NCBI GenBank assembly: GCA_021832085.1
Contig: JAKBLM010000003.1
Coordinates: 10,380 to 74,379 of the forward strand
Direction: 5' to 3'
Length of the DNA stretch: 64,000 bases
From: Acidobacteriota bacterium
Lineage (GTDB): Bacteria; Acidobacteriota; Terriglobia; Acidiferrales; UBA7541
Positions 1-64,000 of this stretch are shown piece by piece. The position numbers and the translations under genes are program-made. The notes under the pieces were generated by a model that was not told the origin of the DNA, did no database searches, and saw only the letters and a list, made by a program, of their open reading frames with translations. Position 1 is the stretch's first letter. Every line of letters begins with the position of its first letter.

Positions 1-1692
1 GATCTGGTTCAGGTCGGCGGGCTCCAGCCGCGCCGCCGGGAAGCGCGCGAACTGGGAAAATTCGTCGACGAGCGATTTCAGCGATTCCACTTCCTGCCCG
101 ATCAACCGCGCGCACTCGGCCACCACCTCTGGAAATTCGGGATCGAGCGCGGGCGAACCGTCGCGTTGCTGTGCGTGCCGCAAGAGCCGTTCGGCCGACA
201 GCCGGATCGGCGTCAAGGGATTCTTGATTTCGTGCGCGATCCTCTGCGCGACTTCCTGCCAGGCTGCCGCTTTCTGCGCGCGCAACAACTCGGTCAGGTC
301 ATCAATCACGACGACGTAGCCACGTTCCGAGCGCGGCGGGCCCAACGAGCTCACCGTCACCGCCGCGTGCAGCAATCGGCCAGCCGTGCCGATCTCCAGC
401 TCCTCAGAAATCGCACCGATCCGCCGCGAGCGGCGGGCCAGTCTCATCATCCGGCCGGCCGCTTCTTCGCCCGCGAGGTCTTTCAGCGTTCGCGCCGATC
501 GCGCGCGCGAGCCGAAAATCCGGGCCACGGCCGGATTCGACTGCGCGATCCGAAACTCGGTGTCGAGCATCAGCACGCCGGTGGGCACGTTTTCGAGCAG
601 CGTCGTCATCAAATTCCGCCGGCGTTCGATCTCCTCGAGCGCCCGCTCCAGGTTCCGCTTCGAAGCTTCGATCTGCCGGCGGCTTTCGCCCAGCTGCGCC
701 GTCATCAAATTGAAAGAATTCACCAATACGCCGAGTTCGTCCTGGGCCTGCACGGTGACGCGATGATCGAAATTGCCGCGCGAGATCTCCCCCGTCGCTT
801 CGGCCAGCGCCTGAATCGGCACGGTCACGCTTTTTGAAAGGAAAAGGGCAACCCAAGTCACCGCGACGAGCACGAGCAACGTGAACAGCCCGAGGGCCAG
901 CAGAATCTGCCGCTTGTATTGCCTCAGCCCCTGTTGCCCCTGCCAATAGCTCTGCGTTTCCGCATTGATCTGGTCGAGCCGCGCCAGGAATTCCGGTGGC
1001 GCACGCCGCCCCACCATCAGCACACCGGTGCCAAGCGGCGCCTGGCCCGCGTAATACACCTGATGCCCGGCGGACCACAGCCGAGTGCCGCCCTCAAGCT
1101 TACGAGCCGGATGCGGACTCGCGCCGCTCGCCGGTGCCTGTCCGTGCCAGAGCACCGGGCCCACCTTGCCGCCTTCCATGATCCACGCCACGTTTGCCCC
1201 GGCGTCGATCGAGCGCGACAGCGCGGCCGAGGCCGAAGGGGCTGTGGCCGCCCAAGCCGCCAGATGATCCAGCTCGCGAGTGTTGCCCTCCGCTTGCTCG
1301 TCGACAAGCTTGCGGCTCTGCTCCGTCGCGACCTCCAGTGGCCGCGGAAACCATTTGTTCAGCGTCCGGTTCATCAGCGCATAGCTGACGAAAAACAGGA
1401 AAATGACCGGGAGCAGGGATATTCCCATCGCGCCGTAGACCATGCGCGTCTTGAAGCGCGAGCCGAGCTGTTGCGCCCGCTTCTCCGACCACAGACGCAC
1501 CAGGCTCCGCGCCAGCACCAGCACGAAGACGAGAAACGCCGACACCACGAACAACGTGACCGCGAAGAGAATGAGCCTCGGGGGACGAAACGGCGTGTCG
1601 AGCGAGCCGAGCGTGAAGATCACCGCCGCCAGCAGCGCCACCACGACGCCGCCCAGGGCCAGCCACACGCGTCGCGCTTTCCGCCGACTCAT
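1..1692 (-). CDS. sensor histidine kinase, NtrY-like (partial; C-terminal part lies beyond the window start)
   Basis: The minus-strand frame is open from ATG at 1692-1690 to the window edge. It is absent from the ORF track because it has no stop in the window. My translation shows N-terminal TM segments and a HAMP-like stretch (PIQALAEATGEISRGNFDHRV...DELGVLVNSFNLM). A PAS-like segment follows, then the H-box AHEIKNPLTPI typical of NtrY/NtrB-type kinases. ATGA start/stop overlap with the upstream gene. Confidence 0.85.
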   Translation of the reverse strand, partial: MSRRKARRVWLALGGVVVALLAAVIFTLGSLDTPFRPPRLILFAVTLFVVSAFLVFVLVLARSLVRLWSEKRAQQLGSRFKTRMVYGAMGISLLPVIFLFFVSYALMNRTLNKWFPRPLEVATEQSRKLVDEQAEGNTRELDHLAAWAATAPSASAALSRSIDAGANVAWIMEGGKVGPVLWHGQAPASGASPHPARKLEGGTRLWSAGHQVYYAGQAPLGTGVLMVGRRAPPEFLARLDQINAETQSYWQGQQGLRQYKRQILLALGLFTLLVLVAVTWVALFLSKSVTVPIQALAEATGEISRGNFDHRVTVQAQDELGVLVNSFNLMTAQLGESRRQIEASKRNLERALEEIERRRNLMTTLLENVPTGVLMLDTEFRIAQSNPAVARIFGSRARSARTLKDLAGEEAAGRMMRLARRSRRIGAISEELEIGTAGRLLHAAVTVSSLGPPRSERGYVVVIDDLTELLRAQKAAAWQEVAQRIAHEIKNPLTPIRLSAERLLRHAQQRDGSPALDPEFPEVVAECARLIGQEVESLKSLVDEFSQFARFPAARLEPADLNQI

Positions 1693-2426
1693 GGCTCACG
1701 CTCGAGGAACCGGCCCAGCGGGCATTCCTGGCAGCGTGCTTCCCGCGGCCGGCACCAGCGCTTGCCGGTTTCCACCAGCAGCGCGTGATATTGGTTGAAG
1801 ATTTCGGTCTGCCGGGGCAGCTGGCCGTGAAACAGTTCCTGTGCCTGCTCGTAACCGACATTGGCATCGGCCAGGCCATGCCGGGCCAGGATTCGGCGCG
1901 TATAAGCGTCGATCACAAAGATGGGATGACCACCCGCGTAGAGCAGAATCGAATCGGCCGTTTCCGGCCCGATGCCGTGCACGCCCAGCAGCCGCTCCCG
2001 CAGTTCGGCGGTCGGCTGACGAAACATCCGGTCGAGCGAGCCGCCGAACTCGGCGTTGAGGAAACGCAGAAAGGCTTTCAGCTTCCGCGCCTTCTGCCGG
2101 TAATAGCCCGAGGGCCGCACCAGGCGCTCGATGCGCCGCAGCGGCGCCCTGCTCAGGGCTTCCGGGCTCAACAGGCGCGCCTGCCGCAGGTTCGCGATGG
2201 CCCGCTCCACGTTGCTCCAGGCTGTGCTTTGCGTCAGGATCGCCCCAACGATCACCTCAAACCGCGTCTCGGCGGGCCACCAGTGCTGTGGCCCCAAGTG
2301 CCGGTCCAGTACCTGGTAGAAGTTCCCCAGCGCTGTTCCGGCTTGCTCGGCCTGCACCGGTGCGCGCGAATCCGTGGTGCCAGCCGCCAGGGTGGATGTC
2401 GAGGCTAGAGCCATCTTCGCAGGCAA
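1689..2426 (-). CDS. endonuclease III-related HhH-GPD family protein
   Basis: 245-aa ORF. Motifs: GPQHWWPAETRFEVIVGAILTQSTAWSNVERAI, helix-hairpin-helix LLGVHGIGPETADSILLYA, and C-terminal Cys cluster CRPREARCQEC. An alternative start at the second Met (2414) is possible. Confidence 0.8.
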   Translation of the reverse strand: MPAKMALASTSTLAAGTTDSRAPVQAEQAGTALGNFYQVLDRHLGPQHWWPAETRFEVIVGAILTQSTAWSNVERAIANLRQARLLSPEALSRAPLRRIERLVRPSGYYRQKARKLKAFLRFLNAEFGGSLDRMFRQPTAELRERLLGVHGIGPETADSILLYAGGHPIFVIDAYTRRILARHGLADANVGYEQAQELFHGQLPRQTEIFNQYHALLVETGKRWCRPREARCQECPLGRFLEREP

Positions 2427-2719
2427 GATAACGATCGCGTCCGCGCCGCGTCAAGCCGCCAGTTTCACCTGTCCGGCCTGGGCCGGCAGCGCGCGATCGA
2501 ACCCATTCTCCTGCGTATAAGAGTATCAAACTTACCGATTAAGGGGGCAAAAGCGGCTGTTTCCGCGGCTCGCCCCCGCCTCACAGCCTCACGATGGCGG
2601 GCAACCCGGGGCTTTATCGTTCGGTCGAGCCACTTGTGCGTCGGCGGAACATCCCGCGTCGATTTGAGTTATCATGTCTGCTGAAACTTTTGCCGGCAGC
2701 CTTTCTTGAGGGAGCGGAG

Positions 2720-3235
2720 ATGAAGGCAAGGAAAAGAAACGGTGGCTTCACCCTTCTGGAGCTTCTGATTGTGATTGCCATCATCCTGATCATCGCCGCC
2801 ATTGCGATCCCGAACCTGATGCGTTCGCGCATGCTCGCAAACGAGACTTCCGCGATCGGTTCCATGCGCACGATCTACACGGCGGCCACCACTTACTCGG
2901 CCACCTACGGCAACGGGTATCCGCCCTCGCTGGCTGCGCTCGGCCCTCCGCCCGGTGGCGGCAACAACGCCACCTGCGACTACGCCGACCTGATTCCCAG
3001 CATGCTCGCCAAGGGACGCAAGTCCGGTTACATATTCACCTACGCCGGCTCGCACCCGCTACCTTCCGCGGGCCAGGGCTGTTCGAATCCTGGTTTCGAG
3101 TCCTACAGCATTCATGCCGACCCCGTCACGCGCGGGCAGACCGGGCAGCGTAGCTTCTTCATGGATCTTTCCGGCACGATTCACTACAACACCACCCAGT
3201 CGGCCACGGCCACCGATCCGCCGATCCCCGGATAG
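2720..3235 (+). CDS. prepilin-type N-terminal cleavage/methylation domain protein (type IV pilin / T2SS pseudopilin-like)
   Basis: An internal ATG at 2720 is preceded by GGAGCGGAG. The N-terminus MKARKRNGGFTLLELLIVIAIILIIAAIAIPNL carries the G/FTLLE methylation motif plus a hydrophobic helix. The upstream part of ORF 2594..3235 has no protein-like features. Confidence 0.8.
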   Translation: MKARKRNGGFTLLELLIVIAIILIIAAIAIPNLMRSRMLANETSAIGSMRTIYTAATTYSATYGNGYPPSLAALGPPPGGGNNATCDYADLIPSMLAKGRKSGYIFTYAGSHPLPSAGQGCSNPGFESYSIHADPVTRGQTGQRSFFMDLSGTIHYNTTQSATATDPPIPG

Positions 3236-3336
3236 TCACCCGCTTGGCGGTTTCCGCGGTGACTTGCGCCAAGTCCGGTTTCTCCATTTGCGCCGGTGCC
3301 GCGCATCCGGGCCGGCGCCCTGTTACACTGGAATCG

Positions 3337-4032
3337 ATGCGAAGATTGGTCCTGATCCTGGCAGGGATGGCCATGGCGGCTACCGCGATCAACGCGCGGG
3401 CGGGCCTCGAGGGAAGCAAGCGCGCCAAGGCTGTCGCCCAGGCCATCGAACGCCACTATCACGGCGTCAAAACTCTTCGGGCGATCTTTCTGGAAACCTA
3501 TCACGCCGGCCAGGACGACGTCCGCGTCGAATCGGGCACCGTCTATTTCCGCCGGCCCGGCTTGATGCGCTGGGATTACAAGGAGCCGCGAAAGAAGCTG
3601 TTCCTTACCGACGGACATAACGCCTGGTTCTACGTTCCCGCCTACCACACGGTGACCCGCAGCCCCATGCGCAAGAGCGCCGACTGGCGCACTCCTTTCG
3701 CCCTGCTCACCGGCAAGGCCAAACTCGCCGATCTCTGCAGCCGTGTGAGCCTCGTCCCCAATTCGGGCGGGCCGGGCTCTCCGCCCCTGGGCTATCGCGT
3801 GCTGGATTGCCAGCCGAAAAAGAGGGAAGGTTTTCTCGATGCCCGGATCGAGATCGACCCGTCGTACCGGATCGTCCGCGTGCTGGTGAAGCAGCCCGGC
3901 GACATCAACACCGAGGTGCAATTCGCCCGTTGGCAGGAAAACATTCCCCTGCCCAAATCTCTGTTTCGTTTCGTGCCGCCGCCCGGCGTTTCCGTCGTCA
4001 ATCCGCGGGCGCTGGCACCCTCCGGCCCATGA
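3337..4032 (+). CDS. lolA: outer-membrane lipoprotein carrier protein LolA-like
   Basis: Start at MRRLVLILAGMAMAATAINA (signal peptide) inside ORF 3244..4032. LolA-like core: VESGTVYFRRPGLMRWDYKEPRKKLFLTDGHNAWFYVP. Confidence 0.7.
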   Translation: MRRLVLILAGMAMAATAINARAGLEGSKRAKAVAQAIERHYHGVKTLRAIFLETYHAGQDDVRVESGTVYFRRPGLMRWDYKEPRKKLFLTDGHNAWFYVPAYHTVTRSPMRKSADWRTPFALLTGKAKLADLCSRVSLVPNSGGPGSPPLGYRVLDCQPKKREGFLDARIEIDPSYRIVRVLVKQPGDINTEVQFARWQENIPLPKSLFRFVPPPGVSVVNPRALAPSGP

Positions 4033-4127
4033 CAGAGGCTGCTCCCCGAAGCTTGTGTGGCGCCGCCCTCTCAGAGCCTGTGTGCCGGCTGGCCCTCAGC
4101 GCCTGAAGGCGCTATGGTGTGCTCGCG

Positions 4128-4173
4128 CTTGCGGCACAGCTGAAGCTGTGCCCTTACGAAAAGATTCGGATCC
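4128..4173. repeat. REP-like intergenic element, copy 1 (hairpin GGCACAGC-TGAA-GCTGTGCC plus conserved tail cttacgaaaagattcggatccc)
   Basis: Perfect 8-bp stem at 4132..4151 in the convergent intergenic region. About 80% identical by eye to 11160..11205. Confidence 0.6.
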
Positions 4174-4265
4174 CACATAGACTCTTCGGGGCCCACCTAT
4201 CGAGGACGATCACCGGGCCGAGGCCCGCTGCATTAGCTCCGCGATCTCGCCTGGAAATCCGTACT

Positions 4266-6386
4266 CTACTGCTGCGGGCGAAGGTGCTCGTTGAAAAACG
4301 CGGCCGAAGCCTCAAAGGCCCGTATCCACGAACGCCAACGCAGGAACATGTGCACCTCATTCGGGAACACCAGCACCTGAAACGGGATGTGATGCGCGCG
4401 CAGGCGGTCGGCCAGATCGACGTTCTGGCTGAACGGCACGTTGCGGTCGTCGTCACCTTGGATCAGCAGCACGGGCGAGCGCCAGGTGGAAATGTAATTG
4501 TCTGGCGAATTCTTGAAGGCAAGCGCCTCGGCCGCCGCCCGATCCGGCGCCGGGCGATTGGGCAAGGCGGTAAAGGCGCGATCGCTCATCCCTTCCAAAT
4601 CGACGCCGGCGGCAAACAGATCCGAATTGCGCGCCAGCCCCATGGCGGTCAAATAGCCGCCGTAGGAACCGCCCCAAATGCCGATGCGATGCGGATCGAC
4701 GTATGGCAGCTTGGCCAAATACCGTCCCGACGCCACCACGTCCTGATATTCCGACGCCCCGCGCCAGCCGGCATTCGCCGGATGCCGGAAGGCCCAGCCG
4801 TACATCGTTCCCAGCCGGTAATTCACGGAGAACACGACGTACCCGCGGCTGGCCAGGTATTCGTCCGCCGCGTAGAAGTAGTGGTAGTAGCGTTGCGGGT
4901 TGAATCCGAGCAGCATTTGCCGCATCGGTCCCCCGTGCAAATAGAGAATCGCCGGATGACGGCCCTTTCCCGGCGGAACAAACAGGTGGCCGTGCAGGAT
5001 CGTGCCGTCGAGGCTGTGGAAGACGATCTCCCGCGGCTCGATCAGCTGCGCCATCGGAAAATCCTTGGGAAAGAGCGCCGTGCCCAGTTCCTTGCGTTGA
5101 CCGCCCGCCTCGAGCAGGTAAGGCATGAGCGGGCGACGGCCGCTCGACGAGAGAAAAACGATGTGGCGTCCCTTGGCCGTCACCACCGGGCTGCATTCGA
5201 TCGTTTTCCCGCTGGTCAACTGTACCGGCGCGCCGCCGCCCAGGCTCACCCGCCACAGGTGGCTCCGGTCGATATCGTTCTCGTTCGACGCATAGACAAT
5301 GCTGTGGCGCCCCGGCGTCAGGAACACGTTGTGCAGGTCGAACTGGGTGTTGATCGAGTAGGCGCCGGGCGTCAGCAGTCGAGCCGGACCGCCCTGGGTC
5401 GACAATACGTAGAGGTGTTTCCAGCCGTCGCTCTGGGAAGCAAAGACGATCTGGTTGCTCGTGGGAAAGCAAAACGAAGTCATCTCTGCGTACAGGTCGA
5501 AGGAGTCCTGCGGTGCCGTCCCGCTCCGCCATATCGCGCGTGCTTCGCCGGTTTTCGGATTGGCCAGCATGATCTTCCAGGTCGAGTAGTGGATCGGAAT
5601 CAGCGGCGGCTGGATCCTTGCTCCCGGAATGCGGATGAAGGCCAACTGCTTGCCGTTCGGCGACCACCGCGGCAGCATGTCGCGGTCGAAATCGGGCGAA
5701 ATGAAGCGCAGGTGCCCGTGGCCGAAATCGTAGATGGCGATAAAGCTGTGATCGCCGCGCTGGCTATCGAAGGCGATCATCTTCCCGGAAGGCGACCACC
5801 GCGGCTCGATGTCGTGGCCGCGATCATAGGTCAGCGGCCGTGCCGGCTCCGCCCCGGAAACCGGCGCGATCCAGATCTTTCCGCGGCCGGCCCAGACGGC
5901 ATATCTTCCGTTGGGCGAAATCTGAATATCCTCGCAGTCCTCGTAACCGCAATCCATCGTGCCAAGCAGGCGCGGCTCGCCGCCGTCGACACTCGCCGCA
6001 TAGACGTCCTGGTGCGGTGGCTGCACCGAGCCGGAGGGATCGGCCATCTGCCCCTGATCGTTTCGCTCGTCGCCGTGGACGTAGACCACCGTCTTGCCAT
6101 TCGGCGTCAGTCGCAGGCTTGCGATGTCCTTTCCGTCGTCGGTGGTGTAGTGCGTCACCGCGTGCGCGTGGAAATCGGGTCCGGTGGCTACCCACACGTT
6201 GCGCACCCCTCGCAGGTTGAAAACCCATGCCACCGTCTGCCCATGGGCCGAGACGGTCAGTTCCGACGGAAACGGCGAGCCCATCACCTGCGCCAGCGAA
6301 AAAGAACTGGAATCCTGCCTGGTCGCCGCGCGGTTCCGCGCCGAAGCCGCGCCGGCCAACGCCAATGCCGAAAGGACGACACACAA
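4266..6386 (-). CDS. S9 family serine peptidase (prolyl oligopeptidase / acylaminoacyl peptidase type) with N-terminal beta-propeller
   Basis: 706-aa ORF. Catalytic Ser motif IGIWGGSYGGYLTAMG, Asp region LLIQGDDDRNVP, His region VFPNEVHMF. TolB-like propeller repeats in the N-terminal half (SPNGRYAVWA, SPSGKMIAFDS, SPNGKQLAFIR). The start codon is uncertain (TTG 6386 versus upstream ATT 6407, see findings). Confidence 0.88.
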   Translation of the reverse strand: MCVVLSALALAGAASARNRAATRQDSSSFSLAQVMGSPFPSELTVSAHGQTVAWVFNLRGVRNVWVATGPDFHAHAVTHYTTDDGKDIASLRLTPNGKTVVYVHGDERNDQGQMADPSGSVQPPHQDVYAASVDGGEPRLLGTMDCGYEDCEDIQISPNGRYAVWAGRGKIWIAPVSGAEPARPLTYDRGHDIEPRWSPSGKMIAFDSQRGDHSFIAIYDFGHGHLRFISPDFDRDMLPRWSPNGKQLAFIRIPGARIQPPLIPIHYSTWKIMLANPKTGEARAIWRSGTAPQDSFDLYAEMTSFCFPTSNQIVFASQSDGWKHLYVLSTQGGPARLLTPGAYSINTQFDLHNVFLTPGRHSIVYASNENDIDRSHLWRVSLGGGAPVQLTSGKTIECSPVVTAKGRHIVFLSSSGRRPLMPYLLEAGGQRKELGTALFPKDFPMAQLIEPREIVFHSLDGTILHGHLFVPPGKGRHPAILYLHGGPMRQMLLGFNPQRYYHYFYAADEYLASRGYVVFSVNYRLGTMYGWAFRHPANAGWRGASEYQDVVASGRYLAKLPYVDPHRIGIWGGSYGGYLTAMGLARNSDLFAAGVDLEGMSDRAFTALPNRPAPDRAAAEALAFKNSPDNYISTWRSPVLLIQGDDDRNVPFSQNVDLADRLRAHHIPFQVLVFPNEVHMFLRWRSWIRAFEASAAFFNEHLRPQQ

Positions 6387-6638
6387 AATCGAATATCGTT
6401 TGGGAATCGTAGTCGCACCCCCTGATGAATTTCACCAATGAATTTCGTGAAGCCTTCCACCACGCCCCGGGCCGGCGAGCCGTGCGCGTTCCCGCGGAAT
6501 CCCGCCAGCAGCCACCAGGCAACCGGAAACCATACCACCCTGGCGAAATTTACGCCGTCATTCGCACCATGAGATGCTTTCTACCCGTTCCTCATGGGTT
6601 CGCACGAATCCGCTGAGCATGCGGATGAGTTCTGTGTA

Positions 6639-6839
6639 GCGCCGCCCTTCAGGGCGGCACTTGGTTGGCGCGAAGGAGACGCCATGGCGGTCTCAAGCTG
6701 CCAGCGGGAAGTGGGGCTAGTTCCTCGCAGCGCCGGCGGCAGCCGAAAAACAGTAAAAGGGCGGGGAAGTGTTGCGGCAAAAAAAGTGCGGCCCAGCGAT
6801 GCTTTGCCGGGCCGCACGGTAGAGGTTTTCCGCGCGGGG
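6639..6839. repeat. 3' flank of TBDR gene 1, duplicated at 11209..11404
   Basis: Shared blocks cagggcggca...ggcgcgaaggaga and cgaaaaa..aaaag..ggggaag...gcaaaaaa.gtgcggccc.gcgatgctttgccgggccgcac lie in the same order and at the same distance from the stop codon as in copy 2. Confidence 0.7.
6779..6817 (-). terminator. intrinsic terminator of TBDR gene 1
   Basis: Hairpin GTGCGGCCCAGC-gatgcttt-GCCGGGCCGCAC (one mismatch), 22 nt after the stop. It is followed on the minus strand by a run of 7 T (plus-strand A run 6779..6785). Confidence 0.8.
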
Positions 6840-9800
6840 TTAGAAGCGATAAATCGCCGAAAACTCCATCACGCGGGGGTTGGTGAGGGTGCTGCCGTAG
6901 TTGCCAAACGATGAGAAGGAGTCTACCTCGCTCTGGAGCGAGGCCACGTCGAACCGGTTGGTGTTCAGCACGTTGTAGACGTTCCAGCGGAGCTGAATGG
7001 TCTGGCCTTCCATCTTGGGAATGCTCCACTGTTTCATCAGGCTCATGTCCAGGCCGAAGTACCCATCGCCACGAATCGGATTGATCGTGCCGCTTTGGCC
7101 CGGGTAGGCATAGTCGAAGGCGGTTGCAGCCTGAGCAGGATTCGTGAAGATGTTGGGAGTTCCGTTGGTGACGGTCTGGGTCCCGGTGCTCACCGGTCCA
7201 ACAAGGTTCGACCAGCCCATCTCGTCCCAGTTCGTTGGCCAGACGTAGCCCTGGAAGATGCCGACCGGGAAGCCCGAAGTCCAGCGGCCCGTTCCGGAGT
7301 ACTGCCAGCCACCGATGATGGCGTTGGCCCAACTGCTCACGTGCGAGCCGATCATCTCGCCGCGACCGAAGGGCAGGTCCACCAGCCAGTAGTAGTTGAT
7401 CTGGTTGCGTACGTCGAACTGGCTCGGCCCGTACATCTGGTTGGGATCCCAAGCGTTGATCGTGGCGCTCGTCAGGTACATCACGGAACGTTCGGCGAAC
7501 GACCCGGTGTCCATCGACTTCGAGAGCGTGTAGTTGAACCCGAATAACACGCCGTGCGACATCTGCTTGTGCAATCCGAGCTGGAAGGAGTTGTAGTTGG
7601 AGTGGCCGATCGAACGCCAGTCCCACAGCGAGGAATACTGGCTGTTGTAATAGGTGTTCGGACCACCCGCAGCGTAAAACGGCAACCCGTAAATATCGAT
7701 GTCGTAAAGCGGGCTGGTTTCGTTGTAGAGATGGCCCGGGGAGGTGAAAACGTTGTAGAGGGCTTGGTAGAAGTTGGATGTCGTCTGTGACCAGTGCGGA
7801 TACCCCGGCACGTAATACAGCAGGTAGGAGGGGTTGGACGGCTGCTGCGCCATCATATCCTCCCAATACTGGGCAGTCGGCCCGATAGCCGCAGCACTGG
7901 TCACGTCTGTGTACGGTATGCCCTTCCGGGCCATTGCTGAAAGCTGGCTCGCTGCCTGGAAGTAGCTGATGCCGGTCTTCGGATCCACCAGATTGAGAGG
8001 CATGGCGACGTCGTCGTAAACCAGCAGCCGGTGGGAGAAGTGTCCGACGTACGCCAAGTCCAAAGTCATCTGATGGGGCAACTGGCGCTCGATCGAAAGG
8101 TCAACGGCGTAGGAATACGGCGTCTTGATCGACGGGTCGATTCCTTGCGCGATCGCTTCCGAGCCCAATGGATAGGTGACAGGGAAGGTGGCCGGCGGTG
8201 CCGGGGGCATGATCACGGTGCCCTGTTCGTTCTTGGTCGGAATTACGTTCATGCTCGTGATCCGGGGAACCTCGGCCACCGAGAGGTCTCCAGCCGGGTT
8301 CTGGAGTTCGGTGGTCAGGCCGAATTCTCCCGCTGCGTTGTAGGTCATCGCGAGCTCCGGCCCGAAGTTGCTGTAGTACATGCCGAAGCCGGCCCGCACT
8401 ACCGTCAGGCCGTCACCGGTGAGCTTTCGCAGCCACCCTCCACTCGGCCGGGGCGACCAGGCAAAGCCCAGCCGCGGGGCGAAGTTTTTGTTCTGGATCC
8501 CGTACATTGACGGTCCATTCCAATAGGAGCCGGAAGGCGCGAACGTGATCGGTGCATCGTAGTTGGAGGGAATGCCGTTTTGCCCTTCGAGGCTGCGGGT
8601 GTTGAACCAAGTTCCCTGGTTCACCGTGGGCGCTACTTGCTGTCCGCTGGTTTCCGTTACCGGCGTCATCAGCTGGTAGTTCAGGCCGTAGGTTACGGAG
8701 AGGGTGGGGAAGGCCTGCCAGGTGTCTTGCCAGTAGAAGTTGTAGCTGTCGACTGCCCAACGCCGCGCGACCGACGCACCCTGCGCCAATGGCGTGGCTT
8801 GAGTCAGGCTGGTGACTTTGTAGTTGTACACAGCATCGATTTCGCTGGCGAGGCCCATCATCGCCGCCAACGGAAAGTCGTAGGAGTGGTAGGAGTCTTT
8901 GCTGATCGCAGGAAAACCGCCCGAGGCGGGGTCGAGCGGGGAGCCCGTGCCGGCAAAGCCGCTCGTGTCCACCCAGTCGGCGTTCGTCAGCGCGTCGCTA
9001 TATGAGTTGCCGTCCGAGGTGCTGTGCGCCCGCATCAGCAGGAAGTTGCCGCCAAACTCGAAGCTGTGGGATCCCTTCAGCCAGCTTACCGTGTCGATGA
9101 TGTTGTGCACCGGAGAAACCCACGAACTCGACCGGGTCACGCCCTGGTCCATGTCGCGGAAGTAGACCCAAGGCTGGTTCGAATTGCCAATCGTGCCGTA
9201 GCTCGCCCGCGTCAAGCCATACCGGAAGCTGTTCACCCAGTGTGGCCCGAAAACGCCCGTGTACCCGATCACGAAGCCCTTGCTTAAATCCACCAGAGAG
9301 CTCTCCGGCACTTGCCCTGGCAAAAACGGCGTGCCGGCGGAGCGGTCGTCCACACCGGTCCCGCGGAAGAACACGGTCTGGTTGCCGTTTTTGGTGATCT
9401 TGTAATCCAGCCGTGCGATGTACCAATTGAAGGACTCAGTTGTCGGCGCCGCGAAGGTGTAGGAGGCGTAGTTGGGTTGGTCGAGTGCCGCGACGCTGTT
9501 AGGCTCCGGGAACGTTTGCATGTAATTCAGCGCAACCTGGCTTGGCCCGATATGCAGTGGGTCCATCTGCTTGAGCTGTGCCGGTCCCAATCCGTACCAG
9601 CCCGCCGGCACGGGATAATTCTGGCCGTTCGCTCCGGCCACGTTGCTGGCCGGGCAATCGCCCGCCGTGTTGCACTGGTAGAGAATGATCCCTTGGCGCA
9701 GTGTTGAGCTCGGGATCGTTCGCGTGGCGGTCGCCCCCACATGCTGCCGGCGCCCTTCGTAGTTGAAGAAGAAGAAAAAGCGGTTCTTGAGGAAAGGCCC

Positions 9801-10694
9801 GCCGATGGTGCCGCCGAAAATGTTACGCACCAGATGTTCGGGCACGTTCGGCTCGCCGCTGGCTGCCTGAGCGGATTTCAGGAAGTAGGCGTTCGCCTCG
9901 CCCACGTTGTTGCGGTTGAACTCGTAAAGCGAGCCGTGGAAGTGGTTCGTCCCGCTCTTGGTTACCATCGAAATTTGCGCGCCCGCCGAGCGGCCCTCGG
10001 TGGCGCCGTAGTTCGAGGTGGTCACGCGGAATTCCTGCACGGAGAAGGGGGTGGTCGGCAAAACGCCGTTGAACGCGTAGCCGCTGAATTCGTCGTTGTT
10101 GCTCACGCCGTCGAGCGTGATGTTGTTCTGGTCGCTGCGCTCGCCGTTCACCGAGCCTGCGCGCGTGTCATAGGAACTCTGTAGGGAGTTTTGGCCGTTG
10201 TAGACGACGCCGGGCTGAAAACTGAGCAACAGCACCGTGTTTTCCGCGCGGATCGGCAGGTTCTCGATGGCCTGCGTTCCCATCGTCTGTCCCATGCTGG
10301 CATTGGTGGTATTCAGCAGGGGCGGTTGCCCGGACACTTCCACCTGTTGGGTCACCGCGCCGACTTTCATCTTCACGTCAACCGTGGCGGGCAGGTTGAC
10401 CCGCAGCACAACTCCAGTTTGCGTGTAGGTTTGGAATCCGGTCGCTTCGACCGTCAGCTTGTAGGTACCCGGTTGCACAGCCACAAAGGTGTACAGACCG
10501 GTCGATGTCGTGGTCGTTTGCCGCGGCACATTGGTTGCGATGTTCGTGAGTGTGAGTTTGGCTCCGGGAATGGCTGCTCCCGAAGGGTCGGTGATCTGTC
10601 CGCGTAGCGAAGTGGTTGCTTGGCCCCAGACAGACAGGCTCAACGCCAGCGCCGCCAGTACTGCAAAGGCTCCCCAAGACTTGTAGGACTTCAT
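6840..10694 (-). CDS. TonB-dependent receptor, carboxypeptidase-regulatory-like N-terminal domain type
   Basis: 1284 aa with signal peptide (AVLAALALSLSVWGQ). The N-terminal CarboxypepD_reg-like segment reads ITDPSGAAIPGAKLTLTNIATNVPRQTTTTSTGLYTFVAVQPGTYKLTVEATGF. Plug-like region IENLPIRAENTVLLLSFQPGV...GERSDQNNITLDGV. C-terminal beta-barrel ending ...EFSAIYRF. SD GGGGGTGA lies 8 nt upstream of the ATG. Confidence 0.9.
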   Translation of the reverse strand: MKSYKSWGAFAVLAALALSLSVWGQATTSLRGQITDPSGAAIPGAKLTLTNIATNVPRQTTTTSTGLYTFVAVQPGTYKLTVEATGFQTYTQTGVVLRVNLPATVDVKMKVGAVTQQVEVSGQPPLLNTTNASMGQTMGTQAIENLPIRAENTVLLLSFQPGVVYNGQNSLQSSYDTRAGSVNGERSDQNNITLDGVSNNDEFSGYAFNGVLPTTPFSVQEFRVTTSNYGATEGRSAGAQISMVTKSGTNHFHGSLYEFNRNNVGEANAYFLKSAQAASGEPNVPEHLVRNIFGGTIGGPFLKNRFFFFFNYEGRRQHVGATATRTIPSSTLRQGIILYQCNTAGDCPASNVAGANGQNYPVPAGWYGLGPAQLKQMDPLHIGPSQVALNYMQTFPEPNSVAALDQPNYASYTFAAPTTESFNWYIARLDYKITKNGNQTVFFRGTGVDDRSAGTPFLPGQVPESSLVDLSKGFVIGYTGVFGPHWVNSFRYGLTRASYGTIGNSNQPWVYFRDMDQGVTRSSSWVSPVHNIIDTVSWLKGSHSFEFGGNFLLMRAHSTSDGNSYSDALTNADWVDTSGFAGTGSPLDPASGGFPAISKDSYHSYDFPLAAMMGLASEIDAVYNYKVTSLTQATPLAQGASVARRWAVDSYNFYWQDTWQAFPTLSVTYGLNYQLMTPVTETSGQQVAPTVNQGTWFNTRSLEGQNGIPSNYDAPITFAPSGSYWNGPSMYGIQNKNFAPRLGFAWSPRPSGGWLRKLTGDGLTVVRAGFGMYYSNFGPELAMTYNAAGEFGLTTELQNPAGDLSVAEVPRITSMNVIPTKNEQGTVIMPPAPPATFPVTYPLGSEAIAQGIDPSIKTPYSYAVDLSIERQLPHQMTLDLAYVGHFSHRLLVYDDVAMPLNLVDPKTGISYFQAASQLSAMARKGIPYTDVTSAAAIGPTAQYWEDMMAQQPSNPSYLLYYVPGYPHWSQTTSNFYQALYNVFTSPGHLYNETSPLYDIDIYGLPFYAAGGPNTYYNSQYSSLWDWRSIGHSNYNSFQLGLHKQMSHGVLFGFNYTLSKSMDTGSFAERSVMYLTSATINAWDPNQMYGPSQFDVRNQINYYWLVDLPFGRGEMIGSHVSSWANAIIGGWQYSGTGRWTSGFPVGIFQGYVWPTNWDEMGWSNLVGPVSTGTQTVTNGTPNIFTNPAQAATAFDYAYPGQSGTINPIRGDGYFGLDMSLMKQWSIPKMEGQTIQLRWNVYNVLNTNRFDVASLQSEVDSFSSFGNYGSTLTNPRVMEFSAIYRF

Positions 10695-11159
10695 GTGAAC
10701 TTCACCCCCAAACGGAGAGACGACTGGGAATCAGTGTGAACCGGCTGGAGGCCGATACGGCGAGGGGTAGTGGCCTGTTGGGCAGGCCTATCGCAAGCCC
10801 TAGATTTTATGGCGCCTCCTCGTGCCGATGACCCCCCTCATCGGACGACGCCGGCTTTAGAGCCGGTAGGACACATTCTCCAATCGGTAACGCAGATGCC
10901 GATACTCTGAGCCCTCTTCCTTGTGACTGTCAAGAACATATTGAAGAGGAGCTTCCACAACTCTCCCAGATTCTTCCGCGTGGGCTCGGCTGTGCCAGTG
11001 GACGGCCACCAGCAGACGCCGCTTCGCCGCCGAAAGCCTGGATTCCGGTCTGCCACTTTCAGGGCCGTGCCGGGGTGGGCATAGTGGCTTTGACGCACAG
11101 GTTTCGGAGCCACGGTGGCAAACAGTCCCGAGGGTTGAAGCCGCTTGGCGGGGGCACAG

Positions 11160-11205
11160 TTGCGGCGAAGCTGAAGCCGGGCTCATACGAAAAGATTGCG
11201 ATCCC
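11160..11205. repeat. REP-like intergenic element, copy 2 (degenerate hairpin, conserved tail catacgaaaagattgcgatccc)
   Basis: ttgcggcgaagctgaagccgggctcatacgaaaagattgcgatccc aligns with 4128..4173. Confidence 0.55.
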
Positions 11206-11208
11206 CTG

Positions 11209-11404
11209 CGCGCCATTCAGGGCGGCAGCTGCCGGCGCGAAGGAGAAACGACGGCGGGTGCGAGCGTCCGCCGAGAAAATGCGCGCCCCTTGCTCGTCCG
11301 GAAGGCAGGCGAAAAAGGCAAAAAGCCGGGGAAGCGCTTGGGCAAAAAACGTGCGGCCCGGCGATGCTTTGCCGGGCCGCACAGTAGGGATGATCTACAG
11401 AGGG
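11209..11404. repeat. 3' flank of TBDR gene 2, paralogous to 6639..6839
   Basis: Same ordered sequence blocks and terminator as downstream of TBDR gene 1. The offset between copies is about 4.57 kb for stop codons, start codons and flank alike. Confidence 0.7.
11344..11382 (-). terminator. intrinsic terminator of TBDR gene 2
   Basis: Perfect 12-bp hairpin GTGCGGCCCGGC-gatgcttt-GCCGGGCCGCAC, 22 nt after the stop. Followed on the minus strand by GTTTTTTGCC. Confidence 0.85.
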
Positions 11405-14400
11405 TTAGAAGCTGTAGACCATGGAGAACTCCATCACCCGGGGACTGGTCATCGTTGAGGTGTAATCCCCAAATGATGGTCCGGCGTCGACTTCTGCTTG
11501 AATCGAGAAGGGATCGAACCGGTTGGTGTTCAGGACGTTGTAGACGCTCCAGCGCAACTGGACGGTCTGGTCTTCCACTTTCGGAATGTTCCAGGCCTTC
11601 TGCAAGCTCATGTCCAAGCCGAAGTAGCCGTTGCCGCGGATCGAATCGCGATTGCCGCTTTGGCCGGGATACGCGTAACCGAAGTCCGTGGCGGCCGAGA
11701 CGGGGTTCTTGAAGATGTTCGGCGTATAGCCGGTGCCCCCGATATTGACGTTGGCGGTTCCGGTTGCGGGGTTGCCGGTCTTGTTTGCCCAGCCCATTTC
11801 ATCCCAGTTCGTTGGCCAGACATAGCCCATGAAGATGCTGGTCGGGAAGCCGGAAGTCCAGCGTCCGGTACCTGCCAATTGCCAGCCGCCGATGATGGCG
11901 TTGGCCCAGTTGGTGACGTGCGCGCCGACCAGCTCGTTGCGGCCGAACGGCAGGTTAGCCACCCAGTAGTAGTTGATTTGGTTACGCAGGTCGAACTCGC
12001 TGGGGCCGTACATTTGGTGCGGATCCCACGCGTTGATGGTGCTGCTGGTCAGATATTGGGCGGAGCGCTCCACGCGGGACCCCATGTCGTTGGCCACCGA
12101 GTACGTATAGTTGAAGCCGAACAGCAGACCATTGGAGAACTGCTTGTGCAGCCCGAGTTGGAACGCGTTGTAGTTGGAGTAGCCGATCGAGCGCCAATCC
12201 CAGAGCGAGGAGTATTGGGAATCGAAATAGCTGTTGAGGCCGGCCACCGGGGCAACGGGGTAGCCGGCGACGTCCAGCAGGTATAGCGCGGACGTTTCGT
12301 TGTACAGGTTCCCGCAACCAGGTCCGAAGACGTCGTAAACCGCCTGATAGAAATCGGCGGTCGAGCCGCCCGTCGAACAGAGGGCGTACGGGGCTGGGTT
12401 TGCGGACGTCGCCTGAGTTTGCTGGAACTCATCTGCCCAGTATTGCGCGGTAGGGCCGATGGTCGCAGCAGTGATCCCGTTTTCGGGGACGCCCTTGCGC
12501 CAGAGCTGGGACAGCCGGCTCGCGGCGGTGAAGTAGTCTATCCCGGTTTTCGGATCGGTCAGGTCGAGTGGCATGGCGATGTCGTCGAGCACGAGGAGGC
12601 GATGAGCGAGATGCCCGACGTAGCCGAGACTAAGGACCATTTGGCCGGGCAGTTGGCGCTGGACGGAAAAATCGATCGCGTAGGAATAGGGAGTCTTGAG
12701 CGAGGGATCGATTCCGTTCGCGATCGCCTCGGCGCCGACGGGATAGGTGACGGGATAGGTGGAAGGCGGCGCCGCAGGGAAGATGTCGTTTCCCTGGGGC
12801 GTGTTGGTGGGAATCACGTTCATGCTGGTGATGCGGGGAACGTTGGCGATCGGGATGGCAAATGGGCTCTGCTCGGTAGCGGTCAAACCGAATTCGCCCG
12901 AAGCGTTGTAGGCCAGCGCCAACTCGGGGCCGAAGTTGTCGTAATACATCCCGAAGCCGGCGCGGACCGCCGTCTGCTCGTAACCAAAGAGCTTCCGCAG
13001 CCATCCGCCGCTGGGCCGGGGCGACCAAGCAACGCCAAGGCGGGGCGCGAAGTTTTTGGTTTGCGTGCTGTACAGCCCGGAACGTCCCCAGTACGAGCCG
13101 GAGGGCCCGAACTTGATAATCGGGGCTTGGTTCGCCGGAATGCCATGCTGGCCTTCGTAACTACGTATGTTGAACCAAGTTCCCTGATTGACGGTGGGTT
13201 CAACCTGCTGGCCGCGGGTTTCCGTCACTGGCGTCATCAACTGGTAGTTGATGCCGTAGGTCACGGAAAGGGTGGGCATCGCCTGCCAGGTATCCTGCCA
13301 ATACAGGTTGTAGTCGTCGGAGGCCCAATGGCGGGTGAGATTGGAACCCTGGCTGATCGGTGTTGCCGCCGTAAGGCTGGTGACCTTGTAGTTGTAAACG
13401 GCGTCGAGTTCGCTCGCCATGCCCATCATGGCCGCTAGCGGGAAGTCATACGCGTGAGCCGAGGCCACCGTGGGATAGCCCCAGTGGGCGGGGTCGAGGG
13501 CATTGTTCTTGCCGGCGAAGCCGCCGCCTTGCACCCAGTCGGCGTTGGTGAGTGCGTCGCTGAACGTATTTGCGTTGGAATTGCTGAGGGCGTGGATCAG
13601 AAGCAGGTTGGCGCCGAACTGGAAGTTGTGCGATCCCTTCAGCCAACTCACCGCATCCACGATGTTGTATACCGGCGAGACCCAAGTGCTGGAGCGCGTG
13701 ATGCCCTGGCTCATGTCCCGCATGAAGACCCACGGCTGGTTGGAATCGCCAATCGTGCCGTAGCTGGCGCGGGTGAGGCCGAGGCGGAAGTTATTGACCC
13801 AGCGCGGGCCAAAAAGGCCCGTCCATCCCGCGACGAATCCCTTGCTCAAGTCCACGCTCGATAGCTGTGGCCCCTGGCCCGGAAGGAATGGACCTGCGGT
13901 AATGGAACGGTCGTCGACGCCCGTACCACGGAAAAAGAGCGTCTGGCTGCCGCTCTTCGTGAGCTTGTAATCAAGCCGGGCGATATACCAGTTATTCGAG
14001 GTCGGGGTTGGCGAAGCGAAGGTGAAATTGGCGTAATTTGGTGCGTCGAGGGCTGCCGAGCTCGTCGGCACGGGGAACGACTGAAAATATTTGAGCGCGA
14101 CCGCGCTTGGCCCGATTCCCAGCGGGTCCATCTGCTTCAGTTGTGCCGGGCCCAGAGCGTAATATCCCGGCTGAATCGGGTAGGTCTGGCCGTTCTCGCC
14201 CGTAACGTTCATTCCTGGGCAAACCTGAGTTGCCGACTGCGAAGCCGTCGGTGAGCACTGATACTGGATGATTCCTTGCCGCAGCGTCATGCTCGGAATC
14301 GTATCGGACTGCACCGAGCCGGTCCTTTGCCGCTCGCCCTGATAGTTGAAGAAGAAGAAAAGGCGGTTCTTGAGGATCGGCCCACCAATATCGCCGCCGA

Positions 14401-15262
14401 AGATGTTCCGCACCAGGTGCTGAGGCACGTTCGGCTGGCCGCTGGCCGCTTCCGCCGATTTCAGGAAATAGGCGTTTGCTTCACCCACGTTGTTGCGGTT
14501 GTATTCATAAAGGTTGCCGTGGAAGTGGTTCGTGCCGCTCTTGGTGACCAAGGAGATCTGCGCGCCGGAAGAGCGGCCCTCGGTGGCGCCGTAGTTGGAG
14601 GTGGCCACGCGGAATTCCTGGACGGAATAGGGGGTGGTAGGCAGGATGCCGTTGAAGGCGTAGCCCTCGAATTCGTCGTTGTTGTCTACGCCATCGAGCG
14701 TGATGTTGTTCTGGTCGCCGCGCTCGCCGTCCGTCGCGCCGGTGCGGGAGCTATAGGAGTTGCCGTTATAGACCACGCCGGGCTGCAGACTGAGCAGCAG
14801 TACGGTGTTTTCCGCGCGGATGGGCAGGTTTTCGATCGCCTTCGTCCCCATCGTCTGACCCAGGCTGGAGTTAGTGGTGTTCAGGAGGGGTGGTCGTCCG
14901 CTGACTTGCACTGTCTGTGTCACTGCGCCGACCTTCACTTTGACGTTGAGTGTGGCGGGCAGGTTGACGCGCAGCACAACCCCAGTCTGCCTGTAGGTCT
15001 GGAACCCGGTCGCCTGGACCGTCAGTGTGTAGGTGCCCGGTTGCACAGCCGCAAAGGTGTACAGGCCGGTCGATGTCGTCGTCGTTTGCCGCGGCACATT
15101 GGTTGCAATATTTGTGATCGTAACCTTGGCTCCGGGAATGGCTGCTCCCGATGGGTCGGTGATCTGTCCGCGTAGCGAAGTGGTTGCTTGGCCCCAGGCG
15201 GAAACGCCCAAAGCCAGCGAGGCAAATATGACGAGCAAACTCAAAAAATTACGGGCCCTCAT
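11405..15262 (-). CDS. TonB-dependent receptor, carboxypeptidase-regulatory-like N-terminal domain type (paralogue of 6840..10694)
   Basis: 1285 aa with the same architecture. The first ~330 residues are roughly 85% identical by eye to the neighbour, and the C-terminus reads ...EFSMVYSF. SD GGGGGTGA lies 7 nt upstream of the ATG. Confidence 0.9.
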   Translation of the reverse strand: MRARNFLSLLVIFASLALGVSAWGQATTSLRGQITDPSGAAIPGAKVTITNIATNVPRQTTTTSTGLYTFAAVQPGTYTLTVQATGFQTYRQTGVVLRVNLPATLNVKVKVGAVTQTVQVSGRPPLLNTTNSSLGQTMGTKAIENLPIRAENTVLLLSLQPGVVYNGNSYSSRTGATDGERGDQNNITLDGVDNNDEFEGYAFNGILPTTPYSVQEFRVATSNYGATEGRSSGAQISLVTKSGTNHFHGNLYEYNRNNVGEANAYFLKSAEAASGQPNVPQHLVRNIFGGDIGGPILKNRLFFFFNYQGERQRTGSVQSDTIPSMTLRQGIIQYQCSPTASQSATQVCPGMNVTGENGQTYPIQPGYYALGPAQLKQMDPLGIGPSAVALKYFQSFPVPTSSAALDAPNYANFTFASPTPTSNNWYIARLDYKLTKSGSQTLFFRGTGVDDRSITAGPFLPGQGPQLSSVDLSKGFVAGWTGLFGPRWVNNFRLGLTRASYGTIGDSNQPWVFMRDMSQGITRSSTWVSPVYNIVDAVSWLKGSHNFQFGANLLLIHALSNSNANTFSDALTNADWVQGGGFAGKNNALDPAHWGYPTVASAHAYDFPLAAMMGMASELDAVYNYKVTSLTAATPISQGSNLTRHWASDDYNLYWQDTWQAMPTLSVTYGINYQLMTPVTETRGQQVEPTVNQGTWFNIRSYEGQHGIPANQAPIIKFGPSGSYWGRSGLYSTQTKNFAPRLGVAWSPRPSGGWLRKLFGYEQTAVRAGFGMYYDNFGPELALAYNASGEFGLTATEQSPFAIPIANVPRITSMNVIPTNTPQGNDIFPAAPPSTYPVTYPVGAEAIANGIDPSLKTPYSYAIDFSVQRQLPGQMVLSLGYVGHLAHRLLVLDDIAMPLDLTDPKTGIDYFTAASRLSQLWRKGVPENGITAATIGPTAQYWADEFQQTQATSANPAPYALCSTGGSTADFYQAVYDVFGPGCGNLYNETSALYLLDVAGYPVAPVAGLNSYFDSQYSSLWDWRSIGYSNYNAFQLGLHKQFSNGLLFGFNYTYSVANDMGSRVERSAQYLTSSTINAWDPHQMYGPSEFDLRNQINYYWVANLPFGRNELVGAHVTNWANAIIGGWQLAGTGRWTSGFPTSIFMGYVWPTNWDEMGWANKTGNPATGTANVNIGGTGYTPNIFKNPVSAATDFGYAYPGQSGNRDSIRGNGYFGLDMSLQKAWNIPKVEDQTVQLRWSVYNVLNTNRFDPFSIQAEVDAGPSFGDYTSTMTSPRVMEFSMVYSF

Positions 15263-15780
15263 TTTGTTTCACCCCCAGCATATTAATTTCCTAGGAGATT
15301 TGGTGGCAAAGGTATAACTGTTGGCTACGGCTAGAAGGCCTGTCGAAACTGAAGATCCGGCGAGATGCGGCTGCACCTCGTTCACACCCTTTTCGGTTTC
15401 GAGACGGCTCCTCTTGCGGTCGTTTTGAAAAATACCTACGCACCCGATTCTGAAACACCCCCAGAAAAGCACCAACAGTAAGCCGCGTTTCGCCTCATAT
15501 GTCAAGAAATAATGAGCGGTTCGCGCAACCTTCGTTCGCGCTTTGCGCGAGCCATGCATGGCCTCTTTTGCTCAAGATGAAAGTCGATAGAATGTGAGGG
15601 ATTTTGGAGTCGATACCGCAACTTCTTCGGCCTCGCGGCGACTTGCGCGACGTCAAAACCTTAGCCGCGCCGTGTTCGTCAATCTGATTACAGCGAAGTC
15701 ACCGAATTACACGGAAGGACGCAAAAGCAGAAGGAACGGGCCGGGCTTGCGGTCCGCGTTTTCCCCGAAGGCGGCAGGCC

Positions 15781-17049
<1,269 letters not shown>

Positions 17050-17114
17050 AAACCCTCCGCAACTGCCTTACTCCCGTCATCGAGGTCGCTACCACCAGCC
17101 TCGGCCTGCTCTCT

Positions 17115-18029
17115 TCATCCGCCCACGCGTCGTTTCGCCCCTGCCTCGATTGCCCGCCGCACATGCCCCTTGGCCTCGGCCAATCTTCGTTCCGCCTCCT
17201 TCCGTTCCGCTCCCGTCTTCAGCATCACCAGCGCCACCGGCAGCTTGCCTCCGGCCCTCCTCATCGCCCGCCGCGCCTCGTCCTCACTCACACCGGCCAT
17301 TTCGGCCAACACCCGCAGCGCCCGCCGCCAGAGCTTCCGGTTGCTGAGCGAGACGTAGATCATTCGATTGTCGTAAACGCGTCCCAGCCGCGCCATCGCC
17401 GCAGTCGTCAGCATGTTGAGCACCAGCTTTTGCGCTGTGCCCGATTTCATCCGTGTCGATCCGGCCAGCACCTCCGGCCCCACGTCGGCAATGATCCGAA
17501 TGTCCGCCAGTTTCCCGAGGGCAGGACGGGGGTTGGTGGTTACGAGCGCGGTCGTCGCGCCCAGCCGCCGCGCTTTCCGAAGCGCCCCGGCCACGTAAGG
17601 CGTCGATCCACCGGCCGCCAGCCCTACCACCACATCGTTCGGCCCGATGCCGACCCGAGCCATGTCTCTCGCGCCCTGCGCGGCGGAATCCTCTGCCCCT
17701 TCCACGGCGCGGTCGAGCGCCCGCCGCCCGCCTGCAATCACCGCCTGCACACGGGAGCGGGAAATGCCAAAGGTCGGCGGGCATTCCGAAGCGTCCAGCG
17801 CACCGAGCCGCCCGCTGGTTCCCGCACCCACGTAGATCAGCCGGCCGCCCCGCTCGAATCCCGCAACGAAGGCGTCCACCGCTCGCGCGATCGCCGGAAT
17901 CGCCCGCCCGACCGCTGCCGGCACGCGCCGGTCTTCGGCGTTGAGCAGTCGGAGCAGTTCCAGCGTGCCCTCGCGGTCCAACCCGTGGCTGCGGGGATTC
18001 GGCTCTTCGGTTTGCGGCAGTTTTGGCAC
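17115..18029 (-). CDS. murQ: N-acetylmuramic acid 6-phosphate etherase
   Basis: 304 aa. TEEPNPRSHGLD N-terminal motif, SIS domain YVGAGTSGRLGALDASECPPTFG, GSTRMKSGTAQKLVLNML. Confidence 0.9.
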   Translation of the reverse strand: MPKLPQTEEPNPRSHGLDREGTLELLRLLNAEDRRVPAAVGRAIPAIARAVDAFVAGFERGGRLIYVGAGTSGRLGALDASECPPTFGISRSRVQAVIAGGRRALDRAVEGAEDSAAQGARDMARVGIGPNDVVVGLAAGGSTPYVAGALRKARRLGATTALVTTNPRPALGKLADIRIIADVGPEVLAGSTRMKSGTAQKLVLNMLTTAAMARLGRVYDNRMIYVSLSNRKLWRRALRVLAEMAGVSEDEARRAMRRAGGKLPVALVMLKTGAERKEAERRLAEAKGHVRRAIEAGAKRRVGG

Positions 18030-18038
18030 GAGCAGCGA

Positions 18039-18635
18039 TTATAGCGTGCCTTCGGCGACGCTTTCGCCTGGCAGCGGCACTCGCCGAGCCTTGCGCAACG
18101 CGTAGCGCACTCGCAGGAAGATTGCCGCGGCCAGCACCAGCAGGCAGCCTTCGGCAAACATCTTTCCGCCATCCAGCAAGTTCACCGGCCGGCCGTTCAG
18201 GTCGGGATTTGTCAGCAGGCTGTGAATGAAGACGAGCCCGGCGAGCACGTAGGTGCTGAAATGCAGCGTTTTCCATCGCCGGCGTCCCAGTTGCGCCCGG
18301 TAATGCGAGGTGAGCAGTACGAAGCAGAGGCAGTAGACGCCCAGAGCGCCCAGCAGAAAGACCGTCGGCTGCTTCGGCGCCCACGCCGGAAACACCACGT
18401 CAAGCAGATCGAATCCCGCTCGCTGCGAAAAAAGCAGCAGCACCGGGTGCAGCACCGCTACGCCCAGCGCCAGCCAGCCGGTCTGATTGTGGAACCAGAA
18501 AATGTTGATGCGCCGATGTGGCCAGCTCCGCCAGGGGCTGTAGCGCACTGAAATCAGCAGGCCGAGCAGAATGTTCGCGGTGATCAGGCCCAGCGCGACA
18601 ACTCCCACATCAGCCGAAAGCCCGATCGCCGACAA
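18039..18635 (-). CDS. ferric-reductase-like transmembrane domain protein (MsrQ/YedZ-like)
   Basis: 198 aa with about 6 predicted TM helices and conserved His residues in helices (WFHNQTGW, VAVLHPVL, LHFSTYVLAGLVFIHSL). Its stop lies 9 nt upstream of the murQ start. No MsrP-like partner is in the window. Confidence 0.6.
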   Translation of the reverse strand: MSAIGLSADVGVVALGLITANILLGLLISVRYSPWRSWPHRRINIFWFHNQTGWLALGVAVLHPVLLLFSQRAGFDLLDVVFPAWAPKQPTVFLLGALGVYCLCFVLLTSHYRAQLGRRRWKTLHFSTYVLAGLVFIHSLLTNPDLNGRPVNLLDGGKMFAEGCLLVLAAAIFLRVRYALRKARRVPLPGESVAEGTL

Positions 18636-18890
18636 TCCACGCTCCCATTCTTCCCACCCTGCCCGTTTCTCCTGCGTTTTTCACTTTGACGCGATGCACC
18701 GCCCCAGAGGTTTCCGTCGCGCCCGACGAAATGCGTTTTCCCAGCGGCGCAGCCAATCCCCGGCTCGCCGTTTTCTGGCGGCCTGGCTGCTTCCGAGGAA
18801 ACTCTTCATCCCCGCGGCCCCCAATTCCTGGCGTCTAACCCCAGGTCTTCTCCGTTTCCCGAGCCCGGGCATCTTTTCTCCTCTTTCCTG

Positions 18891-18940
18891 TTGACATCGC
18901 ACAGGAGGCCGCGCATACTCCTGTGGAATTACCACAGGAG
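18891..18940 (+). promoter_or_regulatory. sigma70-type promoter of the padR operon with overlapping palindromic operator
   Basis: TTGACA (18891..18896), 17 nt spacer, CATACT (18914..18919). Inverted repeat CACAGGAG (18900..18907) / CTCCTGTG (18918..18925) with a 10-nt gap. A third CACAGGAG copy (18933..18940) overlaps the SD. Confidence 0.5.
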
Positions 18941-18946
18941 AGCACG

Positions 18947-19291
18947 GTGACCGAAACCAAATCCGAAATCCTCCAAGGCACGCTCGATCTGATGGTGTTG
19001 AAAACGCTCGACGCCATGGGCCCGCTTCACGGCTACGGCGTTGCCCGTCGAATCGAGCAGGTGAGCGAAAATCTGCTGCGGCTCAACCAGGGCACGATCT
19101 ACGCTTCGCTCGTCCGCCTGCAGCAAAAGGGATGGATTTCCGCCTCCTGGGGCACGTCGGAAAACAACCGGAAAGCGAAGTTCTATGCCATCACCAAAGC
19201 CGGCCGCAAGCAGCTCGCCGCCGAAACCGAAAACTGGGAGCGGTTCTCCGGCGTGATCGGGCGAATGCTGGCGCTGGCCGATCGGAGGTAG
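18947..19291 (+). CDS. PadR family transcriptional regulator
   Basis: Winged-helix core ILQGTLDLMVLKTLDAMGPLHGYGVARRIEQVSENLLRLNQGTIYASLVRLQQKGWISASWGTSENNRKAKFYAITKAG. I prefer GTG 18947 (GGAG 6 nt upstream) over the track start 18923, which lies inside the predicted promoter. Confidence 0.85.
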   Translation: MTETKSEILQGTLDLMVLKTLDAMGPLHGYGVARRIEQVSENLLRLNQGTIYASLVRLQQKGWISASWGTSENNRKAKFYAITKAGRKQLAAETENWERFSGVIGRMLALADRR

Positions 19292-19293
19292 TC

Positions 19294-21975
19294 ATGACGC
19301 GCTTGCGCGTGTTGGCCTCGCGCATCCGGGCCCTGTTTTCGCTGCGGCGCATCGATCGCGAATTCGAGCAGGAGCTCGAATCGCACGAACAGCTGCTGAC
19401 CGAAGAGAATCTCCGCCGCGGCATGTCGCCCGGCGAGGCCCGCCGCGTCGCACGCCTCCGCCTCGGCAATCCCTCGTCGCTGCGCGAGTCGAATCACGAC
19501 CGGCGCGGCCTGCCCTTCGTCGAATCGAGCCTCCGCGACGTCGCCTATGCCGTCCGCATGCTCCGCAAAAGCCCCGGTTTCGCGCTCATCGCCATTCTTA
19601 CGCTAGCTATCGGCATCGGCGCCAATACCGCCATTTTCGGCATCGTGGATTCCGGTCTGCTTCGCCCGCTGCCTGTCCGCAATCCTGGCCGGGTCGTTGT
19701 CATTGCCTACCAGCGCCACGGCGGCAAGCTGCTCTCCTATTTTTCCTACCCGAATTTTCGCGACATCCGGAACGAATCCTCCTCCGCCTTTTCTGGTATG
19801 GCCGCCTATGAATCGAGCTTCGACGGCCTCGGCAAGGGCAGCCGGTCCCAGCGCGTCCTCACGAATTACGTCACGGGGAATTTCTTCACGCTGCTCGGTA
19901 TCCGCCCGTCGGTCGGCCGCTTGATCCAGCCTTCGGAAGGCAGAGCAACGGTTGCGAGTCCTGTCGTCGTTCTCAGCTATACCCGTTGGCAAACGCAGTT
20001 CGGCGGCGACCGCGCCATCATCGGCCGCAAAGTCTTGATCGACGATCAGCCGGTCACCGTGATCGGCGTCACTCCCAAGGGTTTTCACGGCGTCATGCCG
20101 TTTGTCGAAACAGACGCCTATCTGCCGCTGTCGATGGCCTTGGTCGGGAAGTGGGATTCGCGTTCTTCCCTCGCAAAGCGCACGAGCGCCGGTCCGTTCC
20201 TCATCCTTGGCCGGTTGAGATCCGGCGTCAGCCTCGCCCAGTCCCAAGCCGTGCTCGGCGTCATCGCCCGGCGCCTTTCCAGTGATCATCCGCGGAGCGA
20301 TTCCGGCCTCTCGCTTTCGGCCTACCCGCAGACGCTGGCACGACCCGCGCCGATGCTCCACAATCCCATCCCCGCCGTCGCCGCGCTCTTTCTCGCCTTG
20401 GCCGCGATGGTGCTGCTCCTCGCCTGCATCAATATCGTGAACCTGCTCCTGGTCCGCGCCGCCGCGCGCAGCCACGAGATGGCGGTGCGCTCGGCGCTGG
20501 GCGGCACGCGTGCCAGGCTCATTCGCCAGTTGCTCACCGAAAGCCTTCTGCTGGCCGTCCTCGGCGGCGCCGGCGGCATCCTGCTCGGCATCTGGACATG
20601 TGCCGAGATCGGCTCGGTGAATTTCTCGCCAGGTCTGCCGCTGCTGCTCGATTTCCATTTCGATTGGCGCGTATTCCTCTACGCCTTCGCCGTCGCGATG
20701 GTCGCCGGCGTCCTGGTCGGCATCGTCCCGGCCCTCCGCGCCTCGCGTGTCGAGCCGGCTGCCGTTCTCCACGAAGGCGGCCGGGGCCTCACCCCTGGTC
20801 GCCAGCGCCTCCGCAGCGCTCTCGTCGTGGCCCAAGTGGCCGGCTCACTCATGTTGCTGGTGATCGCCGGCCTGTTCACCCGCAGCCTCCAGCGCGTGCA
20901 GCAGGTCCATCTCGGCTTCGATCCCTCCCACGTCCTCAATCTCAGCATGGACCCGCACGAAATCGGCTACACCGACGCCCAGAGCCGCGAGTTCTATCAG
21001 GAACTCCTTCGCCGCGCCCGCAACCTGCCCGGAGTCCGCTCGGCCGGCATCGCTTTCACCACTCCTTTTCGCCTCTACACCGCCAGCCAGGATTCGGTCG
21101 ACATCGACGGTTACACGCCCCCTCCCGGCAAGCCAGAACCTTACGTCTACTTCAACTCCGTCAGTCCCGGCTTTTTCCGCACCATGCGCATCCCGCTCGA
21201 CCGAGGTCGCACCTTCACCGACGCCGATGGGCCGAAATCCGCGCCCGTTGCCATCATCAACGAAGCCATGGCCCGCCGCTTCTGGCCGCACGAAGATCCC
21301 ATCGGCAGAAAATTCCATTTGGCGGGCGGACCGGCGCAATGGGAAATCGTCGGCGTCGTTGGCAATAGCAGAATGATGAAGCTCACCGGCCCGCCGCAGC
21401 CCTATTTCTTCCTTCCGGTGGCCCAGCTTTTTACATCCTATGAAACGCTACAGCTCCGCACTGCCGGCCCGGCGGCTGCGATGATTCCGCAAGCGCGCGG
21501 CCTCATCCATTCCATGGCGCCCGATTTGCCGCTCTTCGACGTCGGCACGATGAACGAAATGCTGAGCGGCAGCGCCTTTCTCGTTTTCCGTTTTGGGGCC
21601 GTCCTCGCCGCAGCGCTTGGCTTGCTCGGTCTGCTCCTCGCCTTGATCGGCGTCTACGGCGTCACTTCCTACGCCGCCAACCGGCGCACGCACGAAATCG
21701 GCATTCGCCTCGCGCTCGGCGCGCAGCCGGCTCAGATCCTGCGCATGATCTTTTCCCAGGGAGCGCTAATCGTCGCCCTGGGCCTTGCCATCGGCCTGCT
21801 CGGCGCGCTGGCGGCCGCGCGGCTGGTCGGCAGCATGCTGATCATCAGCGCCGCCGATCCGCTCGTCTACGCCGCCGTTTCGACTGTGCTTGCCCTCGTC
21901 GCGCTCGCCGCCTGCTACGTGCCTGCTCGCCGCGCTATGCGCGTCGATCCAACCGTCGGCCTTCGCCACGAATAG
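19294..21975 (+). CDS. ADOP-family duplicated permease (MacB/FtsX-like, no ATPase domain)
   Basis: ATG 19294 lies 2 nt after the padR stop with GGAGG upstream. The characteristic N-terminus is [59 protein letters not shown]. There are two FtsX-like TM modules, and the C-terminus reads YVPARRAMRVDPTVGLRHE. Confidence 0.9.
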   Translation: MTRLRVLASRIRALFSLRRIDREFEQELESHEQLLTEENLRRGMSPGEARRVARLRLGNPSSLRESNHDRRGLPFVESSLRDVAYAVRMLRKSPGFALIAILTLAIGIGANTAIFGIVDSGLLRPLPVRNPGRVVVIAYQRHGGKLLSYFSYPNFRDIRNESSSAFSGMAAYESSFDGLGKGSRSQRVLTNYVTGNFFTLLGIRPSVGRLIQPSEGRATVASPVVVLSYTRWQTQFGGDRAIIGRKVLIDDQPVTVIGVTPKGFHGVMPFVETDAYLPLSMALVGKWDSRSSLAKRTSAGPFLILGRLRSGVSLAQSQAVLGVIARRLSSDHPRSDSGLSLSAYPQTLARPAPMLHNPIPAVAALFLALAAMVLLLACINIVNLLLVRAAARSHEMAVRSALGGTRARLIRQLLTESLLLAVLGGAGGILLGIWTCAEIGSVNFSPGLPLLLDFHFDWRVFLYAFAVAMVAGVLVGIVPALRASRVEPAAVLHEGGRGLTPGRQRLRSALVVAQVAGSLMLLVIAGLFTRSLQRVQQVHLGFDPSHVLNLSMDPHEIGYTDAQSREFYQELLRRARNLPGVRSAGIAFTTPFRLYTASQDSVDIDGYTPPPGKPEPYVYFNSVSPGFFRTMRIPLDRGRTFTDADGPKSAPVAIINEAMARRFWPHEDPIGRKFHLAGGPAQWEIVGVVGNSRMMKLTGPPQPYFFLPVAQLFTSYETLQLRTAGPAAAMIPQARGLIHSMAPDLPLFDVGTMNEMLSGSAFLVFRFGAVLAAALGLLGLLLALIGVYGVTSYAANRRTHEIGIRLALGAQPAQILRMIFSQGALIVALGLAIGLLGALAAARLVGSMLIISAADPLVYAAVSTVLALVALAACYVPARRAMRVDPTVGLRHE

Positions 21976-22029
21976 AGATCAAGAATCCATGAGCGCTACA
22001 ACGCCAACGCGAGCCAGGGAGGGGAAGTC

Positions 22030-24693
22030 ATGACGCGCTTGCGCATGTTCGCCTCGCGCTTCCGGGCCCTGTTTTCGCTCCGCCGCATCGATCGCGAATT
22101 CGAGCAGGAGCTCGAATCGCATGAGCAGCTGCTGACCGAGGAAAACATCCGCCGCGGCATGAGCCCCGACGAGGCCCGGCGCGCCGCGCGCCTCCGCCTC
22201 GGCAATCCCTCGTCGCTGCGCGAGTCGAATCACGACCAGCGCGGCCTGCCCTTCGTCGAATCGAGCCTCCGCGACGTCGCATACGCCATCCGCATGCTCC
22301 GCAAGAGCCCCGGCTTCGCCCTCGTCGCCATTTTCACGCTGGCCCTGGGCATCGGCGCCAACGTCGCCATCTTCCGCGTCGTTGATGCGGCCCTGTTCCG
22401 CCCGCTGCCGTTCCCGCACCCCAGCAAGCTCGTCGAGCTGCGAAATGCGGCCACCGATTTCAAAGCGTGGAAGAGCGAAACGCTCGATCCCACGCACTGG
22501 TGGGCCGCTGCGCCGGCGATTGCTTCCGTGGCCGACTACAGCTCTGACTACGCTGACCTGGAGCAAGCCGGAATGCCCGGCCAGGTTCTGGCCACCCTGA
22601 CCACCGCACAATTCTTCCGCGTGCTGGGAGTTCCTCCCCTCTTCGGACGTACCTACACGGCACATGAGGCCGATGCTCACACGGCCGTCGCCGTCGTTGG
22701 CTTCCGATTCTGGCAGCAACACCTGGGCGGCTCACCGGCCGCACTCGGCAAAACCATTCATCTGAACGGCCACCAGTTCCGGGTGATCGGAGTGATGCCG
22801 CGCGGTTTTTCCTTTCCGCGGAACGCGCAGGTGTGGATTCCGTACCGCGCCAAACCGTCTGGATTCTTTACGGCCTCCGTCATAATTTTCCAAACAATCG
22901 CCCGGCTCCGTTCCTCCGTAAGCCTCGCCCAAGCGCGAGCTGACTTGAACGTCATCTACCACAGGCTTCAAAAAGACGGCATTTACACATCGCCGAAGAA
23001 TCTGCCGAAAATCTCACCGGGTTGGCGGTTCATCTTTGGAGTTACCGTAGTTCCCCTGCGCCAGGCCCTTTACGGCCGTTCGCGCCTGCCGCTGTTGTTC
23101 CTTCTGCTTTCGGCGGCGATGGTCTGGCTGGTGGCGTGCGCCAATCTCGCCGGGCTGATGTTGGCGCGGACCAGCGCGCGGCAGGAGGAACTGGTGATTC
23201 GTGCGGCGCTCGGCGCCACTCCCTGGCGCCTGATGCGGCTGCTCTGGCTCGAAAGCCTAGCTCTGGCCGTGGCCGGTGGCGCGGCCGGCGTATCGCTGGC
23301 AGTCGTGGCGCTCCGCGTGCTGCTACCGTGGGCGCCATCTTCGATTGCCGCAGCCGGCGCGACGGGTGATTGGCCGCGAGTGCTGGCTTTCGTTTTTCTG
23401 CTGACCTTTGCTTCCACTCTGCTCTTCGGCCTGGCTCCCGCCGCGGCCGCCTCCTGGCCCAGCCTGCGCGGGCTGACCGAAAGAGGGCAGGGAAGCAGAA
23501 CCACGACGCCGGGTGGCCGGCGGGCGCGTCAGGTGCTCCTCGGCGCGGAAACCGCGTTGACGCTCGCGCTGCTGATCGCCGCGGGCCTGCTCATCAAGAG
23601 CTTCTGGCGGCTCTCTTCGCAACCCGAAGGCTTCGATCCCCGGCACGTGCTCACTGTCTTGGTCCCGCTGCCATCCACCTGGTCGGTGAAAAAGCAAACC
23701 CTTCTCTATAGCGCCGTGATCGAGCGTGTTGCCGCCTTGCCCGGTGTCGAGGCCGCGGCCGTTGGCAGCTGTTTGCCCGCCCGGCACATGGCCCTTGGCA
23801 TGGTGGGTCTGTTACCCGCCGACCACCCCGGCTCTTCCCGCCCCGTCGGCGCCGTAGAGTGCACGGTCAGCCGGCGATATTTTCAGGTGCTTCGCATTCC
23901 CGTGGTGGCAGGCCGAGTCTTCACGACTGCTGACATAGGCAAGGGGCAAGCCGCCGCGATTCTCAACGCCGCGGCGGCCAGGAAATTGTGGCCCGGCGGG
24001 ATTGCCTTGAGCCGCCGCTTCGGGCTCACCGGTCTGGGACCGAAGATCGAATTCCCGCACGAGGTGATCGGAGTGGTCGCCGACACACGCTCGTGGGGAT
24101 TCACAATGCCGGCTTTCCCTGTTTTCTACGTCCCTTACCAGCTAGGAACATTTGGCCGAACGTTTCTGTTGGCAAGAACCAGCGTGCCGCCAGCCTCGCT
24201 CGCCTCAGCTTTTCGAAGCGCCGTTTGGTCGGTCGATAAGACTGTCCCGGTTCTCGGCATCGAGACGCTGCGGCAACGGATCGCGCGCACGATTTCCGCC
24301 CAGCATTTCCGGACGTGGCTCTGCGCCGGCTTCGCCGCGCTTGCGCTCATACTGGCCTGCGTCGGCATTTTCGGCGTCGTCAGCTACGAGGTGTCGCGCC
24401 GCACCCGAGAGATTGGCATCCGCATGGCGCTCGGCGCCCGAGCCGAAGAGGTGACCGGCATGATGTTGCGCCGCGGCATTCTCGCCGTATGGATTGGCGC
24501 AGCCGTGGGCCTGGGCGGGGCCTTTGCGCTCAGCCGCTGGCTGGCAAGCCTTCTGTTCCATCTCCAGCCGGGCGATCCCGAAGTGTTCGCAAGCGCCGCG
24601 GCGCTGGTCCTGCTTGTCGCAACGGCTGCCGCCTGGCTGCCTGCCCGCCGCGCTGCTCGCGTCGATCCGAACGTCGCCCTGCGCCACGAATGA
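22030..24693 (+). CDS. ADOP-family duplicated permease (second tandem copy)
   Basis: 887 aa. N-terminal ~110 residues are near-identical to the upstream copy. Two FtsX-like modules. C-terminus [19 protein letters not shown]. Confidence 0.9.
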
Positions 24694-25051
24694 CGCCGGC
24701 GCCCCGCGCGATGGATAGCGCATTGCCGGTTATGACTGCGCGAGATTGACTTCCCTGGCGAAAGCCGTTTTGGCAGTACCGACGTGAAGTGGATAGCGGG
24801 GAGGAGCGACCGGCAATTTTTCTAATAACCCGGAAATCGCTGCTGTTGTCATCATGACTGTTACCCTTGCCCTTGGCCCGGGCATCAAATTCTCCAGCGT
24901 TATGGACTCCGTCCCGACTTGCCAAATGGCTAATATGCGTAGGGTGTTTACTATGTAGTAATACACCATTAGCAGCGCATCACCTTATTCGCTCGCTTAC
25001 CATGGTCCATGCTGTTGTAGAAAAGTCCCGATTCGCACGGAGGTGCACGGG

Positions 25052-27844
25052 GTGCACGACAAGTTCTGGGTGGGATTGGTACTGGTATTCAGTCTCGCAA
25101 GTTTTGGTTGTGCTGGTTCGGCGGGTTCCGGGAACGCGAGTGATCCTCCATCGGTGCCGGTGGCAGGTCTTTCGCCGGCCAGTCTCGCCTTTGGGAGCGA
25201 GCAAACGGGTGCGACGAGCGCGGCTCAGACCGTCACTCTGTCAAATACCGGCAATACAAGCCTCTCGATTACGAGCGTCGCGACGTCTGGCGATTTTCAG
25301 GAAACAAACATTTGCCCAGCCAGCCTGGCAGCCGCCGCGTCGTGTACGATTCAGGTGAGTTTCGCGCCGACGGCTTCGGGAACGCGCACCGGGTCTCTCA
25401 CGGTGCAGGACAACGACGCGAGCAGTTCCCAAAGCGTCAGTCTCACGGGCACGGGGACATCATCGACCTCGGCTACCACAGCGGTCTTCTATGTCGCTCC
25501 AGATGGCAACGATTCCTGGAGCGGCAAGCTTGCGGCTCCGAATGCGAATGGGACGGATGGCCCGTTTGCCACATTCGATCATGCCCGTGCCGTCGTGCGC
25601 TCTCTCGATAAGACTGGGCTCGGCCAGGTGGTCGTTGAATTCCGGGCGGGAACGTATGTCCTTCCCTCAACCGAACAGTTCACCGCAGCCGACTCGGGCA
25701 CGCCCACCACACAAATTATTTACGAAAATTATCCAGGCGAAACGCCGGTCATCAGTGGCGGGGTACAAATCAAGGGCTGGACGCCCAGCGCCACAATCCC
25801 GGGCGCGTGGCAGGCGTCGGTCGCCGGCCTCAAGCCATTCGAGCAGCTTTGGGTGAATGGACACAGGCGTGATCGGGTCCGCGTCCAGGCCGGCAGTTCC
25901 AGCGGATACTTTTACAATCTCGGCCCCATATATGTTTCCAATTCCACAGGCTGCACGAATGCGAATTATCCTTCCGGATATAGCCCGTCGCTCGAGATCA
26001 CTTCTGGATCACACGCCGGGCAGTACGAGTGCTTCGATCGATTCTTTTTCAAGACTGGCGACATCAATCCTGCCTGGAGCGGCCTCTCGAATCCGAATCA
26101 CCCCATTGAGATCATCGATTTCGAGGACTGGACGATTTCCCGGATGCGGTTAGAGTCCATCGGTTCGTCCGCCGACTACGCCGGCGCCCCGGCCAATTCC
26201 AGCGTGGCCTATCTCGTGGGCGCCACGGCGCGAGGCAAGTTCTGGGGATTTTTACCTGGCCACCGCTACTTGATCGACAACGTGAAGGACGCGCTCTCCA
26301 GTTCAACTCCCGGCGAGTGGTATCTTCATGAAGACGCTTCCGGCAATCCGACCGTGCTTACCTATGTCCCTGCCGCCGGAGAGGATTTTTCGAGCAGTTC
26401 TCCGCCAGTAGTCATTGCGCCGCAACTGGACCAACTGGTCGTCTCCGACGACCCCAACGGCTTCAGTTACGTCACGTTCAAGGGGCTCACGTTTTCCTAC
26501 GCCAACTGGGTAGCGGGAAGTCCCGGAGCTACGAGTTACAACGACAACGAAGATGCCGGGAACGACGAGGTTCCTGCCGCTTTGAGTTTCTCCTATGCCA
26601 GCCACGTCACGCTCGATTCGGACATCGTCGCGCACGTGGGCGGCTGGGGCGCGGAGTTCATTGGCACGAGTCCGGCCTTCGTTGCACCTTCGGCGCCCTG
26701 CAGCAGCCAGGCGATGAAGGATTGCAACGACGCGATCGTGAATTCCGAATTCACAGACCTCGGCTCCGGAGCGATTCGCATCGGCGCTCAGCCCCGCTCC
26801 GCGGACACCAATGCCAATGTGGCCCAGTACAATCTCGTCTACAACACGGTGATTGCCGGCGGAGATCGCATGATGCCAGGCGTGGGCATCGCCATCGGCA
26901 ATTCACATGACAACGAGGTGGATCACAATGACATCTACGATCTCTACAATACCGGCATCAACGTCGGCGACTCACTCAACTTCGACGGCGGCGGCCTGCC
27001 GAATTTCGCTCATGACAACCGGATCACCTACAACGACGTTCATCAGCTCGGCCAGGGCGTGACCAGCGACATGGGCTGTGTGTACACGGCCACGGCGCTC
27101 CAAACGGGCAACCTGATTGAGCACAATGTTTGCCACAATATCGCAAACGATCCCGGAACCGGCGGCTACGGAGGCTGGGGAATCTATCTCGATCAAGGAT
27201 CGAGTTTCGTCACGGTGATGGACAACCTCGTCTACAACACTACTTCCGCCAGCTTTCACTACAACTGTTCGAATTCGGGAACCTATCTGCCCAACGGAAC
27301 GCCGAACCTCATTCAAAACAATATCTTTGCCTTCGGGGCACGGGGCACGATCCAGCGCACCGGGGACGACGGTGTCCTCAATTTCACTCTCCGAAACAAC
27401 ATCTTCTACTGGGATCAGACCGCGCCGGGTTCCTCTCCGCCTTCTCCGCAGGTTGGCACGTGGACATGTAACGGCGGCTCGAACTTCACGAGCTGCTTCG
27501 ATTTCCAGCGGAACCTGTACTACTCGACCGCGGATCCTTCGATGACCACGTGGAGATTCCTCGCGGCGAATCCCAATCTCCTTTCCTACACTTTGCCCGA
27601 ATGGCAGGCGCTTGGTGAGGATCTGAATTCCGTGGTGAACAAGGACCCGCTGTTCGTTTGCCCCGGCAGCACCGCTTGCTCCTCATCCGGTCCCTATAAT
27701 TTCAGCTTGCAAAGCGATTCGCCGGCCCCGCAATTAATCGGCTTCCAGCCGTTCGATCCGAGCAAGGCGGGGCGAGCCCATCCCGTGCTTATGCCGGCTT
27801 CTCTCCCTCCGGCTTTTCCGTTGCAACTGCCAGCGTCCTATTGA
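25052..27844 (+). CDS. secreted right-handed parallel beta-helix repeat protein with N-terminal Ig-like (HYDIN/ASH-type) domain; probable polysaccharide-active enzyme
   Basis: Signal peptide / possible lipobox region WVGLVLVFSLASFGCAG. Ig-like module reads LSPASLAFGSEQTGATSAAQTVTLSNTGNTSLSITSVATSGDFQETNIC...CTIQVSFAPTASGTRTGSLTV. Beta-helix repeats include NSHDNEVDHNDIYDLYNTGINVG, HDNRITYNDVH, EHNVCHNI and WGIYLDQGSSFVTVMDNLVYN. I prefer GTG 25052 (9 nt after GGAGG) over GTG 25043. Confidence 0.75.
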   Translation: MHDKFWVGLVLVFSLASFGCAGSAGSGNASDPPSVPVAGLSPASLAFGSEQTGATSAAQTVTLSNTGNTSLSITSVATSGDFQETNICPASLAAAASCTIQVSFAPTASGTRTGSLTVQDNDASSSQSVSLTGTGTSSTSATTAVFYVAPDGNDSWSGKLAAPNANGTDGPFATFDHARAVVRSLDKTGLGQVVVEFRAGTYVLPSTEQFTAADSGTPTTQIIYENYPGETPVISGGVQIKGWTPSATIPGAWQASVAGLKPFEQLWVNGHRRDRVRVQAGSSSGYFYNLGPIYVSNSTGCTNANYPSGYSPSLEITSGSHAGQYECFDRFFFKTGDINPAWSGLSNPNHPIEIIDFEDWTISRMRLESIGSSADYAGAPANSSVAYLVGATARGKFWGFLPGHRYLIDNVKDALSSSTPGEWYLHEDASGNPTVLTYVPAAGEDFSSSSPPVVIAPQLDQLVVSDDPNGFSYVTFKGLTFSYANWVAGSPGATSYNDNEDAGNDEVPAALSFSYASHVTLDSDIVAHVGGWGAEFIGTSPAFVAPSAPCSSQAMKDCNDAIVNSEFTDLGSGAIRIGAQPRSADTNANVAQYNLVYNTVIAGGDRMMPGVGIAIGNSHDNEVDHNDIYDLYNTGINVGDSLNFDGGGLPNFAHDNRITYNDVHQLGQGVTSDMGCVYTATALQTGNLIEHNVCHNIANDPGTGGYGGWGIYLDQGSSFVTVMDNLVYNTTSASFHYNCSNSGTYLPNGTPNLIQNNIFAFGARGTIQRTGDDGVLNFTLRNNIFYWDQTAPGSSPPSPQVGTWTCNGGSNFTSCFDFQRNLYYSTADPSMTTWRFLAANPNLLSYTLPEWQALGEDLNSVVNKDPLFVCPGSTACSSSGPYNFSLQSDSPAPQLIGFQPFDPSKAGRAHPVLMPASLPPAFPLQLPASY

Positions 27845-27921
27845 GCGCGAACTCGGGTTGCGGTTGTCGTGGCTCGGCACGTTCACGACGGCTTTTCCGT
27901 CCGCGCATACCGAATCACGGA

Positions 27922-27945
27922 AGTCGGAACTGTACCGACTTTTTC
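27922..27945 (+). terminator. weak intrinsic terminator candidate after the beta-helix gene
   Basis: AGTCGG-aactgta-CCGACT followed by TTTT. The stem is only 6 bp. Confidence 0.3.
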
Positions 27946-27956
27946 GCAAGGATAGA

Positions 27957-30797
27957 CTAATGACGGTCTGCCAGACCGAGCACTTTCACGACCGCGTCGT
28001 GCAACGCCGGGCGCACCTTCTTGTGCAGTTCGTTTTCCGCCGAGCGATAAACGCGGTTCGTGAGCAGCACGACGAAGAGTTCCTTTTCCGGATCGAGCCA
28101 CAGGGAAGTCCCCGTGAATCCTGTGTGTCCAAAGCTCCCCCGTGAAAAGAATCGCCCGCACGAAGACGCTTCGCCCGGCACATCCCACCCCAACGCCCGA
28201 GCGGCATCGCCAATGGTTTGCCGCGCGGTAAATCGCTGGATGGTCGCTCGCTCGAGCAGCCGCCGGTGCGCGTAGCTGCCGCCGTTCAGCAGCATCTGGC
28301 AAAAAACGGCCAGATCGCCCGTCGTCGAAAACAGCCCTGCATGGCCCGCCACGCCGCCCATTGCCGAAGCGTTCTGATCGTGTACTTCGCCCCATACCTG
28401 CCGCCTGCGCCACGTCTTGTCGTTTTCCGTCGGCGCGATGCGCGCTCGCAGCCCGCGCCCGGGCCGGAAGCGCGACGCTGTCATCCCGAGCGGCCGGAAA
28501 ATTCGCTCGCGCGCCAGCTCGTCGAGACTCATGCCGCTCATCTGCCGCACGATTTCCCCGAGTAGAATGAAATCGAGATCGGAATAGACGATCCTCGTCC
28601 CCGGCTCCGATTCGAGCGGCTCGGCAAGCACACGCGAGAGGATGGAGCGGTATCCCTTCGCCTTCCGGAAGAACTCGCGATGCGCAGGCAGCCCAGAGCT
28701 GTGCCGGAGCAAGTCTTCGATCGTGACTTTCGCGCGCCATTCGCGTTGCGGACCCTCCACCCACTCGGGCAGGTAGAGCGTGACCGGCGCGTCGAGCCGC
28801 AGCATTCCCGCTTCCACCAGTTGCATCGCCGCTGTCGTAGTTACCACCACTTTCGTCAGCGAGGCGACGTCGTAAATTGTGTCCGCTGTCACGGCCGGCG
28901 ATTTTGCGCTGTAGGTTTGCCGCCCGAAGCGATGCACGATCAGCCGCCCTTCGTGCCCCACGGCGAGCACGCCGCCCGGAAACGCGCGGTCATTCACCGC
29001 CTGCTCGAGCACGTCGCGAGCTGGTTGCAGCGCCTCTTCCATTTCCACTGAGCCAGCGGCGAGCGTCATCGGATTGGCTCCCACACGCAATCCCAAGCCC
29101 ATCGCCGCCACTCCCGGCACAGTCACCGGCAGCTTGCCGCCGATGGCCACCTCGCCGAAAATGGCGCGCCCCATTGCCCGTTCGGCCACAGGCGTCGTGC
29201 TGAAAGCGGCGATCCAGCATCGCGCGCCAGGGAAATGCGAAATCAGGTAGGGACTGCCGAAGCAGGCGACGACCACCGGCTTTCCCGCAGCCAGCACGCG
29301 CCCAACCAGCTTCGCCTGCTCCTCCGGCAAGCCGATCGTGCCCTTGCGGTCGGCCACGCGAACGTAGAGCGCCACGATGGCCACGTCGTAACTCTCTGCC
29401 GCAGGCAACTCCACGCGCTCGGGAGGAACGAATCGCGCATCGCTGCGCAGCACCTCGAGAGAATCCACGCGCCCGCGAATTTCGTTTTCCAATCCATCGC
29501 CCGGCAGCAGCTCGGGATCGGCCGAAATCGCCACCAGCAGTGCCCGCGCCGGCCGAGTCGCATCGAGCGGCAGCAGGTGGTCTCCGTCGCGCAGCAGCGT
29601 CACGCCACGATCGGCGATATCGAGCGCCTCGCGCGCGAATTCCGGTCTGCCAAACGCTTCGTTCAACCGGCCGAGGTCTACCGCTGGCCGTTTCTCAAGC
29701 CCCAGCCTCGCCTTGGCGAAAAGGATGCGCCGCACGGCGTCGTCGATTTTCGCCATGGCCAGCCGCCCCTCGCGCACAGCTTCGCGGAGCGAGCTGAGCG
29801 CTGCCTCCGGGCTCGGCGGAAGCAGCAAAATATCCGCACCCGCCTGCATCGAGAGCACTGCCGTGCGATTCGCGGGGTAGAGCATGGCCACGCCGGCCAT
29901 GTCGAGCGAATCGGTGACCACCAGTCCCCGAAATCCCATGTCGCGCCGCAGCAGCCCGTCGATGATCGTGGGCGACAGCGTCACCGGCAGCTTTCGGTTC
30001 GGTTCGAGAGCGGGCACCAGAAGGTGCCCGGTCATCATCGAGCCCACGCCGGCCCGGATCGCCGCGCGGAACGGCGCCAACTCGACCCGCTCCAGCCGCT
30101 CCCGGTCGCCCGTGATCACTGGCAGCCCCATGTGCGAATCGACGTCGGTGTCGCCGTGGCCGGGGAAATGTTTGGCCGTGGCGAGCACGCCATTCGCCTG
30201 CGCCCCGTGCACAAATTGCGCCGCCAGTTCGCCCACCTTCGCCGGGTCCTCGCCGAATGAGCGAATGTTGATGATCGGGTTCGCCGGGTTGTTGTTGACA
30301 TCCGAAACCGGCGCAAAGATCCAGTTCACGCCGGCAGCCCTGGCTTCGAGTGCGGTGATCCGGCCGTGACGGTACGCGTCGCGCGGATTGCCGGTCGCCG
30401 CAACGGCCATCAGGTGGGGCAGGGAAGTCCCTTCGGCGAGGCGCATTGCCGTCCCGGTCTCGAAATCGGCCGCGACCAGCAGCGGGATCTTCGCAGCGCT
30501 CTGCAGCCGGTTGAGCAGCGCTGCGGTCGGATAGACGCGGTCGATCTCGATGCCGGCCGGCGTGCGAAACGCCTGGAGCAGCAGCCCGCCGACTTTACCC
30601 CCGGTCACCCAGTTTTCCAGCCGCCGCAGTTCCGGGTCCCCGGCCGAGGTGAACCGGCCCCACACGTAGAGCATCAGCAGCTGCCCCAGCTTTTCGTCGA
30701 GCGTCATGCGCGCGAGCGTCCGCTCGACCCAACTTGCCCCTGGGTGCGATGCCCGGGGAGATTTCCGCTGCTTGTTCTGCTTTGCTCGAGAAGCCAT
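27957..30797 (-). CDS. fusion protein: GH3 beta-N-acetylhexosaminidase (NagZ-like, two-domain) + C-terminal beta-lactamase-fold serine hydrolase (AmiE/AmpH-like)
   Basis: GH3 motif ATAKHFPGHGDTDVDSHMGLPV. A GH3 C-terminal-like sandwich region follows (KPVVVACFGSPYLISHFPG...). The serine hydrolase domain has SxxK (VASLTKVVV), YSDLDFILLGEIV and GHTGFTGTSLWLDP. I prefer ATG 30797 (GAGG 9 nt upstream) because the track start 30914 would leave only 10 nt before the divergent gene. No signal peptide is evident. Confidence 0.85.
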   Translation of the reverse strand: MASRAKQNKQRKSPRASHPGASWVERTLARMTLDEKLGQLLMLYVWGRFTSAGDPELRRLENWVTGGKVGGLLLQAFRTPAGIEIDRVYPTAALLNRLQSAAKIPLLVAADFETGTAMRLAEGTSLPHLMAVAATGNPRDAYRHGRITALEARAAGVNWIFAPVSDVNNNPANPIINIRSFGEDPAKVGELAAQFVHGAQANGVLATAKHFPGHGDTDVDSHMGLPVITGDRERLERVELAPFRAAIRAGVGSMMTGHLLVPALEPNRKLPVTLSPTIIDGLLRRDMGFRGLVVTDSLDMAGVAMLYPANRTAVLSMQAGADILLLPPSPEAALSSLREAVREGRLAMAKIDDAVRRILFAKARLGLEKRPAVDLGRLNEAFGRPEFAREALDIADRGVTLLRDGDHLLPLDATRPARALLVAISADPELLPGDGLENEIRGRVDSLEVLRSDARFVPPERVELPAAESYDVAIVALYVRVADRKGTIGLPEEQAKLVGRVLAAGKPVVVACFGSPYLISHFPGARCWIAAFSTTPVAERAMGRAIFGEVAIGGKLPVTVPGVAAMGLGLRVGANPMTLAAGSVEMEEALQPARDVLEQAVNDRAFPGGVLAVGHEGRLIVHRFGRQTYSAKSPAVTADTIYDVASLTKVVVTTTAAMQLVEAGMLRLDAPVTLYLPEWVEGPQREWRAKVTIEDLLRHSSGLPAHREFFRKAKGYRSILSRVLAEPLESEPGTRIVYSDLDFILLGEIVRQMSGMSLDELARERIFRPLGMTASRFRPGRGLRARIAPTENDKTWRRRQVWGEVHDQNASAMGGVAGHAGLFSTTGDLAVFCQMLLNGGSYAHRRLLERATIQRFTARQTIGDAARALGWDVPGEASSCGRFFSRGSFGHTGFTGTSLWLDPEKELFVVLLTNRVYRSAENELHKKVRPALHDAVVKVLGLADRH

Positions 30798-30880
30798 TCG
30801 CTCGAACCTCAATTCGGGAGTTGCGAAACGGTGAAAATCCGCGAAAAACCTGCAAAAACGGCGTGCCCGCTGCGCGGCAG

Positions 30881-30910
30881 TTGACGCGGAACGGCCGGGG
30901 CTTGTATATA
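30881..30910 (+). promoter_or_regulatory. sigma70-type promoter candidate for the NamZ-fusion gene
   Basis: TTGACG (30881..30886), 18 nt spacer, TATATA (30905..30910) preceded by TG. The ATG is at 30925, so the leader is short. Confidence 0.4.
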
Positions 30911-30924
30911 GCACAGGCTAAGTC

Positions 30925-33306
30925 ATGAAGAAACCATTTGCAGTCTCCGGATCCCTGATTCTCCCCGTACTCGTCGTCGCGCTTGCCGCTTCGGTCATTG
31001 CCGCCGTGCCCGGCCCGCCGAAGCTCTCCGACGTCGATGCCATCATCAACAAGGCTATCTCGAAAAACGAATTGCCCGGCGCCGTGCTCGTGGTAGGACA
31101 TCGCGGACGCATCGTCTACGAAAAGGCCTATGGCATGCGCGCGTACGCCCCGCGTCGTCAGCGCATGACGGTCAATACGATTTTTGACCTCGCTTCGCTG
31201 ACCAAGGTTTATGCCACCGCTCCGTCGATCATGCTGCTGTTCCAGCAAGGCAAGATCGACCTGAACGAGCCCGTGGCCCACTACCTGCCGCAGTTTGGCG
31301 CCAACGGCAAGAGCCAGATCACCGTTCGCATGCTGCTCACTCATTTTTCCGGCCTGCGCCCCGATCCGATCATCCCGCCTGGCGTCAAGGGCTACAAAGC
31401 CATCCTCCATATCATCTATGCTGACCACCCGGTGGCGCCGCCCGGAATGCGCTTCATCTATAGCGACTGCAATTTCATCGTTCTTGGCCAGCTCGTGCAG
31501 AAGATCTCCGGCTTGCCCTTGAACGTTTTCGCCCAGCGCTATCTCTATCGTCCACTGGGCATGTACCACACGCGTTTCCTGCCGCCGAAAAGCTGGATCC
31601 CGCGCATTGCGCCCACCCTGGACGTCCACGGCGTGCCGCTGCGAGGCGTGGTGGAGGACCCGACCGCGAGAGCCATGGGCGGCGTCGCCGGCCATGCGGG
31701 GCTCTTTTCGGACGCCCACGATCTGGCGATTTTCTCCCAGATGATGCTGAATAACGGGCGCATCCCCAGGGGGCGGTATCGCGGCCGCTACCTGTTCCAG
31801 CCGTCGGTGGTTCATAAAATGACGTCGGTGCAGTCGCCGCCGTGGAGTCCGGATCTGGAAGGCCTCGGCTGGGACATCGACAGCCTTTTCGACTCGAACC
31901 GCGGCGGACTCTTTCCGATCGGTTCCTACGGCCACACCGGTTATACGGGCACGTCCGTGTGGATCGATCCGGCGAGCCAGACCTACGTGATCCTGCTCGC
32001 CAGCAGGCTGTATCCCCATTACCGTCCGCCGATCTTGAGCCTGCGCTACCGTGTCGCCACACTGGTTGCGGCGGCGCTCGGCGCCGGCGCCCGCACCGGA
32101 CCCAGTTCCCCGATCTTTCGCAGCATCGGCGCCGATCGGCCTTACAATCTGGCCGGCATCACCACGCATAACGACCAGACCCTCACCGGCATCGATGTGC
32201 TCGAACAGGAGCATTTCGCGCCGCTCCAGGGCAAGCGCGTGGGCCTGATCACCAACAACACCGGCGTCGACCGCGAGGATCGGCGCACCATCGACGTTCT
32301 CGATCACGCCCCCGGCGTCAAGCTGGTGGCCATCTTCAGCCCGGAGGGTGGCATCACCGGCATGGCCAACACCTTCGTTCCAAACAGCCGGGACCCGGCG
32401 ACGGGCCTGCCCATCTACAGTCTCTACGGCAAGACGCGGCGGCCCACGGCCAGCGAGCTGAAAGGCATCAACGCGCTCGTTTACGACCTTCAAGATGCCG
32501 GCGTCCGCTTCTACACCTTCACTACCACCATGGTCTATTGCATGCAGGCCGCTGCCAAATTTCACATCCCCTTCTTCGTGCTCGACCGACCCGATCCGCT
32601 CGGCGGCGAGCGCATTGCGGGCCCGATGCTCGATCCTGACCGGCTTTCCTTTGTCGGTGCTTTCCCCATGCCGGTCATCTACGGCATGACCATCGGCGAG
32701 CTGGCGGAGATGATCAACGCACAGGACCACATCGGCGCCGATCTCACCGTCATCAAGATGAAGGACTGGCACCGCCGCGACACATTCGACCAGACCGGCC
32801 TCGTTTGGGTTCCTCCGTCGCCCAATCTCCGCAACATCAGTGAAACGCTGCTTTATCCGGGCATCGAGATCCTGCAGGCCGGCGGCGTTTCGGTCGGCCG
32901 CGGCACCGATACTCCGTTCGAGGTCGTTGGCGCACCCTACATCCACGCAGCCGAGTTCGCCGACTACCTTAACCACCAATTCATCCCCGGCCTCCGCTTC
33001 GTGCCCGTCTACTTCACGCCCACGAGCGGTATCTTCCACGGCCAACTCTGCGGAGGTGTCGAACTGCTCGTCACCGACCGGGCGTCGGTTTTCCCGATGC
33101 TGACGGGCATCGAACTTGCCTCGGCCCTACACCACTTCTACCCGCACGATTTCCAGCTGGGCCGCATTATCGAACTGCTTGGTTCGCGCTCCACTCTCGC
33201 GGAGTTGGAAAAGGGCGATGCCCCTTCCAGCATTGTCCTTAGCTGGGACCGGCAGATCGAGAAATTCCGCCAGATACGGAAGAAATATCTGCTCTATCCG
33301 AATTGA
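30925..33306 (+). CDS. fusion protein: N-terminal beta-lactamase-fold serine hydrolase (AmiE/AmpH-like) + C-terminal DUF1343 (NamZ-like exo-beta-N-acetylmuramidase) domain
   Basis: Signal peptide MKKPFAVSGSLILPVLVVALAASVIAA. Hydrolase motifs LASLTKVYA, YSDCNFIVLGQLV and GHTGYTGTSVWIDP. DUF1343 hallmarks GKRVGLITNNTGVDREDRRTIDVL, VKLVAIFSPEGGITG and LVYDLQDAGVRFYTFTTTM. Confidence 0.85.
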   Translation: MKKPFAVSGSLILPVLVVALAASVIAAVPGPPKLSDVDAIINKAISKNELPGAVLVVGHRGRIVYEKAYGMRAYAPRRQRMTVNTIFDLASLTKVYATAPSIMLLFQQGKIDLNEPVAHYLPQFGANGKSQITVRMLLTHFSGLRPDPIIPPGVKGYKAILHIIYADHPVAPPGMRFIYSDCNFIVLGQLVQKISGLPLNVFAQRYLYRPLGMYHTRFLPPKSWIPRIAPTLDVHGVPLRGVVEDPTARAMGGVAGHAGLFSDAHDLAIFSQMMLNNGRIPRGRYRGRYLFQPSVVHKMTSVQSPPWSPDLEGLGWDIDSLFDSNRGGLFPIGSYGHTGYTGTSVWIDPASQTYVILLASRLYPHYRPPILSLRYRVATLVAAALGAGARTGPSSPIFRSIGADRPYNLAGITTHNDQTLTGIDVLEQEHFAPLQGKRVGLITNNTGVDREDRRTIDVLDHAPGVKLVAIFSPEGGITGMANTFVPNSRDPATGLPIYSLYGKTRRPTASELKGINALVYDLQDAGVRFYTFTTTMVYCMQAAAKFHIPFFVLDRPDPLGGERIAGPMLDPDRLSFVGAFPMPVIYGMTIGELAEMINAQDHIGADLTVIKMKDWHRRDTFDQTGLVWVPPSPNLRNISETLLYPGIEILQAGGVSVGRGTDTPFEVVGAPYIHAAEFADYLNHQFIPGLRFVPVYFTPTSGIFHGQLCGGVELLVTDRASVFPMLTGIELASALHHFYPHDFQLGRIIELLGSRSTLAELEKGDAPSSIVLSWDRQIEKFRQIRKKYLLYPN

Positions 33307-33315
33307 TCCGGTTCG

Positions 33316-33353
33316 CGGCGGATCCCCAGCGGGGCAGTTTCGGGGATCCGCCG
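33316..33353 (+). terminator. strong stem-loop directly after the NamZ-fusion stop (no U tract)
   Basis: Perfect 12-bp inverted repeat CGGCGGATCCCC / GGGGATCCGCCG with a 14-nt loop, beginning 10 nt after the TGA at 33304..33306. Confidence 0.4.
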
Positions 33354-33493
33354 ACGCCGGGTGCAATCCGGAATCCCGTTCATCGCCCGTTCGGCCAAAG
33401 TTCGCGAAGGCGGCCCTTCGTTTCGCGAAAATTGCATGCCAGCCTGAGCCGAGCAGGCGCTTACTTTTCAGGCTTGGAAATTCCTGGAGTAGG

Positions 33494-34198
33494 ATGACAC
33501 CGATGTGCGCTTCCCACCCGAAGGCATGGCTTTCCTGGAGCAGCGGCAAGGACAGCGCCTGGGCCCTGCACGTCGTCCGGGAGCAAGCCAAGCTGGACGT
33601 CGTCGCCCTGCTGACCACCGTCAACCGCGTGTTCGGCCGCGTCTCCATGCATGGCGTGCGCGAAGCTCTCGTCGACGCCCAAGCTGAGCGCGCGGGCTTG
33701 CCGCTGGTCAAAGTCCCGATCCCGTACCCTTGCCCAAACGCGGCCTACGAAGCGGCAATGGCCGCCGCCATGGATAGGGCGCGCGCCGAGGGCGTCACCC
33801 ATGTCGTTTTCGGCGATCTTTTCCTCGAAGACATCCGCCAGTATCGCGAACAGCAACTCGCCCGCTGCTCGATTACGCCGGTCTTTCCGCTCTGGCAGCT
33901 CGATACAGCCGATTTGGCCCGGCAGATGGTCGCCAGCGGTCTGGAGGCCTGGCTCGCCTGCGTCGATCCGCGCAAGCTCGATCGCGCTTTCGCCGGCCGC
34001 AAATTCAACACAGGCCTGCTCGCCGACCTGCCAGCAGGAATCGACCCGTGCGGCGAATACGGCGAATTTCACACCTTTGCCAGCGCCGGTCCCATGTTCC
34101 GATCGCCGATCCCGGTCGCGTTGGGAGATATGGTGGACCGCGAAGGGTTCGTTTACGCCGACCTGCTGCCTCAGGCCGTCACGCCGCCGACCCGCTGA
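33494..34198 (+). CDS. adenine-nucleotide alpha-hydrolase superfamily protein, MJ0570/Dph6-related ATP pyrophosphatase type
   Basis: Internal ATG 33494 of ORF 33116..34198. PP-loop-like WSSGKDSAWAL. C-terminal GEYGEFHTFASAGPMF is typical of this family. Confidence 0.7.
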   Translation: MTPMCASHPKAWLSWSSGKDSAWALHVVREQAKLDVVALLTTVNRVFGRVSMHGVREALVDAQAERAGLPLVKVPIPYPCPNAAYEAAMAAAMDRARAEGVTHVVFGDLFLEDIRQYREQQLARCSITPVFPLWQLDTADLARQMVASGLEAWLACVDPRKLDRAFAGRKFNTGLLADLPAGIDPCGEYGEFHTFASAGPMFRSPIPVALGDMVDREGFVYADLLPQAVTPPTR

Positions 34199-34405
34199 CC
34201 ACCGGTCCGCGGTCCGCTGGCGTGTCCCTGCCTTGGTGGCCACGATGGGCGCCTTCCCGGCCGTGGGCTGTCCTCCGCGTCGACTTTCGACACAGCTCAA
34301 GACACACCAGCGGCATCCTAGCGCCCTTGAGGTTTTCGCATATGGGAAACTTCTTGGGGTACGGGAACGGCTCGCCGGCCTCAGCCCGGGTTTGAAAACT
34401 GCGGC

Positions 34406-35917
34406 CTAATATCCCGAGGGTTGCTGCGAGCCGAAGGCGATCATCATCGGCGTGTTTTTCACGAGCACGACATTGTGCCCGCGCGCGAGGAAATGGTCGT
34501 AGACCGACCAGCCGGCGCCGTAGATGCCCAGCACCTGGCCCAGCGTTCGCGATGTCACTGTGGCCCCGATGATCAGTCCGACCAGATGAAAGCCGGAACC
34601 ACCCGCCAGTCCACGATTGCTCAAGTCCCCGCCGCGGCTGGCGCCTGCGCTGCCGGCATCGGAATCGAAAGTGGAGGTGGCAATCGCCATCGATAGTGCG
34701 GTGTTGAAATACCGCCGCTTGCGCGTGGGGATGGTCGCGCCGCCTTCAGAATCGAGCGCAATCCGCGAGCTGCGGCCCACGTCGAGCCCCTCAATGTTGG
34801 CGTCAACCAGAGCCGTGGCGCCCGAGGGCAATTGCACTTTGCGGATGGCAATGCGAAGCAGTCCGTTGCGATGCAACCGCCGCGCCGGATGCACCTGCAC
34901 CACCGAGCCCTCAAGCTTTGTCCCTTCCGGCAGCACCAGCAGCTTCTTGTGTGGCGAGAAGATCGGCTCGGTCATCACTGCCACTACCGGCGTACCCTTG
35001 CGCGCCGTCGCCGAGCTCAGGGTGGTTAGGAGCCGCGCTCGCACCACGCTATTCGCGGGCGGCAGGTTGCCGTAATCGGCCAGCGCCCCGGGCGCCAGCG
35101 TTTCCTGTCCGCAATCGAGCGGGTGAACGAGTTCGGCGTCGAAAACGGTTCCCGCGCGCAAATACTGATGGTGATAGGGCAGCTCGCTGATCGCGAATCT
35201 TTTCAGGTAGCGGAAGCTCACCAAACGCTTCACCTCCCGCAGCCCCGCGTGCCACTGCGCTGCCACCGTCCGTTCCGCCCGGTGGATCAGACCGGGCTTG
35301 ACCGGCTTCTGCTGTTGCGCCACCAGCCGGATGACATTCCGAATCCCCGCAGAGACTGTCGTATCGATTGGTATCCGCTTCCCGTTGTTCAGCGCCAGGG
35401 TGTCGAATTCCAAACGTGCGCTGCGTAGCGGCGTGAAATTCCCGCTCATCAGTGCTTCCGCCCGTCGCCATTTGGGGGCCGGAATAATCTGCACCACTTT
35501 CCCGGTTACCCTGCTCCCGGCCGGGATCACCACCCGGTTGAAGGCATAGACGGGCTCGACCACCCGCGCCGCCACCGGCACGCCTACCTTGTTGATCGGC
35601 ACCTTCTTCAGCAGCGCCACTCGCAGCGGCGTCTCGGCCGGCACAATCAGCTTGATATGCCTGGGAGTGACCGTCACCTTGCGCGCCTCTTCGCGCTTGC
35701 GCCGAAGAAGCACAGACTGAAGCCGGGCAAGCCGTGGGGCGGGAATCGATTTCGAAGCTTTTTTGTGGGATTGGGCCGGCGCCGCTTGTGCCATGGCCGT
35801 AGCCGCGCACAGGAAAAGGGCGCTGCCTAAGACGGACAAACACCATACGTCGGTTTTTCGATAGGATTGGATAGTCCCCCGGCCTCCAAGCGCCATCACC
35901 TTACCCCCATTCCGCAC
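34406..35917 (-). CDS. hypothetical secreted protein with two VirB10/TrbI-like beta-barrel modules and a Gly-rich C-terminal region
   Basis: 503 aa with signal peptide VLGSALFLCAATAMAQA. There is an internal repeat: PLRVALLKKVPINKVGVPVAARVVEPVYAFNRVVIPAGSRVTGKVVQI versus VVRARLLTTLSSATARKGTPVVAVMTEPIFSPHKKLLVLPEGTKLEGSVVQV. C-terminal hydrophobic/Gly segment GLAGGSGFHLVGLIIGATV. Confidence 0.7.
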   Translation of the reverse strand: MRNGGKVMALGGRGTIQSYRKTDVWCLSVLGSALFLCAATAMAQAAPAQSHKKASKSIPAPRLARLQSVLLRRKREEARKVTVTPRHIKLIVPAETPLRVALLKKVPINKVGVPVAARVVEPVYAFNRVVIPAGSRVTGKVVQIIPAPKWRRAEALMSGNFTPLRSARLEFDTLALNNGKRIPIDTTVSAGIRNVIRLVAQQQKPVKPGLIHRAERTVAAQWHAGLREVKRLVSFRYLKRFAISELPYHHQYLRAGTVFDAELVHPLDCGQETLAPGALADYGNLPPANSVVRARLLTTLSSATARKGTPVVAVMTEPIFSPHKKLLVLPEGTKLEGSVVQVHPARRLHRNGLLRIAIRKVQLPSGATALVDANIEGLDVGRSSRIALDSEGGATIPTRKRRYFNTALSMAIATSTFDSDAGSAGASRGGDLSNRGLAGGSGFHLVGLIIGATVTSRTLGQVLGIYGAGWSVYDHFLARGHNVVLVKNTPMMIAFGSQQPSGY

Positions 35918-35951
35918 TGTTTCCGATTCTAACAGAAGCCGCCGGGTAGCC

Positions 35952-35979
35952 TCGACAGATTCCCGGGACGGCTTATACT
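35952..35979 (+). promoter_or_regulatory. promoter candidate for 35993 gene
   Basis: TCGACA, 16 nt spacer, TATACT. The -10 element ends 13 nt before ATG 35993, and no SD is present. Confidence 0.25.
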
Positions 35980-35992
35980 GGCCTCCTAACTT

Positions 35993-36922
35993 ATGATGCG
36001 AATTTGCTCTCTATTGCCAGCAGCAACCGAAATCCTTTTTGCGTTGGGCCTCGGCAACGAGGTCGTCGCCGTCACGCACGAATGTGATTATCCGGCGGAG
36101 GCGCGCAATCGCCCGGTGGTGATCCGGTCCCGCATCGATACCACCGCCTCGGCCGGCGAGATCGATCGGCAGGTGCGCGCCTGCATCGAGCGCGGCGAAA
36201 GCGTCTATGCGATAGATGCGGAACGCTTTCGCGCCCTCGCCCCCGATCTGGTGATTACGCAGGAACTCTGCCAGGTGTGCGCCGCCTCGCCCGACGATCT
36301 CGCGGCCGTGCTCGCCCGGCTGCCCAGTCCGCCCCAGGTCGTGATCCTCAGCCCGAGCCGCCTTGCCGACGTCTGGCACGATATTCGCCGCCTGGGCGAG
36401 GTCACCGGCCGCGCCGCCGCTGCCGAGGACCTGGCCGCCACGCTCGAATCGCGCGTCCGCGCCGTGCAGGCGCGCATGAGCGGCGCGCCACGCCCTCGCG
36501 TGCTCTGCCTCGAATGGCTCGATCCGCCCTACGCCGGCGGTCACTGGATACCCGAGATGGTCGAGCTGGCCGGCGGCGAGCCGTTGCTCAGCCGCGCGGG
36601 CGAACCTGCGGTCCCGCTCCAATGGGAGCAAGTGCTCGCCAGCCGTCCCGAAGTCATCGTGCTGATGCCTTGCGGCTACAACCTGGAAAGAACCCTCGCC
36701 GAATACAGGCAAGCGAGCCTGCCCGCCGGCTGGTGGGACTTGCCCGCCGTGCGCAACGGCCGCGTCTCGGCCGTCGACGGCAATAGCTACTTTTCCCGCT
36801 CCGGCCCGCGCCTCGCCGCCGGCGTGGAAATCCTCGCCCATGTCCTGCATCCGGACCTGGCGATCGACCCCATTCCCCCCGGCGCTCTCGCCCCGGCCGA
36901 ACGCGCCGCTCCCCGCTCCTGA
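35993..36922 (+). CDS. periplasmic-binding-protein fold protein (BtuF/FhuD-like, Peripla_BP_2 type) without obvious signal peptide
   Basis: 309 aa. N-terminus MMRICSLLPAATEILFALGLGNEVVAVTHECDYP and PDLVITQELCQVC. The pattern matches cobalamin/siderophore-binding-type proteins. Confidence 0.7.
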   Translation: MMRICSLLPAATEILFALGLGNEVVAVTHECDYPAEARNRPVVIRSRIDTTASAGEIDRQVRACIERGESVYAIDAERFRALAPDLVITQELCQVCAASPDDLAAVLARLPSPPQVVILSPSRLADVWHDIRRLGEVTGRAAAAEDLAATLESRVRAVQARMSGAPRPRVLCLEWLDPPYAGGHWIPEMVELAGGEPLLSRAGEPAVPLQWEQVLASRPEVIVLMPCGYNLERTLAEYRQASLPAGWWDLPAVRNGRVSAVDGNSYFSRSGPRLAAGVEILAHVLHPDLAIDPIPPGALAPAERAAPRS

Positions 36923-36972
36923 TCGCCCGTATCCTGCCTCAACCTGTGCGCCGCCGCTTCCGTGCGCTCCGC

Positions 36973-38373
36973 TCAGGCCACCGGCCTCGCCGCGTCCCGC
37001 GCCCGCCAATATCTGTAGAAGAACAGGCCGATCACGATAACAAAAAGCCCGAGACCCGCGCGCAGCGGTTGCTCGACCAGCACACTGGCGGAAACGGCGA
37101 TCGCCCCGAGGATGAAAATCACGGGGACCACCGGATATCCCCACGTCCGATAGGGCCGCGGCAGGTCGGGCTCCTTTCGGCGGAGCCGCAAAACGGAAGC
37201 CGCTGCCAATGCGTAGAAAATGAATTGCACGAAAATGTAGAGGGAGAAGAGCTGCGTGAACGTGCCGGTCAACGCCAGGATCGAGGCCAGGCATGCCTGG
37301 AAGATGAGCGCGTTGCCCGGCGTGCGGAAGCGGGGATGGATGCCGTCCGCGATGCGGAAAAATCGCCGGTCGCGCGCCATCGCGTAATCGACCCGCGCGC
37401 CGCTCAGAATCGACGAGTTCAGCGTGCCCAGCGCGCAGATGATCATCGCGATCGTTAGCCAATCGGCCACATGCGAACCGGCCACGCGCGCAAGCACATC
37501 GGAAACCACGTGCGGCGACGCGGCCACCTTGCTGAAAGGCAGCACATGGAAACAGGCCCCGGTGGTGAAGATGTACAGGGCCATCACCAGCGCCACGCCG
37601 CCAATGAGCGAGCGCGGGATGTTGCGGGCCGGGTTTTTGATTTCCGCGCCGACCAGTCCCAGATTGTCCCAGCCGTCGTACGCCCAGAGCGCGGCTACCA
37701 GCGCCGCGAAAAATCCTCCAACCGTCGCGCCGCCCACAAGACCCTGCGGTGCGGCAAGCGCCGCTGCCGGATGCGCGCCGAGCGCGAAACCGGCGAAAAT
37801 CACCGCCGCGATCACGGCCACCTTGATCACCGTCAGCGCCACCTGCACCTGCCCGCCCAGCTTCACGCCCAGGTAGTTGACGAACGTCACCAGGGCAATG
37901 ACGCCCACCGCCAGCGGCATCGCCAGCGTGAAGACGAAGGCACTGGGCCCGGACTCCCAGGGCAAAGTGAAGTGAAAAGTGTGAAGCGGCATCAGCACGT
38001 GCGGATCGAGGAAACCCCAAAACAGCAGCAGGCCCGCGGCAATCGTCGCGATCGAGGACGAGCGCCCGACGATCGAATGCATCCACCCAAACAGAAATCC
38101 CCACACCGGTCCGAAACCGCGGCTGATGTACGCGTATTCCCCTCCGGCTTCCGGAATCGCCGCCCCCAGCTCCCCGTAGGCGAAAGTGCCGAAAAGCGTC
38201 AGTATTCCGCCCGCGATCCACACCGCGTAAACCAGCCCGGGCGTCTTCACCGTCTGCGCCATATTGGCCGGGACGATGAAAATTCCGGTGCCAATCATCG
38301 TGCCGACAACGATCGCCACCGCCGCCCAAGCGCCCAGCTCCCGCATCAGGTCGAGCCGTCGCTCCTCGCTCAT
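36973..38373 (-). CDS. amino acid permease (APC superfamily)
   Basis: 466 aa, about 12 TM. N-terminal motif AVAIVVGTMIGTGIFIVPANMA. Its start overlaps the upstream gene stop (ATGA at 38370..38373). Confidence 0.85.
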   Translation of the reverse strand: MSEERRLDLMRELGAWAAVAIVVGTMIGTGIFIVPANMAQTVKTPGLVYAVWIAGGILTLFGTFAYGELGAAIPEAGGEYAYISRGFGPVWGFLFGWMHSIVGRSSSIATIAAGLLLFWGFLDPHVLMPLHTFHFTLPWESGPSAFVFTLAMPLAVGVIALVTFVNYLGVKLGGQVQVALTVIKVAVIAAVIFAGFALGAHPAAALAAPQGLVGGATVGGFFAALVAALWAYDGWDNLGLVGAEIKNPARNIPRSLIGGVALVMALYIFTTGACFHVLPFSKVAASPHVVSDVLARVAGSHVADWLTIAMIICALGTLNSSILSGARVDYAMARDRRFFRIADGIHPRFRTPGNALIFQACLASILALTGTFTQLFSLYIFVQFIFYALAAASVLRLRRKEPDLPRPYRTWGYPVVPVIFILGAIAVSASVLVEQPLRAGLGLFVIVIGLFFYRYWRARDAARPVA

Positions 38374-39857
38374 TGCACCTCCGTCGGCTGCGCCGGCGCG
38401 TGATCGAATCGGCTCACCATCCAGCCCACCGAAAATGTGATGATCGTTCCCAGCAGCACATACCAGGTCCAGGCGATCGTCTCGTGCAGTTCCATCCCGA
38501 AAAATCCCGCGATTCGTGGCGCGTATTGCACGGCCACCATCGCCCCCAGCCCGGTCAGCAGCCCGCTAAGCGCTCCGCGCGGTGTCGCCCGCCGGTCGGC
38601 GATCGCCAGCAGAAAAACACCGAGCAATCCGCCATAGGTGATCGAGGCGATTGTCAACCCTGCCACCAGCACCACCCCCCAGTGCACCAGCCCGAAGAGT
38701 CCCAAAACCAGCCCCCAGCCCACTGTCACCCAGCGCGAAAGCCGCACCAGGCTCGGGTCGTCGAGCCGCCGTTCGCCCCGCAGGCGCTTGAAATCGACGA
38801 TGGTCGACGACGCCAGCGAATTCAGCGAACCGCTTGCGTTCGACATCGCCACCGCGAAAATCGACGCCAGCACCAGTCCCGATAGCCCAACCGGCAGGTC
38901 GCGCACGATGAATGCGGGGAACAGGCGATCGGTGTCCCCTCCCGGCGCCAGCAGGCCCGTGTGCCGAGCGAAAACATATAGCATCACACCGATCACCAGA
39001 AACAGGGCGAATTGCACAAAAATAATCACGCCGCTGGCGAGCAGCGCCGCCTTGCTTTCCCGCTCGTTGCGCGCCGCCAGCAACCGTTGCACCATCGTCT
39101 GGTCGGTGCCGTGGCTGGCCATCGTCAGAAACGTGCCTCCGATGATGCCGGCCCAGAATGTGTAGCTTTCGGTGAGGCTGAAATTGAAATGAAAGATCTG
39201 CAGCTTGTGTCCCGAAACGGCCGCCACCTGCGTCACGTGCGCCCAGCCGCCGGGAATCTTGTGCAGCAGCAGGAAAAACGCGATCGCCGACCCTCCCAGG
39301 TACAGCACAAGCTGCACCATGTCGGTCCAGATCACCGCCCGCATCCCGCCCGCAAACGTGTAGAGGATCGTCAGCGCCGTCATGATCGCTACCGACACCG
39401 TTTCGCCCGTGCCGAACGCGACGCTTACGACCAGCCCGATCGCGTTGATCCGCACCCCTTCGGCCAGCGCCCGTGTTCCCAGAAACACCGTCGCCGTCGC
39501 TGCCTTCATCCGTTCCCCGAAACGCTTTTCGATGAACTGGTAAGCCGTGTAGAATTCCCCTCGAAAATAATGGGGGATAAAGATCAGGCAGATAATCACC
39601 CGGGCGATCAGGTATCCCATCACCAGTTGCAGAAAGCCCAAATCGCTCGCGTAGGCGATGCCAGGCGTGCTGATGATGGTGAGGGTCGAGGTTTCCGTCG
39701 CGACGATCGAGCCCGCCAGCGCCCACCACGGCGCCGTCCGGCTGCTCAGGAAATATTCGCGCAGGCTCGTCTGGCGCCGGCGAAAGTGAATGCCGAAGAG
39801 CGTGACACCGGCCAGATAGGCCACGATAATGGCGAAGTCAATGCCGTCGATCCGCAT
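38370..39857 (-). CDS. sodium:solute symporter family transporter
   Basis: 495 aa, polytopic. N-terminal region GIHFRRRQTSLREYFLSSRTAPWWALAGSIVATETSTLTIISTPGIAY is typical of SSF transporters. Confidence 0.85.
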   Translation of the reverse strand: MRIDGIDFAIIVAYLAGVTLFGIHFRRRQTSLREYFLSSRTAPWWALAGSIVATETSTLTIISTPGIAYASDLGFLQLVMGYLIARVIICLIFIPHYFRGEFYTAYQFIEKRFGERMKAATATVFLGTRALAEGVRINAIGLVVSVAFGTGETVSVAIMTALTILYTFAGGMRAVIWTDMVQLVLYLGGSAIAFFLLLHKIPGGWAHVTQVAAVSGHKLQIFHFNFSLTESYTFWAGIIGGTFLTMASHGTDQTMVQRLLAARNERESKAALLASGVIIFVQFALFLVIGVMLYVFARHTGLLAPGGDTDRLFPAFIVRDLPVGLSGLVLASIFAVAMSNASGSLNSLASSTIVDFKRLRGERRLDDPSLVRLSRWVTVGWGLVLGLFGLVHWGVVLVAGLTIASITYGGLLGVFLLAIADRRATPRGALSGLLTGLGAMVAVQYAPRIAGFFGMELHETIAWTWYVLLGTIITFSVGWMVSRFDHAPAQPTEVQ

Positions 39858-40018
39858 CAGCCGTGGGGGCGAGATGCTAGCGAGTTGATGCGACGCCTGT
39901 CAATGACCGTTTGCATCTCCGGTTCGATTCCCCACGCCGGGTACGCCCGGTGACTCGCGTTAACACCCGCTCCGAAATTCCCGCAGCCGGCCCAGGCCGT
40001 ACGCCCTGGACTTCCGGC

Positions 40019-41521
40019 ATGGCGATCGTAGCCTACATTGCACTCGCCGATTTCCTCCTGCATCTCTACGCCGGCGGCCGCTACGGCTATTCCCTCGAAG
40101 AGCTCTACGCGCTCATCTGCGCCCGCCATCCTGCCTGGGGCTATGGCGCTCGCCCGCCGCTCCTTGCCTTCATCGCCAGGCTGTCTGTCGCCTGGTTTGG
40201 CTCTTCGCTGCGCGCGATCCGCGTGCTGCCCGCCGCTGCCGCCGCGGTCACGGTCGTGCTCACCGGGCTCCTGGCGCGGGAACTCGGCGGTCGCCGGTTC
40301 GCGCAGGCGCTGGCCGCGCTGGCGATCCTTCTGGCGCCGGGCTTTCTCGCTGCCGGCGGACTGCTCGCGGCAGGCGCCTTCGCCGTGCTTTTCTGGGCCG
40401 GCTGCAGCTTGGTTCTGGTGCGGATGCTTCGCAGCGGCAATACGCGTCTCTGGCTCCTCTACGGCCTGCTGGCCGGCCTGGGCCTGGAAAACCGGCATGC
40501 CATGGCGCTTCTCGTCTTCGGCACGGTTGTCGCCCTTTTGCTCGTGCCCGAGCGCCGGTTGCTGGCGAGCCGGTGGTTTTGGCTCGGCATGTTCCTGGCG
40601 TTTCTGATCTTCCTGCCGAATCTCGTCTGGCAGCGGGCCCATGAACTCCCGCTGCTCGATCTGCTGCGCATTCCGCCGCCGGCCGCCGGCACTTTGCCTT
40701 CTCGCCTCGATTTCCTCGTCCGTCAGCTCTTCCTGCTGAATCCGCTGGCGTTGCCGATTTGGTTGGGCGGTCTGGCGTGGTGCTTCACGCGGGCAGGGAA
40801 GCGCTACCGCGCGCTCGCCTGGATCTACCTGTTCGTGCTGATCTCCCTGCTGGCGTTCCGCCCTCGTCCCGCTGATCTCCTTCCCGCTTACGCGATGCTC
40901 CTGGGAGCGGGAGCTGTGGCCGCTGAGCGCTGGCTGGAAATGCGGCGCGCCGCGTGGGCGTGGCTGCGGCCCGGCTATGTGTGCGCCCTCGTGCTGGCGG
41001 GCGCCTTGCTTGCTCCGACGCGCTTGCCTTTGCTGCCGCTGAACACCTACATCCATTATGCGGAATCGCTTCACCTGGCCCCTTCGCGGCCTGGCGCCCC
41101 TGATCGCGCTCGATTGCCGCGCTTTTACGCCTCCATGTTTGGCTGGCGCGACATGGTCGCTACCATCGCCAGAATCTATTACGGCCTCCCGCCCGGCATG
41201 CGCGCCCACACCGCTATTTTCTGCGCCAATTACGGTGCGGCCTCGGCCATCGATTTCTTCGGCCCTCGTTATCGCCTGCCCCGGGCCATCTGCTTGCATG
41301 GCGCCTTCTACGAATGGGGCCCCGGGAAAGCACGCACCCTCAGTGTCCTTTCCATTGGGGTTAGCCGAAACGACCTGCAGCGCACTTTTTCCTGGGTGGA
41401 ACCGGTCACTGTGCTCGATAATCGTAGGACGTCGGCTTGGGCAAACGGACCGATCTTCTATTGCCGGGGACCGAACGTTCCGTTCCGCAGCTCCTGGACC
41501 AAGCTGAAGAGATGGTATTGA
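40019..41521 (+). CDS. glycosyltransferase family 39 / ArnT-like membrane glycosyltransferase
   Basis: Polytopic N-terminal half (RPPLLAFIARL, multiple TM helices) and a soluble C-terminal part. I chose the start at MAIVAYIALADFLLH (40019); the track start 39911 is the alternative. Confidence 0.65.
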   Translation: MAIVAYIALADFLLHLYAGGRYGYSLEELYALICARHPAWGYGARPPLLAFIARLSVAWFGSSLRAIRVLPAAAAAVTVVLTGLLARELGGRRFAQALAALAILLAPGFLAAGGLLAAGAFAVLFWAGCSLVLVRMLRSGNTRLWLLYGLLAGLGLENRHAMALLVFGTVVALLLVPERRLLASRWFWLGMFLAFLIFLPNLVWQRAHELPLLDLLRIPPPAAGTLPSRLDFLVRQLFLLNPLALPIWLGGLAWCFTRAGKRYRALAWIYLFVLISLLAFRPRPADLLPAYAMLLGAGAVAAERWLEMRRAAWAWLRPGYVCALVLAGALLAPTRLPLLPLNTYIHYAESLHLAPSRPGAPDRARLPRFYASMFGWRDMVATIARIYYGLPPGMRAHTAIFCANYGAASAIDFFGPRYRLPRAICLHGAFYEWGPGKARTLSVLSIGVSRNDLQRTFSWVEPVTVLDNRRTSAWANGPIFYCRGPNVPFRSSWTKLKRWY

Positions 41522-41576
41522 ACTCCCCAACGAGATCCCCGACCTCCCGGCAGCGTCCCCGCGCGCGGTGGCGCCG

Positions 41577-42533
41577 ATGAACCTTTATCTCGGTCTCGAC
41601 GGCGGGGGCACGAAGACGCAAGCGGTGCTGGTCGACGAAGCCGGACGCGTTGTTGCCGATATTCGCGGCAACGCCTCCAATCCGCTGCGGTCGAGCTTCG
41701 CCCGCGCCTTCACCGCTCTCGACGATGCCGCCGCCCGCGCCTTGTCCGCTGCGCACGCGGAGGCCGCCGATGTGCGTGGCGTGACGGCCGGACTGGCTGG
41801 CGCCGGGCAGCCGCGCGTGGCCAAGCGATTTGTCGCCTTTCTTTCCACTCGCTTCCGCGGCGCCACGGTCGAGGCCCTCCCCGATCTGGAAATTGCGCTC
41901 GAAACCATTGCCGAGCGGGGACCGGCTGTCGTCCTGCTGGCCGGCACCGGTTCGGCCGCCTTCGGCCGCAATGGCGAGGGCCGCACGGCGCGCGCCGGCG
42001 GATGGGGACCGTGGTTCAGCGACGAAGGCAGCGCGTTCGATATCGGCCGCCATGCGCTGGCCTCGATAGCCCGCGCCCACGACGCCGGGAAACCGCCCGG
42101 CAGTCTCGAACAGGCGATTGGCGCCGCCCTCGGCGTGCACGACTGGCAGCAGTTGATCGAACAGGTTTCTCGAAAGCCGCTCGAGCGCCTTCCCGCGGTT
42201 TTCCCGGCCGTTGCGGTTGCCGCTGTAGCCGGCGACGAAACCGCCTGCGCCATCCTGCGCGAAGCCGCCGAAAATCTGGTTGCGCTCGCCGGCGCCGTCA
42301 TCTCCAGGCTTGGCCTCGAGCGCAGCGATTTCGCGCTCGGCCGCGTCGGTGGGGTTTTCGGGCGTGCCGCCTGCCTCGACCGCCGCGTCGAAGAATTGCT
42401 CGCTTCACTTTCTCCGCGCGTGCGGCTCACCCCTTCACGATTCTCACCGGCCGTGGCTGCTGCACGCCGTGCGCTGCGCCTTGCCGGGGGCTCTTCCGTT
42501 GCAGCTGCGCCTGAGCCGAGTCCTTCTTCGTGA
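41577..42533 (+). CDS. BadF/BadG/BcrA/BcrD-type ATPase family sugar kinase (GlcNAc/MurNAc kinase-like)
   Basis: N-terminus MNLYLGLDGGGTKTQAVLVDEAGRV. Further motifs LLAGTGSAAFG and GGWGPWFSDEGSAFDIG. GTG 41568 is an alternative start. Confidence 0.8.
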   Translation: MNLYLGLDGGGTKTQAVLVDEAGRVVADIRGNASNPLRSSFARAFTALDDAAARALSAAHAEAADVRGVTAGLAGAGQPRVAKRFVAFLSTRFRGATVEALPDLEIALETIAERGPAVVLLAGTGSAAFGRNGEGRTARAGGWGPWFSDEGSAFDIGRHALASIARAHDAGKPPGSLEQAIGAALGVHDWQQLIEQVSRKPLERLPAVFPAVAVAAVAGDETACAILREAAENLVALAGAVISRLGLERSDFALGRVGGVFGRAACLDRRVEELLASLSPRVRLTPSRFSPAVAAARRALRLAGGSSVAAAPEPSPSS

Positions 42534-42618
42534 CAACGACTTCCCGCCTTTCGGCCATGTCCCCGGCCGGCCGCCAAGCCTTTGCAATCCCGCCCGATTT
42601 CCGCCAAAATGGTGCCGC

Positions 42619-42891
42619 ATGAGTGCAAAAATCAAGTGGGTGATTGCCCTTTTTGTGCTCGTCTTCGGCGGGGTAATCGCTTATTCCTCGATGCAGGCAA
42701 CGCGAGTGCGCTACCAGGTGTGCATGCGGCTCGACGGCCGCACCCACTGCGCCGTTGCCGAGGGGCGCAGCGCAAAAGAGGCCATCCAGAGCGCGATGCA
42801 GATCGATTGCGGCCTGATCTCCGCCGATCGCGACCAACTGATGGTTTGCGAAACGCAGCAGCCGCAGTCCGTCAAGGCGCTTCCCCGCTGA
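42619..42891 (+). CDS. hypothetical small membrane-anchored protein
   Basis: Internal ATG of ORF 42280..42891. MSAKIKWVIALFVLVFGGVIAYSS forms a single TM, followed by a Cys-containing soluble domain. Confidence 0.5.
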   Translation: MSAKIKWVIALFVLVFGGVIAYSSMQATRVRYQVCMRLDGRTHCAVAEGRSAKEAIQSAMQIDCGLISADRDQLMVCETQQPQSVKALPR

Positions 42892-42906
42892 TCCGTCCTT
42901 CGGCAA

Positions 42907-42936
42907 TTGACATTCCTCGCGCGCCGCGCCTAGCAT
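42907..42936 (+). promoter_or_regulatory. sigma70-type promoter candidate; implies a near-leaderless mRNA for 42947 gene
   Basis: TTGACA (42907..42912), 18 nt spacer, TAGCAT (42931..42936). The ATG at 42947 is only 10 nt after the -10 element. Confidence 0.4.
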
Positions 42937-42946
42937 CGCTAGAGGG

Positions 42947-43588
42947 ATGTTCCGCTCGGGCGCAAAACGCTGTTTGAACTGCGATACCGTGATGACCGGC
43001 CCGGTTTGCGAGGGTTGCGATCTCACCGAAGCGGCGGCCAGCCTTGTCGTTCGCCGCAAAGTGATTCTCCGCACGGGCATGTTTCTGCTGGGGTCGCTCG
43101 CCTTCATCGCGGCCGCCTACCGCTTTCCCCCGCTCGCCATGGACAAAATGCTGGTCTTCGCCGGTGTGATTTTCTTCGTCGGCCTGGGATTGGCCGTGTG
43201 GGTGGAGCGCGGCGCGCTCCGCGGCGGACAGATCGCTGTTCGCAAGTCTCTATTCACGTCGGTGGTTCTGATTCCGTGGCTTTTGGCCGGCATGCTGGTG
43301 GTCAACGCGAAACTCGATGACGCCCCGATCCGCGATTGGACTACGCGGGTGGTGGAGAAATTCTCGATGTCGGCGATCGTGCCTACGCGCCGTCTGGTGG
43401 TGCTCTCCTGGCGGCCAGGACACGAATACGAGCACGTCCCGGTGAGCGAGAGCGAATATTCGCGCTTCCATGTCGGAGAGCGCGTTGTCGTCGAGATTCA
43501 CCCGGGACTCGCAGGCATTCCCTGGGTGGCCGGCGTCGTTGCCGCGGTTAACCCCGGCGGTGCCGTCAAGGACCATTCTGGCGGCTAG
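42947..43588 (+). CDS. hypothetical zinc-ribbon membrane protein
   Basis: N-terminal CLNCDTVMTGPVCEGC (CxxC...CxxC), then 4 hydrophobic helices and a C-terminal soluble domain. Confidence 0.6.
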   Translation: MFRSGAKRCLNCDTVMTGPVCEGCDLTEAAASLVVRRKVILRTGMFLLGSLAFIAAAYRFPPLAMDKMLVFAGVIFFVGLGLAVWVERGALRGGQIAVRKSLFTSVVLIPWLLAGMLVVNAKLDDAPIRDWTTRVVEKFSMSAIVPTRRLVVLSWRPGHEYEHVPVSESEYSRFHVGERVVVEIHPGLAGIPWVAGVVAAVNPGGAVKDHSGG

Positions 43589-43698
43589 CCCGGCTATCGC
43601 GTGGTGTCTGCTCTTGCGGCACGGCGGTGCCCCGCCGCTGGCGAAGTGGCTCACCGCAACTGCGGCGAAAAATCCCTCCGTGCTTCCCGCTCTGCCAC

Positions 43699-44148
43699 TC
43701 AGTACGGTGCCAGCGGATGTGCCAACTCGATTGTCAGCTTGTCCCCGCTTTTGGCCAGTTCGACCGTGATCTGCTGGGCGAGACCGACGTTGTGCGAATC
43801 CCAGGCGTCGGTTTTCACGCGCGGGGTGTTACGGTCCGGAACCGGACCCACTAAATTTTCGCCCCGTGCCTCGAAATCATTCGGGTCTGCCCGATAGAGC
43901 AGCTTCCGCTTCAGGTTGAAAACGTACCAGTCCCGACTCACCTGGACGAGCAGCAGGTTGTGATTCTTGTCGGCCTGCAGCACGTTCCAATGTTTCACCG
44001 GATGCTCGTTCAGCTTGAGCAAGGCCTCCATCACCGGTTTCCAGACCACTTTTTTTTTCGCCCCGGCCTCGGCCCGCGGTCCCGCTGCCGCGATCAGCCC
44101 GGCGACCAGCGCTGTGGCCGTCAGGATTCCTCTTTTTGTTCGAGTCAT
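43699..44148 (-). CDS. hypothetical secreted protein
   Basis: I chose the start at MTRTKRGILTATALVAGLIAAAGPRAEA (signal peptide) within ORF 43699..44187. I recognised no family motif. Confidence 0.55.
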   Translation of the reverse strand: MTRTKRGILTATALVAGLIAAAGPRAEAGAKKKVVWKPVMEALLKLNEHPVKHWNVLQADKNHNLLLVQVSRDWYVFNLKRKLLYRADPNDFEARGENLVGPVPDRNTPRVKTDAWDSHNVGLAQQITVELAKSGDKLTIELAHPLAPY

Positions 44149-44352
44149 TATCGTTCCTCGCCGTCTCCGCCGGGGAGGCATAAACATGCGCTTACCACGT
44201 AATCTTAATCCATCCAGCCCGTTTTGGACCCGCCGAAGAGGTTCCGATAACGGCGCCCGTCAGCATATCGATGGCAGCGGGACCTACCCGCCAAACCGGA
44301 GCTTCGCTGCCTCCATCTTCCCGTGTTGCGCGTATAATCCAGGCAAGTGTCC

Positions 44353-45228
44353 ATGCGCGCCAAGATGAACCGGTTGAGGGAGGCGCTGCTGCGCGTCGTG
44401 CCCGCAGCGCTGACGCAGGCCCAGGCAATCGCCTTCGTCATGTTTTTGGCGATTTTCCCGGTCCTGCTGCTCTGTCTCGGGCTGCTGAGTCTTTCCGGGT
44501 GGAGCGCCGAGCCTGCCCGTGAGCTGCCCCGGAGTTTTCAACTCGTCTTGCCGGCCGGCAGCATGCACCTGATCACCGAATTTCTTTCCCGGCTGGAAGG
44601 CTCACCCTGGAAACTGATCCTGCTCGGATTGCTGGGCACGTTTCTGTTCGTTACCCAGGCGATGGCCAGCTACGTCGATGGCTTCGCAATTGTCTGGCGC
44701 GACAAGGTGAAACCAACCTACTTGGGGCGCTACCGCCGCGCCCTCCGCATGCTCTGTTACACCATCGTTCCCTGGCTGCTCACCGGCGTCCTCACGGTTT
44801 TCGGGCGCGAATTGCGCGCCTGGCTGGCGCTGTTTTTCGGCGGTGGCATCCTGATGCGGCTCGTCTGGCTTGTCGTCTACGACGGCGCCGCCCTGGCCAC
44901 CGCGTTCCTCGCGCTAATCGTGATGTATCACGTCGCCCGGCCCCATCGCCACTGGCACGATCAAGTGCCCGGCGCGCTGCTGGCGACCGTCCTCTGGTGG
45001 GTTGTCACCGCCGGCTTCAGCCTCTACGTCCGCAATATGCACTACAACCTCATCTACGGGAGCATGGCCGCCGTCATCGGCCTGATGATCTGGATGTATT
45101 TCGTCGCCCTTGTGGTGATGGTCGGCGCCGCCTACAACTCGGTTTTGGCCACACACGGGCGTTTCCCGGTCGAGATTTCTCATCGCAAAACGGCCCCGGC
45201 CAATCCCGAAACTGTCTCGAAACGCTGA
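44353..45228 (+). CDS. YihY/BrkB family membrane protein
   Basis: About 290 aa and 6 TM. The pattern QAIAFVMFLAIFPVLLL...YGSMAAVIGLMIWMYFVALVVMVGAAYN is typical of YihY (formerly ribonuclease BN-like). GTG 44347 is an alternative start. Confidence 0.75.
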   Translation: MRAKMNRLREALLRVVPAALTQAQAIAFVMFLAIFPVLLLCLGLLSLSGWSAEPARELPRSFQLVLPAGSMHLITEFLSRLEGSPWKLILLGLLGTFLFVTQAMASYVDGFAIVWRDKVKPTYLGRYRRALRMLCYTIVPWLLTGVLTVFGRELRAWLALFFGGGILMRLVWLVVYDGAALATAFLALIVMYHVARPHRHWHDQVPGALLATVLWWVVTAGFSLYVRNMHYNLIYGSMAAVIGLMIWMYFVALVVMVGAAYNSVLATHGRFPVEISHRKTAPANPETVSKR

Positions 45229-45379
45229 GGCCTCAGCCCTCGCCTCGTTCATGCCGGTTGCGCGCTGTTTTCCCTATTTGCCCGGTGTTGTCTCTTTCGC
45301 TTTTTGCTCGTCTTGACGCCTCGGGAAAACCGTCTCGCGCCGCTCGCCTCAGGCTACCGGCCCGGCGTACCATAGAGCT

Positions 45380-45616
45380 ATGCTCTCGGTCGAAGTGCAG
45401 TGCTACGCTGGGCATCGAGCCGACCAACGGCCCCTTCGCTTCACGATTCGCGGCCGGACATACGAGGTCCTTGCCGTCGAAGATCAATGGTACGAGCCGA
45501 ACGCTATCTACTTCCGTGTGCGCGCCGACGACGGCAATCTCTATATCCTCCGTCACGACGACATTCAGGATCTCTGGACCCTCGACGCCTTTCGCTCCGT
45601 CCCCGCGTCCGAATAA
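45380..45616 (+). CDS. hypothetical small protein (78 aa)
   Basis: Protein-like composition (MLSVEVQCYAGHRADQRPLRFTIRGRTYEVLAVEDQWYEPNAIYFRVRADDGNLYILRHD). I recognised no family. Confidence 0.5.
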   Translation: MLSVEVQCYAGHRADQRPLRFTIRGRTYEVLAVEDQWYEPNAIYFRVRADDGNLYILRHDDIQDLWTLDAFRSVPASE

Positions 45617-45740
45617 CCCGCCACGACTCTTCCGTCCTGCCCGCGAGCGATCGCCTGGCCGGTGTTTTTTTTGAACTTTTCACGCGTACCCTTTTCCTTC
45701 ATCATTTTGTCGAACTTTGCTTCTCGCGAAGGGGTGGCTC

Positions 45741-46667
45741 ATGACGGCAATCGCGTTTTTGGGACTCGGAGTGATTGGGCGGCCGATGGCCGAGCGGCTG
45801 CTCGAGTTGGGGCACAGCCTGGTGGTGTGGAACCGGACGCCGGAAAAGGCGCGCCCGCTCGTCGAACAGGGCGCGCGGCAGATGGCCAGCCCGCGCGAAG
45901 CGGCCGAATCGGCCGAAATCGTCGTCACCATGCTCACCGACGGCGCCGCCGTCCTCGAAACGGTCGAGCGCCCGGGCGGGCTGCTCGAGGGGCTAAGCCC
46001 CGCCAAGGTCCACTGCGATATGAGCACGATCGACGTTGCCAGTTCCCGCCGCCTCGCCGGGCTCTACCGTCCCCGTTCGATTGGCTTCGCCCACGCCCCG
46101 GTCCTGGGCAATCGCCACGCGGCGCGCGAGGGCAAGCTGCTTGTCTTCGCCGGTGGCCCGGCCGAGGCGCAGCGCCGCGCCGAGCCCATCTTTGTCGCGC
46201 TCGGCAAGCGCACCTGGCGCTGGGACCGCGCCGAGCAGGCCACGGCAATGAAGCTGGCGAGCAACCTGCTGCTCGGCGGCATGATGGAGATCTTCGCCGA
46301 AACGTTGATCTTCGCCGCGAGCGCCGGCATCGATCCCCGAACGGTGCTGGATGTCATTGGCGCCTCGGCGCTCGCCGCCCCCATGTATCAGTCGAAAGGG
46401 CGGATGATCCTCGAAGGCGGCACGCCGAATTTCTACGTCCGGAATATGCGCAAGGACCTGGATCTGATCCTTGCCAGCGGGCGCGAACTGCATGCCCACC
46501 TCCCGGCGACCAAGGCGGTGCAGGCGGCTTTCGCCGCGGCCGAACCGAGCCGCGGCGATCGCGACTATTCCGCCGTCGTCGAGTGGCTCGAGCAACAGTC
46601 CGGCGTTCGCATCGATCGCCGCGCGCCGTCCTCGGCAGTGGCGGGCGCCGAAACGCCTCGTTCCTGA
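45741..46667 (+). CDS. NAD(P)-dependent oxidoreductase, 3-hydroxyisobutyrate / 6-phosphogluconate dehydrogenase-like family
   Basis: ATG 45741 is preceded by AAGGGGTGG. Rossmann motif IAFLGLGVIGRPMAERL. MSTIDV and ATAMKLASNLLL are typical of the family. Confidence 0.85.
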   Translation: MTAIAFLGLGVIGRPMAERLLELGHSLVVWNRTPEKARPLVEQGARQMASPREAAESAEIVVTMLTDGAAVLETVERPGGLLEGLSPAKVHCDMSTIDVASSRRLAGLYRPRSIGFAHAPVLGNRHAAREGKLLVFAGGPAEAQRRAEPIFVALGKRTWRWDRAEQATAMKLASNLLLGGMMEIFAETLIFAASAGIDPRTVLDVIGASALAAPMYQSKGRMILEGGTPNFYVRNMRKDLDLILASGRELHAHLPATKAVQAAFAAAEPSRGDRDYSAVVEWLEQQSGVRIDRRAPSSAVAGAETPRS

Positions 46668-46825
46668 TTTCGCGCCACCGCCGGAACTGGCGTTTCCTCC
46701 CGGCGCTTTGACGCAAAGGATTCGGTTGGCCGCGCGGCCTTGGCCTGCCAGGGGCGATGCGGCGTCCGCACGCGCCATCGCGCGCACCCTCCCCTCAACG
46801 GCACGACGCGCTTGGAAAAATCTTC

Positions 46826-47770
46826 TCAGGAATGCTTGCCGCCCAGAAACCCCTCGGCCGTCAGTGACCGCAGCACGAACAGGGTGTTGGCCGGCCGCTC
46901 AACCAGACGCCGCATGAAATACGGAAACCATTCGGTACCGAACGGGACGTAGATCCGCAGCGGGTGATTATCGGCCCGCAGCTTTGTCTGCAAATCACGC
47001 CGGACGCCATACAACATCTGGAATTCGTACTGCTCCGGCCCGAGCTTCTTCTCGCGGATGCGCCGTTCGGCGTAATCAACCAGTTTCGGATCGTGCGTGC
47101 CGATGGCGGGGAAGAATGGTCCGTCGAACAGAAGGTCGAGCAGCCGCACGTAGTTGGCATCGACATCCGCCTTGCTGGGAAAGGCGATATTGGCCGGCTC
47201 GCGGTAGGCGCCCTTCACCAGGCGGATCCTCGGCTCGAGCGGCGCCAGGCGCTTCAGGTCGTCTTCGCTGCGCCGCAGGTAGCACTGGATCGCCAGCGCG
47301 ACGTTTTCGAATTTGCGCCGGACCGCCTCGAAAACCTCGATGGTGATCGAGGTGTATTCCGAGCTTTCCATGTCCATCTCGACGCCAAGCCCCAGCTCCC
47401 GCGCCTGCGCCGTGATCGAGGTCGCCAGCTCGACCGCCAGATCCCGGTTCAGGTCCAGGCCCAGATGCGTGAGCTTGATGGCGGTATTGCCGTCGATCCC
47501 GCGCGCGTGAATCTGCCGCAGCATTTCGCTGTACGATTCGGCCGCCTCGCGCGCCTGTTCCTCGGTGGTGACGTTTTCCCCGAGGTGATTCAGGATGATG
47601 CGCCGGCCGCCGGCGGCCAAACGCTGGCTGGCTGCCAGAGCCTCTTCGAGCGTTTCCCCGGCCACGAATCGCTGAGCGAATCCCGACCGCATGCCGGTTC
47701 GCGCCAGGCTCTGACTGACGGACGGTTTGGACAGAACCCAATAAACAAAATCTCGGACACCCCTTGCCAT
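46826..47770 (-). CDS. proline dehydrogenase (monofunctional)
   Basis: 314 aa. Motifs IRLVKGAY and C-terminal YVPFGTEWFPYFMRRLVERPANTLFVLR. Confidence 0.88.
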   Translation of the reverse strand: MARGVRDFVYWVLSKPSVSQSLARTGMRSGFAQRFVAGETLEEALAASQRLAAGGRRIILNHLGENVTTEEQAREAAESYSEMLRQIHARGIDGNTAIKLTHLGLDLNRDLAVELATSITAQARELGLGVEMDMESSEYTSITIEVFEAVRRKFENVALAIQCYLRRSEDDLKRLAPLEPRIRLVKGAYREPANIAFPSKADVDANYVRLLDLLFDGPFFPAIGTHDPKLVDYAERRIREKKLGPEQYEFQMLYGVRRDLQTKLRADNHPLRIYVPFGTEWFPYFMRRLVERPANTLFVLRSLTAEGFLGGKHS

Positions 47771-48056
47771 GGTTTGAATCTCCTGGCCCTACAAGCCCGT
47801 CGCTGCGCAGGGAGCGTTGCGGTGATGAGCAGCGCCCTTTATACGGCACGAAACGAAACCGGGTCAATGCACATGTTTACGGTTTCCTTTACGCCATTGC
47901 GCCATCCGCTCCGGCACCGGCCTGGCCGCAGCTTCCACCCCTTGCTATACACTCTATGGGGCAATGGTGGAGGATTCCTGAGCAGGTCTCTTGTCCCGGT
48001 GGGGTTCCAGAGGCGGGAGTAATTTTTAAGGATCACGCGAAACAAGGAAGGTAAAG

Positions 48057-49208
48057 TTGGTGCGGAGGCTTCAAGGTATTCCGGGTTTTTCGATCGACCG
48101 CGTTGCCGCCGCGGCGGGCGACGATCCCGACGTTTTGCGCCTGGAGAACCTCGATACCGATCTTCGTCCGCCGCAAGCGGCCATCGAGGCTACGCGGCGC
48201 GCCATTGAACTCGACGAGGACAACAGCTACCTGCCTTTCAATGGCCGCCTCGATCTTCGCCGGGCGGTGGCTCGCCAGATCCTGCGGCGCTCCGGCCACG
48301 ATTACGATCCGGAAACGGAAATCGTCATTACCTGCGGTGGGACTGAAGGCATTCTCGACGCGTTGCTCGCCATGCTCGATCCGGGCGACGAGGTCGTCCT
48401 GACCGATCCCACCTACGCCGGGATGATTCAGCGCGTTCGCCTGGCCGAGGGCGTGCCGCGTTTGGTTTCGCTCCTGGCGCTGCCGGGCGGCTGGCGTCTG
48501 GACGTGGACGCGCTTGAAGCGGCCACTGGACCGCATACCCGCGCATTGTTTCTCATGAGTCCGTCAATGCCCTCGGGCGCGGTGTTCCAGGCAGAGGAGT
48601 GGAACGCGATGGCGCGGCTCTGCGTTCGCCGGAATCTGTGGTTGCTTTACAACGCCGCGATGGAGGCGATCCTTTTCGACGACCTGCGGCTGTTTCATCC
48701 CGCATCGCTTCCGGGCCTGCGCGAGCGCGCAATCATCGTAGGCAGCGTCTCCAAGGAGTATCGGATGATCGGCTGGCGCGTGGGCTGGGTGGTCGCGCCC
48801 GCACCGATTCTTGCAGATATCGCTCGTGTGCACATCTACAACGTTGTCTCCCCAACGGGAATTGCCCAGCGTGGCGTGACGGCCGCTCTGGAGGCGGAGC
48901 CGGAAATCGCCGCATCGGTCAGCGAATGGCAGCGCCGGCGCGACGCCGTGCTGTCGCAACTCGATGGCTGGCCGGTGATCCCGCCGCAGGGCGGCTGGTC
49001 GCTACTAGTCGATACGGCGCCTTTGGGCGTAGATGCCGAGACTGCGTCCCGAATGCTGCTCGAAAAGGGAAAAGTAGCGGCCACGCCGATGAAACATTGG
49101 GGCGGGCCAAAGACTGACTATCTGATTCGCCTGGTGTTCAGCAACGAAACCGTTGCGCGGTTATCCACGTTGCGAGAACGTTTCGAAAGCACCTTTGGCC
49201 CGCGCTAA
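48057..49208 (+). CDS. pyridoxal-phosphate-dependent aminotransferase, class I/II
   Basis: 383 aa. Motifs ITCGGTEGILDALLAMLDPGDEVVLTDPTYAGM and PLP-Lys motif VGSVSKEYRMIGWRVGW. TTG 48057 or GTG 48060 start, with AAGGAAGG upstream. Confidence 0.88.
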   Translation: MVRRLQGIPGFSIDRVAAAAGDDPDVLRLENLDTDLRPPQAAIEATRRAIELDEDNSYLPFNGRLDLRRAVARQILRRSGHDYDPETEIVITCGGTEGILDALLAMLDPGDEVVLTDPTYAGMIQRVRLAEGVPRLVSLLALPGGWRLDVDALEAATGPHTRALFLMSPSMPSGAVFQAEEWNAMARLCVRRNLWLLYNAAMEAILFDDLRLFHPASLPGLRERAIIVGSVSKEYRMIGWRVGWVVAPAPILADIARVHIYNVVSPTGIAQRGVTAALEAEPEIAASVSEWQRRRDAVLSQLDGWPVIPPQGGWSLLVDTAPLGVDAETASRMLLEKGKVAATPMKHWGGPKTDYLIRLVFSNETVARLSTLRERFESTFGPR

Positions 49209-49423
49209 TCGCGACGGTGAACGGTTCCGTGGCCTGGGCGAGCGCCGGCAGCTCGATCCCGTCACTTCCTCCCTTCAGATCTTGGAGGACTGACCTCCGG
49301 TCCTGGCCAACGATGGAAGCGATTACCCAACCAAGACCAGAGCCGAAACCCCCAAGGGGACACTTTTAACGAGCTAAGCAAAGGGACGCTTTAGACGAGC
49401 TTTGACCGCCGCTTTGGGGCGCA

Positions 49424-49452
49424 TTGACGCGACGCCGGACAGCCCCTAGAAT
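49424..49452 (+). promoter_or_regulatory. sigma70-type promoter candidate for the Ser/Thr kinase gene
   Basis: TTGACG (49424..49429), 17 nt spacer, TAGAAT (49447..49452), ending 27 nt before ATG 49480. Confidence 0.45.
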
Positions 49453-49479
49453 CGATTTAATTTTCCGCTGCTCGCTCCC

Positions 49480-51855
49480 ATGATCGGACGCCTCATCTCG
49501 CACTATCGCGTTGTCGAGGAACTTGGCGCTGGCGGAATGGGTGTCGTCTATCGCGCGCGCGACGAGCAGCTCGACCGCGACGTCGCCATCAAGCTACTCC
49601 CACCCGGGTTGCTGGCCGACGATGCTTCCCGCAAGCGCTTCCGGAAAGAGGCCTTGACCCTCGCCAAGCTCCAGCACCCCAACATCGGCACGATCTACGA
49701 GTTCGGCACCGAATCCGGTCTGGACTTCCTGGTGATGGAATGCATTCCGGGAAGCACGCTTGCCGAGCTGCTGCGCCGTGGACCGCTCCCCGAACCCCAG
49801 GCGCTTGCGATCGCCAGCCAGATCGCCGCTGCGTTGGAGGAGGCACACGAGCGGGGAATCGTCCATTGCGATCTCAAGCCGGGCAATGTGCTCCTCTCGC
49901 CTAAAGGTCAGGTCAAGGTGCTCGATTTCGGTCTCGCCCGTCTGGCGCGGCCGGTCAGGGACGACGCCATCACCGAATCCTTGCAGGACCCGGCCGGCCT
50001 TGCCGGAACGCTGCCCTACATGGCCCCCGAGCAGTTGCTCGGAGAACCGGCCGACGCGCGGACCGACGTCCACGCCTTTGGCGCCCTGCTCTACGAAATG
50101 ATCGCCGGCTGCCGGGCCTTTCCGCAGCCGCTGGTTCCTCAGGTCACCGACGCGATCCTTCATCGCCCGCCGCTGCCCCCCAGCGCGCTTGTCCCTGGGG
50201 TCTCCGTCGAAGTGGAACGGATCATCCTGAAGTGCCTCGAAAAGTCCTTGAAAGACCGCTATCAGTCTGTCAAGGATTTATGCGTCGATCTCCACCGGCT
50301 TTCCGTGCAGAAAACCTCGAGCACGCAATTGCCCCCGCCCGCGCGCCTGCCGCGTCGCCGGTCCGTTGCCTTGCTGGCTGTCTCGGCGGTGCTGGTGTTG
50401 TTCTTGGCCGCGCTGCTGGTGCCTTCGTTCCGGCATTGGGGCGAGCGCGTGTTCGGCCTGGGCGAGCGGTCGCGCATCGCCTCGCTCGCTGTGTTGCCGA
50501 CAAGCAGCGGCAAAGCGGGCGCAACACACGAATATTTGGCTGACGGAATCGCCGGTGCGCTGACGGGCGATCTGTCGCAAGTCGAAGCCCTGCAGGTGAT
50601 CTCGCAGGACTCCATGACGCGCTTCCGCAAACCCGGCGAGCCGCCCGAAGAGATCGCGCGGCAACTCAACGTCGACGCCGTGATCGTTCCCGCAATCCAG
50701 CTCGCCGGCAACCGGCTGCGTCTCACCCTGCGACTGATCGCTCCTGGGCACCGGAGGCCGCTCTGGACGCACACCTTCACTGCTCCGCTCCAACAGATTC
50801 CTGCGATGCTGGGCCGGGTCACCGAGGCCGTCGTCGCCGCGGCTGGTGTCTCGCTCACGCCTGCCGAGCGGTTGCGCCTGCTTTCCCAGCCTCCAGTCGA
50901 TCCTTCCGCCCTCGATGCCTATTTCCGGGGCCTTTTCTTCTTCTTCGCCGCCGAGAAGACCGAGGGCGGTCTTGCACGGGCGCGAGCGGCCTTCCAGCAG
51001 GCAATTGGCGCGGACCCGAATTTCGCGCCGGCCTACGCTGCCTTGGCCGAAGCATATCTCGCCTGCGACTGCTCGGGCCGTTCCCGGCCCGCCGTTATAA
51101 CCAAGGCGAAAACGGCTGCCCTCCACGCACTCGAGCTCGATGAGGATCTGGCCTCGCCCCATGTCTCTCTTGGCTGGATTCACATGACCTACGACTACGA
51201 TTGGGAAGAGGCGCGGCGCGAGCTGAAACGAGCGGTGGTCCTGAGCCCCGGCTCCGCCGACGCTCACCGCGCCTATGCCACCTTCCTGCTCGGAACCGGA
51301 GACTTTCCTGAAAGTATCCGCGAATCGCACCGAGCACACGCTCTCGATCCCCTTTCGCTATCGCAAAATGTAGCCCTCGCCCTGACGCTCTACTTCGCGC
51401 GCCAGGAAGATCTCGCCGCCGAGCAATTCCGGCAAACACTCGACGAGAACCACGGCGCTATTCCCGCCCATGTCGGCCTCGGGATGGTTTTTGCCGAGGA
51501 GGGTCATTACGAAGAAGCCATCGCCGAGTTTCGAAAGGCCGTTTCCGGCGCCAACCCGTCGCCCGACGCCGCCACGCAACTGGCTCGCGCCTACGCGCTG
51601 ATGGGCAGGAAAGCCGAGGCGCGGGAGATGGCCCAGGCCCTTGCCAACGCCGATTCTTCAAAGCGGCCGTCCGCCTATTCTCTCGCCACCGTCTACGCCG
51701 CGCTCGGCGACCGGAATGCCGCGCTCGATTGGCTCGAAAAAGCCTACCAGGAGCGCGATCCCGATTTCCTCTATCTGAAGATCGATCCGCGCCTCGGCAG
51801 TTTGCGCACCGAGCCGCGGTTTCAGCAACTACTCGCCCGCGCCACCATCCCCTGA
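49480..51855 (+). CDS. serine/threonine protein kinase with TM segment and C-terminal TPR repeats
   Basis: Kinase motifs LGAGGMGVVYRA, VAIKLL, HCDLKPGNVLL, DFGLAR and APEQ. TM segment VALLAVSAVLVLFLAALLV. TPR-like repeats in the C-terminal third. Confidence 0.92.
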   Translation: MIGRLISHYRVVEELGAGGMGVVYRARDEQLDRDVAIKLLPPGLLADDASRKRFRKEALTLAKLQHPNIGTIYEFGTESGLDFLVMECIPGSTLAELLRRGPLPEPQALAIASQIAAALEEAHERGIVHCDLKPGNVLLSPKGQVKVLDFGLARLARPVRDDAITESLQDPAGLAGTLPYMAPEQLLGEPADARTDVHAFGALLYEMIAGCRAFPQPLVPQVTDAILHRPPLPPSALVPGVSVEVERIILKCLEKSLKDRYQSVKDLCVDLHRLSVQKTSSTQLPPPARLPRRRSVALLAVSAVLVLFLAALLVPSFRHWGERVFGLGERSRIASLAVLPTSSGKAGATHEYLADGIAGALTGDLSQVEALQVISQDSMTRFRKPGEPPEEIARQLNVDAVIVPAIQLAGNRLRLTLRLIAPGHRRPLWTHTFTAPLQQIPAMLGRVTEAVVAAAGVSLTPAERLRLLSQPPVDPSALDAYFRGLFFFFAAEKTEGGLARARAAFQQAIGADPNFAPAYAALAEAYLACDCSGRSRPAVITKAKTAALHALELDEDLASPHVSLGWIHMTYDYDWEEARRELKRAVVLSPGSADAHRAYATFLLGTGDFPESIRESHRAHALDPLSLSQNVALALTLYFARQEDLAAEQFRQTLDENHGAIPAHVGLGMVFAEEGHYEEAIAEFRKAVSGANPSPDAATQLARAYALMGRKAEAREMAQALANADSSKRPSAYSLATVYAALGDRNAALDWLEKAYQERDPDFLYLKIDPRLGSLRTEPRFQQLLARATIP

Positions 51856-51946
51856 ATCGGTTCCTTCCCGCCTCTTTTGGACTTCCGCTATTTCACCAAG
51901 GGCAGGCTTGAACTAGAATGCCGCCTAGCTTGCCGAGGAGGGCTTC

Positions 51947-52150
51947 ATGCGTGCCGACCGCGTCGAAGTTTCCTGGGATGCCGAGCAATCCAAATGGCTG
52001 ATACGGGTGGAGAGCGGCGAAGAAGTGATTCGCCGCCATTACGATGCCCCGAAGACGGCGGATGAAGAGGCTCTTTTCGCCGCCGCGCAGCAGACCCTGC
52101 AGGACGAGGGCTACGAGACCGAAGGCGCAAACATTCGCATCGTTCGCTAA
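51947..52150 (+). CDS. hypothetical small acidic protein (67 aa)
   Basis: Protein-like sequence MRADRVEVSWDAEQSKWLIRVESGEEVIRRHYDAPKTADEEALFAAAQQTLQDEGYE. No recognised motif. Confidence 0.45.
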   Translation: MRADRVEVSWDAEQSKWLIRVESGEEVIRRHYDAPKTADEEALFAAAQQTLQDEGYETEGANIRIVR

Positions 52151-52278
52151 GCGATTCCGTGCGCTTGGCGCCAGTGTGAAAAGCTCCCGCAACCCTTCCC
52201 GGAAAACGAGTCGCTGCGGTCCGCTTTAGCCGATCCCAATCCCCTGCGGGAAACCCCGCGCCCAACGCACGCCTCACC

Positions 52279-55077
52279 TTACCTTTCGTGGACGGTGACC
52301 TCGAATGCCGGCACGTTCCAGCCGCTGATGTCGAGCAGCACGCCGCTGCGCTCGCCCGTGCCGAACTGCGCGTTGGGGATGCGGGCAACAACCGTGCGTT
52401 TGCGGCCGGGCAGCAGCGTCAAATCGTTGTCGCTCCAAAAAACAGGCACCGCGTCCAAGCCGTCGCTGGCCCGCTGCAGGCGCAGGTGAATAAAAAACGC
52501 CAGATGCCGGGAAGGATTGCGCAGGTAGACAAACACCACATGCTGATCTCCCGCGGGCCGCTCCGAGGCATACGCCACCAGCCTCGTTCGCGGCAGCCTC
52601 TCCAACCCCTCGAGATCGGCATAGGCTGTGGCCGGCGTGAGGTAGTAATGGGCCTTGGCCTCGTCCCAGGCGTCGTGCTTGGTGGAGAGCCAGTAAAAAT
52701 TCCGGCTAATCACGCGCCCTCCGCCAAGCAGCTGGAGATCGAGGAAATACGTCGTGGAAAGGTTCGGTAGGTCGGGTATCGTGAAAACCTGTCGCACCGC
52801 GTCGGGCCCAAGCGAGAGAAACGTGCGCCTCCGCCACGCGATCTTGAGGTCGAGATCGTAAACCGTTGCAACGGCCTCGAGCCGTCCGGTAGCGTGCCGC
52901 AGGCGGCTGGCGGCAAGGACCGAATGATTGGCGTAGTCGTACTCGATGTGCAGAATCTCATTGGCTTTTCGCGTCCCATAAAACCCTCCGTCCGGCACCA
53001 GGTAGTAGTCCCACAGGTGCCAGATCAGCGAGGGCCACGCGTTATTGAGCATCCACTGGATCACGCCGGTCGCGCGGTACCGGTTGCCGGAATAGGCCTC
53101 GAACATCGCCCGCTCGCCTTCGTAGGCCATCACCTGCGACTTCAGCAGGTAATCGTCGAGCGATTTCGGCTTCCCGTAGCGCGTCGCCAGCGCCTCGTTG
53201 AAGACATCCAGCGTTTTGAACATCCCGCTGCCCGCGTGGAAATTCCACACCTTGTTGATCGGCCACAGGTCCCGGTTCGGCAGCGTCCGCTCCAGGCTCG
53301 CCCGCGACATCGGCGCGGGCCCGGGACTGGTCTCGGTGTTGAATCCCCACGCCCCTCCCGCCGTCTTGTTTTTCCACCAGTAGGCCGGCGCAACCCAGTT
53401 GTAGGGACCGGTCATCTTCACGCCGGAGGGCCCGGTGACCTTGGTCGGCGTGGCCGAGGCCGACGACACGATCGGATTCGGCCAGTCGAGCGAGTGCTCG
53501 ATGCCGAGATACATCCGTTCCACCTTGGGCGGCGGAGGAACGTCGCTCCCATTCAGCCAAACGAGCATGCTCGGATGGTTGCGCAGCCGGCGAATCTGGC
53601 TGCGCAGCGACTGGGCGGCAATCACGTAATCGCTGGCGTCCCATCGCTTCCATTCCTGCCAGGCGTCGCAGCAGCACCAGCCGGCCATCACCAGCACGCC
53701 CTCGCGGTCCGCGGTCCGGAAGAAATCGTTATCAATCAGCTTGCCTTCCAGCCGGATCGTGTTCAGCCCCAGATGGCGCACGTACTCGATCTGGGCCAGG
53801 GTTCGCTTCCGGCTGAAGCGCAGCAGCATGTCGGGCGCCCAGCCGCCTCCGCGAATGAGCACCGGATCGCCATTGACGGAAAATTCCAGTGCCCCGTACC
53901 GGTTAATCTTGGCCGTGATCCGGCGAATGCCGAACTGAAAAGTCTGCCGATCGGAAACGGTCTTGCCGGCGAGGAATTCAAGATCGAGGCTATAAAGATT
54001 GGGCCGGCCGAGCATCCACGGCCACCACAGCCGTGGCCGGGAAAAATTGAGCATCCTGAATTTTTCGGGAGTGAAACTCACGTTTCGCGTCTCACCACCG
54101 GCCAGCTTCACCGGCTGCTCGAAAACCAGCCGCCCGATCCTGCCGCGCAGCACGCCCGCGACGGGCTGCGCCGTCAGATTGGCGAGCGTCGCACTAACGG
54201 TGAGTTGAGCGCGCGGACGCGGCTTCATCTCCAGTTTTGTTGTCACGTAGGGATAGCGCACCGCAACCGGGCCGGTGGTCGTGATGTAGACGCTGCGCCA
54301 CAAACCCATGTCCTTGTCGGGCGGCGTGGGGTTCCAGTCCACCCAGCTCCACGCCAGGCTGTCCGGAGTTTCCGGGAAGACTTCCACCGCCAACGAGTTT
54401 TCCGCTCCCGGTCGAGCGACAGCCGTGATGTCGAGCGAGAAGGTCCGGAACGTCCCGGCAATTTCCCTCATCCCGGCGATCTTTTGGCCGTTCAACCAGA
54501 CGTCGGCCTGGTAGTTGATCCCGTTGAAATTCAGAAAGATGTGGCGTCCGCGGTCCGAGGCGGGCAGGGCAAACGCGGTGCGATACCACCAGCCGACGCG
54601 AAACGGGCTGTCCGGGGGCATGGCCAGGTGCGAAAACAGCCCGCCAATCGGATAGTCGGTGCCGGGAATCAGGCGCAGATTCATGCCGTAGAAGGGATTG
54701 GGAAACACCTTGTTCCGCACCAGCGCCGCCAGCACGGTCGTCGGCACCTGCGTCGGATACCACCCTTGCGCATTGAACGCCGCGGTGGAAATCGCCGCGC
54801 CATTTGCCTCGATCTTTGCCGACGATTGAATCTGCCAGCCATGGCTCAGCGTGAGCCTCGTCGTCGCCGTCTCGTCGGCCGTATGCGGCACAGGCACCGG
54901 CGTCGTCGGACTTTCCGGTGGCGTTTTGGCTGTCGCCGCGGGCTTTTTCTGGCTGCTCTTCTGCTCCGCCTGGGCCGCTGCCGGCTTCGCCTGCGCTTCC
55001 CGCGCCGCGCGAGCCGCCACGCCGGTCACCGCCGCGGCGAGCGCCACGAGCCAAAGCATTTTCAACAGACGTTTCAT
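52279..55077 (-). CDS. glycoside hydrolase family 2 protein, exo-beta-D-glucosaminidase / beta-mannosidase-like
   Basis: Start at MKRLLKMLWLVALAAAVTGVAARA (signal peptide, GAAGG 9 nt upstream). GH2 sugar-binding region WYPTQVPTTVLAALVRNKVFPNPFYGMNL and LNFNGINYQADVWLNGQKI. Large multi-domain C-terminal part. Confidence 0.8.
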   Translation of the reverse strand: MKRLLKMLWLVALAAAVTGVAARAAREAQAKPAAAQAEQKSSQKKPAATAKTPPESPTTPVPVPHTADETATTRLTLSHGWQIQSSAKIEANGAAISTAAFNAQGWYPTQVPTTVLAALVRNKVFPNPFYGMNLRLIPGTDYPIGGLFSHLAMPPDSPFRVGWWYRTAFALPASDRGRHIFLNFNGINYQADVWLNGQKIAGMREIAGTFRTFSLDITAVARPGAENSLAVEVFPETPDSLAWSWVDWNPTPPDKDMGLWRSVYITTTGPVAVRYPYVTTKLEMKPRPRAQLTVSATLANLTAQPVAGVLRGRIGRLVFEQPVKLAGGETRNVSFTPEKFRMLNFSRPRLWWPWMLGRPNLYSLDLEFLAGKTVSDRQTFQFGIRRITAKINRYGALEFSVNGDPVLIRGGGWAPDMLLRFSRKRTLAQIEYVRHLGLNTIRLEGKLIDNDFFRTADREGVLVMAGWCCCDAWQEWKRWDASDYVIAAQSLRSQIRRLRNHPSMLVWLNGSDVPPPPKVERMYLGIEHSLDWPNPIVSSASATPTKVTGPSGVKMTGPYNWVAPAYWWKNKTAGGAWGFNTETSPGPAPMSRASLERTLPNRDLWPINKVWNFHAGSGMFKTLDVFNEALATRYGKPKSLDDYLLKSQVMAYEGERAMFEAYSGNRYRATGVIQWMLNNAWPSLIWHLWDYYLVPDGGFYGTRKANEILHIEYDYANHSVLAASRLRHATGRLEAVATVYDLDLKIAWRRRTFLSLGPDAVRQVFTIPDLPNLSTTYFLDLQLLGGGRVISRNFYWLSTKHDAWDEAKAHYYLTPATAYADLEGLERLPRTRLVAYASERPAGDQHVVFVYLRNPSRHLAFFIHLRLQRASDGLDAVPVFWSDNDLTLLPGRKRTVVARIPNAQFGTGERSGVLLDISGWNVPAFEVTVHER

Positions 55078-55300
55078 CGTTAGTTGCCTTCGATCCGCCG
55101 GAGACGCGCCCAAGTCTGTATCGCTGCCCCGGCCGAAATTGCGTATTCTACAGCCAACGGTGCTCGGCCCGTCACCGGGGCCCGGTTTCCGGCCGATGCG
55201 AGTAGCGGCGCGCCAGCCTGCGGTATGCCATAACTCCCCGGCCGCTCTGCGGTGCTATGATGCAAAATGCGTGGTCATATTCCCCTCGGCGAGGAGAACC

Positions 55301-55870
55301 ATGGCGAAAGCGAAGCAATTCCATCTGGAAAAGGAATTTCTCGACGAAGCGCAATTCCGGCTGAAGCAGCACCTGCCGCACATCGTCGCCTGCCTCCGGA
55401 CCCTCTCCGACGAAGAGATCTGGTGGCGCCCCAATGCCGCCTCGAACAGCGTCGGGAATATGGTCGTGCACCTGGCCGGCAATGTCCGCCAATGGATCAT
55501 CTCCGGCATCGGCGGCGCCGCCGACGTCCGCCAGCGTGACAAGGAGTTCTCCGAGCAGGGCCCGCTGCCACGCCAGGGCTTGATCACGCTGCTGCGTGCC
55601 AGCGTCAACGAGGCCTGCGGCGTGCTGGCCCACATGCCCGCCGATTCCCTCGGTGCGCCGTTCAGTCGGCAAGGCTTCCGCATGAGCCGTTTGCGTGCCA
55701 TCGCCCATGTCGTGGAACACTTCGCCTATCACACCGGCCAGATCATTTACGTCGCGAAGTTGAAAGCGGGCCGCGACCTGCGCTTCACCCGCCTGCCGAA
55801 GCCCAAAGCGGGATCCCGCACAAAGCCTGCTGCCCGGCGAACCGCCCGGAAAGCCACCCGCCGCCGCTGA
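55301..55870 (+). CDS. DinB family (DUF1572-like) protein
   Basis: ATG 55301 is preceded by GAGGAG. Motifs WWRPNAASNSVGNMVVHLAGNVRQWI and HVVEHFAYHTGQIIY. Basic C-terminal tail. Confidence 0.8.
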   Translation: MAKAKQFHLEKEFLDEAQFRLKQHLPHIVACLRTLSDEEIWWRPNAASNSVGNMVVHLAGNVRQWIISGIGGAADVRQRDKEFSEQGPLPRQGLITLLRASVNEACGVLAHMPADSLGAPFSRQGFRMSRLRAIAHVVEHFAYHTGQIIYVAKLKAGRDLRFTRLPKPKAGSRTKPAARRTARKATRRR

Positions 55871-56060
55871 CGCAGCCGAGCACCTCTCGGAAAATTGCGG
55901 TCCGAACTCTGCAAGGGCCTCCGGTCGTGGTTCGCGGCGAAAAATCCAATCCGCCTCGTGTCTCCGCATGTCAGCCACGATTCTCGTCCTGCCCGCCACA
56001 TTAGCCAGCCGTGCACGGACGGTACCGCGCTGGGGCGGGGTCCAGGGTGGAATTTTTGAG

Positions 56061-56091
56061 TTGACGGTTCAAGCGGAAATCGTGGTATATT
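56061..56091 (+). promoter_or_regulatory. promoter candidate upstream of the hppA leader
   Basis: TTGACG (56061..56066), 19 nt spacer, extended -10 TGgTATATT (56083..56091). Confidence 0.4.
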
Positions 56092-56097
56092 GAATGT

Positions 56098-56466
56098 CCG
56101 TGAATTTTGTTCTGCCACAGTCATTTATACCTAACGAAAAAGGGGTGGTGGTGACGTCGGGGCCGCTCTCCCAAGGTAGTTGTGCCGCGCCGCTCCTTGA
56201 GCGGCCCTAGAGCTTATCAAAGCTCTTGAAAACCAAGGGGTTCCCGTGAACCGGTGGGTGCCTTAACGGAAACATGTGGCAGCCTATCGTAGGCAAATTA
56301 CCCTGTTACTTCGAGTATGAAGGTAAAGTTAGCTCTCATTAGGGGTGTGTGCGGTTGTGTGTCTGGAGTGGGCCATCTTCCTCAGCAATACTGACCCCTT
56401 TGAGGTGACATCGAATGGTCGCCCTTGCCTGGGTTGGCAAGCGAGGGCAACTGCGGAGGCTGATTC
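56098..56466 (+). other. long lower-GC 5' leader / candidate structured RNA upstream of hppA
   Basis: About 370 nt with no credible ORF. Hairpins GCCGCTC-ctt-GAGCGGC (56189..56205), AGAGCTT-atca-AAGCTCT (56209..56226) and GGTTC-ccgt-GAACC (56239..56252). These are enclosed by a possible 8-bp long-range helix CTGCCACA (56112..56119) / TGTGGCAG (56275..56282). Confidence 0.35.
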
Positions 56467-58998
56467 ATGGAGTTCCTAAGGCGTATGAGACTGAGCCGGG
56501 GTGCCCGCGTCGGCGCGGCCGTTCCCCGTTTAACGAAGTTTTTCCTTGTGATTGCCACATTGGTCCTGTCGGGAGCGAGCGGAGCCTTCGCGGCAACCGC
56601 CCAGCCGGAAGCCGGTGAGGCCAGCCTGAAGCTGCCGGACCTGACCCAGGTCCGCTTCCTCGGCGTGAGTGGCCACCATCTGCTGCTTTTTGGGATCGTG
56701 TTCTGCTTTTTCGGTTTCGTGTTTGGCTTGTTCATGTATAGCCGGCTCAAAAGCCTGCCCGCGCACGAATCCATGAAGGAGATGTCTCAGCTCATCTGGG
56801 AGACGTGCAAGACCTATCTCACTCAGCAGGGGAAATTCCTGCTCCTGCTCTGGGCGTTCATCGCGGCCATCATCCTGCTTTATTTCGGCGTGCTGCTCCA
56901 GTTCAGCGCGTTACGCGTCGGCATCATCCTGGCGTTCAGCGTGCTGGGCATCTGCGGCAGCTACGGGGTCGCCTGGTACGGCATGCGCGTGAACACGTTC
57001 GCCAATTCGCGCACAGCCTACGCCAGTTTGGGCGGCAAGGCCTACCCTGTGTATCAAATCCCGGTCCGCGCCGGGATGAGCGTCGGCATGATGCTGATCA
57101 GCGTCGAACTGCTGATGATGCTAATCATCCTTCTGTTCGTTCCCGGCAGTTACGCCGGCCCGTGCTTTATCGGGTTCGCGATCGGCGAATCGCTGGGTGC
57201 GGCGGCGCTGCGAATCGCCGGCGGCATCTTTACAAAGATCGCCGACATCGGCTCGGACCTGATGAAAATATTCTTCAAGATCAAGGAAGACGACGCCCGC
57301 AACCCCGGCGTCATCGCCGATTGCACCGGCGACAACGCCGGCGATTCGGTCGGCCCGAGCGCGGATGGTTTCGAAACCTACGGCGTCACTGGCGTCGCGC
57401 TAATCGCGTTCATCCTGCTCGGTGTCAAGAACCCGATCGTTCAAGTCCAGTTGTTGGTGTGGATCTTCGTGATCCGCGTTGCGATGCTCATCGCCGCGGC
57501 GGGCGCCTATTACGTGAACGACTTCTTCGCTCGCGCTCGTTATCGCAACGCCACCAAGATGAACTTCGAGGCGCCGCTAACCTCGCTCGTCTGGATCACC
57601 TCGTTCCTCTCGATCGGCCTGACCTTCCTGTGTTCGGCAGTCATCATTCCCGACATCGGTGGCGATCCAACGCTTTGGTGGAAACTTTCGATCATCGTCT
57701 CCTGCGGCACGCTCGCTGGCGCGCTCATCCCGGAACTGGTCAAGGTATTTACTTCCACAGAATCGCGGCACGTGAAGGAAGTCGTCGCATCAGCTAGCGA
57801 AGGCGGAGCATCACTCGATATTCTGTCCGGCTTCGTCTCGGGCAATTACTCCGGCTACTATCTCGGCCTCACCATGATGGTGCTGATGGCGATTGGCTCG
57901 TGGGTAAGCTTGCACGGTCTGGGCAACATCATGCTGGCCGCGCCTGTGTTTGCCTTCGGTTTGGTGGCCTTCGGGTTCCTTGGCATGGGCCCGGTGACGA
58001 TCGCCGTCGATTCCTACGGGCCGGTAACCGACAACGCTCAATCCATTTACGAACTTTCGTTGATCGAAACCCGTCCGGGCGTTGCCGAGGAGGTGAAGGC
58101 ACGGTACGGCACGGACATCGACTTCGAGCACGCAAAGGAAATGCTCGAGGCCAACGACGGCGCCGGCAACACCTTCAAGGCCACCGCCAAGCCGGTCCTG
58201 ATCGGCACGGCGGTCGTCGGCGCGACCACGATGGTCTTCGCCACGATCATGGCGCTCACCAACGGCCTGACGACCAACGTGGCCAAGCTTTCGCTGCTGC
58301 ACGCGCCCTTCGTCCTGGGCTTGGTCACCGGCGGGGCCGTCATCTATTGGTTTACCGGCGCCTCCACCCAGGCAGTGACAACGGGAGCGTACCGTGCGAC
58401 CGAATTCATCAAGGCCAATATCCGCTTGGAAGGCGTGGAAAAAGCGTCGGTGAGTGACAGCAAGAAGGTTGTGGCGATCTGCACCCACTATGCCCAGAGA
58501 GGCATGCTGATGATCTTCCTCGCTGTGTTCTTCGCCACGCTCGCCTTTGCCTTTGTCGACCCCTTCTTCTTCATTGGTTATCTGATCTCCATCGCGATCT
58601 TCGGCCTCTACCAGGCCATCTTCATGGCCAACACCGGCGGCGCTTGGGATAACGCCAAGAAGATCGTCGAGGTCGAGTTGAAGCAGAAGGGCACCGCGCT
58701 GCACGACGCGACGGTGATCGGCGATACGGTCGGCGACCCGTTCAAGGACACTTCCTCCGTAGCAATGAACCCGATCATCAAATTCACCACCCTGTTCGGC
58801 TTGCTCGCGGTCGAACTCGCTGTCCGACTCACTGCCGAAACCGGCGGTATGCTAACCCACATCCTGGCCGCGGTCTTCTTCGCGATCTCCTTCTTCTTTG
58901 TGTACCAGTCGTTTTACGGCATGCGCATTCGCAAGGTTGGGGCGACGGCAGAGGCCTCGCAGGCCGAGCGTGACGAAACTGTCGTTAGCGCCAAGTAG
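56467..58998 (+). CDS. hppA: membrane-bound proton-translocating pyrophosphatase (M-PPase), divergent long form
   Basis: 843 aa; GGAGG 7 nt upstream. Motifs GDNAGDSVGPSADGFETYGVTG, DGAGNTFKATAKPVLIG and NTGGAWDNAKKIVE...VIGDTVGDPFKDTSSVAMNPIIKF. About 16-17 TM with a signal-like N-terminal extension. Confidence 0.92.
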   Translation: MEFLRRMRLSRGARVGAAVPRLTKFFLVIATLVLSGASGAFAATAQPEAGEASLKLPDLTQVRFLGVSGHHLLLFGIVFCFFGFVFGLFMYSRLKSLPAHESMKEMSQLIWETCKTYLTQQGKFLLLLWAFIAAIILLYFGVLLQFSALRVGIILAFSVLGICGSYGVAWYGMRVNTFANSRTAYASLGGKAYPVYQIPVRAGMSVGMMLISVELLMMLIILLFVPGSYAGPCFIGFAIGESLGAAALRIAGGIFTKIADIGSDLMKIFFKIKEDDARNPGVIADCTGDNAGDSVGPSADGFETYGVTGVALIAFILLGVKNPIVQVQLLVWIFVIRVAMLIAAAGAYYVNDFFARARYRNATKMNFEAPLTSLVWITSFLSIGLTFLCSAVIIPDIGGDPTLWWKLSIIVSCGTLAGALIPELVKVFTSTESRHVKEVVASASEGGASLDILSGFVSGNYSGYYLGLTMMVLMAIGSWVSLHGLGNIMLAAPVFAFGLVAFGFLGMGPVTIAVDSYGPVTDNAQSIYELSLIETRPGVAEEVKARYGTDIDFEHAKEMLEANDGAGNTFKATAKPVLIGTAVVGATTMVFATIMALTNGLTTNVAKLSLLHAPFVLGLVTGGAVIYWFTGASTQAVTTGAYRATEFIKANIRLEGVEKASVSDSKKVVAICTHYAQRGMLMIFLAVFFATLAFAFVDPFFFIGYLISIAIFGLYQAIFMANTGGAWDNAKKIVEVELKQKGTALHDATVIGDTVGDPFKDTSSVAMNPIIKFTTLFGLLAVELAVRLTAETGGMLTHILAAVFFAISFFFVYQSFYGMRIRKVGATAEASQAERDETVVSAK

Positions 58999-59011
58999 CC
59001 TGTAGTCTCTA

Positions 59012-59049
59012 GCGCAGACCCGCATTTTGTGCGGGTCTGCGCCTTTTCC
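59012..59049 (+). terminator. intrinsic terminator of hppA
   Basis: Perfect 13-bp hairpin GCGCAGACCCGCA-ttttg-TGCGGGTCTGCGC, 14 nt after the stop, followed by CTTTTCC. Confidence 0.8.
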
Positions 59050-59233
59050 TCCAAGACCCACGGGCACGCCTCAACGTTCTCGAAGGCGGCCTGGCCGCCG
59101 TCTCTCTCTACTCCGACAAAAACGATGTGAACGGACTTTAACCTCAGGATCGTCTGAATTGCATCCAGCAAATGGGGGCTGAATGGACACTTTTTTTCAG
59201 CCTCTGGTAGTGTAGCCAGTGGAGGCTCATCTC

Positions 59234-60262
59234 ATGAAAGCCGTTATTATTCCTCATCATGGTGGTCCTGACGTGCTGGAGTACACCGAATTTCCAGAGC
59301 CTACGGTCCAGCCGAACGATGTGATTGTCAAAGTGCGCGCTTGCGCACTGAACCATCTCGACTTGTTGGTCCGGCGGGGCCTGCCCGGCGTGCCGCTCCC
59401 GTTGCCGCACATCCCCGGCAGCGACGTCGCCGGTGAAGTGGTTCGCGTGGGTAATCACGTTCGCAGCGTCAAGGTCGGCGAGCGCGTCGTGGTCGCGCCC
59501 GGCCTGAGCTGCGGCCTTTGTCAGCAATGCCGCGCCGGCGACGACAACCATTGCCGCCGCTACACCATCCTCGGCTTCCTCTTCGACGGCGGTTGCGCCC
59601 AGTACGTCCGCGTCCCCGAAACGAATGTCCTGCCGATGCCCGAGACCCTCACCTACGAGGAAGCCGCCGCCGTCCCGCTCGTCTTCCTCACCGCCTGGCA
59701 CATGCTCATCGCCCGTGCCCATCTTCAGGCCGGCGAAGACGTTCTGGTCCTTGGCGCCGGCAGCGGCGTCGGCAGCGCCGCCATTCAGGTGGCTCGGCTG
59801 GCCGGAGCCCGCGTCTTTGCCACCATCGGCAAGGAAGACAAGCGCCAGAAAGCGCTCGAAATCGGCGCCGACGTCGTCATCAACCATTCCGACGTCGATG
59901 TCTCCGAGGAAATCCGTCGCCTCACCGAGCGCCGTGGCGTCGACATCGTCGTCGAGCACGTCGGCGAAGCCACCTGGCAGCAAAGTATCAGCTCGCTCGC
60001 CGTCGGCGGTCGCCTGGTCACCTGCGGCGCCACCACCGGCCACGACGTCAAGCTCGATCTCCGCACCCTGTTCAGCCGCAACATCTGCGTGCTTGGCTCC
60101 TACATGGGCCGGCGCAGCGAGCTCGATACCATTCTCAAACTTGTCGCCGAACGCAAACTCCATCCGGTGATCGACTCGGTGATGCCGCTCTCCCATTGTG
60201 CCCGCGCCCATCTCCGCATGGAGCACCGCGACCACTTCGGCAAGATCGTCCTCGTCCCCTGA
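59234..60262 (+). CDS. zinc-dependent alcohol dehydrogenase / MDR superfamily oxidoreductase
   Basis: ATG 59234 with GGAGG 8 nt upstream. GroES-like N-domain, structural-Zn Cys cluster CGLCQQCRAGDDNHC, and NAD(P) motif VLGAGSGVGSAAIQVARLAGARV. Confidence 0.88.
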   Translation: MKAVIIPHHGGPDVLEYTEFPEPTVQPNDVIVKVRACALNHLDLLVRRGLPGVPLPLPHIPGSDVAGEVVRVGNHVRSVKVGERVVVAPGLSCGLCQQCRAGDDNHCRRYTILGFLFDGGCAQYVRVPETNVLPMPETLTYEEAAAVPLVFLTAWHMLIARAHLQAGEDVLVLGAGSGVGSAAIQVARLAGARVFATIGKEDKRQKALEIGADVVINHSDVDVSEEIRRLTERRGVDIVVEHVGEATWQQSISSLAVGGRLVTCGATTGHDVKLDLRTLFSRNICVLGSYMGRRSELDTILKLVAERKLHPVIDSVMPLSHCARAHLRMEHRDHFGKIVLVP

Positions 60263-60364
60263 TCCGCCAATTTGAATGCAAATCCTGGGCGGGGAAGGCC
60301 CCCACGGTGCCATGCGCCTGGATGGCAACGCCCGGCCCGCTCGCACTAAAATGGCTGCCGCTTC

Positions 60365-60799
60365 ATGCCTGCCGACCCCAATGCGTCCGTCGCGCTTCCC
60401 AGGCCTCGCCTGATCGGCCGCCTCGTGCGGCTGGTTCTCGGCGCGATCCTCCTCTATTTCTTCGTGAAACTCCTGATAGCGATCCCGACCCAGGCGCATG
60501 GTTTCCTGGCGACGCAAGCCGGTTGGCGCATTCCGGGCGGCGATTGGTGGCTCGTTGCGATTGGCTGTCTTTTCGCGCTGCCGCTTTTGATCAATAGCGG
60601 CTTCGGTCGTCGCTGGGGCAACTGGCCGCGAATCGCTCTCCTGGCTCTGGCTGGCGTTGCTGCCCTTGCGGATTGGTTAGTCTATGGCGCTTTCTGGGCA
60701 TGGCCCCTCGCCGCGCTCGTTTTCTTGCTCATCGCCTACGTGCTTTTCCATGCGGGCATCTCCTACCTCGTCGCCGCCTTCGCCGCCACGCCCGGATGA
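60365..60799 (+). CDS. hypothetical membrane protein (about 4 TM)
   Basis: 144 aa with hydrophobic helices (LVRLVLGAILLYFFVKLLIAI, WWLVAIGCLFALPLLI, IALLALAGVAALADWLVYGAFW, LAALVFLLIAYVLF). No recognised motif. Confidence 0.55.
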   Translation: MPADPNASVALPRPRLIGRLVRLVLGAILLYFFVKLLIAIPTQAHGFLATQAGWRIPGGDWWLVAIGCLFALPLLINSGFGRRWGNWPRIALLALAGVAALADWLVYGAFWAWPLAALVFLLIAYVLFHAGISYLVAAFAATPG

Positions 60800-61038
60800 G
60801 AAATGCGTGCCGTTCCCCACGTGCTGGGGAAAATCAGGGGCAGGGAAGTTGCCGACCACGGTTGACCCGTCGGCCTCACCCGCCTGGACCGGTGGGAAAA
60901 TCGCCCGAAAACGCAGTAGGGAAAAACTCCGCCCCGCCCGTTCAACCGGAACCTCTCTACTTCTGTCCTCCCCCGGCCAAATACTGGGGCGCCAGATCGC
61001 ATGGAACAAAGCCCAACGGGGGAAGGGGGTGATGCCAG

Positions 61039-62328
61039 GTGGCAGCGCAATGGCTGAAAAGCTCCTGCCCGGCTTTGGCCCTCCTGCTGCTCCTGCCGCT
61101 CGGCCAGATGGCCGCGAAACCGCACGCTTCCGGAAAACCGCGGAGCGGCAAAGTCGGCCATAAGAAGAAAGCGGCAAAGCCAAAGAGGCCGATTCCCGTG
61201 TACCAACTTCAGCAAGGGGAAACCATCCGGTTTTCAGCGCCCGCAGCCGCGCCGCCCGGAATCCTCTGCGGCGGGAATGGCGACGTTTTCCTGGTCTATG
61301 GCGCGAATCCCCCGGCCATACCGGGCCTCCCTTACGGCCCTCTGCTCTCTCCCCTCGTTAAACTGTCCCCCAGCTCACAGACCGCGACCGGCTAGGCCGC
61401 CCCTTCGCTCCAGGGATACCGGCGTTTTCGCCGAGCCCGGTTCACCGTCGACCGATGGGGCACCGTCTACGCCGTCTACACCGCCTTTCGCCACGGTACC
61501 GGTTTCGCAGCCGGAACCAAACCCGCGAAGCCTGAGCACCCCGGCTATGTGATCGTCAAATTCAATAGTGACGGCAGCGTCGACTCGATCATTCGTTTGC
61601 ACAACCCGCCTGCCGGACGTTTGCACCCCAGGCTCTTTGGCGTTTTTCCGGATGGGCAACTCCTGCTCACGGGCATCGTCGATGCGGGGAACGGCCTCGG
61701 CCGGATTCCGTTCATTGGCGTCTTCGACAGCTACGGCAACTTCGAAGAAAACGTCATCCTGCCCAACGCCGTCGTTCCCTCCACGCCGGCCAAAACGAAA
61801 AGGAATGCGCCAGACGCAGGCCGGCCAAAGGTTGGAGGTCTGAAGAAAAAAGGGCGAATGCCCCGAAAGAAAACCAGACCGAAGATCCCAATGGGGACCT
61901 ACCAACTCGCCTTGGGCGAGGGGCGCATTCTCGGCGGGCCGACCGACAACCTCTACCTCCTGCAGCCGGGCAATCCGCTAGCGCTCTACGTTGTTTCCCC
62001 CGGTGGCCAGGTTGTAAGGGCCGTCGAAATCCATTCTCCTCGGCCCGGCTTGGGACTTGCTTCCTTCGAACCGGCGGGGAGGGACTATTTTTTCGCCACC
62101 TTCTTTGGGTTTGGCCGCTTGTCCATCCGCAAGCAGGGCCTTCATGGCTCGCTGCTTCTGGTTCCCGCCCTGATTGATGCCGCCAGCGGAAAAGTGACCG
62201 CCACATTTCACGCCTCGCGCAAGATTTCCCGCCTGCGCCCGGCTTGCGCCGAAGGTCCGAATGCCTTTGAGTTTGTGGGCGGAACGAAGAATCACAAGCT
62301 GAAAGTTGTGCTCTTCTACGGCGGCTGA
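61039..62328 (+). pseudogene. secreted hypothetical protein gene interrupted by one in-frame TAG (61393..61395); possibly a pseudogene, or two ORFs 61039..61395 and 61549..62328
   Basis: ORFs 61039..61395 (GTG start, signal peptide SSCPALALLLLLPLGQMAA) and 61549..62328 are in the same frame. The 153 nt between them are open and translate as protein-like sequence (AAPSLQGYRRFRRARFTVDRWGTVYAVYTAFRHGTGFAAGTKPAKPEHPGY-VIVKFNSDGS). Confidence 0.5.
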
Positions 62329-62583
62329 GTTTCCGGCAACTCGAAACTGTGGAGAATTGTCTCGTGTGCTTGGCGGCGCCGGCCGCATCTGGCATTTGCC
62401 CCTGCTGCCAACGCGAAGAGCGCCTGCCATCCTGAGGCCATCCCACCAGGCCCGGTGTTCGAATTTCGGCGGAGTCCACCGGCATCCCGAAGCCGGAGAT
62501 GGCCGAACGATCTCAGCGTTTCGCATCGCCGCTGCACAGGCCGCCCCCCGCAAACCCGCCCGGCAAATTGCAGCGCCGCCGCA

Positions 62584-63669
62584 CTACCTGGAAGCCGCCG
62601 CTTTGACCGGCAGCTCGATCACTTCCGCTTCTCCCCGCTCCCAGCGTACGCGGCTGCCTGGCTCGTGAAACTCGCGCCGCAGGTAGCCCAGCCCGATCCC
62701 GCGGCCTGCCAGCGGCGAATGCGCCGCGCTCGTCACCCATCCGGCTTCTTTCTCGCCGCCAAACAGCTTCGCGCCGCGTTCCGGCAATGCTTCCCCGGCA
62801 AACCCGAGCCCCACGAGCCGCCGATTCACCTGTCCCCGCGAACGCACCCGCTCGACGATTTCCTGTCCCGTATAGCAGCCCTTCACGTAGCTGATGTGCG
62901 ATTGTTCGAGCCCGGCTTCGTGCGGAATCACCCGATCGTCGAAGTCGGCGCCAAACCACGCGATTCCCGCCTCGAGCCGCAGCGCGTCAATGGCCTGGTA
63001 ACCGGCCGCTCCGCCCCCTTCCCGTTCCGCGACATCGGCGAGCAGATGCCACAGTTCCGCAAGCTGCCCGCGCTCGGCCAGCAATGCGGCGCCGGCGAGC
63101 CCGAGCGGCGACCCGCGCAGGATCCGGCAGCCAATCGCGCCAATTTTCGCTTCGGCGTGCTCGCCCTTCGCCATCTCATCGAACTTCACGCCGCTCAACG
63201 CTTCGATCACCGCACCAGCCGTCGGCCCCACCACGCTCAGCGTCCCGAATTTCGCGGTGTGGTCGGTGAGCGTTACGTCGTCCATGATGATGAATTTGTC
63301 GAGCGTCTCGATTGTCCGCTCGCCCGTCATCGCGTGCGAGAGCACGAGCAGCCGGTCTTCGGTCGCGAGCGTCCGCAGCTCGGCCAGGATGTGCCCCTGC
63401 GGATTGAGCAGCAGCCCCATCGTGCTTTGGCCGGGCGTGAGCGCGGGAATATTCCCCGTGGTGATGGCGTTGAAGTAGCGGACCCTGTCGGGCCCGCTGA
63501 GTTCGGCAACCATCTGGAAATTCGTGTCGACCACCGCCGCTGCCGTGCGCGCCCGCCGGTACTCTCCCTCGAAATCGCCGTAATCGTCGGGCAGCAGTGT
63601 GCCGAACCGGACGCCCATCCGTGCGCCCAGCCGCTCATGAATTTCACGCAGTGGGGTTTCCAGGGCCAT
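62584..63669 (-). CDS. ygfZ: folate-binding protein YgfZ / GcvT-like aminomethyltransferase family
   Basis: I chose the start at MALETPLREIHERLGARM within ORF 62584..63783. Signature SYVKGCYTGQEIVERVRSRG (KGCYxGQE). Confidence 0.8.
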   Translation of the reverse strand: MALETPLREIHERLGARMGVRFGTLLPDDYGDFEGEYRRARTAAAVVDTNFQMVAELSGPDRVRYFNAITTGNIPALTPGQSTMGLLLNPQGHILAELRTLATEDRLLVLSHAMTGERTIETLDKFIIMDDVTLTDHTAKFGTLSVVGPTAGAVIEALSGVKFDEMAKGEHAEAKIGAIGCRILRGSPLGLAGAALLAERGQLAELWHLLADVAEREGGGAAGYQAIDALRLEAGIAWFGADFDDRVIPHEAGLEQSHISYVKGCYTGQEIVERVRSRGQVNRRLVGLGFAGEALPERGAKLFGGEKEAGWVTSAAHSPLAGRGIGLGYLRREFHEPGSRVRWERGEAEVIELPVKAAASR

Positions 63670-63731
63670 GGTCAATTTCACTTGGCGCAAACGCGGAGGC
63701 GGACGAAGCCGCGCTCGCCGCTCGGAGTTCG

Positions 63732-64000
63732 CTATCCATTGTACTGATTGCGCCCGGCCATCACGCCGCCGTCGACGTCCCACACCGCTCCCGTCACCCA
63801 GCCCGCCTTGTCGGAAAGCAGGAAGCAGACCACTTCGGCGACGTCTTCCGGCTGGCCAATCCGGCCAATCGGGTGGAATCCGTTGAACCCCTGCAGCGTC
63901 GAGTGCACTTTCTCCTTGGGAATGAACGCTTCGTAGATCGGCGTCTCCACCACGGCCGGCGAAACGGCATTGACGCGGATCTTCACCCCGGCCAGCTCCA
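63732..64000 (-). CDS. short-chain dehydrogenase/reductase (SDR) family oxidoreductase (partial; N-terminus beyond window end)
   Basis: The frame stays open to the window edge (...[20 protein letters not shown]...). C-terminal SDR pattern [34 protein letters not shown]. Confidence 0.85.

What the first reader, a model, noticed from the sequence alone, without database searches (positions are those of the whole stretch)
27957..33306. Divergent pair of two-headed cell-wall salvage enzymes: GH3(NagZ-like)+serine-hydrolase fusion and serine-hydrolase+DUF1343(NamZ-like) fusion
Two back-to-back genes share a ~127-nt control region. Each carries a paralogous beta-lactamase-fold domain with parallel motifs: ASLTKV, YSD..F..LG..V, GHTG(F/Y)TGTS.W.DP. 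In one gene this domain sits C-terminal to a two-domain GH3 hexosaminidase (KHFPGHGDTDVDSH). In the other it sits N-terminal to a DUF1343 domain (GKRVGLITNNTG, DLQDAGVRFYTF). In the Bacillus subtilis MurNAc recycling operon (murQ-murR-murP-amiE-nagZ-ybbC), the three activities are separate proteins. These are NagZ (GH3), AmiE (a beta-lactamase-fold MurNAc-L-Ala amidase) and YbbC/NamZ (DUF1343 exo-muramidase). Here the amidase-like module appears fused to each of the two exo-glycosidases, which would couple sugar removal and peptide removal in one polypeptide. Only the NamZ-type fusion has a signal peptide, suggesting one periplasmic and one cytoplasmic enzyme. I do not know of biochemical characterisation of either architecture.
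Basis: partly seen in the sequence, partly recalled or inferred. Interest (0 to 1): 0.7.

Follow-up and report, generated by a model that had tools for sequence, protein, structure and literature searches.

The report
Fused cell-wall salvage enzyme pair
Two back-to-back genes of a soil Acidobacterium each join a sugar-trimming enzyme for bacterial cell wall to an AmiE-like peptide-removing module; it is a real, widespread and previously catalogued fused version of the three-enzyme Bacillus wall-recycling system, and its amidase step has never been tested.

Summary
Gene A (27957..30797, minus strand) is GH3 NagZ-type plus a PF00144 serine hydrolase. Gene B (30925..33306, plus strand) is signal peptide, PF00144, then NamZ (GH171). 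All catalytic motifs are intact and near-invariant in about 120 homologues of each gene.

The two serine-hydrolase domains are 39% identical to each other. They match AmiE and PBP4B (YfeW) far better than any esterase, peptidase or lactamase tested. They form sister subfamilies of AmiE, not orthologues.

The divergent pair is conserved across Acidobacteriota (Terriglobia). It sits in a conserved neighbourhood with murA, murQ, a sodium:solute symporter and a PF01869 kinase, which resembles the Tannerella MurT/MurK/MurQ route.

Related genomes give fusion evidence for the same pathway:
- a widespread single-chain GH3-BL-NamZ triple fusion, with domains in the Bacillus reaction order;
- a MurQ-BL fusion;
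- standalone copies of this hydrolase upstream of nagZ-namZ in three Bacillales loci.

The best reading is exo-lytic peptidoglycan salvage with the amidase step attached to both glycosidases. This is not new as an architecture. A 2008 survey listed both fusions, and RmNag3 (GH3+BL) was shown to be a GlcNAcase. The amidase activity and the coupling between domains remain untested. Gene A's missing signal peptide is specific to its lineage.

The parts
27957..30797 (-). Gene A: GH3 (NagZ-type) plus AmiE-like serine hydrolase, 946 aa, no signal peptide
   Evidence: ORF and translation. Pfam domains. A 100% identical protein is in NCBI, Logan and ENA as 946 aa and in JGI as 916 aa. GAGG lies 9 nt upstream of the ATG. 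AF2 gives mean pLDDT 92.6 and pTM 0.90.
29721..30704 (-). Gene A GH3 N-terminal catalytic domain (aa 32-359), with the KHFPGHGDTDVDSH Asp-His signature and nucleophile D296
   Evidence: Pfam PF00933, E 4e-86. The signature and D296 are conserved in 120-121 of 121 homologues. The best structural match is B. subtilis NagZ, 4gyj/3bmx.
29112..29603 (-). Gene A GH3 C-terminal domain (aa 399-562)
   Evidence: Pfam PF01915, E 1e-15.
28032..29018 (-). Gene A serine-hydrolase (PF00144, AmiE/PBP4B-like) domain, aa 594-922; motifs S646-L-T-K649, Y738-S-D740, H891-T-G893
   Evidence: Pfam E 7e-70. NCBIfam best match is PBP4B at 206 bits, below the 385 cut-off. BLASTP to YfeW 39.5% identity and to AmiE 35.5%. 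Motifs conserved in 119-121 of 121 homologues.
30798..30924 (.). 127-nt divergent intergenic spacer
   Evidence: Read directly from the sequence. No Rfam hit. No inverted repeat.
30881..30917 (+). Conserved promoter-like element TTGACGC-N16/17-GTATATAGCACA(G/C)G, 7 nt upstream of the gene B ATG
   Evidence: Invariant in five distinct Acidobacteriota genomes, while the rest of the spacer cannot be aligned. Occurs once per locus and once in the 64-kb window, even allowing 2 mismatches.
30925..33306 (+). Gene B: signal peptide, AmiE-like serine hydrolase, NamZ (GH171), 793 aa
   Evidence: ORF and translation. Pfam. A 100% identical protein is on 21 contigs. AF2 gives mean pLDDT 80.8 and pTM 0.56, with a disordered linker at aa 389-416.
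30925..31002 (+). Gene B signal peptide (aa 1-26, MKK, hydrophobic core, VIA|A)
   Evidence: Read from the translation. An equivalent hydrophobic N-terminus is present in 115 of 120 homologues.
31036..32019 (+). Gene B serine-hydrolase (PF00144, AmiE/PBP4B-like) domain, aa 38-365; motifs S91-L-T-K94, Y179-S-D181, H337-T-G339
   Evidence: Pfam E 4e-64. PBP4B model 166 bits. 39% identical to the gene A domain and 35% to AmiE. Motifs conserved in 119-121 of 121 homologues. It forms its own clade with 99% bootstrap.
32239..33297 (+). Gene B NamZ_N plus NamZ_C (GH171 exo-beta-N-acetylmuramidase), aa 439-791; E474 and R659 correspond to BsNamZ Glu92 and Arg279
   Evidence: Pfam E 2e-78 and 7e-42. 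43% identity over the full length to Bacillus NamZ. PDB 4k05 E 8.5e-79 and TMt 0.87. E474 and R659 are invariant.
17115..18029 (-). murQ (MurNAc-6-phosphate etherase). It lies next to or one small gene from gene A in related genomes; here a roughly 10-kb insertion separates them.
   Evidence: TIGR00274, 357.6 bits against a cut-off of 302. Synteny. tblastn.
15781..17049 (-). murA (UDP-GlcNAc 1-carboxyvinyltransferase), a conserved neighbour of murQ
   Evidence: TIGR01072, 567 bits against a cut-off of 393. Synteny.
38370..39857 (-). Sodium:solute symporter, a conserved neighbour and a candidate MurT-like MurNAc or muropeptide importer
   Evidence: Pfam SSF and TIGR00813. Conserved in 5 genomes. 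An SSF gene also heads the triple-fusion operon. [quoted passage not shown]
41577..42533 (+). BcrAD_BadFG-family sugar kinase (MurK/NagK-like), a conserved neighbour
   Evidence: PF01869 is assigned to the identical gene in the same-species loci L002-L005. The window ORF itself was not scanned against Pfam. It gives a tblastn match to the L001 PF01869 gene at 46% identity and scores 103 bits against NCBIfam NagK, below the 370 cut-off. Tf_MurK is PF01869. The same family sits between namZ and the murQ~BL fusion in L094.
33503..34198 (+). Dph6-like ATP pyrophosphatase (PF01902), downstream of gene B in all five genomes (one small gene intervenes in L091); role unknown
   Evidence: Pfam. Synteny.

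Best explanation
The two genes encode a fused version of the exo-lytic peptidoglycan salvage set that Bacillus subtilis makes as three separate proteins, NagZ, AmiE and NamZ.

In Bacillus the order of action is known. NagZ removes the terminal GlcNAc from the non-reducing end. AmiE cuts the stem peptide off the MurNAc that is now exposed. NamZ, which accepts only peptide-free MurNAc, then removes that MurNAc. The cycle repeats.

In the window the middle activity is present twice, as an AmiE/PBP4B-family serine hydrolase. One copy follows the NagZ-type GH3 (steps 1 and 2 in gene A). The other precedes NamZ (steps 2 and 3 in gene B). Each glycosidase therefore carries the amidase it needs next to it.

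The released MurNAc would be imported by the neighbouring sodium:solute symporter, phosphorylated by the PF01869 kinase and converted by MurQ. This would be a Tannerella-type route that does not use a PTS transporter.

What is shown: domain identities, intact catalytic motifs, family placement, conserved synteny, and fusion relatives including a GH3-BL-NamZ single chain.

What is inferred: that the serine hydrolases cleave MurNAc-L-Ala; that fusion couples the steps kinetically; the substrates of the transporter and the kinase; and that gene A acts in the cytoplasm in this lineage.
For: Domains are all far above Pfam thresholds.

Catalytic residues are conserved in about 120 homologues of each gene. 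These are the GH3 KHFPGHG..DSH signature and D296, the SxxK/YSD/HxG motifs in both BL domains, and NamZ E474 and R659, which correspond to BsNamZ Glu92 and Arg279 (PMC8054146).

The NamZ domain is 43% identical to Bacillus NamZ. The GH3 part is 32% identical to BsNagZ, and BsNagZ is its best structural match.

The BL domains score 150-200 bits against AmiE and YfeW. They score 60-93 bits against AmpH, AmpC and every solved PF00144 structure.

The pair and its neighbourhood (murA-murQ ... SSF ... PF01869 kinase) are conserved in four other Acidobacteriota genomes at 58-76% identity. murQ passes its equivalog cut-off.

Fusion evidence from relatives:
- A single-chain GH3_N-GH3_C-BL-NamZ_N-NamZ_C protein is present in more than 105 distinct clusters from Thermoanaerobaculia, Kofleriaceae and Luteimonas. 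It sits in an SSF-M14 peptidase-fusion operon.
- A MurQ-BL fusion lies in the operon namZ-kinase-murQ~BL-GH3-PRK-anmK.
- A standalone BL of the A/B type lies upstream of nagZ-namZ in Sediminibacillus, Sporosarcina and Neobacillus.

Published work shows that NamZ enzymes need peptide-free MurNAc.

The AF2 model of gene A has pTM 0.90, so GH3 and BL are predicted to pack as one body.
Against: No enzyme assay exists for any BL domain of this subfamily. In RmNag3 only the GH3 activity was tested.

The domains are not AmiE orthologues. They are 35-40% identical, score below the NCBIfam PBP4B cut-off, and ingroup monophyly against the esterase, peptidase and AmpH outgroups has only 54% NJ bootstrap support.

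From my own knowledge, E. coli PBP4B, the other named member of the family, was reported as a weak DD-carboxypeptidase, so the chemistry within the family may vary.

The closest solved fold is the esterase EstG.

In gene B the linker between domains is disordered (pTM 0.56), so no fixed geometry for channelling is predicted.

Gene A lacks a signal peptide here. If it is cytoplasmic, the two enzymes cannot act on the same glycan strand in this organism.
Confidence: 0.66

Rival explanations
1. The serine-hydrolase modules are DD-carboxypeptidases or endopeptidases, as PBP4B was described. They would trim or un-crosslink stem peptides so that glycan ends become accessible, and a different amidase would remove the peptides.
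For: The best NCBIfam match for both domains is the PBP4B model. The SxxK/YSD/HTG motif set is that of DD-peptidases, and the R61 DD-peptidase is among the PDB hits. PBP4B's DD-carboxypeptidase activity is cited from my own knowledge, not from a paper I read here.
Against: AmiE is 52.6% identical to PBP4B and is an experimentally shown exo-MurNAc-L-Ala amidase (PMC8054146). NamZ requires peptide-free MurNAc, so a fused DD-peptidase would not make the NamZ substrate. The domain order in the triple fusion matches the NagZ, amidase, NamZ reaction order. A cytoplasmic MurQ-BL fusion has no crosslinked substrate to work on.
Confidence: 0.15
2. The modules are esterases of the family VIII or EstG type. 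They might act as peptidoglycan O-acetyl esterases, or act on other glycans, removing a sugar decoration that blocks the glycosidases.
For: The closest solved structures are esterases: 4ivi at 93 bits, and EstG 7u1b/7uda. One relative has a PF00756 esterase domain fused to the BL domain.
Against: These esterases score less than half of what AmiE/YfeW score. Family VIII esterases and EstG have W-G-G where these domains, like AmiE, have H-T-G (alignments; AmiE sequence). Genomic association is with murQ, namZ, nagZ and anmK.
Confidence: 0.07
3. Gene A is mainly a chitooligosaccharide or general beta-N-acetylglucosaminidase. Its serine-hydrolase domain would be an accessory or binding module unrelated to peptidoglycan.
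For: RmNag3, which has the same architecture, hydrolysed pNP-GlcNAc, chitobiose and chitopentaose (PMC6987092).
Against: In RmNag3 the BL domain and muropeptide substrates were not tested. The catalytic triad-like motifs of the BL domain are near-invariant. In other Acidobacteriota genomes gene A lies next to or one small gene from murQ and is paired with a NamZ fusion. The best structural match is B. subtilis NagZ bound to GlcNAc-MurNAc.
Confidence: 0.08
4. The two-domain reading is an artefact of assembly or gene calling that joined separate genes.
For: None was found.
Against: The ORFs are uninterrupted. The identical gene is on 21 contigs from NCBI, JGI and Logan assemblies. Thousands of homologues exist, and the best 120 for each gene all have the same architecture. 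The AF2 model of gene A is one compact body with pTM 0.90.
Confidence: 0.01

Closest known systems
Bacillus subtilis NagZ / AmiE / NamZ exo-lytic peptidoglycan degradation set (murQ-murR-murP-amiE-nagZ-namZ operon; PMC8054146)
   Same: The same three protein families are present: a GH3 NagZ type with the Asp-His signature, an AmiE/PBP4B-family serine hydrolase, and GH171 NamZ with the Glu92 and Arg279 equivalents. murQ is linked in both. NamZ is 43% identical, NagZ 32% and AmiE 35%.
   Different: Here the proteins are fused pairwise and the amidase-like module is duplicated. The two genes are divergent rather than in one operon. There is no MurP PTS transporter and no MurR; an SSF transporter and a PF01869 kinase are present instead. 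The serine hydrolases belong to a sister subfamily, not to AmiE proper. Gene A lacks the signal peptide that BsNagZ has.
RmNag3 of Rhodothermus marinus (GH3 domain 1 + domain 2 + beta-lactamase domain; PMC6987092)
   Same: It has the same three-domain architecture as gene A. It was shown to be a beta-N-acetylglucosaminidase, and its authors suggested a link to peptidoglycan turnover.
   Different: RmNag3 has a signal peptide. Its beta-lactamase domain was neither modelled nor assayed. No NamZ partner or murQ linkage was described, and its gene neighbours are unrelated. I did not have its sequence, so I did not measure identity to gene A.
Single-chain GH3-BL-NamZ triple fusions (e.g. P0257, 1349 aa; Thermoanaerobaculia, Kofleriaceae, Luteimonas MAGs)
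   Same: They contain the same three catalytic modules, with the BL domain of the gene A type (431 bits to the A-type HMM). Most are secreted (89 of 105 have a signal-peptide-like N-terminus). An SSF transporter gene is in the same operon.
   Different: There is one polypeptide with one BL domain serving both glycosidases. The window has two polypeptides, each with its own BL domain, and the gene B BL domain forms a separate clade (99% bootstrap). I found no published description of the triple fusion in the held library.
E. coli PBP4B (YfeW), encoded in the murQ-murP-yfeW cluster
   Same: It is the best NCBIfam model for both BL domains. It is 39.5% identical to the gene A domain. Its gene is also linked to murQ.
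   Different: It is a standalone protein of 434 aa with extra insertions. Both window domains score well below its equivalog cut-off (206 and 166 bits against 385).
Tannerella forsythia MurT-MurK-MurQ MurNAc uptake route, with NamZ1 and NamZ2 (PMC5790795; bioRxiv 10.1101/2021.12.02.470905)
   Same: Both have a sodium-symporter-family transporter, a PF01869 kinase, MurQ and periplasmic NamZ, and neither uses a PTS transporter. The Tannerella authors state that the MurNAc-L-Ala amidase feeding NamZ is still unidentified.
   Different: The window's transporter and kinase match only at family level; orthology was not tested. Here the missing amidase is proposed to be built into the NamZ and NagZ proteins themselves.

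Membership tests
GH3 NagZ-type beta-N-acetylglucosaminidase | Glyco_hydro_3 N- and C-terminal domains above Pfam gathering scores | tested here: met
   289.6 bits against a cut-off of 27, and 58.5 against 31.
GH3 NagZ-type beta-N-acetylglucosaminidase | NagZ signature KH(F/I)PG(H/L)G-x4-D(S/T)H (Asp-His dyad) and the catalytic Asp nucleophile | tested here: met
   KHFPGHGDTDVDSH at aa 209-222, and D296 in VVTDSLDM aligned to IVTDALNM of BsNagZ. Conserved in 120-121 of 121 homologues. That this motif defines the NagZ type is from my own knowledge of the NagZ literature.
GH3 NagZ-type beta-N-acetylglucosaminidase | Hydrolysis of GlcNAc-beta-1,4-MurNAc(-peptide) | not testable with these tools
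   Only indirect evidence is available. The best structural match is BsNagZ in complex with GlcNAc-MurNAc. RmNag3 is active on pNP-GlcNAc.
GH171 NamZ exo-beta-N-acetylmuramidase | NamZ_N and NamZ_C domains above Pfam gathering scores, with full-length similarity to characterised BsNamZ | tested here: met
   262.9 and 144.3 bits. 43% identity over 384 aa to the B. spizizenii NamZ orthologue. 4k05 TMt 0.87.
GH171 NamZ exo-beta-N-acetylmuramidase | Putative catalytic Glu92 and the Arg279 of BsNamZ | tested here: met
   E474 in SPEGG and R659 in GRGT, both 121 of 121 conserved. Numbering was checked on the Bacillus NamZ sequence. The residues are named in PMC8054146.
GH171 NamZ exo-beta-N-acetylmuramidase | Release of terminal, peptide-free MurNAc | not testable with these tools
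   This needs pNP-MurNAc and MurNAc-GlcNAc assays.
AmiE/PBP4B subfamily of PF00144 serine hydrolases | PF00144 fold with SxxK, Y-S-D and H-T-G motifs as in AmiE (SNTK, YSD, HTG) | tested here: met
   Motifs. Conservation.
AmiE/PBP4B subfamily of PF00144 serine hydrolases | Closer to AmiE/YfeW than to any other characterised PF00144 member | tested here: met
   BLASTP gives 150-200 bits against AmiE/YfeW and 60-80 against AmpH/AmpC. The PDB best is 93 bits. HMM scores are 208-244 against 43-118.
AmiE/PBP4B subfamily of PF00144 serine hydrolases | Orthology: reaches the NCBIfam PBP4B equivalog cut-off, or nests inside the AmiE+YfeW clade | tested here: not met
   206 and 166 bits against a cut-off of 385. 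In the NJ tree the A-type and B-type clades are sisters to the AmiE+YfeW clade, not inside it.
AmiE/PBP4B subfamily of PF00144 serine hydrolases | Monophyly of AmiE/YfeW plus the A and B types against esterases, D-peptidase and AmpH | tested here: inconclusive
   The grouping is recovered in the NJ tree, but with 54% bootstrap and only four outgroups.
AmiE/PBP4B subfamily of PF00144 serine hydrolases | Genomic linkage to MurNAc recycling genes | tested here: met
   Linked to murQ, NamZ and GH3 in 5 Acidobacteriota genomes. MurQ-BL fusion operon. Standalone copy upstream of nagZ-namZ in 3 Bacillales loci. E. coli murQ-murP-yfeW.
AmiE/PBP4B subfamily of PF00144 serine hydrolases | Exo-MurNAc-L-Ala amidase activity | not testable with these tools
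   Shown only for B. subtilis AmiE (PMC8054146).
Tannerella-type MurT/MurK/MurQ MurNAc utilisation route | MurQ etherase | tested here: met
   TIGR00274, 357.6 bits against a cut-off of 302, for 17115..18029.
Tannerella-type MurT/MurK/MurQ MurNAc utilisation route | MurK-type PF01869 kinase and a sodium-symporter-type MurT | tested here: inconclusive
   The matches are at family level only: PF01869 on the identical gene in same-species loci, NagK model at 103 bits against a cut-off of 370, and SSF/TIGR00813. I had no Tf_MurK or Tf_MurT sequences for a direct comparison.

The most novel reading that the evidence does not exclude
The AmiE-like modules are true exo-MurNAc-L-Ala amidases, and they are physically coupled to the glycosidase sites. 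Under this reading the GH3-BL, BL-NamZ and GH3-BL-NamZ proteins are processive machines that strip sugar, peptide and sugar from glycan-strand ends without releasing intermediates.

This widespread but unassayed serine-hydrolase subfamily (about 4,900 clusters at 50% identity) would then be the MurNAc-L-Ala amidase still reported as unidentified in NamZ-using Gram-negative bacteria such as Tannerella and Bacteroides.

In the lineage of this window, loss of the signal peptide would have moved the GH3-BL enzyme into the cytoplasm. There it would do the work of NagZ plus AmpD using a serine hydrolase rather than a zinc amidase.
Probability: 0.3. Interest if true: 0.65.

Novelty: new variant of a known kind. 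Interest (0 to 1): 0.45.

Why it matters
Exo-lytic peptidoglycan degradation by NagZ, AmiE and NamZ has been worked out only in Bacillus subtilis. NamZ was reported to occur mainly in Bacteroidetes.

The fusions found here give genomic evidence that the three activities form one functional unit across several lineages: Acidobacteriota, plus MAGs labelled Kofleriaceae and Luteimonas, and spore-former-like contigs.

They also define a large, unassayed AmiE-like serine-hydrolase subfamily. It is a concrete candidate for the amidase that must act before NamZ, which is still stated to be unidentified in Tannerella.

Acidobacteria are abundant in soil, and bacterial necromass is a large pool of soil carbon and nitrogen. 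A dedicated, conserved wall-scavenging locus in these organisms is therefore ecologically relevant.

For enzymology, the compact GH3-BL model (pTM 0.90) and the natural triple fusion are ready-made constructs for testing substrate hand-over between a glycosidase and an amidase.

Tried and rejected
- **Promoter scan:** a sigma-70 scan of the spacer found nothing. Its rule requires T at the last -10 position. A conserved TTGACGC...GTATATAGCACA element was found later by alignment.
- **RNA and repeats:** an Rfam scan of 27000-34500 gave no hit, and the spacer has no inverted repeat. No riboswitch or palindromic operator is evident.
- **Literature:** the primary AmiE paper, Litzinger et al. 2010 (PMID 20400549 / PMC2901692), is not held. 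AmiE's activity is therefore cited through PMC8054146 and PMC5061867. A search for 'NagZ AmiE fused' found no description of these fusions.
- **Active-site distances:** AF2 coordinates are not exposed to scripts, so I could not measure distances between active sites. For gene B the inter-domain geometry is not defined in any case (pTM 0.56, disordered linker).
- **Phylogeny:** my NJ tree has weak deep support (54-60%) and few outgroups. AmpC fell below the length filter. I rely on score gaps more than on the tree.
- **Hidden signal peptide:** I looked for a signal peptide for gene A hidden by a wrong start codon or a frameshift. No hydrophobic peptide exists in any frame upstream.
- **Assembly artefact:** rejected.
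- **Failed tool runs:** one Pfam call exceeded the residue limit and two scripts failed on file handling. All three were repeated successfully.

Full report
**1. The observation**

The region holds two long divergent ORFs. Gene A runs on the minus strand from an ATG at 30797 to a stop at 27957 (946 aa). The frame stays open up to a GTG at 30914, but that extension is not hydrophobic and is not conserved. Gene B runs on the plus strand, 30925..33306 (793 aa).

Pfam places the domains as follows, all far above gathering scores:
- Gene A: Glyco_hydro_3 at aa 32-359, Glyco_hydro_3_C at aa 399-562, Beta-lactamase/PF00144 at aa 594-922.
- Gene B: PF00144 at aa 38-365, NamZ_N at aa 439-638, NamZ_C at aa 642-791.

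Gene B begins with a textbook signal peptide. Gene A begins MASRAKQNKQRKSPRASHPG, and no hydrophobic segment exists in any frame upstream. The start at 30797 is supported by a GAGG 9 nt upstream and by similar basic N-termini in close relatives.

The fusions are not assembly artefacts. The identical gene B is on 21 contigs from NCBI, JGI and Logan assemblies. The 120 best database relatives of each protein all have the same architecture.

Named relatives come from Acidobacteriota, class Terriglobia, 'Candidatus Acidiferrales/Acidoferrales'. The window matches MAG GCA_027389045.1.

**2. What the domains are**

*GH3 part.* It carries the NagZ-type signature KHFPGHGDTDVDSH and the nucleophile Asp (D296). 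Its best sequence and fold matches are bacterial GH3 N-acetylglucosaminidases. The top Foldseek hit is B. subtilis NagZ bound to GlcNAc-MurNAc.

*NamZ part.* It is 43% identical over its full length to the NamZ of a close B. subtilis relative. I fetched that sequence from a Bacillus spizizenii locus with the order murQ-murR-murP-amiE-nagZ-namZ. The domain keeps the equivalents of the proposed catalytic Glu92 and of Arg279, namely E474 and R659.

*Serine-hydrolase domains.* The two are 39% identical to each other. Their next-best matches are E. coli PBP4B/YfeW and Bacillus AmiE:

| Query domain | YfeW | AmiE | AmpH | AmpC |
|---|---|---|---|---|
| Gene A BL (bits) | 200 | 176 | 80 | 67 |
| Gene B BL (bits) | 150 | 168 | 60 | 67 |

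Other scores point the same way:
- Against the whole PDB, the best PF00144 structure is a family VIII esterase at 93 bits.
- HMMs built from the two domain families score AmiE orthologues and YfeW at 208-244 bits. Esterases, an alkaline D-peptidase, AmpH and AmpC score 43-118 bits.
- Both domains share AmiE's SxxK / Y-S-D / H-T-G motif set. The esterases have W-G-G at the third motif.

These domains are not AmiE orthologues, however. They fall below the NCBIfam PBP4B cut-off. In an NJ tree the gene A type and the gene B type (99% bootstrap) are sister clades to AmiE+YfeW, and deep support is weak (54-60%). No structure of any AmiE/PBP4B-family member is in the PDB. The nearest solved fold is the Caulobacter esterase EstG.

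All catalytic motifs of all four catalytic modules are conserved in 119-121 of 121 sequences across relatives at 57-100% identity. This argues that both serine hydrolases are active enzymes rather than binding modules.

**3. Context**

The divergent pair and its surroundings are conserved in four further Acidobacteriota genomes, whose gene B orthologues are 58-76% identical. The common order is:

murA - murQ - (small gene) - GH3~BL <> BL~NamZ - Dph6-like ATP pyrophosphatase - (TrbI-like) - periplasmic binding protein - amino-acid permease - sodium:solute symporter - (PMT_2) - BcrAD/BadFG-family kinase.

The window has all of these genes. murQ passes its equivalog cut-off. Here a roughly 10-kb insertion separates murQ from gene A. 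The insertion carries two MacB/FtsX permeases and a DUF1573/beta-helix protein.

A sodium-symporter-family transporter (MurT), a PF01869 kinase (MurK) and MurQ make up the PTS-independent MurNAc route of Tannerella forsythia (PMC5790795). The window's transporter and kinase match that route only at family level.

**4. Evidence from relatives**

An exhaustive HMMER search with the gene A serine-hydrolase domain finds 4,921 clusters (50% identity) at E <= 1e-30. I classified the 150 best representatives with my own domain HMMs:
- about 99 are GH3-BL;
- 45 are standalone, many with signal peptides;
- one is BL-NamZ;
- one is a single chain GH3_N-GH3_C-BL-NamZ_N-NamZ_C (Pfam-confirmed).

That triple fusion is common. 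Searching with it returned more than 105 distinct full-length clusters, and named sources include Thermoanaerobaculia, Kofleriaceae and Luteimonas. Of these, 89 of 105 have a signal-peptide-like N-terminus. In one such locus the gene follows an SSF transporter gene and an M14 peptidase gene.

Its domain order is the reaction order established in B. subtilis: NagZ, then AmiE, then NamZ (PMC8054146).

Two further relatives link the subfamily to MurNAc recycling:
- A MurQ-BL fusion sits in the operon namZ - PF01869 kinase - murQ~BL - GH3 - PRK - anmK.
- In Sediminibacillus, Sporosarcina and Neobacillus, a standalone BL of the window's type lies upstream of nagZ-namZ. It is 38-40% identical to the window domains but only 32-33% identical to AmiE.

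Together these are independent gene-fusion and gene-order links between this hydrolase subfamily and NagZ, NamZ and MurQ.

**5. Mechanism proposed**

Published work shows that NamZ enzymes remove only peptide-free terminal MurNAc. It also shows that NagZ, AmiE and NamZ together, but not singly, digest sacculi from the non-reducing end.

The most economical reading is that gene A performs steps 1 and 2, GlcNAc removal and then peptide removal. Gene B performs steps 2 and 3, peptide removal and then MurNAc removal. MurNAc would then be taken up and converted by the neighbouring symporter, kinase and MurQ.

The AF2 model of gene A is confident as a single body (mean pLDDT 92.6, pTM 0.90). This is compatible with hand-over between its two active sites. 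Gene B's two halves are joined by a disordered linker at aa 389-416 (pTM 0.56), so there the coupling would come from proximity only.

These steps are inferred and not shown: the amidase chemistry, the kinetic coupling, and the substrates of the transporter and kinase.

**6. Localisation**

Of gene A's 120 homologues, 85 have a signal-peptide-like N-terminus. The forms without one, which have basic N-termini, are concentrated among the window's closest relatives. For gene B, 115 of 120 homologues have a signal peptide.

The ancestral state is therefore two secreted enzymes. Loss of the signal peptide from gene A is a derived feature of this lineage. The MurQ-BL fusion shows that this hydrolase subfamily can work in the cytoplasm.

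If gene A is cytoplasmic here, it would act on imported muropeptides, as NagZ and AmpD do in Proteobacteria. That comparison rests on my own knowledge of that pathway.

**7. Comparison with what is known, and novelty**

Neither architecture is new to databases or to the literature:
- A 2008 survey of serine-protease architectures listed DDPept-DUF1343, Glyco_hydro_3-DDPept and GH3+GH3_C-DDPept (PMC2605481).
- RmNag3 of Rhodothermus marinus has gene A's architecture and was shown to be a beta-N-acetylglucosaminidase. Its beta-lactamase domain was left unmodelled and unassayed (PMC6987092).
- NCBI already names gene B homologues 'NamZ domain-containing protein'.

I found none of the following in the held literature:
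- a functional reading of the BL domain as the AmiE step;
- any study of the BL-NamZ fusion;
- the conserved divergent pair;
- the triple fusion;
- recognition that NamZ is widespread in Acidobacteriota. The NamZ paper names Bacteroidetes, Firmicutes, Actinobacteria and gamma-proteobacteria.

I therefore rate this as a new variant of a known kind of system, of moderate interest. It would not greatly surprise a specialist. It does give a concrete and testable candidate for the amidase that must act before NamZ, which is still reported as unidentified in Tannerella.

**8. Rival explanations**

- *DD-peptidase function, as for PBP4B.* This is the main rival. It is disfavoured because it would not generate the NamZ substrate, and because AmiE, at 52.6% identity to PBP4B, is a demonstrated amidase.
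- *Esterase function.* This is disfavoured by the score gaps and by the H-T-G motif.
- *A role in chitin degradation for gene A.* This is possible as a side activity but does not explain the murQ and NamZ linkage.
- *Assembly artefact.* This is excluded.

Noticed in passing
window 30881..30917 (+): There is an invariant element TTGACGC-N16/17-GTATATAGCACA(G/C)G just upstream of the gene B ATG. It is conserved in five Acidobacteriota genomes, while the rest of the spacer cannot be aligned. It occurs once per locus and once in the 64-kb window. It is probably the gene B promoter with a very short leader, possibly with an operator.
   Followed up: partly
window about 18040..27850: A roughly 10-kb insertion separates murQ from gene A, unlike in the related genomes. 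It carries two MacB_PCD/FtsX permease genes (19132..21975 and 22030..24693) and a 933-aa DUF1573/Ig-like plus beta-helix protein (25043..27844). In L001 and L091 murQ and gene A are adjacent; in L089 and L090 one small gene lies between them.
   Followed up: partly
window 33503..34198 (+): A Dph6-like ATP pyrophosphatase (PF01902) lies downstream of the BL-NamZ gene in all five genomes compared, directly so in four; one small gene intervenes in L091. Its role in this locus is unknown.
   Followed up: no
L092:10001-14050 and L093:2172-6221; proteins P0257 and P0403-P0512: Single-chain GH3-BL-NamZ triple fusions of about 1,340 aa are widespread in Thermoanaerobaculia and in some Kofleriaceae and Luteimonas MAGs. 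In L092 the operon is SSF transporter - M14 peptidase - triple fusion.
   Followed up: partly
L094:3192-11333 and L095: A contig that looks like a spore-former's (a SASP gene is nearby) carries the operon namZ - PF01869 kinase - murQ~BL fusion (699 aa) - GH3 - PRK - anmK. It places the same serine-hydrolase subfamily in a cytoplasmic fusion with MurQ.
   Followed up: partly
L030:6011-7072, L047:6057-7067, L063:5966-7027: In Sediminibacillus, Sporosarcina and Neobacillus a PF00144 protein lies upstream of nagZ-namZ. It is closer to the window's domains (38-40% identity) than to B. subtilis AmiE (32-33%). Two different AmiE-like subfamilies therefore fill this position in Bacillales.
   Followed up: partly
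proteins P0254 (1617 aa), P0267, P0289; P0371; P0372: The same hydrolase family has other architectures: giant proteins with tandem BL-BL domains plus FIVAR or fn3 domains, which group with AmiE/YfeW in the NJ tree; BL plus an AmiA-like PF07313 domain; and a PF00756 esterase plus BL.
   Followed up: no
window 6840..10694 (-) and 11405..15262 (-): Two paralogous genes of about 1,285 aa encode CarboxypepD_reg plus an outer-membrane beta-barrel, a layout I recognise as TonB-dependent-transporter-like. They lie just upstream of murA-murQ. A similar gene lies next to murA-murQ in L090. They might import wall fragments across the outer membrane; this is speculative.
   Followed up: no
window 52279..55113 (-): A GH2 protein carries an exo-beta-D-glucosaminidase Ig-fold domain, about 19 kb from the pair. 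It could matter for N-deacetylated peptidoglycan or chitosan. No link to the pair was established.
   Followed up: no
L089:9821-10001: In GCA_035946455.1 the conserved promoter-like element and an ATGAAGAAACC start like the window's lie about 170 nt upstream of the annotated start of the gene B orthologue. That start may be mis-called, or the N-terminus may differ.
   Followed up: no
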